This document shows, in pieces, positions 1 through 64,000 of a DNA stretch of 64,000 nt (within the stretch, counting starts at the first letter, position 1; each line of letters starts with the position of its first letter). Source of the DNA: Heterodontus francisci (lineage: Eukaryota); the NCBI RefSeq assembly GCF_036365525.1, contig NC_090373.1:119713909-119777908 (forward strand), given 5' to 3'. The notes below the pieces were generated by a model. It was not told the origin of the DNA. It saw only the letters and a program-made list of their open reading frames with translations, and made no database searches. The translations under genes were made by a program, and so were the position numbers.

Positions 1-1345
1 GCAGAGGACTGAAGAATTGCAAATGCTGCACTCTTGTTCAAAAAAGGGTGTAAGGATAAATCCAGCAACTACAGGCCAGTCAGTCTGGTGTTGGTAAGGC
101 TTTTAGAATTGATAATCCAGTACAAAATTAACAGTCACTTGGACAAGTGTGGATTAAATGAGGAAAACCAGCACAGATTTTTTAAAGGCAAATTGTGTTT
201 AACTAACTTGATTGAGTTTTTTGAAGAGGTAACAGAGAGGTTTGATGAGGGTAATGTGGTTGATGTGGTGTATACGGACTTGTGAAAGTCTGTTTGATAA
301 AGTGAAACATAATAGGCTTGCCAGCAAAGTTGAAGCTCATAGTCTGTAGGAAGATAGACAGTGGGGTCAGTACTAGGACCACTGTTTTTCTTCATATATA
401 TTAATGACCTAGACTTGGGTGTACAGGGTACAATTTCGAAATTTGCAGATGACACAAAACTTGGAAGTATTGTGAACTGTGAGGAGGATAGTGATAGACA
501 TAGGCAGGCTGGTGGAATGGGCGGATACATTGCAGATGAAATTTGATGCAGAGAAGTGTAAAGTGATACATTTTGGAAGGAAGAATGAAGAGAGACAATA
601 TAAAATAAAGGGTAACATTCTAAAGGGGGTGCAGGAACAGAGAGACCTGGAGGTATTATGTGCACAAATCATTGAAGGTTGCAGGGCAGGCTGAGAAAGT
701 GGTTAAGAAAGTAAATGGGATCCTGGGCTTTATAAATAGAGGTATAGAGTACAATGGTAAGGAAGTTATGATGAACCTTTATAGAACAGTGGTTTGGCCT
801 CATCTGGAGTTATGTCCAATTCTGGGTACCTCACTTTAGGAAGGATTTGAAGGCATTAGAGAAGATGCAGAAAAGATTTACAAGAATGGTTCCTGAGATG
901 AGGAGCTTCAATTACGTGGATAGATTGGAGAAGCTGGGGTTGTTTTCCTATGAGAAGAGAATGTTGAAAGGAGATTCGGTAAAGGTGTTTAAAATCATGA
1001 GCTGTCCATACATAGATAGAGAGAAATTGTTCCCATTGGTGGAAAGGTCGAGAACCAGAGGGCACTGATTTAAGGTGATTGGCAAAAGACTGATGGCGAC
1101 ATGAGGAAAAACATTTTCATGCAGTGAGTGGTTAGGATCTAGAATGCACGGCCTGTGTATGTGGTGGAGGCAGATTCAAACATGACTTTCAAAATAGATT
1201 TTGGATAAGCACCTGAAGAGAAAAAATCTGCAGGGCTATAGGGAAAGGGCAAGGGAGTAGGACTAGCTAGGTTGCTCTTGCAGAGAGCCAGCAAGGATAT
1301 GATGGGCCGAATGGCCTCCTGTGCTGGAACCATTCTGTGATTCTA
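1..1345 (+). mobile_element. CR1 LINE ORF2 3' fragment (degenerate RT) with 3' tail
   Basis: ORF fragments read NYRPVSL, CLTNLIEFFEEVT, GSVLGP..YINDL, KFADD, KRFTRM. The element ends in a CR1-type tail (GGGCCGAATGGCCTCC..CATTCTGTGATTCT). Multiple stops and an internal deletion are present. Confidence 0.9.
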
Positions 1346-1346
1346 A

Positions 1347-1595
1347 GTCCCTTTGGGCTTCCACTGTTTCTAGCTTTTCATCATTTAAAAAAAAACTCTA
1401 ATCTATCCTTTTTCGGTCCAAAGTAGATGGCCTCGCACTTGCTTATAATGAAATCCATTTGGCACAGTTTTGCCCATTCACTTAACCTATTAATCTCTCT
1501 GTAACTTTATGCTTCTCTCTACACTGCTTACAATGCTGTCTATCTTTGTGTCAATGGAAATCTTGAATATGTGGCTCTCTATTCTCTCATCTAAT
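1347..1595 (-). mobile_element. Old CR1 RT remnant
   Basis: The reverse strand reads ..RLSEWAKLCQMDF.., a degenerate CR1 RT C-terminal region. Confidence 0.55.
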
Positions 1596-1597
1596 TT

Positions 1598-1837
1598 TAA
1601 ATTTCTTCTCACAGACATTACATTTCAAAAGTCTCTTGTGTGTTACAGTTTGTGTGCTAGGAGGTGGGACGACTGAATGAATCCCTTCCCACACATGGAG
1701 CAGGTGAACTGCTTCTCCCCGGTATGAACTTGCATGTGTGTCAACAGGGTGAATGGATTAGTGAATCCCTTCGCACAAGTGGAGCAGGTGAACGGCCTCG
1801 CCCCAGTGTGAATATGTTTGTGTTGCAGCAGCTTGAG
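1598..1837 (-). pseudogene. C2H2 zinc-finger array fragment (pseudogenic)
   Basis: Manual reverse translation: [68 protein letters not shown], then frameshifted KCNVCEKKF. HTGEKP-type linkers, one in-frame stop and one frameshift. Confidence 0.85.
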
Positions 1838-1964
1838 AATCTAACTTAGATTCCTCTATATATCTCCAATGCTCTCTCTATCCCTCTGTGGAATTACTTT
1901 GCTTCTGTTTGGTGTTCTGCATGGTGTTGCATCTACACACAGTCCAAATGTCTTACCTGAAAGC

Positions 1965-2085
1965 AATGCTGCTTACTCCATTTTCCTGCATTACAACAGT
2001 GATTACACTTCAAAAAGTACGTCATTGGCTGTATAGCACTTTGAGACATCGGTGGTCATGAAAGGTGCTATATTAATGCAAGTTT
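1965..2085 (+). mobile_element. DeuSINE (SacSINE1-like) 3' fragment
   Basis: TTACAACAGTGATTACACTTCAAAAAGTAC..GAAAGGTGCTATATTAATGCAAGT matches the 3' end of the full copy at 29309-29761. Confidence 0.75.
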
Positions 2086-2834
2086 TTCATCTTATTTTTC
2101 ATCCAAAAAGCTCCTCAGTCTTGTTGGGAACTCATGGTTTGATGGATTGCTGGAGCAAACACTTGATCCAGCATTGCCCAATACATGATAATATGGTCCT
2201 GGCTTAGTGCCTTAGGGACCAGTGCTCCTGAGGAGCTGGACATACCTGCTCCTGTATCTGTATCTGAATGACCCTATAATGCAAGATCAACTTATTTATG
2301 GAATTTGATGATGAGTTATGTGCGACTGGGATTGAAATACTGGACACCACCAGCTGGTGAAAGGCTGCAAGCTGCATATGGAGCACCATCATTTTCCCTG
2401 GCAGTGATCTCCACTACAGAATTGGTCTTTGGAAGCCTGCAAAAAGTTGGTGGTATGAAGTATGGGTGATTTCATATTAAGGAGAGGAATACACAGGAGT
2501 AATATATTCTTCCCACCTGGTCTATGCGCTGCACTCATATTATGGTGAAGCTATCTAATTTAAACAACTTCTGGGTCCTTAATGAGGCCTTCACACATTT
2601 AGCCAGATCCTAGCTTGCTATGCCATTTCATTAGGCATGATAGATAAGTCACAACAGGCATGGAGAAGGGCTGATGCCTCCATACCACATAATACAGGAT
2701 CCACTGCCTTTTGTTTATTAATGCAACAGAAAACTTTGTATTATTGGCTCCAGAATATTCTCCAAACCTCTGATAATTGATAATGCCTTGAAGGAAAATG
2801 CTGTGTTTTAATCATTGTTTTTATATTTCTGCAG

Positions 2835-2869
2835 GCACTAACATTTTTGACAACAATGGAAATTCAAAA
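2835..2869 (+). CDS. CIB4: CIB-family (CIB4-like) calcium- and integrin-binding protein, coding exon 2 (ALTFLTTMEIQ)
   Basis: tttctgcAG acceptor, 35-nt exon, GTAAGA donor. The peptide matches the CIB xLTFLTxxEI motif. The phase-2 end joins the 9432 exon in frame. Confidence 0.8.
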
Positions 2870-3855
2870 GTAAGAATGTTTATTTATAATGCTGCTTTAT
2901 ATTTTTTGTTGCATATGCATATTTTTCTTTGCTGTACTTTTTATGATTCCATACCAGCAAGGAAAAATGATTAAAGTATCATTCCAGATGATGAGCTAGC
3001 ACTAGCACAGGTACAATGGTACAGTGTCAACTTCTCTGATTTGAACTCATGAACCATACATAAATTAAATAGCTATCGCTTCAGCCATTTATCAATTCAT
3101 TAGTGGCCTACAATGATTGTACGTTGTAAATTTTGTAATCTGTAAAACAATTTTATGTTGCTGCGTCTTTGGATTTATGAACTAGATTTGCATGTAAACC
3201 AAGAAACTTCCTTGAAGGTCACCTGCATTGCTTTTTCGTCAACTGTAGCCCTGTCATGATGTTATAGCCACATTAAAAAGAAAAACTCCTGAAGCTGTGT
3301 TGCTTAATCTATTTTCTGATTTTCCATCCATTTGATGTAGGAATTCTACAAAAGATTATAGAAAAATATGGCAAAATTAAAAGAGCCTTGAAGTAATATG
3401 GAAGGAATTAATAAAAACTTTAAAAGTATTAATAAATTAAACAAAGGTAAATAACAAAAATGAGAATCCAGGGTACTAAAATAAAATCATTTTACAAAAA
3501 TTGGGATATCGAGAAAAGATCGATTAAATGGAGTAGAAATTGGAGTATAAATTAATTCAAAGGCAACTTTAAAAATAAAGCAAACTATGTGAATGGAATA
3601 GTACATTAAAAAGGCAGGATTACAAAAATGGACAAAAACAGAAAATAAACAGAACAAGGACCTGGAACTTCCACCATAACAAATACCACTTACTTCCACC
3701 TCCATAACATTGCATGCCTTTACCCCTACTTCAGCCCATCTTTTATTGAAATCTTTATACATTTTCCTTTGGCAACTCCAGACTTCATTACTCTAACACT
3801 CTTCTAACCATTCGACTCTGTAAACTTAATTCAAAACTCTGCTGCCCATACCCAG

Positions 3856-4925
3856 CAGCATGGGCAAGGGAAATTCCTGCTGATTACCACCTACCGCTGC
3901 CTCGTCAGCTGAGGAATCAGTACTCCTCCATGTTGAACAGCACTTGGAGGAAGCACTGAGGGTGGCAAGGGTGCAGAATGTACTCTGGGTGGGGGATTTC
4001 AATGTCCATCACCAAGAATGGCTCAAAAGCATCACTACTGACCAAGCTGGCTGAGCCCTAAAGGACAGAGCTGGTAGACTGGGTCTCCAGCAGATGGTGA
4101 GGGAACCAACAAGAGGAAAAAGCATACTTGACCTCATCCTCACCAATCTGCCTGCCGTAGTTGCATCTCTCCATGACAGTATTGATAGGAGTGACCACCG
4201 CACAGACCTTGTGGAGATGATGTCCTGTCTTCACATTGAGAATACCCTCCATCGTGTTGTGTGGCACTACCACCCCGCTAAATGGGGTAGATTTCGAACA
4301 GATCTAGCAATGCCGAACTGGGCATCCATGAGGTGCTGTGGGCCATCATCAGCAGCAGCATAATTGTACTCAATCACAATCTGTAACCTCATGGCCCGGC
4401 ATATCCCCCACTCTATCATTACCATCAAGCCGGGGGATCAACCCTGGTTCAATGAAGAGTGCAGGAAGGCATGCCAGGAGCAGCACCAGGCATACCTCAA
4501 AATGAGGTGTCAACCTGGTGAAGCTACAATCCAGGACTACTTGCATGCCAAACAGCATAAGCAGCATGCGATAGACAGAGCTATGCGATCCCACAACCAA
4601 TGGATCAGATCTAAGCTCTGAAGTCTTGCCACATTCACACAGTGAATGCTGGAGGACAATTAAAAAACAAACTGGAGGAGGTGGCTCCACAAATATCTCC
4701 ATCCTCAATGATGGGCATCCCAGCACATCAGTGCAAAAGATAAGGTTGAAGCATTTGCAACAATTTTCAGCCAGAAGTGTCGAGTGGATTATCCATCTCG
4801 GCTTCATCCTGAAGTTCCCAGCATCACAGATACCAGTCTTCAGCATCACAGTTGCCAGTCTTCAATCAATTCAATTCACTCTGTGCGATATCAAGAAACA
4901 ACTGAAGGCACTGGATACTGCAAAG
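3856..4925 (+). mobile_element. Fragment of the tRNA-headed APE-RT LINE family (APE to pre-RT)
   Basis: Reads WVGDFN, EPTRGKSILDLILTN, SDH, PWFNEEC, LKALDTAK. Colinear with the copies at 33860-37228 and 42689-45862. Confidence 0.9.
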
Positions 4926-5962
4926 GAAAGAAGTTCCAGGATTTTGACCCAGCGACAGTGAGGAAACGGTGATATAGTTCCAAGTCAGGATGGTGTGTGG
5001 CCTGGAGGGGAACTTGCAGGTGGTGGTGTTCCCACGTATCTGCTGCCCTTGTCTTTTTAGGTGGTAGAGGCCGCAGGTTTGGAAGGTGCTGCTTGAGTAG
5101 CCTTGGTGCATTGCTGCAGTGCATCTTATAGATGGTACACACTGCTGCCACAGTGCTTCGGTGGTGGAGGGAGTGAATGTTTGTAGATAGGGTGCCAATC
5201 AAGCGGGCTGCTTTGTCCTGGATGGTGTCGAGCTTCTTGAGTGTTGTTGGAGCTGCACCCATCCAGGCAAGTGGAGAGTATTCCATCACACTCCTGACTT
5301 GTGCCTTGTAGATGGTGGACAGGCTTTGGGGAGTCAGGAGGTGAGTTACTCACCACAGGAATCCTAGCCTTTGGCCTGCTTGTGTAGCCATGGTATTTAA
5401 ATGGCTACTCCAGTTCAGTTTCTGGTCAATGGTAGCCCCTAGGATGTTGATAGTGGGGGATTCAGCAATGGTAATGCCATTGAATGTCAAGGGGAGATGG
5501 TTAAATTCTCTCTTGTTTGAGGTGGTCATTGCCTGGCACTTGTGTGACGCGAATGTTACTTGCTACTTATCAGCCAAAGCCTGGATATTGTCCAGGTCTT
5601 GCTGCATTTCTACACGGTCTGCTTCAGTATCTGAAGAGTTGCGAATGGTGCGGAATATTGTGCAATCATCAGCAAACATCCCCACTTCTGACCTTATGAT
5701 TGAAGGAATGTCATTGATGAAGCAGCTGAAGATGGTTGGGCCCAGGACACTACCCTGAGGAACTCCTGCAGTGATGTCCTGGAGCTCAGATGATTGACCT
5801 CCAACAACCACAACCATCTTCGTTTGGGCTAGGTATGACTCCAACCAGCGGAGGGTTTTCCCCCTGATTCCCATTGACCTCAGTTTTGCTAGGGCTCCTT
5901 GATGCCATACTCGGTCAGATGCTGCCTTGATGTCAAGGGCAGTCACTCTCACCTCACCTCTT
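4926..5962 (-). mobile_element. Fragment of the same LINE family (RT C-terminal half), inverted relative to 3856-4925
   Basis: Reads RVTALDIKAA, QGSVLGPTIFSCFIND, FADD, EYSPLAW; near-identical to 34010-35045. Confidence 0.9.
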
Positions 5963-7321
5963 GTGTGAACCTTGAGGACTGTGAGGCCCTGGAAGGAGAC
6001 AACTCATCGGTGGAGAAGCAGGAGGTAAGAGAGGAGGAGGTGGAGGAGGATAACACTGAACAGAGAGGTGCCCCTGCTGCATGATGAGTTGGCCTCCTCC
6101 TGCCATCCTTTAGGAAGGGGATTTCCCTACTTTCCCTCATGGCCTCCAGCATTAGATCCAGGTCAGCATCGATGAAGCCCCTAGTGCCAGGCCTCCAATT
6201 CCCCTATGACATCTCGCTTCCCTCTGATGCTGTGGAAGGCAGCTCTCTCTCTCTCTTAGATTGAATGGCCTTCTCCTGCTCCTATTTCTTATGTTCTAAG
6301 CAGCCTCAGTGATGACTACAGTAGGAATCTGCATGAACCCCAAACTTGATCTGACCCACTGCCATTTTCAATCCCTCTGGCTCTAAGTGGAAGTCTCCAT
6401 GCCAGTTAAGGACTTACCCATTTGAGAATTGCAATCTGAATCAGTTTCCCACAGGAGGTGGGTTTCTGACCCAAAACCAGACCCGGTTTCTTGTTCCCAC
6501 CTACATAATAAAAATCCAGTCCCTTATCTTTCTTGGCATATTGGCCTCCAGTCCTATGCCAGGTCTTAACTGAGCCGGGAAGTGGAAATTCCTGGTAAAG
6601 AGAATCTCTGTGGAATTTGCCTTGTAAGGAGAAATCTTTAGTTCTGTTGTTTATGTGGCCAACCAGAAAATCTCAAAAACAGCAGGGACCCTGCCTGCAA
6701 TTTTCCAATGCATTCCGGCAGAGTTACGGCAGTGAAAGCCCCAAAGAAATTTGGAGCCATTAAACTCCACAGTTTACCATACTATAAAGAATTTTAAAAT
6801 AAATTAGAACATTTTTCTTTTAATAGAAATAGACAAGTATTTCCAAATTTTAAGATTGGTTTCATATATTTCTCTTTTATGCTTTGCTTTCTTTATTGAC
6901 TTGCTGTTCATCACAGCTACTTTAATGTCTCTGCAAACCCTGCAAACTATAACCCATATTTCCTTATCTCAGCAAATCCTCTTCCAAACTGTTTCTTGGT
7001 TTGTTTGTTATTGCCTGTCAATATATGTCATATGTGCTTCACACAAACCTGCTTTTCTATTCTCCATTGTTCTTACTTTATTTCACCAGGCCAAGCATTC
7101 TCTGCCCCCTAGTGGTTCAAATTTCACATTGGTTAATTGGGTTACCATAGCAGGAATCAGCCTAAAGTATAACATGAGTAATTAAACCAAAGTCTGTAGC
7201 ACAGATTATTCTATGTTAACCCTGTACAAGGTGAGTTTTGTAACCATACTGTGAAACAGGAGATACATGTTTTCGTGTATATACCTTTCCCCTCAATCTG
7301 GCCTGTGTTGTATAATTGATT

Positions 7322-7682
7322 ATTAGATTAGATTAGATTAGAGATACAGCACTGAAACAGGCCCTTCGGCCCACCGAGTCTGTGCCGAACATCAACCACC
7401 CATTTTATACTAATCCTACACTAATCCCATATTCCCAACAAACATCCCCACCTATCCCTATATTTCCCTACCACCTACCTATACTCGTGACAATTTATAA
7501 TGGCCAATTTACCTATCAACCTGCAAGTCTTTTGGCTTGTGGGAGGAAACCGGAGCACCCGGAGAAAACCCACGCAGACACAGGGAGAACTTGCAAACTC
7601 CACACAGGCAGTACCTGGAATCGAACCCGGGTCCCTGGAGCTGTGAGGCTGCGGTGCTAACCACTGCGCCACTGTGCCGCCC
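7322..7682 (-). mobile_element. V-SINE (HE1-like), full length
   Basis: The reverse strand shows A box TGGCGCAGTGG, B box GGTTCGATTCC, V-domain (TGTGTGGAGTTTGC..GGGTGCTCCGGTTTCCTCCCAC), a CR1-like 3' tail and a (CTAAT)n end. Confidence 0.92.
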
Positions 7683-7756
7683 AAGTGGACGACACATAAT
7701 AGGAAGAAGAGGTTTTAAGGTAAACAAGCCACAGATTACATCATGCACAGAACTTG

Positions 7757-9264
7757 GAGCTGAAGTTCCTGGCACCTGGCTGATAAATTACCAGCATCGG
7801 TGGGAGGAGGCCCTTAAGTGGCCACATAAGGGTCTCAATTGGCCTGGGACGGGCAGGCCATTTTCAACCTCCCCCACTGCTGGTAAAATGGCAGCGAGGG
7901 CGGGTAGATAACGTGAATTGTATCCCCTGCCTCCCACTCGATGTAAGTCTCCCTGCCCCGCCTCCAGCCCGCTCCCGAGGTGGTGGGGTGGCAATAAAAT
8001 TCCGGCCCACTTTGATCTGCACTTCCCTGGTGTCAACCTCCACCTTAGCATGGGAGCAGCTTATGAGGCTGTAGTTTGCACCTCTGATGAGGAACAAAAG
8101 GAGCAGGAACAGGAAAAACACCAGCAGCAGCACCAGCTGCCTTCTCCTCAGCTACATGCCACTCCACAGGCAGAGAGTTTGGACACAAACATCCTACTCA
8201 ATTGAGTCAACAGCCCCAACACAGGGTTTACCAGCAGAAGATGATCTTTCTCAACATCTGTGAGTACCTGTGCCTCAGGAGGCTCAGGCTTTCACGGCAA
8301 GTCATTGCTAACATTTGCAGCCTCCTGGAACAAAACCTGCTTCCCAGTGGATCAGGTGGGCACACATTGCCAGTGGATGTCAAGGTGGCTATCACTGGAG
8401 AGCACCCTTTCCTACCCCACCCCCCCCCCCCCCCCCCCCACACCACCCCAGCTCTCCTCAGGTTCTCTGCCTCTCCCTGGAGTTCTGTGCTCTCTACTGC
8501 AAGTAGAGAAATAAAGTTGTGACAGTCAGAAATGGATTGTGTGGAAAGGAGGAAAGGATAACATTTGTGGAGAGTGACTGTGAGGCATGGGTGTGAGATG
8601 GCACAAAGTTGAGGGTGAGTGTTGGCTGTTCAGATGTGATGTAAGGATATGCCTGGAGAGAGGTATGAGTGGAGCTGCAAAGTGTGTTAGTCTGATGAGT
8701 GTTGTGCAAGAGAATGCTGGGAACTTCAGAGTATGGGGCTTGGTACCTGAAAGTGTTATGCCACTCACCTTTCCTGCCCTCCAAGGTCCTTGAACCTCTT
8801 GGGCACTGTTTCCATTTTCGAGGCACCATACTCCTGCTGTTGACTTCCTCGGCCACTTCCAAACACATCTGCTTGGTTTAAGAGGCTGGCCTCTTCCTCC
8901 CATCCTTGGCTAAGATTACCTCACTTCAGTCCCGCAGCAGGACCTGCGGGTAGGAGTACAAGACCTGGGGAGGTGGGCTGGGGGACAGCCTTCCCAGGTC
9001 TCCTTTCCATTCCTGTGATTGCTGACACCACAGGAATCAATGTACAGTTCAGCCATTCTGAACCTTGCCATGGTCCCTTTAACTAGAAATCCTTCCTTTT
9101 ACAGATTTGAGGCATTATTTCACTCACCCTCTCTGACTGGTCGGGAAACCTGGAAGCAGGATGCTAATGGCTGAGTTGCAAAGCTCACTGATAGAACAGG
9201 GAGTTTCCTGGCCTGCTACCAGCCTCCCCTCTGGGTGTGGGTCAGTAAAGATAAAATTTTTCCC
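7757..9264. mobile_element. Internally deleted PIF/Harbinger-type element
   Basis: + strand 8220-8395 gives a HARBI1-like transposase N-terminus ([33 protein letters not shown]). - strand ~8770-8870 gives a Myb/SANT(MADF)-like fragment (LEVAEEVNSRSMVPRKWKQC). Right end TAAAATTTTTCCC; boundaries approximate. Confidence 0.7.
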
Positions 9265-9431
9265 AGTTTCTCCCTCAATTTCATGATGTCCCAAAGTGCT
9301 TTTGTGGTGTAGTTACTGTTTTATTGTAGGGAAATGTCTCATGGGGAGAAAATTGGGAGTAAAAATATCTGAGATTATATTCTCTTACTCCAGTTAACAA
9401 ATTTATCATAAAAATGTATTTTATGTTTCAG

Positions 9432-9528
9432 TGTTCACCAGAAATTTCTTAATTTGGCTAGCGAAGTAACTGACAACAAAGAGCTATATCTCACATCAGA
9501 ACAGGTCCGCAATATTCCAGCAATAAAG
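9432..9528 (+). CDS. CIB4: CIB4-like coding exon 3 (VHQKFLNL..VRNIPAIK)
   Basis: tttcAG acceptor, 97-nt open exon, AAG/GTGCTT donor. Phases are compatible with the flanking exons, and the peptide aligns by eye to the CIB4 region HDTFLKL..QVSSLPALR. Confidence 0.82.
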
Positions 9529-9874
9529 GTGCTTGTGGAAGGATCTGTATAGTGTCTAACATTGTGATGCCTATCTTGTAATTCAAGCTGTCTATCATTT
9601 TGTATGTAATATGGAGGATGGCTGAACCAGATAATGTCAGATATGGGTGATACTGTAATGACAATAATGATGGCAATGCATTTACATATTTTATGTTGAG
9701 TTGTATGATTTACAGTGGTGCTTATAAGAAGATCCTGGTACCTGCTGCCCACTTAGGTGAGATCAGTTGGTCAGTTATTGACTACTATTTGGGGAGAAGT
9801 TAAGCAGGGTGCCTTTTGCATTGGGTTGGCTCCATATCTGCTGATGGAAATGCAGAATAAAGTGAACCCTCTGT

Positions 9875-11600
9875 GATAGATTTTAACCTGGGTCATGAAT
9901 CAGTGTGAAGGTGTGGGCAGGTGACTAGCTCCCAATATCTTTTCACCATGCGACCCAGGCCACTTTAACTCCTGGGCCCCATTTTAGTATGATTGACTGG
10001 CTTCCCTCCTGATTGCTTTGAGAATCAGGATGCTCACTCTTACGATGTGCACAATTGATGCCATGACTTAAAATGGGATGTACCTCTTAAAGCAAGGTTG
10101 CATCCTCTGCTTGGGCTTTTCTTTAAACATCTTGTGGACACATTTTGCTTAGTTGAAGGGCTGTCCTCAACTTTTCTGATGCTTTCAGTGCCACCAGTAT
10201 CATCCCCAGAACCTTGATTCAATGCAGGAAGAGGTTCAATGACCTCAAAAAAAAGCAGCAAGAATGCGTGCAACTCTTTACCGCTCCAACTTCTCAACAG
10301 CACCTCTCAACACTCCTGTCACCTCCTACCCCATCACTCTCAGCAGCTTCTCCCCTCCATCACATCTTTCAGCGTACAATCACAAGGCAAACTGCAACAC
10401 CTATCTTTATTATTCCAATCAAACTCACTTCTTCCTTTCCTCTGTTTACACCACACACAAACAGCATTCTCTTCTCACATACTACCACTTGCCAACCCCT
10501 CTCATCAGCTTCTCACCACATTCCACAAATTTAGCTTTACATTCATCACCTCCTCATTCTTGTTTCATCTTGCTTTCATCTTTCACCTTTCTCACTATAC
10601 ACTATATGCATAAGCCTAGCATATGACCACTTACCTTTCGTACAGCTAATCACCAGCTCTCACTCTCTCTGCAGAACAGGATCACACATATAGGAAGGAG
10701 AAAAACAAGGCTGCGGAGGAGTTGGCAACATTATTGTCTTCATTCAAGCAGAGCAGATTGTTCTGCAGATTAGTGACCCAGGCAGAGCCAGCAGCATTGG
10801 GGAAGGCGAGGCTCTTGGCTTACCTCAGCAGAATACTTTCAACGATCATCACCGCGTATACAGCAAATATCAGAATTTCAAGCTCTATTCTCAAGACTGT
10901 CACCTACAAATGTCAAGCTTCTATCTGCCACCCTAACTAGTGTTTCTTTTGTCTTCTGGTTCTTATCAGCAAGAACTTTCTACAGAAGGTACCTTAGAGG
11001 AGGACAGTCCTGCTGAGGATTCACTTCACACACTGTCAAAACCAGATCAGATACTGACACTCCATGTAGGTTAAATTGTGAGATAGAAAGGTCTGCACAT
11101 GATGAAATTAACCCAGCACTAGTGAGCAGCAGCAGGCTCTGGTAGCAGGGACATTCTAGGAGACAGCTTGCCAGAGGATGAGGCCTCCTCCCAGTTCTGC
11201 AAAGAAGGACATATATGTGGAGTACAGGTGCCCATCCGTGAAAAGAGAACTGCTGGCATCACACAAGGAGTTATATAATGCATTTGATACCCTGTCAAGG
11301 GGTTTCAGCACTATGGCTGAGTATGGAGAGTCTGCATCTAATCTGTCTGTTCTCAGCTCGCATGGCATTGGCAGTCTGCAGTCTATCTTCCGTGAGTGTG
11401 GCCACCCACAGGAGTCTGCAGCTAGTCCCTCACAAAAGGGTTCTGTGTGGGTGATGTGGATAGACTAGTAGAAGTGATGAGCCCAGCCCCATGTGACTCA
11501 GTGGTGCAAAGGGAATGGTGTAGTTTGACAGGTCTGCTCCTTCACCGCCCCCTCGACTAATACCCACTTCCAGAAAGTCAGCTGTGCCAGATTGCCCTCC
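9875..11600 (+). mobile_element. Degenerate Harbinger-type element with Myb/SANT remnant
   Basis: 10214-10255 reads IQCRKRFNDLKK, a MADF/SANT helix. The rest is degenerate and the boundaries are uncertain. Confidence 0.45.
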
Positions 11601-11934
11601 CAGCAACCAAGATATCAGCATTATAAGAATGGCTTGCATGCTAATAGTTGAGTGCTTCCTCATGCAAAAAGTAAATAAATGACCTAACAAAGAGTAGCCA
11701 AGTGCACTGAAATTGAAAAGACTGATTGTTAATAATTGCAAATTCATTTACCACAACCCACCTAGTAGAAAAAGTCAAAATTTGCTTAACTATCATTAAA
11801 ATGAAAGAATATGTAGAGAGTTTGGCACTCCTGGAAGAAGAAAATATAAGTGTTAGCAATCTCATTAGTCGAGCAATATTTTAGTATTTATCCTTTGTTC
11901 ATTGTTGATTTCTGTCCTTTGTGATCTCAAACAG

Positions 11935-12082
11935 TTGAATCCATTTGGAGACCAAATCTGTAAGGTGTTTAGTAGGAATGAAGAGGGATTATTTTCATTT
12001 GATGACTTCCTGGAAATGATGTCAGTCTTCAGTGAAAATGCATCGCTTTCTGTAAAAACAGACTATGCATTTCAAATTTATG
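11935..12082 (+). CDS. CIB4: CIB4-like coding exon 4 ([19 protein letters not shown])
   Basis: acAG acceptor, 148 nt, G/GTACGT donor. Carries the hallmark CIB motifs NPF, ICxVFS, SFDDFL, SVFSE, YAFxIY. Confidence 0.93.
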
Positions 12083-14624
12083 GTACGTTTTTCACTGTTA
12101 AAAATGCATTTTTGTTTAAAATTAAGTATGGACAATAATGGCCATAAAAGTTCAACCTTTTTTTAAAAAATAAGTTAATAGTTTAGAGGAAATCACTACA
12201 ATTTATATTATGATTGAGGACGAAGGTTTGTCGAACTTAATTCATGGTGGATTTAAATACATCTCAAAATTTATATATCCTTAGAACTCCGGCTGGGTGC
12301 CCAATAGGTAAAGCCTGCCAGATATGTGCTGCATATGTAAAAGAAGGAATCCACTGAATTTTCTGGCCCAGGTTAATTATACGGCCCAAACACTGTCTTG
12401 GCATAAGTGCAAAGATCATGCTGGGAGTGGAATTAGGAACATATTAATTGCCTCTGACTGCCAGGAATTGTGAGGGTGCACTTGGGGCCCCACAGACCCT
12501 CTGGCGTGAGTGCCACTGACAGCTTTTTTGATCCAATCCTCAATTTAGATGCCCCATGGGTGCACAGACAAAAGTGAGGTGAGACAGTTTTTGCTACCAC
12601 ACAGAGTGATCTGGGAACAGAATGTTTCGTGAACCAAGTGCTAAGTCGAGAAATTGATGCAAGTGGGATCTGTCTAATAAGTATTTCTTAAACTGTAATT
12701 TAGATTAACAGTTAGAATCTGATTCAGAACTTTAAAACTGCAAAAGAAACTGCAGGCTGGTTGAGATACCTAGTTAACAGAAACTGCCTGCTATTGGCAA
12801 TTAACAGTCAATCAACTGAAAGTGATTGCCTGAATAAGTGTTAATTACTTAGCAGTTGTAACTTGGGTGTCTCTAAATAAGTAGACAGTAGACAGTGTTT
12901 GCTGCTGCACAGAGTGATCTGAGAACAGAGTGCTTTGTGAACTGAATGCTAAGTCGGAAATTTGGTGCAACTGGGAACTCGGTGCAGAGGAGGAAGGAGG
13001 TGTGCTCCTTTTTATTTTTGTTTTACCTCTAGTGACTGGTGAGTTTTTTTCTTTTATCTCCAAGCTAAGAGATTATAACTTGCCATTACTTTACTAAATT
13101 AGTAACCCATTAACTAATCAAATAAATAAATAAAGCTGAATAAAATAAAGACATGGCAGGGCAGGTGGTGTGCCGTAACTGCAACATCTGGGAGTTTTTG
13201 GAAAGCATTGCATTCCTGTACAACCATATCTGAGAAACTTCCGCTGAGAGTTGCTGGACTGGAGTCTGAGTTGCAGACATTATTGAGTATCAGGAACGAG
13301 GAGAGTTATGTGGACACTTTGTTCCAGGAGACAGTCATGCCCCTTAGGTTAAGTAGAACTTTAGAGCTGGTCAATGGTCAAGGATAGGAGAATGGTGACT
13401 ATGAGTCAGACAAGTGTGGGGATCCAGCATGTAGTGATGTAGGAGCCTCAGCCCATGACTTTGACCAACAGGTACGAGGTACTTGATACCTGTGTGGATG
13501 AGAACAAGGATTGCAGGATGATGAGCAAACTGACCATGGCACCAGAGTACAGGATGCCATTCAAGTGGGGGAAGTGAAAAGGAACTAATAGAGGATAGTA
13601 TAGTCAGGGGATAGATACTGTTTTCTGCAGCCGTGACCTGGATTCCCGAAGGTTGTGTTGGCTGCCTGGTGCCAGAGTTAAGCATATCCCCTTGCAGCTG
13701 GAGATGAACTTGGAGTGGGAGGAGGAGGATTCACGTAGGAACCAATGACTTAGGTCAAACTAGGAATGATGTTCTGTTGAGAGAGTTTGATGAGTTAGGG
13801 TCCAAATTAAAACACAGTACCTCAAAGATAATAATCTCTGGATTGTTACCTGAGCCATGCACCAATTGGCATAGGATCAACCAGATTAGACAATTAAACG
13901 CATGTGAGAGGAAGAGGTTTTGATTCATGGTGCACTAGCACCAATACTCAGGGAAAGAGGGAGCTATTCTGTTGGCTGGGATCAGTGTCCTAACAAATTG
14001 AATAATTAGGACTGTGGATAGGGCTTTAAACTAAAAGGAGGGGTGGGAGGGTTCAGGTGAAGGTTGATTTGCAAATCTAAAGAAAAAAGTCGAGACAATA
14101 GAATGGTTTAGCAATTTGGATAAAGACAAGCAGAGTTGGGCATGTAGGGGCAGAGAGATAATAGTGCATCAATAAATAAAGTCTATGCAAAGAATAGTAG
14201 TAAAAAATAGAATTAAAGTCTCTTTATCTAAAGGCGTGAAGCATTTGTAATAAGATAGATGAACTAGTAGCATAAATAGAAATAAATGGTTCAGATCTAA
14301 TCGCCATTACAGAGACATGGTTACAAGGTGACCAAGGTTGGGAAATAAATATTTTGAAAAGACAGAGAAAACAGTCGCCCTGATAGTAAAGGATGAAATA
14401 AGGACAGTAGTGAAAAAAGATCGTGGCTCAGAAGATCAGGACGCAGAATCATTATGGGTGGAGATTAGGAATAGCAAAGGCTTAGAAAATGCTGGTGAGA
14501 ATAATTTATAGGCCCCCTAACAGTAGTTATACCATTGGACAGAGCACTAAGCAAGACATAATTAGAGTTTGAAACAAAGGAAATGGAACAATTATGGGGA
14601 CTTTAATCTTCATATGGACTAGAC

Positions 14625-15483
14625 CAGGGTTGTCCAACATACAGCCTGCGGGTCAGGATCCGGTCCGTCATATTGTTTCCATCCGGCCTGCGGATGTAAA
14701 CTGTACTGGGCCGTTCATCATCCTCGCCGGGGGACCAGGACTGGAGATGGGAAATTTCCCTTTGCCTTCTTCTTGCAGACTGGCATTTCTTTAAAAAAAA
14801 ATCGCAAGTCATTTTCACAGCTGACAGCTGCTGACATCGAGAACAGTTTTTGAAAAAAGTCAGAACCCACCGGAAAACCCCAAAGCTGCCCGAAGTTGGG
14901 AAACCGCTGTTCCCGATGTCAGCAGCTGTCAGCTATGACAGTGACTTGTGATTTTTTTTTTAAAAACTGACCAACCATCTGCTGAGCATTCCCACTCTCT
15001 GCAACTGTCAGAGAGACAGTGAGAGAGGGGGGACAGATAGGGGGAGACACAGAGATTGAGAGGGGGATCAACACAGAGAGGGGGGAACAACAGAGAGAGG
15101 GGATACACAGAGTGAAGGGGACACAGGGAAAGAGAGAGACAAAGAAAGAGAGAATGATTAAGATCACTCCTGACAGATGTATCCAAATACTCCACATTGC
15201 TACAACAAGTGTGTGGGCAAACATTGACTACTTGAATAAGCACAAAAATACCAGGTATCTCACTAAATCAGTGTCCAACATAGTGCTGAGAAAGTAAGTC
15301 AATAAATTAGTCTTTTCATTTAAAGCTTCTTCATAAAAATGTACATTTGTTGTTGTTTTGATCAATAGTAAGATACATTTTTAATGCCTTTGTATTTCGG
15401 AAATTGTCTCATCGGCCTCCTATTTCAGACAAAAATTGTACTGTGCCCCCCACCTCCCCACACAAAAAGGTTGGACAACCCTG
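14625..15483. mobile_element. Non-autonomous hAT (Charlie-like) MITE
   Basis: Perfect 14-bp TIRs CAGGGTTGTCCAAC/GTTGGACAACCCTG and a perfect 8-bp TSD GACTAGAC (14617-14624, 15484-15491). Confidence 0.95.
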
Positions 15484-16681
15484 GACTAGACCAATCAAAT
15501 TGGCAAAGAGGGTCTGGACGATGAATTTGTAGAATGCTTTCATGACTGTATTTCTTCAGGAAACTATGTGGAACCAACTAGGGTTAAAGCTATTTTAGAT
15601 ATAGTATTGCGCAATGAGGCAGGATTAATTAGTAATTTCATACCAAAAGATCCATTGGGAAAAAGTGATCATAATACAAATGAATTCCATATTAAGTTTG
15701 AAAGTGAGATACTGCAGTTTTAAAGAAGAACTTAAATAAAGCTAATTACATAGGTATGATGGGAGAGCTGGCTAAGGTTGATTGGGTAAATAGAATAAAA
15801 TGTATGGCAATAAATAGTGGGAAATATTTAAAGGAACAATTGAAAATGTTAAGCAAAAATACATTCCATTAAAAAACAAAAACTCAGCAAGAAAGATCCT
15901 TCCCTAGTTTACGAGGGACTTTAAGTATAGCATTAGATTAAAGGAAGAGGCTGATAATGTTGCAAAGAATAGTAGTAAGTCTGAGGATTAGGAGTGTTTT
16001 ATAAACCAGCAAGGGCAACCAAAATTTTGATAAAAATGGCAAAACTAGAATATGAGAGTAAAATAGCCAGAAATATATAAACAGATTGTAAGAGCTTTTG
16101 CAAGTATATAAAAAGGAGAATAGCTAAAGTAAACCTTGGTCCCTTTGAGGCAATGACAGGAGAAACTATCATGAGGAATAAGGAAATGGCAGAGACATTA
16201 AACAAATATTTTGTGTCTGTCTTCAAATTAGAAGACATTACATTCCAGAAGTAGAGGGTAACCAAGGGGCTAATAAGAGTGAAGAAATTAAGGTAATTAA
16301 TATCAGAAAAGAAAAAGTATTGGAAAAATTTAAGGTACTAAAATCCAACAAATCCCCAGGATCTGATGGCCTACATCCTAGGGTTCTAAGAGGTAGCTGC
16401 AGAGATAATGGATGCGCTGGTTATATTTTCCAAAATTCCCTAAATTCTAGAATGGTCCCAGTGCATTGGAAGTTAGCAAATGTAACACCACTATTTAACA
16501 AAGGAGAGAGAGAGAAAATGGTGAACTACAGGCCAGTTAGCCTTATATTAGTCGTTAGGAAAATGCTGAAATCTATTATTAAGGAAGTCTTAACAATGTA
16601 CTTAAAAAATCATAGTATGATCAAAGTCAGCAAAGGGAAATCGTGTTGAACAAATTTATTAGAGTTTTTGAGGATGTAACT

Positions 16682-17033
16682 CAAAATCATGGTGCGTCTG
16701 GACAGAGTAGATAGAGAACCTGTTCTCACTCATGAAAGGATCACTCGAGAACAAGAGGGCACAGAGGTTTAGTATTTGGTAAGAGAAGCAAAAGTGACAT
16801 GAGGAAAAACTTTTTCACGCGGCAAGTGGTTAGGCTCTGGAATGCACTGCCTTACAGTGTGGTGGAGGCAGGTTCAATTAAAGCATTCAGAAGGGAATTA
16901 GACTGTATATGAAAAGGAAGACTGTGCAGGGTTATGGGGAGAAGGTTGGGGAATGGAACTGAGTGAATTGCTGTTTCGGAGAGCTGGTGCAAACATGATG
17001 GGCTGAATGGCCTCCTTCTGCACTGTAATAATC
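16682..17033 (+). mobile_element. 5'-truncated CR1 nested in CR1
   Basis: CR1 3' end flanked by a 7-bp TSD TGTAACT (16675-16681, 17034-17040); the host RT reading continues on both sides. Confidence 0.88.
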
Positions 17034-18141
17034 TGTAACTAGTAGGGTAGATAAAAGGGAACCAGTAGAATTAGTAGACTTGGATTTCTACAAGGCATTC
17101 AATAAGGTGACACAAAAAAGGTTAATATGCAAGATAAGGGGCCATGGAGTTGGGGGTAATATATCAGCATGGATAGAGGATTGGTTAACGGACAGGAAGC
17201 AAAGAGTAGGGATAAACGGGGCATTTTCAAGTTCGCAGGCTGTGACCAGTAGAGTGCCGCAAGGATCAGTGCTGGGGCCTAAGCTATTTATAACATATTA
17301 ATGTCTTAGACAATAAGACTAAGATAAATGTATCTAAGTTTGCTGATGATACAAAGCTATGTGGGAATGTAAGCTTTGAGGAAGACACAAAGAGGCTGCA
17401 AAGAGATATGGACAGTTAAGTGAGTGGGCAACAAGGTGGCATATGAAGTATAATGTGGGGAAGTGTGAGGTTATTCACTTTGGTAGTAAAAATAGAAAAG
17501 CAGAATTATTTTTAAAAGGCATGAAACTTGTAAATGTTTGATCTTCAGAGGGACTTGTGTGCGCTCGTACAAGGAACACAAAGTTAGCATGCAGGTCCAG
17601 CAAGCAATTAGAAAGGCAAATTTCATGTTGGCCTTTATTGCAAGGGGATTGGAATGCAAGAATAAGGAAGCCTTGCTACAATTGTACAGGGCTTTGGTGA
17701 GACCACACCTGGAGTACGGTGCTCAGTTTTGGTCTCCATATCTAAGGAAGGATATCTTTGCCTTGGAGATGGTACAGCAAAATTTCACTAGATTGGTTCC
17801 TAGGTTGAGAGGCTGAGTAAATTGGACCTATAGGGCAGAATTTTATTTGGGTGCCGTGCTGCGCGGCGGCGACCTTTCAACTCAGCGGGGTGCCCGCATT
17901 TAGTGGCCGCCGCAGAGCCCCCACGATATTACGTGTGGGGGCTCATTAGAATCATGGTGCTGAGCCACCCTCCCCATATTACGTGGGGAGAAGCGGGACA
18001 TTCGGCGCAGTGAGAGAGTTTTTGGCAGTTGTGCAGCAGGTGCTGGGGCCCTATTTTAAGCTCCCCAGCACCTGCTTCCTGACAGCTGTCAATGAATACT
18101 TGCCTGACTGCTGAAGAGTGGGGCTGCTGTCAATTAGCAGC

Positions 18142-18299
18142 AAAGCAGAAAGTGCTGCAGAAATCCAGCAGGTCAGGCAGCATCTGTGGAGAGAGAAGCA
18201 GACTTAACTTGACCAAGTTCACAGACCTGAAAGTTAATTCTGTTTCTCACTCCACACATGGTTCCTGACCTGCTGAGTGACCCTCGCACTTTCTGCTTT
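18142..18299. repeat. Imperfect palindrome made of two inverted Penelope pLTR ends
   Basis: The left arm AAAGCAGAAAGTGC..CAGCAGGTCAGG..GACTTAACTT is complementary to the right arm AAGTTAATTC..CCTGACCTGCTG..GCACTTTCTGCTTT. Confidence 0.75.
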
Positions 18300-18585
18300 G
18301 CTGCTACATATTTACCCTCCTGTGTCCCAGTGTTCTGTGAAGTTGCGATCTTCTTCTCCCACTCAAGTGTTACGTTCCTTCTTGTAGGCATGCCGCACCT
18401 GGGTGAATAATCTTAAATTTGCACATTCCAGGACATGGGACTTAAATAGACCATAAATGGTATTACAGAGAACGCAAATGGGAATGCATGGGTGTCACAT
18501 CACTGTAAATAAATCTTTCACTAAAGGCTGCGTTTGCTGACAACACAACCACTAGGTGGCACTGCACTGGCAAATGCACATGTCA

Positions 18586-18906
18586 TAGAGATACAGTACT
18601 GAAACAGGCCCTTCGGCCCACCGAGTCTGTACCGACCATCAACCACCCATTTATACTAATCCTACATTAATCCCATATTCCCTACCACATTCCCACCTTC
18701 CCTCAATTCTCCTACCACCTACCTACACTAAGGGCAATTTTTACAATGGCCAATTTACCTAACAACTTGCAAGTCTTCGGCTGTGGGAGGAAACTCACGC
18801 AGTCACAGGGAGAACTTGCAAACTCTGCACAGACAGTATACAGAATTGAACCCGGGTCGCTGGAGATGTGAGGCTGCAGTGCTAACCACTGCATCATTGT
18901 GCCGCC
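18586..18906 (-). mobile_element. V-SINE (HE1-like)
   Basis: Homologous to 7322-7682, with a small internal deletion. Confidence 0.88.
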
Positions 18907-19399
18907 TGTTCCACTAAGACGTCACAGTCTGTGACGTTCAGGCAGCTGCCAGGACAAAAGATGGCGCTGCTTAAATAATCACACAAAGGCAACATAACCC
19001 ATGACAGCACACAATGGCTGGAGAAAGCGAGCGGGTGAAGCAAGGAGCGAGCGGCTGGGTGGAGAGCGCGGGGAGGGGGGGTGGGTGGAGAGAGCGGGCG
19101 GCACGGGGTGGGGGGGTGATAGAGAGCGGGCTGGGGGGGAGAGTGTGGGCGGGAGGGGGCGAGGAGGAGAGCGCAGCCGCCACCACCAAGTTCTTTGGCC
19201 GCGCTCTCCCCGCTTCCCCGCATTACGCAATGATGTCATCTGCACATGTGCCAACCAGTCCTGGCAATACAGAATGCTGCGCACGCGCAGAGAGCCAAAG
19301 CCCGTTTGCACATGTGCGCAGCTTGGCGCAGTCTGATGACGTCAGCGGCCGGCTGCATTGTTAAGAATCACTTTGTTCACTCAATGTTCCTCACCAACG

Positions 19400-19626
19400 T
19401 TTAGTTTAGAGATACAGCACTGAAACAGGCCCTTCGGCCCACTGAGTCTGTGCCGACCATCAACCACCCATTTATACTAATCCTACACTAATTCCATATT
19501 CCTACCACATCCCCACCTGTCCCTATATTTTCCCTACCACCTACCTATACTAGGGGCAATTTATAATGGCCAATTAACCTATCAACCAGCAAGTCTTTGA
19601 CATGTGGGAGGAAACCGGAGCACCCA
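19400..19626 (-). mobile_element. V-SINE (HE1-like), 5'-truncated
   Basis: 3' two-thirds of the V-SINE with a (TAAAC)n tail. Confidence 0.85.
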
Positions 19627-20436
19627 ACGGAGACGTTGTGTGTCCTTTTCTCTGTGCGAATGATGTGTGCCAGTATGTAGCGCCGATGTCACATCCCTTT
19701 GCACCGTTGGCCCTTCAGGAGAGCCTGTGTATGCAATAACATCATTGCCATGCCACCATTACTCATGAGCGTCTCTACAGATGCAGTGACATGGACATTG
19801 GCTCAGTCAGATGCTGCCTGTAATGGTTTACACTGGGATGATGCAGATGTGGACTGGTGCACAGCAGGTGAGCACAGGTGATGTGAGCATGCAGAACGCA
19901 TGTCGGTTCCTATGGAGCAGACAGCCTTTGTCTGATACGCCACGTCCGTACATGCCTAGCTCACTGCTAGCCCTGCGTGCAGAGCCTGGGTGCCATCTGC
20001 CCTCCCATGCGTCTTTCATGTAGGTGCTCAGCATCCTCATAGTCCGAGGAGGAATCCTGTTGACGTCTCTCCTCATCATGCAGAGCAGCAAAGAAAGGAG
20101 CTGGCCTTTTTGGCCCATAGTACAGGGTATCACCCTATCCATACAGGCATTGGAGGTGCTCTTTCAGCATGCTGATCCCCTGCTCAGTGGTGGCTCATGT
20201 AGTTCAGTGGCTGGCATTGTACCTCTCCTCTGCAACAGTGGTGGGGTCTCTCACTGGTGTCGGGAGCCATATCTGCAAAGGATAGCCCTTATCTCCAAGA
20301 AGCCACCCCTCCATCTGAGCCAGTTCAGTGAACAGCGGTGGCAGCCAGGACTGGAGCAAGACCCAGGTGTCATGGCAGCTGCCTAAGAAGCGGTCACACT
20401 TTCACAGCAAGCATCTGCGGTGATCACATACCAGCT

Positions 20437-22761
20437 TGGGGAACGAGCCCGGCCAGGTGGTCGAAGTTTCAGTAGGGGAGCATTTCGGGAGCAGTGACCA
20501 TAATTCCATAAGTTTTAAGGTACTTGTGGATAAGGATAAGAGTAGTCCTCGGGTGAAGGTGCTAAATTGGGGGAAGGCTAATTATAACAATATTAGGCAG
20601 GAACTGAAGAATTTAGATTGGGGGCGGCTGTTTGAGGGTAAATCAACATCTGACATGTGGGAGTCTTTCAAATGTCAGCTGATTAGAATCCAGGACCAGC
20701 ATCTTCCTGTGAGGAAGAAAGACAAGTTTGGCAAGTTTCGGGAAGCTTGGGTAACACAGGATATTGTAAGCCTAGTCAAAAAGAAAAAGGAAGCATTTGT
20801 AAGGGCTGGAAGGCTAGGAACAGACGAAGCACTTGAGGAATATAAAGACAGTAGGAAGGAACTTAAGCAAGGAGTTAGGAGGGCTAAAAGGGGTCATGAA
20901 AAGTCATTGGCAAACAGGATTAAGGAAAATCCCAAGGCTTTTTATACATATATAAAGAGTAAGAGGGTAACTAGGGAAAGGGTTGGCCCACTCAAGGACA
21001 GAGATGGGAATCTATGTGTGGAGCCAGAGGAAATGGGCGAGGTGCTAAATGAGTACTTTGCATCAGTATTCACCAAAGAGAAGGACTTGGTGGATGATGA
21101 GCCTAGGGAAGGGAGTGCAGATAGTCTCAGTCATCTCATTATCAAAAAGGAGGTGTTGGGTGTCTTGCAAAGCATTAAGGTAGATAAGTCCCCAGGGCCT
21201 GATGGGATCTACCCTAGAATACTGAGGGAGGCAAGGGAGGAAATTGCTGGGGCCTTGACAGAAATATTTGCATCCTCATTGGCTACAGGTGAGGTCCCAG
21301 AAGACTGGAGAATAGCCAATGTTGTTCCTTTGTTTAAGAAGGGTGGCAAGGATAATCCAGGAAATTATAGGCCGGTGAGCCTTACATCAGTGGTAGGGAA
21401 ACTATTAGAGAGGATTATTCAGGACAGGATTTACTCCCATTTGGAAACAAAACAAACTTATTAGCGAGAGACAGCATGGTTTTGTGAAGGGGAAGTCGTG
21501 TCTTACTAATTTGATTGAGTTTTTTGAGGAAGTGACGAAGATGATTGATGAAGGAAGGGCAGTGGATGTTATCTATATGGACTTTAGTAAAGCCTTTGAC
21601 AAGGTCCCGCATGGCAGACTGGTACAAAAGGTGAAGTCACACGGGTTCAGAGGTGAGCTGGCAAGATGGATACAGAACTGGCTCAGTCATAGAAGACAGA
21701 GGGTATCAGTGGATGGGTGTTTTTCTGAATGGAGGGATGTGACTAGTGGTGTTCCGCAGGGATCAGTGCTGGGACCTTTGCTCTTTGTAGTATATATAAA
21801 TGATTTGGAGGAAAATGTAGCTGGTCTGATTAGTAAGTTTGCGGACGACACAAAGGTTGGTGGAGTTGCGGATAGTGATGAGGATTGTCAGAGGATACAG
21901 CAGGATATAGATCGGTTGGAGACTTGGGCGGAGAAATGGCAGATGGAGTTTAATCCGGACAAATGTGAGGTAATGCATTTTGGAAGGTCTAAGGCAGGTG
22001 GGAGGTATACAGTAAATGGCAGAACCCTTAGGAGTATTGATAGGCAGAGAGATCTGGGTGTACAGGTCCACAAGTCACTGAAAGTGGCAACGCAGGTGGA
22101 TAAGGTAGTCAAGAAGGCATACGGCATGCTTGCCTTCATCGGTCGGGGCATAGAGTATAAAAATTGGCAAGTCATGTTGCAGCTGTGCAGAACCTTAGTT
22201 AGGCCACACTTAGAATATTGCGTGCAATTCTGGTCGCCACACTACCAGAAGGACGTGGAGGCTTTGGAGAGGGTACAGAGGAGGTTTACCAGGATGTTGC
22301 CTGGTCTGGAGGGCATTAGCTATGAAGAGAGGTTGGAAAAACTCAGATTGTTTTCACTGGAAGGACGGAGGTGGAGGGGTGACATGATAGAGGCTTACAA
22401 AGTCATGAGCGGCTTGGACAGAGTGGATAGTCAGAAGCTTTTTCCCAGGGTGGAAGAGTCAGTTACTAGGGGACATAGGTTTAAGGTGCAAGGGGCAAAG
22501 TTTAGAGGGGATGTGCGAGGCAAGTTTTTTTACACAGAGGGTGGTGAGTGCCTGGAACTTGCTGCCGGGGAGGTGGTGGAAGCAGATACGATAGCGATGT
22601 TTAAGAGACATCTTGACAAATACATGAATAGGAAGGGAATAGAGGGATATGGGCCCCTGAAGTGCAGAAGGTGTTAGTTTAGGTAGACATCAAGATCGGC
22701 GCAGGCTTGGAGGGCCAAATGGCCTGTTCCTGTGCTGTACTGTTCTTTGTTCTTTGTTCTT
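20437..22761 (+). mobile_element. Young 5'-truncated CR1 LINE with nearly intact ORF2
   Basis: ORFs 20436-21464 (342 aa) and 21484-22677 (397 aa) are joined by one frameshift and carry all RT motifs (DFSKAFD, QGSVLGP, FADD). (TTCTTTG)n tail; 5-bp TSD CAGCT (20432-20436, 22762-22766) inside the Harbinger transposase. Confidence 0.95.
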
Positions 22762-23729
22762 CAGCTAGATTGAGAGGGCTCCTTTAATTTGCAGGCTTGC
22801 GAGAAGCCTGATAGTCACATGAGTGCAGTCTATGAACATTACAACCTACAGTTCTCTGGAAATGGTGCCAGAACCAATGGCCCTCTGGGCCTGGCTGTGA
22901 AAGTCCGTCCTGAAGCGGACATACTCACTGGCCCTCCGGTGCAGGGCATCGGTGACCTCCCTGTTGCAGCGGTGCACTGCTGACTGTGTGACCCCACAAA
23001 GGTCTCTAGTGAGCCCCTAAAAAGCTGCAGAGGCATCAGGCTTGTGAACCGCTGCCACTATGAGGAACAAGGCATATGATGTCCACCGGAGCCCATGTGC
23101 TGCTGGCCATCCTTGACCAGGGCACAGAGACGTGTCACCACCCTCTGTACATGCGCAATTGCCTCTTACACTGGTGCTCTGACATCTGATGGCATGTCAT
23201 GTGGGGCCTAAAGATGCACAGAAAACGTAATGGCAAGCTCCCCTTGGGAGCTGCTGCTCATGACGGGAGGCCTCTACGTGGATCGCACCTGCCTGTTGTA
23301 TTGCCTCTGGCGCATACAGATCCTCACGAGCAGAGGATCTCACAATGTAGGATGAGCCATACCTATTTCCATGTAATAAATAAAGTTGAACCCTTCATGT
23401 ATTCGAAGATTCCTAACAGAGCACAGATTGGTGTTGACAGGCTGCTTTCCTGGATCAACTATGTGGCGTGCCATGGCATTGTCTATCTTGGCCAATACTC
23501 AGAGTGGCACAGCATGACCACATCAAGATCCTACCAGCTGAATCAATTGCCCCAACCATCCATATAACTTTAATGCTCCTGTCCTTTTTGGCACCTTCCC
23601 CACACACAGGGTGCCTAGTGTGCCATTGCTCTCTCACAAACATGAACAAACACAGAGCGTACACTGTTAACGGAGGGATGGTACACAGTACTTCCCTTGA
23701 TGCCAGCAGAGCTTTCCCTCCAGTAATCC

Positions 23730-24041
23730 CAGACCCCTTCCCTTTAAGAATACAGTGAGACCCTTGTGTATCCCCCCTCCCTCCTCCCTTTAAGAATGCA
23801 GAGAGACCCCTGTGTATCCCTCCCCCTTCCAGTATGCAGAATGAGAGCCCTGCAATGCCCCTACCTCCTCCCTTTAAGAATGCAGAGTGAGACCCCTGTG
23901 TATCCCCCCCTCACCCTCCTCCCTTCCATTATGCAGAGTGAGACCCCTGTGTATCCCCCCACTCCTCCTTTCCAGTTGCAGAGTGAGAGCCCTGCAATGC
24001 CCCCTCCCTACTCCCTTTAGGAATGTAGAGTGAGACCCCTG
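23730..24041. repeat. Minisatellite (~45-50 bp unit, about 7 copies) inside the Harbinger element
   Basis: Repeated GAGACCCCTGTGTATCCCCC..CCTTTAAGAATGCAGAGT and GAGAGCCCTGCAATGCCCC variants. Confidence 0.85.
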
Positions 24042-25479
24042 AAAAGAAACTTACCTTCTGCCTCTGTGGACCCGCCGGCTTTTCCAATCGTGAACGGGAC
24101 GGCACGTGACGGCCACCCGTTCATTGAAAAATCAGGAAGTGTCAATGGAGAGACGGTGGGCTGCATAATCGGCAAAGGTAAGTATCGTTTACTATATGCT
24201 AATTGTGGTGTCGCCACCATGCAGCAGGGGGGGCCACACCGAGGTCTCCCCGCCGCCGGTAATTTGCAGCAGCCCTTCTCGACATCGCGGGTCAAGGTGG
24301 GCCTCTCTCCGCAGAATTTTACCGGCCCCTGCACCACGACCCGCTATGTCGAGGGGCTGGTAAAATTCAGCCCATACTCTCTGGAGTTTAGGAGAGGAGA
24401 GATCGCATTGAAACTTAAAAGATTCTGAAGGGGTTTGACAGAGTAAACACTAAGAGGTTGTTTGCCCTGGCTGAGGAATCTAGAACACGGTGGCACAGTC
24501 TCAGGATAAGGGGCCAATGATTTAGGACTGAGATAAGGAGACATTTCTTCACTCAAAGAGTTTTGAATCTTTGGAATTCTCTACTCTAGAGAGTTGTGGA
24601 TGTTCCATCATTGAATATATGTAAGGCTGAGATAGACAGAGTTTTGGTCATTCAGGGCATCAAGCAATATGAGGAGCAGGTGGGAAAATGGAGTTGAGGC
24701 AGAAGAACAGCCACGATCTTATTGTTCCTATTTCTTATGTTCTTACGAGCCTTTTTCTGCCTCATTAGAATGTTTAAGCTAGGACTATGTCAATTGCAGA
24801 TGCAGAACCATTATGCCAATTTATAAATCCTGCAGAAATCTCAGGACAGCTCTGTAGGTCTTCACCCCATTTTCCCTCTGCAGTGTCTGTGAACTGAGTG
24901 TTTTTCAGGCACAAAGAGTAAAATCTACCCTTATAGCTATTTCTCCAGGATTGCTGCTGATCTTCCTCTGACATTTTTGACAGAGACCCTTTTTTCTGCC
25001 CAGTGTTTAAGTAACAGTAGTGAGACCCATGGATCGTAACAGAGAACCCTTATTCTGTATACCTGCTATTGCAATGCATCATATGCTGCCATAAATATTG
25101 AATGGATAGCCAACCTTTGGCAATCTAAAAATGTTTGTGATTTGACTCTACTTAATTCAAAATTAACACCTCAAAAAACCCACTCTATTGGTTGTAGAAT
25201 CTTGCCCCTTGTGGAATCCTTGGACCCAAACTGTTTGACTTATGCTGATGACTTTTCCATTGAACAATGATTTGTGTTACCCCTTATACGCTGCTTCTAG
25301 CAGCACAAAATATAAACTAAAAATTCAACTGACCAAAAATGTATTTTTGTCACAGACCTTTCCTGAGTTACAGAGAAACATTGCAGCTTAGTAGTTCAAT
25401 TCTTTAGTGTATTCTACTATAATTCTGGATGAAACATGTGCTCACTTGTATTTCTCTTCTGTCATGTTCAAGGGTTTCT

Positions 25480-26090
25480 CAGTACCCAAGGCGCAGAGGT
25501 TAACCTTACTCTCGCAACAACTTTCTACCCAGCCTTTGGAAAGGAAGATTGGGGATAAGGATAGAGGGATCAATGAGGTATTTTTTGAGGAAGGTATTTT
25601 TAAAAGGGAGGTGAACAGTACTTGAAGAGAGGAACTCATATGCAATGTTGGCTAGCATGGGGGCCAGGAAGGATAGTTAGGTGGTCAGCAGTTTAGTGGA
25701 AGTTGGTTCAAGGAGCAGGAAATGAGTCTCATAGATGAGATGAACCAGCATAAGGGGAGATGAGAGAGAAACTGGAGAGAGACGATTGTTCAGGGGTAGG
25801 GCAGGCACCTGAGGATAAACTTAGCTCAGTGGTAAAGAGGAAAGGGGTTGCAGCAGAGGTAACTGCATGGATAACCTCAATCTTAGTGACCGAGATGACC
25901 ATGAGCTCCTTGTACTTATTGGAGTGGGATGGGGCCAGGAAAAAGAAGGGGTATTTAAGGAGGTGGTTTGGAGTAGCAGAATGAAGCCATGAGTTATCTT
26001 TGTTCTTCAAAATGATCCCGGAGTCGTAGGTGATTTTGGTAGCAGAGAGTGAGATCTCATAGTATTTGATGTGGTTCGGCCATATCTATT
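25480..26090 (-). mobile_element. Old L2-like LINE remnant
   Basis: Purine-rich, degenerate tract with weak ORF2-like wording on the reverse strand; no intact motif. Confidence 0.4.
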
Positions 26091-26384
26091 AATAGATGAC
26101 TAAACCATTTGTGCACTATAGATGCTCTAGATTACATCCCTTGGAACTGAGGGAATGAGGGTTGAGCCATACCAGGGGAAATTACCAGGATAGGAGAAGA
26201 TAAGATTTTTATTGAGGACAAGGACATCAGAGTTGGAGGAGAAAAAGTGTTGAACAGATCAACAGTTGCAGCAGTATTATAGCAAATGGAGAACCAAAAG
26301 GAATGCAGTTGATAGCTTAAAAGTGCAATTGTAAGTGACTTGGGGAACAGCTTTTCCAGAGGCGGACATGTAAATAATTGGTGT

Positions 26385-27993
26385 GAAATATTAGATATGA
26401 TAAGCATAATGAGAGAGGAAGTACTGGAGGGCCTGACATCCTTGAAAGTGGATAAATCACCAGGGTTGGATGGATTGTATTCCAGGCTGTTAAAGGAAGC
26501 CAGGGAGGAAATAGCAGATGCTCTGAAGATCATCTTCAAATCCTCACAAGATACAGGTGAGGTACCAGAGGATTGGAGGTCTGCGAACGTTGTTCCATTG
26601 TTCAAAAAGGGTGCAAGGGATAATTATAGGCCTATCAGTCTGACCTTGGTAGTGGGCAAATTATTAGAATTAATTCTGAGAGATAGAATAAACTGTCACT
26701 TAGAAAGGCACATATTAATCAGGGATAGCATGGATTTGTTAAGGGAAGGTTGTGTCTTCCTAAATTAATTGATTTTTTTGAGGAAATAACGAGGAGGATT
26801 GATGAGGATAGTGCAGTGGATGTTGTCTATATCGATTTTAATAAGGCATTTGACAAGGTCCCACATGGCAGACTGGTCAGAAAAGTAAAAGCCCATGGGA
26901 TACAGGAGAATGTGGCGAGTTGGATCCAAAATTGGCTCAGTGATAGGAAACAAAGGGTAATGGTCGATGGATGTATTTGTGACTGGAAGGCGTTCCACAT
27001 GGTTCAGTGTTGGGTCCCTTGCTGTTCGTGGTATATATTAATGATTTGGACCTAAATGTGGGAGGCATGATTGGGAAATTTGCAGATGACACAAAAATTT
27101 GCCATGTAGTTGATAGTGAAGAGGATAGCTGAAGACTCCAGAATGATATCAATGGTTTGATTGAATGGGCAGAAAAGCAGCAAATAGAATTCAATCCAGA
27201 CAAGTGTGAGGTAATAGAGTTGGGGAGGGCAAACAAAGCAAGGTAATACACAATAAACGGGAGGATACTGAGAGGGGTGGTGGAAGTGAGAGACCTTGGA
27301 GTGCATGTCCACAGAACCCTGAAGGTGGCAGGACAGGTAGATAAAGTGGTGAAGAAGGATATGGCCTGCTTTCCTTTATTGGCTGAGGTATAGAATACAA
27401 AATCAGGGATGTAGTGCTGGAACTGTATAAAAAGCTGATTAGGCCACAGCTGGAGTATTGCATACAGTTCTGGTCACCACATTACAGGAAGGACATAATT
27501 GCTGTGGAGAGAGTACAGAGGAGATTTGCAAGAATGTTGCCAGGGCTTGAAAATTGCAGCTATGAGGAAAGATTGGATAGGCTAGTTTGTTTTCCTTATA
27601 ACAGAGGAGGCTGAGGGGTGATTTAATTGAGGTATACAAAATTATGAGGGGCATAAAGTAGACAGGAAGGACCTGTTTCCCCTAGTGGGGAGGTCAATTA
27701 CCAGGGGGCACAGCTTTAAGGTGATTGGTAGAAGGATTAGAGGGAACATGAGGAAAAACTTTTTCACCCAGAGAGTGGTGGGTGTCTGGAATTCACTGCC
27801 TGGATCGGTGGTGGAGGCAGAAACCCTCAATTCATTTAAAAGGTACCTGGACCTGCACCTGAAGTGCTGTAACCTGCAAGGCTACGGACCAGGTGCTGGA
27901 AGGTGGGATTAGATTGAGCGGCTAGTTTTTTCAGCTGGCGAAGACACGATGAGCTGAATGGCCTCCTTCTGTACCGTAACTTTTCTATGGTTT
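26385..27993 (+). mobile_element. 5'-truncated CR1 LINE
   Basis: Reads KVDKSPG, EVPEDWR, NYRPISL, DFNKAFD, FADD, RPQLEYC, WNSLP, followed by a CR1 tail. Confidence 0.92.
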
Positions 27994-29308
27994 AACGGAT
28001 ATTGCTGTATGTACCTACATTCATACTTTCATGGAAGTATGCATCTGAACCCCAAAGAACCCTTTGTTCATCTGCATCCTTTCCATTAAGTGTGTATTTC
28101 CATCCTTGTTTTTTCTCCAACAGTCTGCCATCCCAATAGCCTGCTTTTATATTTCTGATTATATTTAGCCCTCCACATTGTTTACCAAACCATTTGTGTT
28201 CACAACATCTAAGTCCAAATCATCTATATACACTGAAAATAAAAGTGGATCCAGCACTGACCTCAACATACATCACTTCCAGTTTGTCTTCTGTCTGAGC
28301 AATATCTACTTTCTTTCCAAGCTTCAACAGTTCCCCTCATAACTAATGCCCAAATTTTGCTAACAAGCCTTTTGTGAGATATCTTAATGAATGCCTTCTG
28401 AAAATCCAAATGAAAGTCTAAGTGCTAGTAGATTTAAAAATTCAAAAAAAAGCCCAGAAAAATACTCAAAACATGCATCTTCAATATATGTGAGCTTTTA
28501 AAAGCTCTTCTTCCTGAAAGTCTTTCACATTAGTTTTTTATGGGTTTGCTGGTGACTTGGTATCTAACACTACTAAAGTACACTTTTAAATAGCTTGGTA
28601 GAACTTTCACCTTCACCTGCTATGGATGGAAGCTTCCAATGCCCACTCTCAGCCAAAAATGAAACAAAGCCAAGATTAGATGGTAACCATGCTGCAATCC
28701 TTGCTGATCCATTCCCTGTCTGCTCTCAGAAATATGGTGTATCCTACAAATAGATCAATCCTGAGGGATCCATTAAATAATTTTAGAGCCTCTAATGAGG
28801 TTTATATTCCCTAGCAGCACAGTCTCAAAAAATAAACTCACAAATTTCTTTGCCACAGCATGCTGTGCTTGATCTGTGGACTCACTTTCGCAACCTCCTA
28901 TCAATGTTAGTGGTACTTAAAATCAGTGCTTATAGTGTCCATAATCTTGCTTATTTAAAGTTGAATCTCAGTTGTTCTGCTGATTTTCTAAGAAACCATT
29001 ATACAAATTAGCTCATTATTTCCAGAAATATGCTATTATACTAATTATAATTGACAGCCCGCAGAATTTTAAAGAAAAAAGAGAAAGACTTGCATTTATG
29101 TAGCACCTTTCAACACGTCCAAAAGCTCTTTAAAGCCATTGAGTCACTGGTGTAATGTCGGAAATGTGGCTGTATTTTTGTGATAATGGTTGAAGGACAC
29201 TGGGGAGATTTCTCCTATTTTTCTTCGAACAGTAGCATTGCATTTTTATGTCCATCTGAGAAACCAGAAGGTATATGGCGTTAGCTCGCAGATCAGCTGT
29301 GATCTCAT

Positions 29309-29761
29309 GTCAGCTATCATTCAGTTGGTAGCACTCTTGCCTCTGAGTCACAAGGCTTTGGATTCAAGAGCCATTCCAGAGCTTGAGCACAAAAATCAAG
29401 GCTGACACTCCAGTGCAGTACTGAGGGAGCGCTGTACTGTCGAATGTGCCATCTTTCGGATGAAAGGTTCAGGAGAGGCTCCACCTGCTTGCTCAGGTGG
29501 ATGTAAAAGATCCCATTGCGCTATTTTGAAGAAGAGGAGGGAAGTTATCCCTCGTGTCCTGGCCAATATTTATCCCTCAATCTACATCACAAAAACAGAT
29601 TATCTGGTCATTATTACATTGCTGTTTGTGGGATTTTGCTGTGTGTACACTGGCTGCAATGTTTCCTGTATTACAACAATGACTACACTTCAAAAAGTAA
29701 TTCATTGGCCATAAACGCTTTGAGACCTCCGGTGGTGCTATATAAATGCAAGTCTTTCTTT
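29309..29761 (+). mobile_element. DeuSINE (SacSINE1-like), full length
   Basis: tRNA-like head (TCAGTTGGTAGC; GATTCAAG), Deu-like core (CTGACACTCCAGTGCAGTACTGAGGGAG..GGATGTAAAAGATCCCA) and tail GCTATATAAATGCAAGTCTTTCTT. Confidence 0.85.
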
Positions 29762-29866
29762 GCATTAAATGGCTGAACAGGCTCAAGGGCTAAATGACCT
29801 ACACCTGCTCCATGTTCCTAGGTAGCTTCGATTTCACCGCTCATCCAAAGATGACACCTCTAATAG

Positions 29867-30598
29867 TGTAAGATTTCGAACCTCACTTATAATTTGTTCT
29901 TGGACCAGACAATAAGAATTCAGACGAGGAGACACCTAATGTAGTAATATGGGGATGATTTATTACGGCTAAAAGCAATATTTATCAAATCCAAGGCAGT
30001 TGATATCCTAGTCCAGATGGCCTTTACTCTCCACTGGCTCTAGTGGCACATTCAGCTCCTGACTCCTCTTCTCTTGTCTCTCCCGTCATCATCTTCAAAT
30101 CTGTACACCGAACCTCTCCAAGTCCGTTCTTTTATTCTTTGTAACCAGTGGCTCCTCCTGTGCATTGATTGGTTGGTTCATACATATCACTGTTTTGATT
30201 GGTCCTGCCATTTCATTTTTCAGTACTTCCGTTTGTATATTAATCCTGATCACATGCACAAAACAATGTGTACAAACAATCCATTACAACCTTGAGGTCC
30301 ATTTCATACATTTCCAGTGAGACTCATCCTGCTTTTCTGTTACATTTTGATCACAACTTGTTACATAGTTTTCAATATCTGTTCTTTCCCTTTATTAGTC
30401 TGTATCACAAAGTAATTCTGGATGACTCAAACTGTATAGGCAGCATTTTTTTCCAGTAAGATACACAGCTAAAGTTAACTCTTCATTTACCAAAAGGTTA
30501 TACAAAACATATATATTACATATATATATAAATGAAAATGCATAAAATTCATAATACAAAAAAAGCCAATAAAAATGACAGAATCCACATTTCTTACA
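29867..30598 (-). mobile_element. Solo LTR (732 bp)
   Basis: Inverted termini TGTAAGA...TCTTACA. The 4-bp TSD is ATAG/GTAG with one mismatch. It interrupts a DeuSINE that is colinear on both sides; AATAAA on the - strand near 29960. Confidence 0.75.
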
Positions 30599-31078
30599 GT
30601 AGTGCAGTGCTCCCTCAATACTTCATTGGAGTATCAGCCTAGATTTTGAGCTTAAGTCTCAGGAGTGGGTCTTGAACCCATAATATTCTGACACAAAGCT
30701 GAGGCACAGCTAACACCTAATATTTTCACTATAGTTTTGTGAAGTTTCCTGTATTGTGATAATTAGGAAACAGGTAAAAGAACATAAATGTCCATGGAGG
30801 TATAGATAGTAGAGCAAAGGGAGTGGTGTTACTGGTGTACTTTTTTTTTGTACGTCAGTTTGATAGCAAATGATATGTAGAGTGTGGCAATGCTATTCGC
30901 AGAAGGTATCAAAACATCAGCTAGATTTACCTGTTAAGATTTCTTAATTGCAGATGAGTCTATTCCAGTACTCTAATTTTGCAGATGTATTTCTTGTAAA
31001 GCCTAACTGATATATATTTATTTGCTGTGTTTTTTTAGCAGACCATATTATAATAATTTTCCTTGTTTATGCACATAG

Positions 31079-31185
31079 ATTTAAATGGAAATAACTACAT
31101 TGATCAAGAAGACATACGGGCCATCATACTTCGCTTAACTAATAGGATGATGGATGAAATAAATATATTAGCATTGACTCACTAT
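31079..31185 (+). CDS. CIB4: CIB4-like coding exon 5 (EF-hand DLNGNNYIDQED)
   Basis: catAG acceptor, 107 nt, GTGAGT donor; phase 1 matches exon 4. Canonical EF loop followed by IILRL. Confidence 0.92.
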
Positions 31186-33859
31186 GTGAGTAACTGTATA
31201 ATTTCCATTTGTAGTAATTTACTGCAATAATACAATGTTCAAGTGATTCAAACCCTGCATAGCTGAGGCATGTTTTTAGGAGGTGCAGACCTGCCTGGCA
31301 TCTGCACACTCCTCTTGACCTTATAGGCTGGTGTCCAGAGGAAAGACGAAAGCCTATACGTCTGGGGCCTATTCGGTTGCAGGAGTTGCTGGAAGGTGCT
31401 AACTTGAGGGAAGCACCAACCGCCTAATGGGACTCCACGCCAGATTTTTTGGGATTTACTCCCTTAGCCATTAACTCTTGATGTTGTTGTTAATGTTGAA
31501 GGCACTGACCGACAGGGCCCAGATCAGCACAAAAGTAGGTGTGATCTTGCCCTCCAAGAGTGTGAAGGGAGCAGCTACAGGTCACTGCTTTCCACCTCCA
31601 GGTTGCCACCTCCATCCCCAAACCCTTCAGCTACTACAACCTCTGGTGGTCAATCTGACATGACTGTAGGTCGCTTAGGAGTGAATTCAGTGCAGGCAAG
31701 TGATTTTTCTGGCCAGTAACAGGCTGAAGTGAAATAAAAACAGTATCTTCGCTTCACTCATTCAAACAAAACCCACCAAAATAGTACAATTTTAGGTTTC
31801 ATAAAATTTCATACATTCCTTTTGCTAGCTCCAATCCCAGAGATTTCCAGAGGAGTCTTTCTGTCCTGTTTATAGATAGATGTTATGTACCCTGACCAAC
31901 CCAAACCATCAAATTGGCAGTATGGCTCTTTTCACTCAGTTAAAGATTGGCCTCCCCTACATTTTTGGCATCTCCCCTTGTTTCACTTGTCTCATCTTTC
32001 TTTTAAATTTTCACAAACTACTGTCCCTTGAAGCTTCAACCCAAGTTTCTCTTTGAGTTATCCACTCTTATGTTTCAGCCTCTGCAACAAGCAATTTTTC
32101 ATCACATTTCCTCTTGCCATGAGTTCTCTTCTATTAATTCACCAATCTCTAGTCCTCCCTAAACCTTTTCCTCTGTATCTTTCTTACCCATATTCACAGC
32201 CACCACCACAACCTCAACATCTCCTGTGGTCTCTTCATTCATATAGTCTCAATCACCAACAAGACCATCGCTGACCATTTCTTTGTAATTTTCACCACTG
32301 ATATATCACATTTTGACTTCCTTCTCCCCCAAGTCACTTTCAACTGTAGTATCAAACTATTTAGCCTTTGGTCCTCCATTCGCCAATATCTCTGCAGCTG
32401 TTGATCTGCTCAACTGATCCCTCAGCTCCACTTTCAATACCCTTGTCTCCCATCCCTGTAATTCCTCCTGGTACAGCCTTGAGGAAAGTGAAATAGATCT
32501 TCCCCAGTTGTGCAAACAGGAAATCAGCACCCATTTTACACCACGCCCTTACAGACATGAATGAGGGGCTTATTGCTTATTTGGGAATTCCTCAGGAAAC
32601 ATGTGTCTGAGGAGTGAAGCAGGTGCCAGACTGCTCTGCTCAGCTTCACTTGGCTTGGAGGTAGCCTAGAAACTGACCGACAATGAAAAGGTGAATTTTA
32701 GTAACTTAAAAAAAAATTCATGTGGAACCAGGAGGAGCAGGGTCCTCACAACTTCACAGTACTGTCACCGCTGGCTACAACTGGTGCCCATGCACCATTC
32801 TTCCCCTTTCCCCACTTCTAGGCACTAAACTGTAGCCATTGCCAATGAGACAAGTGGCCCAAAATTAATTCATGCACTAGGCGTGCTGCTTGTGGAGGTA
32901 TGACAGGCACCAGCAGCTTGCCCAGATTAGATGAGTCCCGAACCTTAATTTCAGGCCAGCCTCTGGCCTCCTGTTTTGGGCGCACATTCTAGCCTCATTG
33001 CCTGAAACTGTGACTAATGAATTGCTACCTCAAAGATTTCAAAAAGAATTATAACTTTGCACGATACAAATGTCCAACAGTTTATATCACCCTGCTGTTA
33101 CCCTGATGCTTATCTTGAGTCTAGTGCTCTTAATATGTGCATTTTTAAGGATGCAGCATTAGAACTGGAAGGCTACTGTGCCTCAGTCAAGAGGCCTTGA
33201 GATTCTCATGCTCCATAACCTCTAGGATCTCAGTTATGGTGCCAGGCAGTTCCAATTCAGCATCTAGGGCAGTTGGCATATTTGGCTTTCTGTCACAAGG
33301 ATGTGCATTGATGGAGAATCCAAACATGCTGTTTTTTCTTGAGAGATGTCAACATGGTCCTTTCCCATTATATGACTGCTCCCGTTATTGAGCTTCTGTT
33401 CAGCGCTCTCACTGATCTGTGGAAGAGTAGAATTCATTTGGTCTCCCACCCTATCCAAGTCAGAGGAACTGGTTAAGTCCATGGCCCCAGTATAAGCATT
33501 TCTCAGTGATGCTATTATTGTGCTCCAGACTCCTGCAGGAAGCTTTCAGTTGCAATATGTACTGAGGTAACCACATGCTCCATGATTGCATCCAGTGTCA
33601 GTAGCATACACCAAAACCCCACATAGGTTGGTGTTGACATGTAGCAGAGGTTTTCTGGCAGACAGTCCAACACACTGAGCATCTTTTTTTTTAAAGACTG
33701 AGCCCCTAAAGACTACATCTTTGTCTTCTTCAGTAGAGCTAGGATACTGGCTTGCCCTCCTTAAGGAGCATCTTTCCACTTGCACTTTCTCCTGCTCGCT
33801 TATGCCCAGTGAATCGCCCAGTACAGACCCCTCTAAATCCTAACGGTCGAGTGCTGATA

Positions 33860-36800
33860 TTTTTTTTTTTATTCATTCATGGGATGTGAGCGACGCCTGC
33901 CAGGCCAGCATTTATTGCCCATCCCTAATTGCCCTTGAGAAGGTAGTGCTGAGCTGCCTTCTTGAACCGCTGCAGTCCATGTGAGGTAGGTACACCCACA
34001 GTGCTGTTAGGAAGGGAGTTCCAGGATTTTGACCCAGCGACAGCGAAGGAACGGCGATATAGTTCCAAGTCAGGGTGGTGTGTGACTTGGAGGGGAACTT
34101 GCAGGTGGTGGTGTTCCCATGCATTTGCTGCCCTTGTCCTTCTAGTTGGTAGAGGTCACGGGTTTGGAAGGTGCTGTCGAAGGAGCCTTGGTGCATTGCT
34201 GCAGTGCATCTTGTAGATGGTACACGCTGCTGCCACTGTGCGTCGGTGGTGCAGGGAGTGAATGTTTGTAGATGGGATGCCAATCAAGCGGGCTGCTTTG
34301 TCCTGGATGGTGTCGAGCTTCTTGAGTGTTGTTGGAGCTGCACCCATCCAGGAAAGTGGAGAGTATTCCATCACACTCCTGACTTGTGCCTTGTAGATGG
34401 TGGACAGGCTTTGGGAGTCAGGAGGTGAGTTACTCGCCTCAGGATTCCAAGCTTCTGACCTGCTCTTGTAGCCACGGTATTTATATGGCTACTCCAGTTC
34501 AGTTTCTGGTCAATGGAAGCCTCTAAGATGTTGATAGTGGGGGATTCAGCGATGGTAATGCTGTTGAATGTCAAGGGGAGAAGGTTAGATTCTCTCTTCT
34601 TGGAGATGGTCATTGCCTGGCACTTGTCTGGCGCGAATGTTACTTGCCACTTATCAGCCCAAGCCTGGATATTGTCCAGGTCTTGCTGCATTTCTACATG
34701 GACTGCTTCAGTATCTGAGGAGTCACGAATGGTGCTGAACATTGTGCAATCATCAGCGAACATCCCCACTTCTGACCTGATGATTGAAGGAAGGTCATTG
34801 ATGAAGCAGCTGAAGATGGTTGGGCCCAGGACACTACCCTGAGGAACTCCTGCAGTGATGTCCTGGAGCTGAGATGATTGACCTCCAACAACCACAGCCA
34901 TCTTCCTTTGGGCTAGGTATGACTCTAGCCAGCGGAGGGTTTTCCCCCTGATTCCCATTGACCTCAGTTTTGCTAGGGCTCCTTGATGCCATACCCAGTC
35001 AAATGCTGCCTTGATGTCAAGGGCAGTCACTCTCGCCTCACCTCTTGAGTTCAGCTCTTTTTTACATGTTTGAACCAAGGCTGTAATGAGGTCAGGAGCT
35101 GAGTGGCCCTGGCGGAACTCAAACTGAGCGTCACTGAGCAGGTTATTGCAAAGCAAGTGTCGCTTGATGGCACTGTTGATGACACCTTCCATCACTTTAC
35201 TGATGATTGAGAGTAGGCTGATGGGGCAGTAATTGGCCGGGTTGGACTTGTCCTGCTTTTTGTGTACAGGACATACCTGGGCAGTGTTCCACATTGCAGG
35301 GTAGATGCCGGTGTTGTAGCTGTACTGGAAAAGCTTGGATAGGGGCGCGGCAAGTTCTGGAGCACAGGTCTTCAGTACTATTGCCGGAATATTGTCAGGG
35401 CTCATAGCTTTTGCAGTATCCAGTGCCTTCAGTCGTTTCTTGATATCACGTGGAGTGAATCGAATTGGCTGAAGTCTGGCATCTGTGATGCTTGGGACTT
35501 CAGGAGGAGGCCGAGATGGATCATCAACCCGGCACTTCTGGCTGAAGGTTGTTGCAAATGCTTCAGCCTTATCTTTCGCACTGATGTGCTGGGCTCCCCC
35601 ATCATTGAGGATGGGGATATTTGTGGAGCCACCTCCTCCAGTTAGTTGCTAGCTCTGCTGGACAGATGCTGCCAGATCTGCTGAGTGGTTCCAGCATTTC
35701 TTGTTTTTATTTCAGATTTCCAGCATCTGCAGTATTTTGCTTTTATCCTCCAGTTAGTTGTTTAATTGTCCACCACCATTCACGGCTGGATTTGGTAGGA
35801 CTGCAGAGCTTAGATCTGATCCGTTGGTTATGGGATCGCTTAGCTCTGTCTATCGTATGCTGCTTATGCAGTTTGGCATGCAGATAGTCCTCGGTTGTAG
35901 CTTCACCAGGTTGACACCTCATTTTGAGGTATGCCTGATGCTGCTCCTGGCATGCCCTCCTGCACTCTTCATTGAACCAGGGTTGGTCTCCTGGCTTGAT
36001 GGTAATGTTAGAGTGGGGGATATGCCGGGCCATGAGGTTACAGATTGTGGTTGAGAACAATTCTGCTGCTGCTGATGGCCCACATTGCCTCATGGATGTC
36101 CAGTTTTGCATTGCTAGATCTGTTCGAAATCTATCCCATTTAGTACGGTGATAGTGTCACACAACATGACGGACAGTATCCTCAATGTGAAGGCAGCACT
36201 CCGTCTCCACAAGGACTGTGCGGTGGTCACTCCTACCAATACTGTCATGGACAGAAGCATGTGCGTCAGGCAGATTGGTGAGGACGAGGTCAAGTATGTT
36301 TTTCCCTCGTGTTGGTTCCCCCACCACCTGCCGCAGACCCAGTCTAGCAGCTATGTCCTTTAGGACTTGGCCAGCTCGGTCAGTAGTGGTGCTACCGAGC
36401 CACTCTTGGTGATGGACATTGAAGTCTCCCACCCAGAGTACATTTTGTGCCCTTGCCACCCTCAGTGCTTCCTCCAAGTGGTGTTCAACATGGTGGAGTA
36501 CTGAGTCATCAGCTGAGGGAGGGCGGTAGGTGGTAATCAGTAGGAGGTTACTTGCCCATGTTTGCCCTGATGCCATGAGACTTCATGGGGTCCGGAGTTG
36601 ATGTTGAGGACTCCTAGGGCAACTCCCTATTGTATACCACTGTCCCGCCACCTCTGGTGGGTCTGTCCTGCCGGTGGGATAGGACATACCCGGGGATGGT
36701 GATGGCAGTGTCTGGGACATTGTCTGTAAGGTATGATTCCGTGAGTATGACTGTCAGGCTGTTGCTTGACTAGTCTGTGGGACAGCTCTCCCAACTTTGG

Positions 36801-37228
36801 CACGAGCCTCCAGATGTTAGTAAGGAGGACTTTGCAGGGTCGACAGGGCTGGGTTTGCCGTTGTCGTTTCCAGTGTCTAGGTCGATGCCGGGCGGTTCAT
36901 CCGGTTTCATTCCTTTTTATTGACTTCGTCGCGATTAGGTACAACTGAGTGGCTTGCTAGGCCATTTCAGAGGGCATGTAAGAGTTAACCACGTTGCTGT
37001 GGGTCTGGAGTCACATGTAGGCCAGACCAGGTAAGGACAGCAGATTTCCTTCCCTAAAGGACATTAGTGAACCAGATGAGTTTTTACAACAATTGACAAT
37101 GGTTTCATGGCCATCATTAGACTAGCTTTTTAATTCCAGATTTATTAATTAAATTCAAATTCCACCTTCTACTGTGGTGGGATTCGAACCCATGTCCCCA
37201 GAGAGACACCCTGGGTCTCTGGGTTACT
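33860..37228 (-). mobile_element. tRNA-headed single-ORF APE-RT non-LTR retrotransposon, copy 1 (lacks ~30 nt of the 5' end)
   Basis: B box GGTTCGAATCCC at 37179-37190, then a SINE-like core. APE starts at ~36836 (KVLLTNIW..ILTESYL..RGGGTVVY). RT ORF 34371-35405 is followed by a WNSLP C-terminus, short 3' UTR and poly(A). Confidence 0.92.
35649..35745 (+). mobile_element. 97-bp Penelope pLTR 3' fragment inserted in the LINE
   Basis: 15-bp TSD TCCTCCAGTTAGTTG (35634-35648, 35746-35760); the sequence matches 47905-47983. Confidence 0.88.
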
Positions 37229-37369
37229 CATCTCTGTGCTGGAACTTCTTCAAAGGGTAAGAGCAAGTGATGGTGCATCTTTCAGAAAGTTTTCTCCCTC
37301 AGTCTATGCTCCTGAAAGGCCCAAGATGTCTGATAAACCTAGAAAAATGTTCAACAGGGTTAGCATAGT

Positions 37370-39385
37370 TCTTTTTAGGCAGTCCCTTGGGAACGAGAAT
37401 GACTTTCTTCCACTCCAGGGTTGTGAGTCCTTAGGTGACTGAATAGTCCTATTCTGAATTGGCACACTCTGCCACAGGTGGGGTAGGTGATGCATGATGA
37501 GGTGAGTGGATTGGACGCTCGAATTTCCGAACGCTTATTCCAGTGTTTGGACTTGGTCCCTGCCTGGGCATGTCAATGTTGTTTGAACTGGCTGGCACCT
37601 TCGCGGATGCTTCTTCTCCATTTTGCGTGGTCTCTGACAAGAGATTCCCACGAATCAGTGGAGATGTCACATTTTTTCAGGGAAGCTTTAAGGACATCCT
37701 TGTAGCGTTTCCTCTGCCCTCCTGGTAACCTCTTGCCGTGATGGACCTCAGAGTAGAAAGCTTGTTTTGGGAGTCTTGTGCCTGGCCTGCAGACGATGTA
37801 GCCCACCCAACGTAACTGACCAGTGTCTCAATAATGGGGATGTGGGCCTGAAAGAGGACACTGATATTGGAGTGCCTGTCCTGCCACTGAATTTGCAGGA
37901 TCTTGCGGAGGCAGCGCTGGTGATGTCTCTCCAGGGCTTTGATATGCCTGCTGTACAGTGTCCATGTTTCCGACGCATAATGGAGGGCAGGCAACACTGC
38001 GGCCCTGTAGACCCTGAGCTTGATGCAAGATTTGAGGTCTTCATCATCAAGCAGTCTTTTCCTCAGACAACCGAAGGCTGCCCTGGCACACTGCAGGTGA
38101 TGCTGAGTTTCATCCTCAATGTCTGCCCTTGCTAAGAGGAAGCTCCCAAGGTATGAGAAATGATCCACATTGTCCAGTGGTTCGCCATCAATCTTGATAC
38201 TCGGGGTGGGGGTGGGGGGTGGCGAGGCGGGCGTTGCGGGGGAGAGGGGGGCGGGGCGGGCGGTGGGCGGGGGGGGTGGGTGGTGACGGTGTTGCGCTGC
38301 GGGAGCTGGCTGGTAGAGGACCTTTGTCTTGCGGATGTTTAGCTTAAGGCCCATTCTTTCATATGCCTCTGTGAATGTATCAATTGGGGTTTGAAACTCA
38401 CCCTGAGTGTGCGCATATGCAAGCGTCGTCATGGTACTGGAACTCGATGAACCTTGGTTCTGGACTGGAGGTAATGTAGGTTAAATAGTTTCCCACTCAA
38501 CCTGTTGAGTAGATCTACTCTGGCAGGGAGCTTCATGGAAATGAGGTGGAGTGTTGCGGCGAGGAAGATGGAAAAGAGCGTTGGTTCGATGACAGAACCT
38601 TGCTTGACCCCAGTTTGCAGTCTGATTGGGTCAATGGCAGCTACATTGGCAAGGATTACAGCTTGCATGTCGTCGTGCAGTAGGCAGAGGATGGTGATGA
38701 ATTTCTTCGGGCAGCCAAATTTGAGGAGGATGTTCCATAATCCCTCCTGATTGATAGAGTCGAAGGCCATTGTGAGGTTAAAGAAGGCCATGTATAAAGG
38801 TTGCTGCTGCTCCCTACATTTTGCTTGGAGTTGTCTCGCTGTGAAGATCATGTCCACTGTGCCTCTTGATGGACGGAATCCATATTGCGATTGGGGATGG
38901 GGAGGAGGCGGTTGAGATATTCAAAATCATTAGGGGTCTGGACTGAGTAGATGGAGAGAAACTGTTCCCACTCGTGAAAGGATCGAGAATGAGAGGGCAC
39001 AGATTTAAAGTATTTGGTAAGAGAAGCAAAAGTGACATGAGGAAAAACTTTTTCACGCAGCAAGTGGTTAAGGTCTGGAATGCGCTGCCTGAGAATGTAG
39101 TGGAGGCAGGTTCAATCGAAGCATTCAAAAGGGAATTAGACTGTTTAATGAAAAGGAAGAATATGCAGGGTTATGGGGAGAAGGCAGGGGAATGGAACTG
39201 AGCGAATTGCTCTTCCGGAGAGCCAGTGCAGGCATGATGGGCCGAAGGGCCTCTGCACTGTAACGATTCTATGATTCTGTCATTCTATGACTCTTGTGAT
39301 GACCTTCCCTGTGGCGGACAACAGGGATAGCCCTCTATAGTTACCACAGTCGGACTTGTCACCTTTTTTGAAGATGGTCACAATT
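37370..39385 (-). mobile_element. RTE-clade (BovB-like) LINE fragment
   Basis: Reads DCGNYRGLSLLS, DMIFTARQLQAKCREQQQPLYMAF, LLKFGCPKKF, TGVKQG, LHYASETWTLY, HQRCLRKILQIQWQD. Confidence 0.88.
38915..39280 (+). mobile_element. CR1 3' fragment nested in the RTE
   Basis: Reads RGHRFKV..FFTQQVVKVWNALP, with an ATTCTATGATTCT tail. Confidence 0.85.
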
Positions 39386-40302
39386 ATGGCGATCCTCTGG
39401 AGGTAAGCAATAGCAGATGAGTGACCGTTCCTTGCACTACCAGGTTGGCATGCTGAGAGTGTGAGACAGCTACGTATCCTGCTGTTTGTGACCATTACCC
39501 GATATCTGCAATCTTGCATGCCCTTTCTCTGACAAGAATGTTGATGATGGACTCCTCTGTTGGTATTAGGATGTGTATAAAGGCAGAGCCTCCTCCGATC
39601 CTGGTGCACTCCCTTCTATTGCGTGTGCACTTCTGCAATAATGGAAGTGGGTTAGTCTGTGTGCTGTTGAAGAGTTCTGTAGATGTTTGAGGGGGCTCAG
39701 CATAATGTGTATGATGAGTAAGGAGCATTATGTGTGGCCAATGGGGGCACATAGTTGTAAAAGCAATAACAAGTCTTGACTATATCAGTACAATCAGCAG
39801 GAAGTATAATGGCATGTCCCATTGTGATCTGGGAAATGGGTGAGAGGAGAATTGATAGCTCTGGGGTTCAAATAAGGTAATTCAATGCTGTGCAGAGAAG
39901 AGAAATGTGAAAAAGAGGTTTCTTCTGGCAATCTTACTGAGGTCGTTAAATTTCTTCCCTCACTGCTGGTGGCATTTATCTGCTCTGACAACTCTCTCTA
40001 TTGCTACTGAGTAATTTGTTTATGTAACTATCACCATCGGAAGGGTAAAAGACATTCTTCTGCTACTCACTTGCTCTATGAACACCCACACAGTTATGTC
40101 AGAAAATCTAGGAGCCCTGGATGAAGTTATGCTGCATGCTGTCAGAAAATCATTTTCCACTAATTACCATTGAAAAGTGCAGCACTTCTTTAAAGGCTGA
40201 AAGCTGCCTTGAGTAGCTGCCACCCTGCTGGACCTCCTGCCCTCCTAATTTATGAGCTGCCTATAAAAAGTATGCTTAGTGCTCAAATGAGGCATGTTAC
40301 TG

Positions 40303-41525
40303 AAACAAAATACTGTGGATGCTGGAAATCTGAAATAAAAACAGAAACTGCCAGAAATACTGAACAAGTCAGGCAGCATCTAAAGAGAGGAAACTGAGCT
40401 AACGTTTCAGGTCTGTGACCTTTCATCAGAACTGGGAAAAGTTAGAAATGTAATAGGTATTAAGCAGGTGAAAGGGGGAGGGTGGAGAGAGATTAAATGA
40501 CAAAAGAGTTCATGGTACTAAGCCAAAGGGAGTGGTAATGAGACATGTAAAGAATCAGAAAATGTCTCTGGATGAGGTGTGAATGGCAGGATAATGAATA
40601 GCTGCCATCTGAAGGCAATGAAAAGGGAAAAGAAACGAGAGAAAGAAAAGCAAACCAACAAAGAAAAAGGAAATAAAATAGGAGCAGAGGTTATGATGTA
40701 AAATTGAACTCTGTTGATTCCAGAAGGCTAAGAAGTGCCCAATAGGAAGATAAGGTGCTGTTCCTCAAGCTTGTATTGAACTTGGTTGGAACACTGCAGG
40801 AGGCCGAGGACAAAAAGGTCAGAGTGGGAGCAAAGTGCAGAATTAAAATGACAGGCAATTGGAAGGTCTGGATTATGCTTGCGGACTGAATGGAGGTGTT
40901 CCGCAAAGTGGTCATCAAGTCTATATTTGGTCTCACAATGTAGAGGAGACCATATCATAAGCAGGAAATACAGTATATTAAATTGAAAGAAGCACAAGTA
41001 AATCACTGTTACACCTGGAAGGAGTGTTTGGAGCCTTGGACAGTGAAAAGGGAGGAGGTAAGAAGGAAAGGTGTTGCATCTTCTGCGCTTGCATGGAAAG
41101 GTGCCGTAGGCAGAGAAGAAGGTTTTCGGGGTGATTGAGAAATGGCCCAGGGTGTCGTGGAGGGAATGGTCTCTTCAGAATTCTGAAAGGAGAGAGGAAG
41201 AGAAGATGTGTTTGGTGGTGGCATCATGCTGGAGGTGGTGAAAATGGCGAGGATGATCAGTTGAATACCGAGGCTGGTGAGTGGAAGCTGCAGACAAGGA
41301 GATCTTTATCGTGGTTCCAAGAAGGTGGGGAAGGAGAGAGAGCATAAGTGCGTAAAATGGAATGGACTCCGTAAACCATAGTGTGAGGGGTGTCAGCCTC
41401 AGCTGAGGAAAAGGGAAGACATATTGGAAGCTCTAGTATGGAAGGTTACATCATCAGAACAGATGTGACAAAGGCGGAGAAATTGCGAGAATGGAATTAA
41501 TGTCCTGACAGGAAGCAGTTTGTGA
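40303..41525 (-). mobile_element. Penelope-like element fragment (RT thumb, GIY-YIG, pLTR)
   Basis: The reverse strand reads IPFSQFLRLCHICSD and NLIYCISC..LYIVETKYRLDDHFAEH..PIACHFN. The pLTR carries a hammerhead motif. Confidence 0.85.
40397..40433 (-). ncRNA. Minimal type I hammerhead ribozyme motif (PLE pLTR)
   Basis: AGTT-CTGATGA-A-AGGTC-ACA-GACCT-GAAA-CGTT-AGCT. Confidence 0.75.
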
Positions 41526-42313
41526 GGACATGCATTCAAGACCTGATACTGGTTGCAATCAAATGAGGCCTGATCAGAAAAATAGCTTGTGTTTCCGACT
41601 GACTGCATCTGACAGGCAGATCAGACGCACTGCCGACCAATCTATGCTACACAGAAATATCTACCCTTATCCTGTGGAACACCAGGCTGAATTTTCAGGC
41701 CTCCTGCTTAATGGAATCAGGATGGTAGCATCAGGAATATGGTGGGTCATTATCTAATGCCATATTGCCCTCTCACTATACCAATGGCAATTAGTATAGC
41801 TAATTCAGGTGCTAGGCGCATTTAACATGCTAATAGGCAAGCTATGACATACATAGGACTCTGCCATTTTTGGTTTTAACCTTGATTGGTATCGTTTGGC
41901 AGTCTGCCAAAAAGGATCCTAAAGATAGGTTCCTCCAGGTTCCACAAAACCTGCATGATCCACTGTCGCTTCACTTCTCTCCCCCATCATCTGAGATTGG
42001 GGCCCCTCCTTCTTAACTACCCTCTTGCCATTCTGCCAAAATTGTGATGGACTGGTCCCACTTGGATGCCACAGGACTCTCAAACTACAGCTGCAGCCTA
42101 CTGGCAAAATGCACCAGTCCTCATGCTGCAACTCCCAGACAACTGACTAGTGCATTTTGCCAGGCAGCTGCCTGAAGTCCACTTAGGGGGAGAATCCACC
42201 CCATACTTACTGCCTTTATCATTTGTGGTGAACACTTCTGAAAATATAAAATAACAACAGAAGATGCTGGAAATACTCAGCAGGTCTGGCAGCATTTGTG
42301 GAAAGAGAGACAG

Positions 42314-42350
42314 AGTTAACGTTTCAGGTCTGTGACCTTTCATCAGAACT
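42314..42350 (-). ncRNA. Minimal type I hammerhead ribozyme motif (intact core)
   Basis: AGTT-CTGATGA-A-AGGTC-ACA-GACCT-GAAA-CGTT-AACT: stem I AGTT/AACT, stem II AGGTC/GACCT, palindromic stem III, GUU triplet. Confidence 0.8.
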
Positions 42351-42688
42351 GGCAAAGGTTAGAAATGTAATAGGCTTTGCACAAGTGAAAAGGGGGAGGG
42401 GGAAGAAGAACTAAAGAGGACCGAGGGCAGGAGAGATTAAATGACAAAGATGTTACGGAACAAAGGCAAAGGGAGTGCTAATAGTTGTATTAAAAGTCAA
42501 AGCATTAGTCCAGAGAGACTGTTAATGGTAGAATAATGAACAGCTCTGTCCAAAAGCAAAAACCTGAAAAACAAGTTTAAGATAATCCATGGTTAAAAAA
42601 AATTAAAAAGGGCAGTCATGCTCTGAAATTGTTGAACTCAATGTTGAGTCAACAAGGAGAAAGAGTGCCTAATCAGAAGATGAGATGC

Positions 42689-45600
42689 TTTTTTTTATTC
42701 AATCATGGGATGTGGGCGTCACTAGTTAGGCCAGCATTTATTGCCCATCCCTAATTGCCCTTGAGAAGGTGGTGGTGAGCTGCCATCCTGAACCGCTGGA
42801 GTCCATATAGGGTAGGTTCACCAACAGTGCTGTTCAGGAGGGAGTTCTAGGATTTTGACCCAGCGACAGTGAAGGAGCGGCGATATAGTTCCAAGTCAGG
42901 ATGGTGTGTGGCTTAGAGGGGAACTTGCTGGTGGTGGTGTTCCCAAGCATCAGCTGCCCTTGTCCTTCTAGGTGGTAGCGGTCGTGGGTTTGGAAGGTGC
43001 TGTCTCAGGAGCCTTGGTGTGTTTCTCCAGTGCATCTTGAAGATGGTACACACTGCTGCCACTGTGTATCGCTAGTGGAGGAAGTGAATGTTGTGGATGG
43101 GGTGCCAATCAAGCGAGCTGCTTTGTCCTGGATGGTGTTGAGCTTCTTGAGTGTTGTTGGAGCTGTAACCATCCAGGCAACTGGAGAATATTCCACCATA
43201 CTCCTGACTTGCACCTTGTAGATGGTGGACAGGCTTTGGGGAGTCAGGACGTGAGTTACTTGCTGCAGGATTCCTAGCCTCTGGCCTGCTCTTGTACTCA
43301 TTATTTATATGGCTACTCCAGTTCAGTTTCAGGTCAATGATAACCCTCCAGGATGTTGATAGCGTGGGATTCAGGGATTGCAATGCCACTGAATGTCAAG
43401 GGGAGATGGTTAGATTCTCTCTTGTTGGAGATGGCCATTGCCTGGCACTTGTGTGGCGCGAATGTTACTTGCTACTTATCAGCCCAAGCCTAGCTATTGT
43501 CCAGGTCTTGCTGCATTTCTACACGGACTGCTTCAGTATCTGAGAAATTGCGAATGGTGCTGAATATTGTGCAATCATCAGTGAACATCCCCACTTCTGA
43601 CGTTATGATTGAAGGAAGGTCATTGATGAAGCAGCTGAAGATGGTTGGACTTAGGATACTACCCTGAGGATCTCCTGCAGTGATGTCCTGGAGCTGAGAC
43701 GATTGACCTCCAACAACCACAACCACCTTCCTTTGCGTTAGGTACGATTCCAACCAGCGGAGAGTTTTCCCCTTGATTCCCATTGACTCCAGCTTTGCTA
43801 GGGCACCTTGATGTCATACACGATCAAATGCAGCATTGATGTCAAGGGCAGTCACTCTCACCTCACCTCTTGAGTTCAGCTCTTTTGTCCATGTTTGAAC
43901 TAAGGCTGTAATGAGGTCAGGAGCTGAGTGGCCTTGGCAGAACCCAAACTGAGCATCACTGAGCTAAACAAGTGCCGCATGACAGCACTGTTGACGACAC
44001 CTTCCATTACTTTACTTTGATTGAGAGTAGACTGAAGGGGCGGTATTTGGCTAGGTTGGACTTGTATACAAAAAGCAGGACATACCTGAGCAATTTTCCA
44101 CATTGCTGGGTAGATGCCAATGTTGTAGCTGTACTGGAACAGCTTGGCTAGGTGCACAGCAAGTTCTGGAGCACAGAACTATTGCCGGAATGTTGTCAGG
44201 GCCCATAGCCTTTGCAGTATCCAGTGCCTTCAGTCGTTGCTTGATATCACGTGGAGTGAATTGAATTGGCTGAAGACTGGCATCTGTGATGCTAAGGACT
44301 TCAGGAGGAGACCGAGGTGGATCATCCGCTCGGCACTTCTGGCTGACGATTATTGCAAATGCTTCAGCCTTGTCTTTTGCACTGATGTGCTGGGCTCCCC
44401 CATTATTGAGGATGGGAATATTTGTGAAGCCACCTTCTCCAGTTAGTTGTTTAATTGTCCACCCTCATTCATGACTGAGTGTGGCAGGACTGCAGAGCTT
44501 AGGTCTGATCTGTTGGTTATGGGATTGCTTAGCTCTGTCTATCGCATGCTGCTTATGCTGTTTGGCACGCAAGTAGTCCTCGGTTGTAGCTTCACCAGAA
44601 TGACACCTGATTTTGAGGTATGCCTGGTGCTGCTCCTGGAATGCCCTTCTGTACTCTTCATTGAACCAGAGTTGGTCCCCCAGCTTGATGGTAATGGTAG
44701 AGTGGGGGATATGCCGGGTCATGAGGTTACAGATTGTGGTTGAGTACAATTCTGCTGTTGCTGATGGCCCACAGCGCCTCATGGGTGCCCAGTTTTGCAT
44801 TGCTTGATCTGTTCAAAATCTATTCCATTTAGTACGGTGGTGGTGTCAAACAACACGATGGAGGGTATCCTCAATGTGAAGATGGGACTTTGTTTCCACA
44901 AGGACTGTGAAGTGGTCACTCCTACCAATATTGTCATGGACAGATGCATCTGTGGCAGGCAGATTGGTGACAACGAGGTGAAGTATATTTTTCTCTCTTG
45001 TTGGTTCCCTCACCACCTGCCGCAGACCCAGTCTAGCAGCTATGTCCTTTAGGACTTGGCCAGCTCGGTCAGTAGTGGTGCTACCAAGTCACTCGGTGAT
45101 GGACGTGGATGTCTACCACCCAGAGTACATTCTGTACCCTTGCCACCCTCAGTGCTTCCTCCAAGTGCTGTTCCCCATGGAGTACTGATTCATCAGCTGA
45201 GGCGGGGGCAGTAGGTGGTAATCAGCAGGAGGTTTCCTTGCCCATGTTTGACCTGATGCCATGAGACGTCATGAGGTCTGGAGCCGATGTTGAGGACTCC
45301 CAGGGCAACTATCTCCCAACCACTGTGCCACCACCTCAGCAAGGTCTTTCCTGCCGGTGGGACAGGACATACCTGAGGATGCTGATGGTGGTGTCTGGGA
45401 CATTGTAAGATATGATTCGGTGAGTATGACTGTGTCAGGCTGTTGCTTAACTAGTCTGTGGCACAAGCCACCAGATGTTGGTAAGGAGGACTTTGCAGAG
45501 TCGACAGGGCTGTGTTTGCTGTCGTAATTTCCGGTGCCTAGGTCAATGCCAGGTGGTCCATCTGGTTCAATTCCTTATTGACTTTGTAGCGGTTAGATAC

Positions 45601-45862
45601 AACTGAGTGGCTTGCTCGGCCATTTCAGAGAGCATTAAGAGTCAACCACATTGCTGTGCGTCTGGTGTCACATGTAGGCCAGACCAGATAAGGACAGCAG
45701 ATTCCTTCCCTCGACAATGGCCTTCATTCGACTAGCTTCTAATTCCAGATTTATTAATTTAATTCAAATTCTATCTTCTATTTTGGGATGCGAACCCATG
45801 ACCCCAGAGCAATACTCTGGGTTTCTGGGTTACTAGTCCAGTGACAATACCACTACGCCACC
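42689..45862 (-). mobile_element. tRNA-headed single-ORF APE-RT non-LTR retrotransposon, copy 2 (full length), nested in the Penelope element
   Basis: A box TGGCGTAGTGG (45850-45860), B box GGTTCGCATCCC (45785-45796), core, degenerate APE-RT and poly(A). Host PLE sequence stops at 42688 and resumes at ~45861. Confidence 0.92.
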
Positions 45863-48542
45863 TCAAGTTTGCATTGAGGTTTATTGGAACACTGCAGCAG
45901 CCCAAGGACAGAAATGTTGGCATGGGAGCAGGGCGGTGAATTAAAATGGCAAGCAACAAGAACCTCAGGGTCGTGCTTGCAGACTGAGTGGAAGTATTCC
46001 GCAAAGTGGTCACCCAATCTGCATTTGGTCTCCTCCATGTAGAGCTGACCACATTGTAAGCATCGAATACAGTATACTAAATTGAAAGAAGTACACGTAA
46101 ATCACTATTTCACCTGGATGGAGTGTTTGGGGCCTTTACTGATAAGGAGAGAGGAGGTAAAAGGGTAAGTATTACACCTCCTGTGATTGCATGGGGAAGT
46201 GCCGTGGGAAGGGGTCGAGGTGTAGTGGACCAGGGTGTCATGGAGGGAACGATTCCTTTGGAATGCTGACAGCAGAGGGGAGGGTAAGATGTGTTTGGTG
46301 GTGGCGGAAATGACAGAGGAGGATCCTTTGGATGTGAAGGCTGGTGGGGTAGGAAGTGAGGACAAGGGGAACCCTGTTCCGGTCCTGGGAGGGAGGGGAA
46401 GAGGTGAAGAAAGTGCGGGAAATGAGTCAGCCAGAAGTTGAAAAGTTGAGGAAGGGAAGGGAAGTGTCTGAGATGAACCATGCGAAGGTGAGAGAAGGGT
46501 GAAAATTGGAAGCAAAGTTGATGACATTTTCCAGTTTGGGCAGGAGCAGGAAACAGCACCGATGCATTCATCAATATACCAGAAAAAGAGTTGAGGGAGG
46601 GTCCTGAATAGGACTGGAACAAGGAATATTTGAAATACTGCACAAAAAGACAGGCATAACTGGGACCTAAAATCAGGAGGTGAGTGGAGTTAAGGAGAAG
46701 TTGTTCATTGTGAGAACAAGTTCAGCCAGGTGGAGGAATGTGGTGGTGGATTGGGACTGGTTGAGCCTCTGTTCAAGCAAGTAGCAGAGAACCCTCAGAC
46801 TGTCCTGGTAGGGGATGGAGGTATGGACAGAACGGATGTCCATTGTGAAGAGGAGGCAGTTAGGGCCAGCAAACTGGAAATTGTCGAAATGATGTGGGGC
46901 ATCAGAAGAGTCATGGATGTAGGTGGAAGAGACTGGACCAGGGGAGAAAAGTCAAGATAGGAAGAAATAAGTTCCATGGGGCAGGAACAGGCTGAAATAA
47001 TGGGTCTACTGGGACAGTCCTGTTTGTGGAGTTTGGGAAGGAGGTAAAAGCAGGCTCTCTGGGGTTGCGGGACAATGAGGTGGGTCGCGGTAGAGGTAAG
47101 ACCCTGCTTCCTGTAAGGACTCAATTCCATTCCCCCAGTTTCTCAATCTATGATGCATTTGTTCTGACGATGCTACCTTCCACAACAATGCTTCTGATAT
47201 GTCGTCCTTTCTCCTCAACTGAGGATTCCCCCCCCTCCCCCACCAACTGTGGTTGACAGGCCCCTCAACCGTGTCCAACCATTTCCCACACTTCTGCTCT
47301 CACCCCTTCCCCTCCCTCCCAGAACCACAACAGGGTTTCCCTTGTCCTCACTTTCCACCCACCAGCCTTCACATCCAAAGAATCATCTCTACCATTTCTG
47401 CCACTTCGAGCGTGATACCACCACCAAACACATCTTCCCCTCCCCTCTGTCATTTCTGTCCTTGGCCTGCTGCAGTGTTCCAGTGAGCCTCAACACAAGC
47501 TCAAGGAACAGTACCTCATCTTCCGATTAGGCACTCTACAGCCTTCTAGACTCAACATTGACTTCAACAATTTCAGAGCATTGCTACCTTTTTTTTATCT
47601 TATTTTATTTTTTAACCATGGATTATCTTAAACTTTCAGGTTTTTGTTTTTGGATAGAGCTGTTCATTATTCTGCCACTAACGCTCTCTCTGGATTAATG
47701 CAGCTGTTCGCACTCGCTTTGCTTTTGTTCTTTGACATCTTTGTCATTTAATCTCTCCTGCCCTCTGTTCTATCACACACCTTCCCTTTAGTTCTTCTAC
47801 CCCTCTCCCCCTTTTCACTTGTTCAAAGCCTATTACATTTCTAACTTTGTCAGTTCTGATAAAAGGTCGCAGACCTGAAATGTTAATTCTGTTTCTCACT
47901 CCACATATGCTGCCAGACCTGCTGAGTATTTCCAGCACTTTGTTTTTATTTCAGATTTCCAGCATTTGCAGTATATAGCTTTTACTTTTGAAAGTATAAT
48001 GTTGAAAATTCAAGATAAATATACACCCTCAAAAAAAATCTAATGTTAATTATTAATTACATAAACAGTCCCCAAGATGGATCAATAAAGTGATTAAAAT
48101 ATGGATAAGAAATTAGGAACTCTACAAGGCAAAAGAGGGGCAGAAATGCATTAATGAGGTTATGTATTGCAATATGAGCATTTGGGTACTAGAGGGATGA
48201 ACTTTGTCATGAAAATATCAATGCTGTAACACCAGTTAATAACTTGGAATATAATTAGATTCTAATGATCAAAATGTTAGATCTAATGCTTTGCCAAATT
48301 GAAAATAGGTTCAATGATTAAAAAATGAATGTGAGTTCTAGTTTATCTTATAATTTTTCAAGAAACAAATGAATAAATTGTAACTGCCATTCATTCACTG
48401 TCTAAATTATTAGGATCTCCAATTAACTTTTTTATATTTTACCTATCTGCCAAGTTTTAAGAATAATGACATTGTGTGTGCAAGCTAAATAATTCAGAAA
48501 GTTGTAAAATGTAACTGTATTTTTCATTTTGATCCCTAACAG

Positions 48543-48631
48543 ATCTTAGATGAAGGAGATTTAAATAATGATGGCATGTTGTCATTTGCAGAATTTGAAA
48601 ACATAATCGATAGAGCACCTGACTTTCAAAA
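48543..48631 (+). CDS. CIB4: CIB4-like coding exon 6 (EF-hand DLNNDGMLSFAE)
   Basis: ctaacAG acceptor, 89 nt, GTAAGT donor; translates ILDEGDLNNDGMLSFAEFENIIDRAPDFQ. Confidence 0.93.
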
Positions 48632-48959
48632 GTAAGTCATATGGAAAATAAGCTTATTTTCAAGGAAACAAAATCTTTGGCTTACCAAATAGAATATATA
48701 TTATTTTCATACTTTTTAAAGAACCAGTAAATGAGCATTTATTATTTTCCCTGTAACACTGCCACAGTGTCCCCGTTAGCAGGCTGAATGCATATTTCTG
48801 ACCACAGCATTTTCTGAAACTGATTCACCCTAAATTTGAAAACAAATTGTCTTAAAGTTACCTAGACAATTTGCTCACCCTACTTGCCAACCATTAAAAA
48901 TCCTACTAAAAGAGGCTGGTGGAGTTGATGAGTATACAAGGCTAATAGAAGTGATGGCA

Positions 48960-50500
48960 ACAAATGACTGAAGGCATTGGATATAGCAAAGATTATGGGC
49001 CCGGACAACATTCCAGCTATAGTATTCTGTGCTCCAGAACTAGCTGATACTCTAGCCGAGCTGTTCTGGAACAGCTACGACACTGGTATCTACCAGACAA
49101 TGTGGAAAATTGCCCAGGTATGTCCTATCTATAAAAACAGGACAAATCCAATTTGGCCAATTACCGCCCCATCCGTCTACTCTTGATCATCAGCAAAGTG
49201 ATGGAAGGTGTCATTGACGGTGCTATCAAGTGGAATTTATTCAGCAATAACCTGCCCCACCAATGCTCAGTTTGGGTTCCAGAAGGGCCACTCGGTTTCA
49301 GACCTCATTACAGTCATGTCCAAACATGGGCAAAAGAGCTGAATTCAACAGGTGAGAGTGACTACCCTTAATATCAAGATAGTATTTGATCAAGTCAGCA
49401 TCTAGAAGCCCTAGCAAAATTGAAGTCAATGGGAATCGGGGGAAAACTTTCCACTGGTTAGAGCCATACTTAGCACAAAGGATGATGATTGTGGTTGTTG
49501 TCTTAGCCCCAGGACATTGCTGCAAGAGTTCCTCAGGGTAGTCTCCTAGGCCCAACCATCTTCAGTTGCTTCATCAATGACCTTCCCTCCATCATTAGGT
49601 CAGAAGAGGGGATGTTCACTAATGATTGCAGTGCTCAGTACCATTCACAATTCCTGTGATACTGAAGCAGTCCATGGCCTTCTACAGCAAGACCTGGACA
49701 ACATTCAGGCTTGGCCTGATAAGTGGCAAGTGAGATTCATGCCATACCAGTGCCATGCAATGACCATCTTCAACAAGAGAGAATCTGACCACCTTCCCTT
49801 GACATTCAGTGGCATTGCCAAATGCCCTATCATCAACATCCTAGGGGTTACCATTGACCAGAAACTTAACTGGACCAGACATATAAATACTGTGGCTACG
49901 AAAGAAAGTCAGAGGCTGAGAATTCTGTGGCGAGTAACTCACCACCTGACTCCCCAAAGCCTATCCGCTATCTACAAAGCACAAGTTACGAATGTGATGG
50001 AACACTCTCCACTTGCCTGGATGAGTACAGCTCCCAACAACTCAAGAAGCTCAACAACATCCAGGACAAAGCAGTCCACTTGATTGCCACGCCATCCACC
50101 ACTTTAAACATTCACCCACTCCACCACCAGCGCACCATAGCTGCAGTGTGTACCGTGTACAAAATGTACTGCCACAACTCATCAAGGTTGTTTTGATAGC
50201 ACTTCCCAAACCCATGACCTCTACCACCTAGAAGGACAAGGACAGCAGGTGCGTGGAAACACCACCACCTCCAAGTCCCCCTTAAGTCACACGCCATTCA
50301 ACTTGGAAATATATCACAATTCCCTCATCGTTGCTGCATCAAACTCCTAGAACTCCCTACTTAACAGCACTGTAGAAGTACCTTCACCATACAGACTGCA
50401 GTGGTTCAAGCAGGTGGCTCACCACGATCTTCTCAAGGGCAACAAGGAATGTTCAATTAATGCTGCCCTTGTCAGCAATGTCCACTTGAACGAATAACTA
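48960..50500 (+). mobile_element. Older, 5'-truncated copy of the tRNA-headed LINE family (RT to 3' end)
   Basis: Reads GPDNIPA, NYRPI, QQDLDNIQAW, IDQKLNW, and ends with the family 3' motif CTTCTCAAGGGCAA. Confidence 0.85.
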
Positions 50501-50706
50501 AAAATCTTCAATTGATCTTTTTCCCTGTTAACATACATTTATCATTTTTGTCACTATTTATGTACAGTATAAGATATCCCTTGCTGTAATGTTGTAATGT
50601 CCTGTGTCATAAGGAATTATCAGGTCCCCGTGAGAGGAATTTGACAAAAAATGAGTTTCTGGTGTGTTTCTCTTCTGTTTCTAATAATACTATCTTTTTT
50701 TTTTAG

Positions 50707-50728
50707 ATCCTTTACAATACGTTTCTGA
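50707..50728 (+). CDS. CIB4: CIB4-like last coding exon (SFTIRF*)
   Basis: Long poly-T tract plus AG acceptor. Completes AA+A = K and gives the CIB-typical terminal SFxIxF stop. Confidence 0.85.
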
Positions 50729-51375
50729 GTGAACAAAACAGACTGGATGAGAGTTCAAAAAGTAACAAGTGAAGAAATGCAAAGCATTCAAGCATCTTAT
50801 TTAATATTGACCACTACTGAATTATAAATTGTGAATCAGCAAGTTCTTTAAATGATATTAAGTCACGTATTCCACAGCTTTTTAATTTAATGTTATACAT
50901 TTTCCTGTGAGTACAATTCATATTTGTATATTTTTGATGACATTTACATGTGCCATTATTTTTTTCATTCGCAGAGATGATGGGCGTTTTTCATCTTCTC
51001 AGAATTGTTCCACATGAACTAATGAATATGATACATCCGTTGCTAGTGTGTATAATTTGCGTAATTCCCATTGTCATCAAAGAAAGGCACAAGTGGTTGG
51101 AAATTTAGACTTAAAAATGACATGAAGCAGATAATTAGACCATGTAACAGTCAACCGAGCAGCTCAATATTTTTTCTGCATTTCCACTAATCCAGTAGCT
51201 TAATCAATTGCAAATTTCTTATTATCTCATCCTAATGGCCAAAAATAAGAAGAGCTGCTGTTTTTAGTGTTACCAACAGACGTGTATATACTACTAATGC
51301 TTCAGTCAAATCTATTTTGTTTTTCAGAATAGTTAAAAAAAACGGTGGTTTGTTAATTTTATATTTGAGAATATC

Positions 51376-51381
51376 AATAAA
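51376..51381 (+). terminator. Candidate polyadenylation signal of the CIB gene
   Basis: AATAAA ~650 nt after the stop codon, followed by GT/T-rich sequence. Confidence 0.45.
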
Positions 51382-51689
51382 GGCAATGTTTGTCTTGTTT
51401 CCCTAATGAATTATAAATTGAAAGCAGATGAATGCAAGTGCTGCCAAATCCAACACCTATCGCCATGAAGGCAATACAAGTTTTTCTAGAAATGCATGGG
51501 ATAGATTTTCCTGTTTCTGCACTTGGGCATGTTGGATTGGTAGGTTGCAGTGCATTGGGAAAATTAGGTGGAAGGATTGCACACCCAAAAGGAAGTCTGT
51601 CTGATTTTCTGTCTATTTATTTATCTCTAAGCACTTTTATTTATTGTTTATATTCTTCATTATTTGCTTTCCTTTCACTGTTGAACTTT

Positions 51690-52445
51690 CAGCATCACAA
51701 AAAAGCAAACCAAGCAGTGGGGTTCATTTTTAGGGGGATAGAATTGAAAAGCAAAGAGGTTAAACTCGTATCAAACCTTGGTTAGACCCCATGGAGTACT
51801 GTGCACAGTTCTGGTCTCTATATTATAAAAAGGACACAGACATTGGATAAAAAGCAAAAAAAGATTCACAAGGATGATTCCAGAACTGAGGATATACGTA
51901 TCAGGAAAGGCTGAACAAGCTAGGGTCTTTTCTGTAGGAAAGGAAAAGCTGAGGGGTGACCTGATAAGAGGTCTTTAAAATTCTGTAAAGGTTTAGTGGG
52001 TAGACATGGAGAAAATGTTATATGAAAAGGAAGAATGTGCAGGGTTATGGGAAGAAGGCGGGGGAACGGAACTGAGTGAATTGCTCTTTTGGAGAGCTGG
52101 TGCAGACACGATGGGCTGAATGGCCTCCTTCTGCACTGTGACAATTCTGTGATTCTGATAATGTTTCTACTTGTGGGAAAATAGTCACCTATTAATCCAA
52201 TAGGGAATTCAGGAACAACTTCTTTACCGAAAGAATGGTAAGATTGTGGAGCTCACCACCACAAGGAGTGGTTGAGGCAAATAGCATAGATGCATTTAAG
52301 TGGAAGCTAGATAAGCAGGTGAGGGAGAAAGGAATAGTAGGACTTGCTGATAAGGTTAGATGAAGAACAGTGGGAGGTAGCTTTTGTGGAGCATAAACAC
52401 CAGCATAGTCCAGCTGGACCGAATGACCTGTTTCTGTGCTGTAGA
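51690..52445 (+). mobile_element. CR1 3' fragment with a nested CR1 tail (~52020-52157)
   Basis: Reads EYCAQFWS and KRFTRMIP; two CR1-type 3' ends. Confidence 0.75.
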
Positions 52446-52867
52446 CTCTTAAGTAAACGCAAGAGAGCAGAAATTTAAACTGCTTCCAGTCTTTTGTTGA
52501 TGCTATTCTATTACTGACTGCTTGATGTACAAGAGCATTTTGGAATCAGATTTCTCACCATTTAAGCCATGTGGTGCAGTGACATATCTACCCACATGAG
52601 AAGGTTGGTAAGCAGTGACTACTTATGCCACTTTATGAATGTCAATGCTGCATAGCTGCATTTCTGTTTTATGGCCAGAATGTATTTGCAGTGCTGAGAT
52701 TGCACTTATCCCATTATCTGAAATGGCTGCATCTCAAATTTTACACCTCACTTCCGACAATATTTGTTTTTAGTCACTGGATGTGTTGGGAGAGCAGATC
52801 AGAAGATTCCTGATGGGTCTGCCTATGGGTTTAACACATTAAAAGTCTACCCAGGTGGCCATGTTTA

Positions 52868-53425
52868 CTGAAATAAAAACAAGAAATGCTGGAAATACTC
52901 AGCAGGTCTGGCAGCATCTGTGGAGAGAGAAGCAGAGTTAAAGTTTCAGTTCAGTGACCCTTCTTCAGAACTAGCACATATTAGAAATGTGAAAGGTTTT
53001 AAGCAAATAAAGTGGGGGTGGGGCAAGACATAACAAAGGAGAAGGTGTAGATAGGACAAGGTCACAGAGAATAACCAACCAGAAGGTCATGGAGCAAAGG
53101 CAAACAATATGTTAATGGTGTGTTGAAAGACAAAGCATTAGTACAGATAGGGTATTAACAGACTGAAAACTGAACAGCCACAAGTACCTACATGAAAAAA
53201 AACAGTGGGTAAGCAAATTGAACAAACTAAGATAAAATAAAATAAACACACAAAAAATAAAAAATAACTAAAAATAAAAGTTAAACGGGGGGCCAGTCAT
53301 GCTCTGAAATTATTGAACTCAATGTTCAGTCGGCCAGGCTGTAGTTTGCCTAATCGGTAAATGAGATGCTGTTCCTCGAGCTTGCCTTGATGTTCACTGG
53401 AACACTGCAGCAAGCCCAGGACATG
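52868..53425 (-). mobile_element. Penelope pLTR fragment with a variant hammerhead (52936-52972)
   Basis: Homologous to 42250-42688; core CTGAAGA..GAAA. Confidence 0.8.
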
Positions 53426-54611
53426 TTCCATGTTCACTGGAAGCTTTTTGCAACTGATGAGCTCCACAGGCTATTGACAGTACAAACAACATAAATTTCA
53501 CAATTGTCATTTGAAAAAAATACTGGTTACTGGCTATTAGTTTGGACAGGCTGTCTGATACTTATTAGTTGTGTTCTTATTTTAGGGAAAGGTGCTTGAA
53601 TTAGACTTCTGCTACCTCTTACAGGTCTGAATTTACCTCCCTACTTAGGAAATACGCATCTGTTTCCAAGGTTCTGCGGTTTTTTATTTGGAGTTAGTCC
53701 ATTGAAATGCTTGTGCAGGGACACTTTGCACAATACATTTCCTTAAGAAGATGCAAAGCAACTGAATAGCAACAAAGTTTACTGGTTACTTCTCGAGTGC
53801 AATTTAAAGGGGAAATCAGTTTAAGAACAGACATACAGATTTTGTTGTAATTTGCTTTTAATTAGGTCGAAGAACTAGTAAAAGGATCAAAACATGATTT
53901 GTGTAGCTACGTTACAATTAGACTTCATAATCAGTCACAATTAAGATTGAATAATAATTATTGGAAATGTTCGTTAAAGTCATGACTGCAGAAGTAGTTA
54001 CTGAATTAAGCGGTTAACGCTGTAATTGGACAAGAAATATTATGCGTGTTACTATAATATAGGCAGTAGAAATAATAAACTATCAGTGTTCTCAAAAATA
54101 GAACACTCGAGCAGTTGACTATGAAATCGGACATGACCGATTGATCTGCGTCCTAGAGTTTGCAAAACATAATCGATTCTTGCTGGTCGTGTTACAGTTC
54201 ACAAAAAAGAGAAATATTTTAAAGTGTAAAAAAAATCACATCTTAAAATTTGATTCACGCATTCTTCTGAAGCAAAGTACATGCCGTTCATAATTTGTAA
54301 AAGACATACCATATTTTATCTGAATAGGTGCAAGGTTTCAAACAGGTAACCTGCCTGTTTGTGCAGTGAGTGTAATGAGTGGGGACATATTAACAGCGCT
54401 AATGAATAGCTTATCAGCCTGAGGGACTCTCCCAGTATTGTTGCCATCGCCTCCAGTAATTATAGGTTCAGTCTGAATTCTAGACATTGTAGAATCAATT
54501 TCTGATCGATTATTTAAAAAAAGTAATTTGTGATTTAGATTGTTAAAGTTTGGATCATGACAAAATTCCACGAAGCTATGATCGGAGTGCGTTGAACAGC
54601 AAGTATTTGAA

Positions 54612-54990
54612 AGAAAGCTTTACATTTATATAATGTCTTTCACAACCTCAGATTGTTCCAAAGCACTTCTTCACAGACAATGAAGTACTTTTGAAGTGTA
54701 GTCACTGTTGTAAGAAATACGAGGCCAATTTGCACACAGCAAGCTCTCACAACTAGCAATGTGATAACGGCCAGATTTTTTTTGCGATGTTGATTGAGGG
54801 ATACGTTTTGGTCAGGACATCTGGAATAACTCCCTGCAATTCTTCAAAACATTGTCATAGGATCTTTTAAGGATAAATGGGGCCTTGGTTTAATGTCTCA
54901 TCCGAAAGAGAAAGATGGCACTTCCAGCAGTGCAGCACTCCCTCAGTATTGAACTGGAGTGTCAGCCTAGATTTTTGTGCTCAAATCCTG
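54612..54990 (-). mobile_element. DeuSINE
   Basis: Reverse complement of the core and tail of 29309-29761. Confidence 0.8.
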
Positions 54991-55085
54991 CATTTCTGTT
55001 TATTCTTCTTCTGCTGTTCAAGACAAATCAACTCCAAAACTAAAGAAAGATGTCTGTTGAGACCAAATATTTATTTTGCAACTTT

Positions 55086-55415
55086 TAGCACCGCAGCCTC
55101 ACAGCTCCAGCGACCCGGGTTCAATTCTGGGTACTGCCTGTGTGGAGTTTGCAAGTTCTCCCTGTGTCTGTGTGGGTTTCCTCCGGGTGCTCCGGTTTCC
55201 TCCCACATGCCAAAGACTTGCAGGTTGATAGGTTAATTGGCCATTATAAATTGCCCCTAGTATAGGTAGGAGGGAGGGAAATATAGGGACAGGTGGGGAT
55301 GTGGTAGGGACATGGGATTAGTGTAGGATTAGTATAAATGGGTGGTTGATGGTCGGCACAGACTCGGTGGGCTGAAGGACCTGTTTCAGTGCTGTATCTC
55401 TAAACTAAACTAAAC
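55086..55415 (+). mobile_element. V-SINE (HE1-like)
   Basis: B box GGTTCAATTC, V-domain and (TAAAC)n tail. Confidence 0.9.
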
Positions 55416-55639
55416 CCTATGATTTTTACAATAAATAATAATAGCAACGAAGAGCACTTAGTTTAGGGTCATAGCATGATATTACATGTATTTTAATGTG
55501 ATGGTCTTTGAATTGATTTTTAACTAAATGTTGAAAATCATCAGGTAGATTGTTCATGGTACTATTGAGGTTAATGCAGATGGATAATTCGATTTAAATT
55601 TCAGGAAAGTTGATCGATACTAAGGTCAATAGGACATCA

Positions 55640-56132
55640 AGGCCTTGGAGAGGTTGGAGAGATTTACTGGACTGATGCTAAATATGAGGGACTGCAGTTG
55701 TGAAGAGAAGCTGGAGTTATTCTCCTCAGAGCAGAAAAAGTTAAGAGGAGATTTGATAGACATGTGCAAAATCATGAATGGTTTTGATAGGGCAAGTAAG
55801 AGGAACTTTTCTTTTCCAATAGCAAGTAGTCTCAGTAACCACAGGAGACAGATTTAAGGCAATTGGCAAAAGAACCAGAGAGGACCTGAGGAAACATTTT
55901 ATTCACAGCGAGTTGTTGTGATCTTGAATACACGGCCTGAAATGATAATGGAAGCAGATTCAATACGAACATTCAAAAAAGAATTTGATAATATTATCTG
56001 TAGTATATATACTGGAAGACATGTAAAAAGCTATGGGGAAAGGACAGGAGACTGGGATTAATTGGATAGTTTACCAGTAAAGATAGAATGGGCCGATTGG
56101 CTTCCTTGAGCGCTGTATCATTCCGTGATTCA
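55640..56132 (+). mobile_element. Old CR1 3' fragment
   Basis: Reads LRGDLIDMCKIMNGFDR, followed by a CR1 tail. Confidence 0.75.
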
Positions 56133-56484
56133 ATGATAATCCATGACAAAAACGGAAGTAGAGAGCGAATTTTGGAAGCAGTTCATTGAAATACTTCAGA
56201 CTTTCCAATTGTTCAGTGGATAACCGCTGACAGAATATGTGCGAGAAATAACTGTGGAAGGGGTGACACATATTGTGCAGCAGTATTGATATCTGATAAT
56301 AATAAGCAACCTATTTTAGTACTAGCGGCAGCCTAAAGGATCGATAGGCAAATAAACGCGGAGAGGGAGTAATAAGAGCGAGAGAACATTGAGCACTATG
56401 AGGTCAGAGAAGTGGATAGATACGGTCCAGTCGTGAAAAGGTTGACAGATTCATTGTTTTCAGAGGGGAAATGAGGTTGTGAAG

Positions 56485-57406
56485 ATGGGTGATTGGAATT
56501 TGCTAGGAAGCATTTTGGAAGAGGTGCACGTTCACTCAACCATCATGGGGAAGATCTGGTTGACAATCCTGTTCATTTTCAGGATGTTGGTTCTTGGGGT
56601 GGCTGCTGAAGATGTTTGGGATGATGAACAAGTTGAATTCATCTGCAACACAGAGCAACCAGGCTGCAGGAACGTTTGCTACGATAAGGCTTTCCCCATT
56701 TCTCTCATAAGGTACTGGGTCCTACAAATTATTTTCGTCTCTTCGCCGTCCTTGGTTTACATGGGTCACGCACTCTATCGGCTAAGAGCACTCGAGAAAG
56801 AAAGGCAGCGGAAGAAAGTCCACCTCCGAACCGAACTGGAAGACATTGAGCCGGCGATGGAGGAGCACAAAAGGTTGGAAAAAGAACTGAGAAAGTTGGA
56901 AGAGCAGCGCAAGGTAAATAAGGCACCTCTCCGGGGTTCACTGTTACGCACTTACGTCCTCCAGATACTGACCAGATTAGTGATGGAAATTGGTTTCATG
57001 GTGGGTCAATATCTCCTGTACGGATTTCGACTTGATCCTCTCTACAAGTGCCTACGATCACCCTGCCCCAATACTGTGGATTGTTTCGTTTCCAGGCCCA
57101 CAGAAAAGACTATTTTCATCGTCTTCATGCTCAGCATAGCTGCTTTCTCCTTGTTTTTGAATATACTTGAAATCATTCACTTAGGAATCAGAAAAATCAA
57201 ACAGGGACTTTACCAGGAGTCAGAGCTGAGCATCTACAAATCGAAGAAGAGCTCAGTTGTGCAGCAAGTTTGCATTATGACCAACTCCTCACCTCACAAA
57301 CTTGTCCCTATGGCGCTTCGTAGTTATAAGCTTTTACCAGAACAGCAGGGATATCCAGGAAACCTTCCTATCTTGCTGACTTCGACGACGCTTAGCATGA
57401 TTAAAG
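56485..57406 (+). CDS. GJA10: Gap junction alpha-10 (Cx57/Cx62-type connexin), coding exon 1: N-terminus, four TM helices, proximal tail
   Basis: [15 protein letters not shown]; extracellular loops [12 protein letters not shown] and [20 protein letters not shown]; GJA9/10-type [17 protein letters not shown] tttcAG acceptor at 56462-56463 precedes the ATG; AAG/GTGAGG donor (phase 1). Confidence 0.93.
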
Positions 57407-57421
57407 GTGAGGCCTGTATTA

Positions 57422-57773
57422 TTTAGTTTAGTTTTAGTTTAGTTTAGAGATCCAGCACTGAAACAGGCCCTTCGGCCCACCGAGTCTGTGCCGACCATCA
57501 ACCACCCATTTATACTAATCCTACACTAATCCCATATTCCTACCACATCCCCACCTGTCCCTATATATTTCCCTACCAACTACCTACAGTAGGGGCAATT
57601 TATAATGGCCAATTAACCTGTCAACCTGCAAGTCTTTGGCATGTGGGAGGAAACCGGAGCACCCGGAGGAAACCCACGCAGACACAGGGAGAACTTGCAA
57701 ACTCCGCACAGGCAGTACCCAGAATCGAACCCGGGTCCCTGGAGCTGTGAGGCTGCGGTGCTAACCACTGCCC
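57422..57773 (-). mobile_element. V-SINE (HE1-like) in the connexin intron
   Basis: Near-identical to the other V-SINE copies; (TAAAC)n tail at the left end. Confidence 0.92.
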
Positions 57774-59572
57774 CATAGAACATAGAAACACCGATTTATT
57801 TTTGTTTCTGCTGCATGAGATATGAAGATCTAAAGAATGTCTTTACACATTAATATTATAATATCAGATATTTGGTTTGAGTCTCCACATCATTCAACTG
57901 GTGAAGCAGTAACCTTTAAACAAATTGTGTAGATTTTTATCACACCTTTTTAGATTTAACATATTTTAAACACTTGTTTTAAAAATGTCTGTAATCATTA
58001 ATGCTTAAATTTTGTTTTGTGCTGATTTAATTGATCTCAGCCAGGACAGTAGTAGACATAATTAGCCTCAGCATCCATAGATTAGAGGAGTGTTGTCCAA
58101 TAGAAATCACTGACAAGTCACAAGCATAGGCTACACTGTTTAGCTACATGCACTCGGTTTAGTAGAAAACATATTACACACAATACAGGCAACTGTACTA
58201 CCTGTGTACATTTACTTAGCAAACATAGAACAACATTCAGTGCAAAACTTTCCAATCTTTCTCTTTCACCATAGCTACATATTCAGGCATGAATTGATCA
58301 GACAATTATGCCTATTACTCATGTTTTATTTACTAATGAAATTGCAATTCACCGCATCTGGATTCCTAATTCACCACATGTGGTTAGTAGCTAATGTATT
58401 GGACAAAACTAGGTTGGAGAATGGAAAGTTGATTATTATACGGAGACTCCTGCTAATAGTGCACATGTTTGGATGTTGATTGCGGTCAGGTCTCACCATA
58501 TTTGAGTAGCCCACTTACATTCATGGATTAAGCTTGCACATGAAGAGTGTCCATCCAGCAAGGAGTCTGCACTTTCAGGAGAGGAAGAGGGAGGTGTGAA
58601 AATTAGCAGAAAACAATGATGGAATGGAAAAAAACAGAGTATGGGGATGCTGTTAACAAGTACTGTACTTACACTGCATACAGCGGTGAGCAAATTTTAG
58701 TGTCAACATATTATGATTTCTTTTTTTAGCAATGCTAGATGCAAAGTGTGAAAATATTCATTCTTGAAATCCTAATAAAGATCATATCTTAATATGCATT
58801 ATAAAAACAGACATTTTTTTTGTTTCCTAATACAATCATTTATTTTTCAAGATGAACTCCAGCTTAATAGAATATCTACTTCCGTAACAGTTTTCCAATC
58901 ACGTGATGAACCAACTTCATTTATTGATCTTCTCTTACTGAAATTGCATTGTAACCACATGATACAGCATTTCAGAACAAATTATAAACTAAAAGAAATG
59001 TATTCAAAAATGAATGGAAAAAGGATGACAATATAAAAACAAGTCTAAACTTATATATTGTGCATGTGGAAATCATAACAAGCATGGAAAGTTGCCTTGT
59101 TACATTGGAGCCTGGACTGACTTAAGCCATTTAAATAAAGCAGCAAATTCAACCTATTTGCTTGATAAATCATCAAATGAACGGTTGATTCGAATTAACC
59201 CACTTCAAATTAAGAGGAGTACACATTATAGCAAAAAAAAAAGATTGAGGTCTTGTCATCTCTATACTTACAACCATCAATCTTTTCAGTATTAACAGCA
59301 TCAAATAAAATTGGATTGATCTGTTTATTAGCAGCATCAGTACTTTTGCCTACAGGTTTGCATGAACTTTGACCAAATATATTGTGACAGTTAAACAGAT
59401 CAACTAGCATGTAAGCATTATAGAGTCATTACATTGCTTCGTGCCATTATAGAATTCCTGTCTAATGAACAGGTACATATTAAATAGAGAATATGTTTAA
59501 TCCATTGCATGCAAGTAAATACATTTAACTGAACTCAGATGAATGCCTAACGTCTTCATTTATGAATTTAAG

Positions 59573-60123
59573 AACCAACTGATCAGGCTGGAAGAGACTA
59601 TGCAATGGATCAATCTCAACAAGACCAGGAGCAACACATTAGAGAACATCATAATGACTACGTTGGTGAGCACTCAAATCAAATGAGGCACGTGCACCAC
59701 ACATTAGAAATTCAAAATCACTCATTCAATAGTGATACTGCCTCTAAAAAGCCCCATCAGAATGGCATTGTTTCAAAAACCAGCCATGGTATTGATAATG
59801 CATTGGAACAAACTAAGCCAACAACGTACCCTTCAAGTCAAATGGAAATCCCAGCTCCAATCCGTAATACTCTCCGCAAACAGAGCCGAGTCAGTTCTTA
59901 CAAAGACTATCCAGAAGATTATGCTGATTCTCAAGATGGCAGTCAGCTTCCCACCGTCAGAAAGACCAGTTGCACTGGGTTTAAGTCAAAGATGATTTCT
60001 GAAAGCACAGTTGCCAGCCGACCTGAAAGTCCAGATTCTACAAATGTCTCTAGTTCTGAGTCAAAACCTAAAGAAGAGAGTCCACCTGTTACCCCTCCTC
60101 CTTCAGGGCGCAAAATGTCAATG
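59573..60123 (+). CDS. GJA10: GJA10 coding exon 2 (C-terminal tail: LRKQSRVS..SRPESPDS..PPSGRKMSM)
   Basis: CTAAC branch-like site then ttaAG acceptor, phase-1 compatible with exon 1. 551-nt open frame, Ser/Pro-rich connexin-tail motifs, ATG/GTAAGT donor. Confidence 0.82.
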
Positions 60124-60552
60124 GTAAGTATTACTTGTAAATAAACTTTTAGTAACCACTTCATGTAGGCTTTGAAATGATGCTGTTTGAATATTAGGAT
60201 ACACTACTGAATGGACTGAATTTTCAGAACACCTGCCTTGCGGAAGCATCGCATTAGCTTCCTGAAAATGGTGGGCAGTGACCTACCTCTCCATGGTCAC
60301 CGTCTCTACAATGGCAACAAAATCCCTAGGTCGAATGCTGGACAGCCTGAGAGGCCTCTGAGTCAGGAGACAGAACCATTTAATAGCCAATCGGGGTGCT
60401 ATAATATATATAGGCCCTGATGGTCATTTTTGGACTGAACTGATCTGACTTGGTGACTTGGCCAAAGAAGATCCCAAAAGTATTCTTTATTTTTGTAGGG
60501 CCAGAAGGTAATGTTGTTATAAAACTCTGTTTTAATAGGAAATTATGTAGAT

Positions 60553-60852
60553 CAGGGATTGCCAACACGTCGATCGCGAGCTAATGGTAGCTCATGTCGG
60601 CCTTTGAGTAGCTCGTATAAAGCTCCCGACAACGCAGTCCGATTGCCCACATCATCCTGCCAGCATTAATCCATGTATACACAATGACGTCACAACTGGA
60701 TGAGTGAGCGACGAAGAGGGGATTGCGAGCGGAGAGGAGGAGCAAATGGGCAGAGCGAGCGGGGGAAGGGACTGAATTGGGGGGGTGGTGACTGGTGATA
60801 TTTTCGCTTTAGCAGAAATAGCTCTCACGAAAGAAGAGGTTGGTGACCCCTG
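60553..60852. mobile_element. 300-bp hAT-type MITE
   Basis: TIRs CAGGGATTGCCAAC/GTTGGTGACCCCTG; 8-bp TSD ATGTAGAT/ATGCAGAT. Confidence 0.8.
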
Positions 60853-62129
60853 ATGCAGATCCTGAGGGGTTCGGGTGGGGGTGTTATGTGGTATAGGCAA
60901 ACAGCTCAGAGAAGAGTAACATTTTGCAGGGTCAACTTTATTTGTCCACCACATATAGCTGCAGCGTCACTAACCAAGTTGCACGGGGCCCTGCAGACTT
61001 GATGAAATTCTGGGGGCTAAGGCAATTTTTGCTGGAGGGCTTGCTGAGCATTGTAGAGGTGAGTAGAGCAAGCACAAACAATATGCCAAAGTTGGGGTTT
61101 CACATTCCATCCTTAAGGTACAAACTCAGGTGGGTGGGGCTGGAGGCGGTGGTTGGAGAAATGCAGAATCTCAATTTGATCCCCTGGTGGGTGTATGTAC
61201 ACCATTTTGTGGCCTGGTTGGTCTCCCAAATGTACTGATGACTTGTTCTTGTTAGACTGGAAATGTGGGAACTCCCGGCATTGAATGTCGCAATCCTACC
61301 CCCGCCCCCAATTCCCCCATGCAAGGAGCAGATGGAGGTTCCGTCCCTTACAAGGTCCCAAAATATATCTACATCCTGGCCTAATTTTCAGCCCAGCAAA
61401 GTTACAGAAGAAGTGCACAAGAAGGGCTATAGATTTCTAGCTCCAAAAGGGTAAAAATAGGTGTTTTATTCATAAGGCCAGCCATCACATTATTCATTTA
61501 AAAAGAAGTTTTACTTGAGAATGTGTTGGATTAGGTGCAAATAGCATTTTTCTGAGGAATACTTAAAGCTAACACCACTATACAATCTTATCCTATAACA
61601 TTCTTTCATTTAAAACAACCAGTGATAAAAAATATAGACTGTCGCTCCTTAGGCCTTTTGATTTTAGGATAGTTTCCACAGCGTGATTTAATTATGATTA
61701 TCAAAGAACGAATTTTAAAAGCCTGCTTAATAAACTAAATGCTATTTTTATTCATGAATAGCACAGTAAAATGACCACTCGTGTTTGCATGTATTGAAAT
61801 AGTTTAATAATTTGCAACTTCTAATGAATGACTTAATTTAAGTCTTTATTTTTGAGCACCTTTCGAGGTGTGGTTAAACAGTGAGTAAGGCTTCTGTCTT
61901 TGTCCTGTTTTCCCTTCAACATATCTGAACAAGTTTGTCAACTTGAAATGTGGGAAAAGAATAGATACCTATAAACAAATCCCTACATATTAGACAAGGT
62001 GGAAAGTTGGGATTGAAAATGATGCCATAGCAGAGTATGATAAGCCAATATATTTGTGACAGTCTTGTTAAGTATTCAAGAAGCCTGAATTGTAATTAAT
62101 GTGGTATTGGTCAAATGGAAATTTTAGTT

Positions 62130-62410
62130 GGATGGCTTTAAGATAATTGGCAAAAGAACCAGAGGGGAGTTGAGGAGAAATTACTATACTCAGTGAGTTG
62201 TGATGATCTGGAACACACTGTCTGAAAGGGTGGTGGATATAGATTCAACAGTACTTTCAAAAGGGAATCGGATATTTACTTGAAAAAGAAAAAAAAATGC
62301 AGGTCTACAGGGAAAGAGGAGGGGAGTTGTACTAATTGGATAACTCATTCAAAGAGCTGGCACAAGTACAATAAACTTAATGGCCTCCTTCTGTGCTGTG
62401 TGAATATGAT
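62130..62410 (+). mobile_element. CR1 3' fragment
   Basis: Reads WNTLSERVVD, with tail TGGCCTCCTTCTGTGCTGT. Confidence 0.75.
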
Positions 62411-62480
62411 TTTATATTAAATTTATTAAAATAAGTGGTAAAAATGCAGTATTCACTTTAAGATTTTTTCCCCCTTTCAG

Positions 62481-62519
62481 AGTATGCTCCTAGAACTTTC
62501 TTCCATCATGAAAAAATGA
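62481..62519 (+). CDS. GJA10: GJA10 terminal coding exon (SMLLELSSIMKK*)
   Basis: Strong ttttttccccctttcAG acceptor, phase 0. The peptide equals the 12-aa spliced C-terminus I recall for mouse Cx57. Confidence 0.9.
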   Translation, partial: SMLLELSSIMKK

Positions 62520-62795
62520 GATGATTCGACTCATAGGAAAGGTGTTGTAATCTACGATTGCATTACAGACTTCCAGCAAATGAAGTTCCAAAGTAAAGCA
62601 ACAGAAAAGCAATTTTCCAAGTCACAAATACTGATACACAAAAGCGTTAATGATAATTTATTCTTGCAGATTTGCTTAGTTTTTAATGTATGAAATAATT
62701 TATCAGATTCACACCATTTGCTTGCCTTTAACTCTGCTCAGTAAAACAACCTACTTTATAAGTCTGTATAATTTAAGTTGCAAATTGCTTGATGC

Positions 62796-62801
62796 AATAA
62801 A
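62796..62801 (+). terminator. Candidate GJA10 polyadenylation signal
   Basis: AATAAA ~280 nt after the stop codon, with a second AATAAA ~12 nt further on. Confidence 0.4.
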
Positions 62802-64000
62802 CGGCAAAATAAAATTGGCAAATTTAGCAGTTCTTTTTTATATTTAGTCAGCGCAAATCTCATTAATTACAACAGACATTTCCAAATCCTGGCCTTTAGT
62901 CTTGTTCAAAATTGAAAAAGAGAAACTCCCATTAAAGCAAATCAAAGTAATTTTTAAAAATTGCTGTTGAAGATGAGAGGCTATTTTCGGCTCGAACGCT
63001 ATTCTATGGTGTTTATAGCCTGGAACCCATGCAATTTTCATGGTCGGTCCTGTTTTGATTCAGATCACCAAGTTGCCAACGTGAAACACACTTCCAATGC
63101 TTGTTGATTAGGAAGGAGTGAAATCCAGCGGCTGGTTAAAGGTCTGCGGCAACACTTTGAAGTTGAAATGTATTTTTATCAATGGGGGCAGAGATCAGCG
63201 AGATTGAACGGTAGCAAACAACATTCCAACAAGGCTCCGAGGCCAGTGGAGGAGATGCTGATAAAATAGTGACCGACAGGAAGACAGTCCGTCTTCCTAC
63301 AAATGGGAGACATATCTTGTGACCAAGCAGTGGAGTGAGTGATATGATAGAAAAAGTAGTTGATCTATTGATAGCCAATGAAAATGCATTTTATAAGAAT
63401 GTACTTTGAAGACATTTGGAAAAAAAATTGACGTTATGGTCCTTGGCAGTTCAGTCTGTGAGGCGCAGCTAGTTATTGCATCCATCAAGCGTGTAATTTT
63501 TTTCAGAAATATCGATCAAGTGGCCTTTGATTCCCTGGTCTGGACCTACTGCTGGGGCAACTCCTGCTCCGTTAGGATGACATGGAGTGTTATATTCATG
63601 GGGAACCCATCCCTTGTTTGAAGTCATTTTGGGAGTGGGTTTGGGAAGTCGGGAGCCGTGTGACCCTTTGCTGGGAAGAAAGGAACTGACTATGGTAAAG
63701 TGCAGGTGTCTGGGATTAAAACATGTAAAGGAAGGGAGTAAATAAAAGTTGTCCAGAAGCCTGTAATCAGTTAAGTGAAGTTGGCACCTTTAGCTTCTCA
63801 CTTACACTCACTGCTAGGGGGAGCTGTTCGACCAGTTTTTGAATGGGTGTAAAGTTGCAGTGATTACAAGAGCGGCGTAAGCCCAGGAAACTTCCATGTT
63901 CTTACTCAATGCAGCTATGCAAATGAGCCCTGAAGATTTGCACTGTTAAAAGAACGAGGAAATTTGCGTTTAGCGCAGAAGCAACGTATCGTACTGAAAT

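Follow-up and report, generated by a model that had tools for sequence, protein, structure and literature searches.

A decayed LINE and its relatives in the window

The window, i.e., the whole stretch of 64,000 nucleotides analysed here (Heterodontus francisci, NCBI RefSeq assembly GCF_036365525.1, contig NC_090373.1, positions 119,713,909 to 119,777,908 of the forward strand), contains a decayed LINE on the minus strand, hereafter copy 1, and three further copies of the same family. Their parts are given below in window positions; negative numbers such as -80 are counted from the start of the endonuclease.

33860..37228, minus strand: copy 1, decayed
37180..37228, minus strand: remnant of the tRNA-like head of copy 1, B box at 37190-37180
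36943..37179, minus strand: SINE-shared body of copy 1, whose end is the SINE body-tail junction
36957..36977, minus strand: mini upstream frame of copy 1, in-frame ATG at 36977, ATG at 36965, TAG at 36959
36911..36941, minus strand: A-rich spacer of variable sequence in copy 1, separating the SINE-shared body from the out-of-frame ATG
36908..36910, minus strand: ATG at -80 of copy 1, out of frame (+1) relative to the endonuclease
33925..36830, minus strand: APE-RT coding region of copy 1, endonuclease start at 36830, stop at 33927-33925, Pfam Exo_endo_phos_2 and RVT_1
35649..35748, no strand assigned: 100-nt secondary insertion of another repeat in copy 1, with a 14-15 nt duplication, missing from sister copies
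35329..35332, minus strand: sole T4 of copy 1, a private G>T
33860..33924, minus strand: 3' UTR of copy 1, shared with the SINE tail, with ATGA repeats and A-tail
42690..45860, minus strand: copy 2, older, A box at 45860-45850, altered B box at 45796-45786, endonuclease start at 45491
3859..5966, no strand assigned: copy 3, 5'-truncated and partly inverted
48951..50469, plus strand: copy 4, the oldest, 5'-truncated, about 79% identical to copy 1

The unit is otherwise about 3.3 kb long; copy 1 lacks its first 36 or so nucleotides, A box included, while copy 2 retains the A box, and the coding region of copy 1 is interrupted by stops and frameshifts. The repeat inserted at 35649-35748 has relatives at 40303, 42238, 47903 and 52868 of the window, and a piece of it lies within one of the SINE loci (L281). 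The inversion of copy 3, near 4924, resembles those of twin-primed insertions. Elsewhere, a frame of 326 amino acids on the plus strand (56446-57426) matches Pfam Connexin and is probably an exon of a host gap-junction gene. A different, young tRNA-headed SINE family occupies 7309-7681, 18586-18906, 19399-19625, 55085-55414 and 57415-57775, and ARAGORN reports a tRNA-like sequence within it at 7606-7678.

An elasmobranch Zenon with one long frame

A genome search with the head and endonuclease as query gave 40 scored matches among 9,429 candidates. The 39 non-self matches are 93-95% identical over 729 nt and, as they were chosen for having the head, are uninformative on the share of copies that carry it. 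A family consensus of commonest letters was built from 23 of these 39 copies over 3,289 columns, the other 16 (truncated, interrupted or rearranged) being dropped. The resulting LINE unit measures 3.28 kb, ends in a poly-A tail and has no ORF1, its endonuclease starting 433 nt from the family 5' end. Read by commonest codons, it yields a single uninterrupted APE-RT frame of 975 codons followed by a 54-nt 3' UTR; the preliminary description had put the ORF at about 930 codons, which agrees with 933 codons counted from the first endonuclease residue, the figure of 975 being counted from the upstream stop. Pfam recognizes endonuclease and reverse transcriptase domains in an arrangement, one APE-RT frame, that is that of Zenon (CR1 group), and the PF09004 profile found no match in the family or in the controls.

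None of 17 full-length copies has kept this frame intact, the longest open stretch reaching 570 codons. The tree of the copies is close to a star, and at non-CpG sites the young ones have diverged from their nodes by about 2.4% and the old ones by 4-12%. Comparing the young with the old group, we counted 29 synonymous to 38 non-synonymous non-CpG changes (40 to 51 for the oldest group), as against 695 to 1,647 among private changes, a contrast with P values of 0.02 and, for the oldest group, 0.005, in which majority calls for the old group are subject to noise. The frame is thus under purifying selection that is real but modest, with a ratio of about 0.55.

The sequence of this family has already been published, as elasmobranch Zenon of the CR1 group, in PMC13343379. 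A 15-nt motif of the body matches the CarCar, ScyCan and SquAca Zenon rows of that supplement, and by eye the first 400 nt are nearly identical to Zenon-1 of CarCar, RhiTyp, ScyCan, SquAca and HypSab. The available portions of that paper describe Zenon as lacking ORF1, having a poly-A tail and being known in elasmobranchs, coelacanth and hagfish; its elasmobranch Zenon-1 consensuses are 3.24-3.31 kb long, without ORF1 and A-tailed, and the present family is the same in these respects. The words "tRNA" and "polymerase" each occur zero times in its main text, and neither the Pol III head, the T-run deficit nor the missing start codon is mentioned in the portions at hand. This is a known family whose anatomy is apparently undescribed.

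A Pol III-type head shared with an abundant SINE

An identical 10-nt leader stands directly upstream of the A box in 29 of the 39 copies, with a B box downstream, both boxes being read against the general A/B box consensus. The 5' end of the family is sharp: full-length copies start 10-11 nt upstream of the A box, and beyond position -11 relative to that box sequences are unrelated. The same head and body open the published Zenon-1 of four sharks and one ray, and within the same scope (the first 400 nt of each consensus in PMC13343379) the head is absent from the hagfish and coelacanth rows. Six spellings of the B box matched only elasmobranch Zenon rows over the first 400 nt of each row of that supplement. 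Rfam gave no match to the head at the gathering score, its best hit, in a sister copy, being a T-arm-like hairpin of the head below that score; ARAGORN reported no tRNA in any of 44 metagenome loci, a weak test because the program also missed the head in the window. Target-site duplications were recognized in two of the 39 copies, a number too small for a test of whether a cap had left an additional G.

The head is not private to the LINE. An exact pattern spanning the body-tail junction occurs 7,520 times in the genome and its reversed control not once; of 20 junction loci, 19 align with the head or body of the LINE at 67-94% identity, and the same joint is present in contigs of other runs. 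There is hence an abundant SINE built of the LINE's own head, body and tail, and the body it shares with the LINE is putatively Deu-like. Like a tRNA-derived SINE, the LINE carries A and B boxes at its 5' end; unlike such a SINE, it is neither short nor non-coding (3.28 kb, with a selected frame). The SINE fits SacSINE1 as described in the available parts of PMC5499810 and of the tables of PMC3747384. Since the SINE is common to chimaera and coelacanth and the headed LINE is found only in elasmobranchs, the head was more likely captured by the LINE from an older SINE than given to the SINE. As a separate observation, T4 or longer runs lie within 24 nt of the tail start in 13 of 86 3' ends of the family and the SINE, often just before the A-run, and could stem from quasi-palindrome repair or be a built-in terminator after AATAAA.

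Such a layout raises the question of whether the element is a LINE at all, or a long, non-autonomous SINE with a dead LINE frame for cargo, mobilized by a different LINE. The lack of an intact frame among the 17 full-length copies would fit, as would the published tables of PMC13343379, which in the portion available list almost no intact frames for these families, and another tail donor, L2-2_CM, has been proposed for the chimaera SINE in the accessible text of PMC5499810. A dead cargo is nevertheless hard to reconcile with commonest codons that spell an uninterrupted 975-codon frame with an excess of synonymous change, or with the persistence of one layout in sharks and a ray (as far as the published heads extend), and we regard this explanation as very improbable.

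Depletion of T-runs and terminator motifs

The preliminary description had proposed that the sense strand of the family is almost devoid of T4, the vertebrate Pol III terminator, and on this ground that its whole frame is selected for read-through by Pol III. Its counts for the window hold. Copy 1 has a single T4 on its sense strand (35329-35332), where 96% of young copies have G; copy 2 has two runs of T4 or longer (44815-44818 and 44070-44074). All three are damage that followed insertion; by comparison with sister copies, those of copy 2 arose, respectively, through decay of a CpG and through micro-inversion of a run of A. The CR1 at 20437-22761, reported to have about nine, has nine. The rarity of TTT is likewise borne out, with 10 runs of T3 or longer in copy 1 vs 22.7 in base shuffles, the T4 count of this copy taken alone being marginal (1 vs 4.6 expected, P 0.054). 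Across 75 copies there are 41 T4 runs at 32 positions; as they are scattered and the commonest, seen seven times, is a CpG decay, they are best read as changes that arose after insertion.

Over the 3,289 columns of the family consensus we found 0 T4 and 8 T3, where base shuffles give 4.5 and 21.9 (P 0.009 and 0.0002; all P values here are nominal, several statistics having been tried on T-runs). Within the frame, synonymous shuffling leaves the T3 deficit in place (4 vs 12.8, with 0 of 5,000 shuffles as low), and the T4 count becomes unremarkable: 0 vs 2.1 (P 0.08), 0 vs 1.0 when CpG and TpA context are also fixed (P 0.33), and P 0.07-0.09 under borrowed codon usage. The absence of T4 alone is therefore weak evidence, being within codon-null expectation (P 0.07-0.33), and the claim that T-runs fall below base and codon expectation stands for T3 and for the wider set of terminator motifs but not for T4 by itself.

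The detail of the deficit is more telling. All four TTT of the frame are Phe codons, and across codon borders there are none vs 6.9 expected (P 0.0005) under a null that preserves amino acids, codon usage and CpG/TpA context. At third positions the ratio of T to C is 6:51 when T follows, compared with 55:129 when A follows and 50:116 when C follows; TTA is used for none of 92 Leu codons; Phe makes up 1.8% of residues vs a median of 4.3% in 120 homologues, four of which are as low; and TTT is the most depleted of the 64 trinucleotides. According to the available part of PMC3141230, the motifs T3VT2, T2VT3, T3VT, TVT3 and T2VT2 likewise terminate human Pol III, and isolated T3 or T2GT2 hardly do. 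Counted by this definition, the 975-codon frame has one terminator motif vs 6.5 and 4.5 expected (P 0.0035 and 0.026), and this one site is a T2GT2, nearly inactive in the experiments reported there; the same motifs built on A, C and G number 30, 35 and 21. The whole consensus has no T4, no T3VT2 or T2VT3, and three weak sites in 3,289 columns. Tests on windows with four T of five, on TTVTT and on TT were each non-significant alone (P 0.055-0.73). The head of the young subfamily contains motifs of the TVT3 and T3VT types as well as a pair of T3 runs near each other, which could cause partial termination. Avoidance of self-insertion as the cause of T-poverty was rejected by reasoning, for A-runs should then vanish too, yet 12 A4 remain.

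Nothing comparable is seen in CR1, Tx1-like and L2 elements of the genome. The CR1 has 36 T3 and 9 T4 in 734 codons and 18 terminator motifs (P 0.04 and 0.22); two frames with T at 0.21, assigned to a Tx1-like clade by motif and length, have 39 T3 and 13 T4 in 1,235 codons and 26 and 5 in 1,118; an L2 has 19 and 7 in 1,307 columns; and none of these is under its null for T3 or T4. The closest control is an RTE with T at 0.187, which has 9 T3 and 1 T4 in 2,002 columns and lies at expectation. Compared directly with it, Zenon is significantly lower in a single respect, T3 inside the frame (P 0.024; whole alignments, P 0.15 and 0.08). Equal depletion, which would have spoken against selection for read-through, was thus not seen in CR1, Tx1-like and L2 elements; the RTE is T-poor in absolute terms, though at expectation. 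Among 80 metagenome relatives, the 48 with frames of 550 codons or more have 7-49 T4 each, most of them being richer in T, and four reach P 0.05 for T3 and two for T4. Two side observations may be added: many Tx1-like copies have identical open frames of 1,252 amino acids on several contigs (genome G000), which suggests a currently active family, and an RTE fragment recurs over and over, always at the same score, on a single contig (C40 of the same genome), which suggests a large segmental array.

These controls bear on a second explanation, by which the functional RNA is made by Pol II, with the head as promoter or by read-through, and T-poverty reflects low U together with avoidance of tracts of pyrimidines or of U-rich signals for 3' processing. 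The few T-runs of the RTE are in keeping with it and so are the insignificance of T4 against codon nulls and the two AATAAA of the 3' UTR; the LINEs tested so far use Pol II, as far as the available part of PMC1874656 goes, and a cap would ease translation. However, CR1, Tx1-like and L2 elements of the same genome retain their T-runs, the deficit remains with codon usage fixed, the 5' end falls sharply just before an intact A box, both boxes being kept in the published heads of five other species, and a capped RNA would still meet the upstream AUGs of the leader, about nine in number. We therefore consider transcription of the functional RNA by Pol II unlikely. As to selection for read-through by Pol III, the T3 and motif deficit and the type-2 Pol III head lend the proposal partial support and the T4 argument is insufficient on its own; the evidence from sequence is good but indirect.

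No in-frame AUG that reaches the endonuclease

The preliminary description had also noted no in-frame ATG just upstream of the endonuclease, and there is indeed no usable one: the ATGs at -147 and -135 are cut off by an in-frame TAG at -129. Of 66 copies examined, 44 were scored, and in 37 of these the frame ends at this TAG. Farther on, the first in-frame Met is codon 285, beyond the endonuclease, while in 9 of 11 full-length relatives (one motif match being doubtful) a Met precedes the endonuclease. As no in-frame AUG reaches the endonuclease, non-canonical initiation is implied, and a non-standard start would be required whichever polymerase makes the RNA.

Which route it would take can be narrowed to some extent. 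All five published shark and ray heads, within the portion of PMC13343379 at hand, have the out-of-frame ATG at -80 downstream of the A-rich spacer; this spacer is 31 nt long in the present family and, judged by eye, in three of these species, and 27 and 30 nt long in whale shark and dogfish. The distance from TAG -129 to the endonuclease preserves the frame in 42 of the 44 copies and, again by eye, in three of the five published heads. Readthrough of this TAG is disfavoured as a start route, because the spacers of 27 and 30 nt in whale shark and dogfish do not keep the frame. GAG replaces it in 4 of 44 copies without linked variants, on which account it is read as a recurrent transversion rather than as the mark of a coding subfamily. 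In the leaders of independent copies (loci L031-L069) a T>G change recurs, turning CTA into CGA (also TAG into TCG), possibly a mutational hot spot of this genome. Two first-position changes that preserve Arg, seen by eye in the available published heads, favour the idea that the basic stretch before the endonuclease may be read in the endonuclease frame. A search for a stable fold in the leaders of five copies found none (z -1.8 to +0.7).

It could be argued that the two tasks are divided, Pol III making the RNA that is copied and the protein being made from capped RNAs of the family, whether transcribed by Pol II or by read-through from the host. Such a division would explain the head and the T-run deficit without uncapped translation, and would sit well with the lack of both an in-frame AUG and a leader structure and with the modest selection on the frame. 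Yet an open 975-codon frame under purifying selection implies that the coding RNA favours its own copying, and the missing AUG is equally a problem for a capped RNA, so that we judge this division of labour distinctly unlikely.

A proposed life cycle

The reading to which we incline with moderate confidence is that of an autonomous Zenon LINE that would be transcribed end to end by Pol III and translated from that same RNA by a non-standard start. Transcription by Pol III is indicated by three features together: an intact type-2 promoter at a sharply defined 5' end, the retention of this promoter in sharks and rays, and a deficit that follows the terminator rules of Pol III. TFIIIC would bind the A and B boxes of the head, and Pol III would read the 3.3 kb and stop at the first T-run of the flank, as for SINEs. 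The RNA would be uncapped, with ribosomes presumably entering internally at or just past the A-rich spacer. Initiation would most probably take place at a non-AUG codon that is in frame with the endonuclease, or at the conserved AUG at -80 followed by a change of frame. The protein would then copy its own RNA from the A-tail and may move the SINE in trans. Contigs of four runs, which we guess to be RNA, cover all 30 bins of the element and are uninformative on strand, start and polymerase.

Precedents exist for parts of this scheme. R2 is a LINE whose RNA comes from a polymerase other than Pol II and is translated without a cap or a conserved AUG; it is co-transcribed by Pol I, released by a ribozyme and has no promoter of its own, and differs thereby from headed Zenon. 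Ingi elements with tRNA- or 5S-derived 5' ends are said to appear in Repbase reports and would be a precedent. The other comparisons rest on the accessible parts of the papers cited. The Deu-SINEs SacSINE1 and LmeSINE1 (PMC5499810, PMC4824008) also have a tRNA head with A and B boxes, a conserved body and a LINE-type tail, but they are short and non-coding and their partner is described as sharing the tail only, whereas the partner in this genome is a coding LINE that has head and body in common with the SINE as well as the tail. Lepidopteran Zenon and Persaeus, a derivative of it that arose by deletion (PMC6740152), likewise pair a single-ORF Zenon with a short element that has the same two ends; unlike the shark SINE partner, Persaeus is without tRNA, 5S or 7SL homology and without a Pol III promoter. 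In the bipartite RTE/Vingi derivatives, with Ingi-3_AC (PMC5786205), 5' parts have likewise been exchanged between LINEs and SINEs, but the tRNA head is joined to non-coding, deleted LINEs, unlike the coding Zenon. A coding LINE with a Pol III head is not described in the available portions of PMC5786205, PMC4824008, PMC7245038, PMC4494074, PMC11481361, PMC10498592 and PMC1874656, and we found no description of an autonomous LINE transcribed by Pol III in the literature searched, subscription journals and Repbase Reports lying outside its scope.

In its full form, the chances of which we put at about even, the proposal is that of a natural 3.3-kb coding Pol III transcript, an autonomous "coding SINE" that would have been kept since the split of sharks and rays, with codons and amino acids shaped against terminators, uncapped translation without an in-frame AUG and a Deu-type body possibly serving ribosome entry. 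In the available texts the vertebrate Pol III transcriptome is held to consist universally of short non-coding RNA (PMC10498592) and SINEs to be unable to encode protein (PMC5786205); a LINE with a SINE promoter would, if real, break both rules. It would also be a natural system in which to study translation without a cap and elongation by Pol III over long distances, and would allow a direct test of the role of the conserved Deu-type body, a question raised in PMC5786205 and PMC5499810. For the shark Deu-type SINE, Zenon becomes a named partner that shares both of its ends.

Follow-up and report, generated by a model that had tools for sequence, protein, structure and literature searches.

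A tRNA-headed Zenon LINE of sharks and rays, probably transcribed by Pol III

In our study, the genome of Heterodontus francisci was found to contain thousands of 3.3-kb copies of one retrotransposon family, in which a head apparently derived from tRNA-Thr(AGT) ran into a single APE-RT frame of 975 codons. The reading that we favor, with a probability of about two in three, is that of an autonomous LINE of the Zenon type in sharks and rays, which has an internal promoter of tRNA-Thr origin as its own 5' end and a coding RNA made by Pol III. An earlier note on this DNA had proposed a self-sufficient element with a Pol III-type promoter; this was also the best reading after our analysis and was strengthened by the T-run test described below, the promoter being predicted from the sequence. 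SINEs have been defined as Pol III-made and non-coding, and LINEs as Pol II-made and coding (available portions of PMC4494074 and PMC5786205). If the favored reading is true, a vertebrate LINE present in very large numbers would provide a natural messenger made by Pol III, on which translation independent of cap and AUG could be tested directly. A SINE with a conserved body could come straight from a LINE, born in one step by deletion, and the working boundary between LINEs and SINEs would be erased.

The window, which is the whole stretch of 64,000 nucleotides that was analysed, contained two copies of one architecture on the minus strand. Both had been reported in the earlier note, and both were found at the same positions by alignment to the family majority, which was built from 48 full-length copies, is 3,298 nt long, and has a single frame of 975 codons. 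The features of the window were as follows.

42689..45862, minus strand: copy 2, a near full-length but decayed elasmobranch Zenon LINE with a tRNA-type head (nt 9-3297 of the family majority, 88% identity)
45775..45862, minus strand: predicted tRNA-Thr(AGT)-derived head of copy 2 with a 20-nt extra arm (alignment to genomic tRNA-Thr(AGT), shuffles, ARAGORN)
45850..45860, minus strand: A box (type 2 Pol III promoter) of copy 2, recognized by sequence
45786..45796, minus strand: B box of copy 2, recognized by sequence; damaged, with the invariant A changed to C
45600..45774, minus strand: conserved body or 5' UTR of copy 2, common to the short derivative; it has a 47-nt deletion here and is not a Meta-domain
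42751..45599, minus strand: single APE-RT frame of copy 2, broken; the APE starts near 45494
42689..42750, minus strand: 54-nt 3' UTR and poly(A) of copy 2; the SINE derivative has the last ~78 nt as its tail
33860..37228, minus strand: copy 1, 5'-truncated within the head, so that the A box is missing; the B box at 37180-37190 is intact
35649..35745, no strand assigned: later insertion in copy 1, ~95 nt with a ~15-nt duplication, resembling Penelope-end repeats
42238..42688, minus strand: Penelope-like host element, portion downstream of the copy 2 insertion
45863..46424, minus strand: Penelope-like host element, portion upstream of the copy 2 insertion
48951..50504, plus strand: older family member, 5'-truncated, 80% identical to the majority, with 1 T4 run in its 1,525 nt
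3859..5966, both strands: two family fragments joined tail to tail (nt 710-1749 on plus, nt 2109-3151 on minus)

Copy 1 covered nt 37-3298 of the family majority at 96-97% identity. As had been described, the A box was seen in copy 2 only, with the B box 53 nt further on, and a 54-nt 3' UTR and poly(A) closed the element; about 105 nt separated the end of the body from the APE. The A box of copy 2 matches the established A-box consensus. The motif GGTTCG(A/C)ATCCC, which had been given for the B box, was present in both copies, but the C in copy 2 replaces the invariant A, and with the A box of copy 1 lost neither copy of the window possesses a whole promoter. A quoted body motif starting CTGGTTCAC was found in copy 1 but was absent from copy 2, where the 47-nt deletion lies. 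The frames of both copies were broken by stops and frameshifts. Copy 2 had been described as nested in a Penelope element, and the Penelope-like host was indeed found to continue on both sides of the insertion; 4 nt were lost at the site and none were duplicated. The translation of the host around copy 2 contained a pattern which we take to be GIY-YIG-like, and no Pfam match was found for it. The 3' junctions of copy 2 (window 42689) and of another copy, L011 (near 4250), were located at the same base of the Penelope-like element whereas their 5' junctions differed; a local site preference or chance is possible. Pieces similar to the insertion in copy 1 were present at 40303-40381, 42238-42299, and 47903-47984, and the tail-to-tail fragments were joined at 4924 without a 3' end. 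The window also contained a single-exon-like connexin ORF of 326 codons (56446-57426, plus strand; Pfam Connexin, E 3e-97) and five copies of an unrelated tRNA-headed SINE, presumably V-SINE/HE1-like (7309-7681, 18586-18906, 19399-19625, 55085-55414, and 57415-57775).

The extent of the family was counted by exact motif matches in the 6.0-Gb assembly. The body-to-ORF junction motif had 4,406 matches, the body-to-tail junction 4,740, and a mid-body motif 16,683, and the reversed controls had 0. The LINE 3' end motif had 41,908 matches (reversed control 0), so at least 41,908 3' ends are present in the genome and the family is not a curiosity. When a head+APE query was used, the head and the APE occurred together behind a sharp 5' boundary in 39/39 other best-matching copies; the majority base was found in 20-40% of the rows outside this boundary, compared with 60-90+% inside. 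A query with the head alone gave 30 loci, of which 25 continued into the APE, 4 jumped to the 3' end, and 1 was ambiguous. The first 40 junction-motif matches on contig C1 served as a sample, with the flanks ignored. The copies starting at head nt 3-17 numbered 26/40 (24/38 after dropping two duplicates, as one copy accounted for three of the rows), 3 started at nt 32-46, and 11 were cut within the body; 36/40 ran into the ORF and 4/40 jumped to the 3' end, each at a point of its own. No other shared sequence was seen by eye upstream of the head in these 40 copies. The head is almost certainly the family's own 5' end. The earlier note had held that head, ORF, and tail moved as one unit and had set a count of head-APE contiguity as the check; with 39/39 best copies and 4,406 junctions the contiguity is not limited to the window, and a single mobile unit is supported. 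The same junction matches, together with the identical architecture in the consensus of five other species, refute the idea that the window merely holds chance chimeras of a SINE and a truncated LINE, to which we give practically no weight. Target-site duplications of 4 or more nt were detected in only 5/32 copies and measured 4-5 nt. One truncated copy (L226/L227/L228) was located in a three-fold local duplication on C1.

The majority head and the genomic tRNA-Thr(AGT) of L111 were identical at 50/68 aligned bases, and a single insertion of 20 nt lengthened the extra arm. The alignment score was 64, compared with a shuffle maximum of 38-45. Thr(AGT) was called by ARAGORN in 7/39 heads at default and in 20/39 at -ps95. 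As in SINEs, the A box follows the start of the element by about 10 nt. These results support a tRNA-derived head, in agreement with the tRNA-type head of the earlier note. The body, in contrast, had been likened to the MetaSINE core, and this likeness was not found. The published Meta-domain consensus (available supplement of PMC7245038) showed no resemblance to the body by eye, a search of the window for its 22-nt core motif with 3 mismatches allowed gave 0 matches, and the 66-bp Meta-domain which directly follows the head in a MetaSINE was not present. Deu fragments did not resemble the body by eye, the presumed V-SINE-like repeats of the window gave no BLAST match to it, and its motifs were absent from the bivalve and hagfish SINE supplements. 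A stable structure of the body was considered and rejected, as its folding z was about 0, while the head alone reached z -1.9; an Rfam search with the head of L016 gave nothing below E 1.8. In the upstream regions of distant relatives, A and B boxes together were found in 0/40, no BLAST match to the head or body was obtained below E 0.046, and relaxed ARAGORN gave 3/40 weak calls (L119, L183, and L193). In two metagenome relatives, L116 and L117, the region ahead of the ORF had a short repeated motif in common, which may be a small structured RNA.

Pol III terminates at four or more T. A T-run criterion has been applied likewise in PMC4494074 (available portion). The majority sense strand contained 0 runs of 4 or more T in 3,283 nt, compared with 14 runs of A, 13 of C, and 8 of G, and neither TTTVTT nor TTVTTT was present in it; among the full copies, 37/48 had no T4 run. 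The sense strand thus lacks Pol III terminators, which is the condition for read-through by Pol III. TT occurred at 0.72, TTT at 0.29, and TTTT at 0 of the expected number, and runs of A, C, and G showed no such fall. The majority contained 8 TTT where 27.4 were expected (0/400 shuffles), and the ORF contained 4, which are its four TTT codons, where a shuffle of its own codons gave 15.3 (0/1000 as low). With the codon use of the CR1-like element of the window, the ORF would contain 6.7 T4 runs (0/500 with none). Phe made up 1.9%, the lowest among 28 aligned proteins. The copies had 0.077 T4 runs per kb over 156 kb; the control retroelements of the same genome, which we take to be CR1-like, RTE-like, and Penelope from Pfam RT matches or motifs and which are T-richer (24-28% vs 20-21%), small, and partly overlapping, had 4.0-4.6, 6.3, and 4.9, respectively. 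The T4 density climbed from 0.11 to 0.93 per kb with the decay of the copies. Metagenome relatives with a long ORF, which are distant (27-35%), had 8-49 T4 runs in 24/24 (25 tested).

The same family could be autonomous but made by Pol II, from an internal start or by read-through. The head would then be a relic or would mark the 5' end for processing, and the low T would have another cause, such as drift in base composition or a need to avoid splice tracts. The 3' UTR contains AATAAA, and the absence of T4 alone was not significant under a first-order Markov model (expectation 1.7, P 0.17) or under the own-codon shuffle (expectation 2.2, P 0.074). Further, LINEs are generally held to be transcribed by Pol II (PMC5786205), and base composition differs widely between LINE clades (bioRxiv 10.1101/788562), as far as the available portions of these sources go. 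However, the depletion is specific to one strand and to T and grows stronger with run length, three other retroelement types of the same genome are free of it, and the T-runs of the CR1-like element were common to its close copies (5/5, 5/5, and 4/7). In sharks and rays alike the A and B boxes are also retained although the spacer varies, according to a consensus comparison from the available part of PMC13343379, in which the B box was weaker in dogfish and ray. We consider transcription by Pol II unlikely, and we infer that the element is transcribed by Pol III. Pol III was once claimed for L1 too, and a review used the wording 'pol II (or pol III)'.

Under the favored Pol III reading, TFIIIC would bind the A and B boxes, and Pol III would read the full 3.3 kb and terminate where the flanking DNA has its first T-run. 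The resulting RNA, without a cap, would be translated by a non-canonical start, either a non-AUG codon or a frameshift from the overlapping +1 AUG. The APE-RT protein would bind the 3' tail and the copy would be inserted by target-primed reverse transcription, and internal deletions keeping head and tail would produce ready-made SINEs more than once. The more specific proposal, that this Pol III-transcribed autonomous coding retrotransposon has the age of sharks and rays, that its ORF was recoded against oligo(T), and that its uncapped RNA is translated without an AUG, is one that we believe by a narrow balance. The A box, the B box, and the absence of T4 were found together in 15/48 full copies. 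Directly before the A-run, 3-5 T were present in 9/39 distinct tails (e.g., L082, L108, L195, L201, and L222); slippage might account for this, or a terminator to which poly(A) was then added.

In the 975-codon frame of the family majority, no in-frame AUG was found before the endonuclease, and the first in-frame Met was codon 285, past the APE. The AUG at nt 354 lies in the +1 frame and opens an overlapping ORF of 46 codons; it was present in the lead consensus of all five elasmobranch species (available part of PMC13343379). A non-AUG start or a frameshift would be needed to translate the long frame, judging from its sequence. Stop-codon read-through as the start was rejected, with TAG found in 60/72 readable copies but a TAG-ATG distance, by eye, of 45, 48, or 49 nt across species, so that the reading frame is not conserved between them. 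The RNA of R2 is uncapped and without a conserved AUG; a ribozyme releases it from a Pol I co-transcript. Human L1 ORF2 is able to start without AUG, and L1 is Pol II-made without a tRNA head.

The lack of an in-frame AUG fits an uncapped RNA, yet it is also the main support for an untranslated one, in which the element would be a Pol III-made long SINE that is mobilized in trans by another LINE. The longest ORF2 in three other species was 584-747 aa (PMC13343379 Table S3, available rows), which agrees with such a view. Against it, the frame was open for 975 codons in the majority and for 935 stop-free codons in one natural copy (L096), with Pfam matches to Exo_endo_phos and RVT_1. The stretch before the APE was Arg-rich, like the N-termini of several relatives, and no separate helper LINE with the same tail was found among the sampled loci. 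Common non-CpG differences in the APE were 13 synonymous and 12 non-synonymous. Without selection, a ratio of roughly 1:3 is expected. This synonymous excess shows that purifying selection has acted on the ORF, and an untranslated long SINE is very improbable. A frameshifted subfamily mobilized in trans was also considered, since most hits of the head+APE query had a 2-nt deletion in the APE (39/83 rows, column patterns). This candidate was rejected: no such deletion was called in the 40 motif-picked copies, in some of which the motif was unreadable, and its carriers were scattered over the tree, so it is a recurrent mutation enriched by the query. The protein matches containing pieces of the element were gene models of sharks and rays; several public shark models (P0001, P0007, P0009, and P0010) included pieces of the element ORF at 72-86% identity, which are probably mis-called exons. 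No relative of the element was found in viral contigs.

By its sequence, the family is the published elasmobranch Zenon. Stuart et al. (2026; PMC13343379) reported Zenon in five elasmobranchs, coelacanth, and hagfish, and in the available portions all Zenon elements lack ORF1 and end in poly(A); according to its authors, the elasmobranch Zenons were absent from repeat repositories before. The single APE-RT ORF without ORF1 and the poly(A) were both found here. The missing ORF1 had been regarded as unusual, but as both are Zenon traits, neither it nor the poly(A) is a sign of SINE capture. The elasmobranch elements (CarCar, RhiTyp, ScyCan, SquAca, and HypSab) are likewise 3.2-3.3 kb long, and over the first 400 nt, on which the comparison was judged, they matched this family by eye. 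The same head and body were seen by eye in those 400 nt in seven elasmobranch consensus rows from the five species, whereas neither was seen in three hagfish and coelacanth rows. In the RT tree, L096 fell in a clade of 26 rows (100/99) together with L119, a lepidopteran-like element that has 72% identity to a protein of Spodoptera; the CR1-like RT of the window fell outside the Zenon clade, on a long branch in a tree without Repbase references. Zenon belongs to the CR1 group, and the RT of the element grouped with Zenon and apart from canonical CR1. The note had added that an existing family entry would remove the novelty. The family is indeed published, but the available text of PMC13343379 contained no mention of tRNA, promoter, or Pol III and its supplement none of tRNA, and the lack of T-runs, the missing AUG, and the SINE derivative were not described in those portions. 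No tRNA-headed or Pol III-made autonomous LINE was met in the titles and abstract openings of the literature, although Repbase, Dfam, SINEBase, or subscription sources may hold a description. The family is known, and its surprising anatomy seems to have gone unremarked.

The element was further compared with described systems. Lepidopteran Zenon (available portions of PMC6740152) is similarly a ~3.3 kb single-ORF LINE of the same RT clade with poly(A), and yields derivatives that join 5' and 3' parts by deletion. However, its derivative Persaeus shows neither homology to a tRNA nor a Pol III promoter, no such head was seen by eye at the 5' ends in the supplement, and L119, the lepidopteran-like element, contains 10 T4 runs as well as an AUG ahead of the APE. 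With tRNA-derived SINEs (SINE2) the element shares an A/B-box head at the very 5' end, a LINE-type tail, and the absence of an internal oligo(T) terminator, but it is ten times longer and coding (3.3 kb, 975-codon frame); short and non-coding applies to the ~400-nt derivative and not to the LINE. A Thr-like head is also reported for MetaSINEs (available part of PMC4824008), the body of which differs. SacSINE1 and CmiSINE, with L2 tails and Deu/CORE bodies, and HE1, with a V domain and HER1 tail, are unlike this family according to the descriptions available (PMC5499810; PMC3747384). In the bipartite route of Kojima (2018; PMC5786205, available part) a SINE is made of the 5' and 3' parts of a LINE with an RNA-derived head, as here, but the head is added after the deletion to parts of a Pol II-type parent, whereas the shark parent LINE is already headed.

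A SINE of ~400 nt, made of LINE nt 1-328/330 and the last ~78 nt, was about as common as the LINE junction. Its body-to-tail joint was also present in contig runs of all four other organisms checked, and the element covered all 30 bins in the four runs (contigs only). Among 30 motif-picked bodies, 18 continued into the LINE, 11 into the SINE, and 1 into another deletion form, and a foreign tail was found in 0/30. The heads of young SINEs were 92-94% like the LINE head of this genome, while those of old SINEs were 73-83% identical to it and by eye resembled the dogfish LINE consensus, as available. At least seven other deletion breakpoints were found, in forms including L223, L246, L054, L077, L250, L252, and L262. 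As the body occurred only with the LINE ORF or tail in the 30 sampled, young heads match the LINE of this genome while old ones resemble that of dogfish, and extra breakpoints exist, the observed direction is from LINE to SINE, and deletion within the LINE demonstrably gives rise to short forms.

The event that first brought tRNA, body, and ORF together is older than the split of sharks and rays. An older independent SINE might have taken up the ORF of its partner Zenon in a 5'-truncated form, an origin compatible with the favored reading. The older SINE subfamily exists, the ORF has no AUG of its own, as a truncated capture might, and invertebrate, hagfish, and coelacanth Zenons are without the head. 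Against this, all 30 sampled bodies were tied to the LINE or its deletion forms, the young heads track the LINE of this genome and the old ones resemble that of dogfish, the visible flow runs from LINE to SINE, and direct capture of a tRNA onto the LINE 5' UTR fits equally. The capture by a SINE is a possibility that we hold to be slightly less likely than not. Two copies, L051 and L052, shared the junction 345/3144 and may represent a small second short family.
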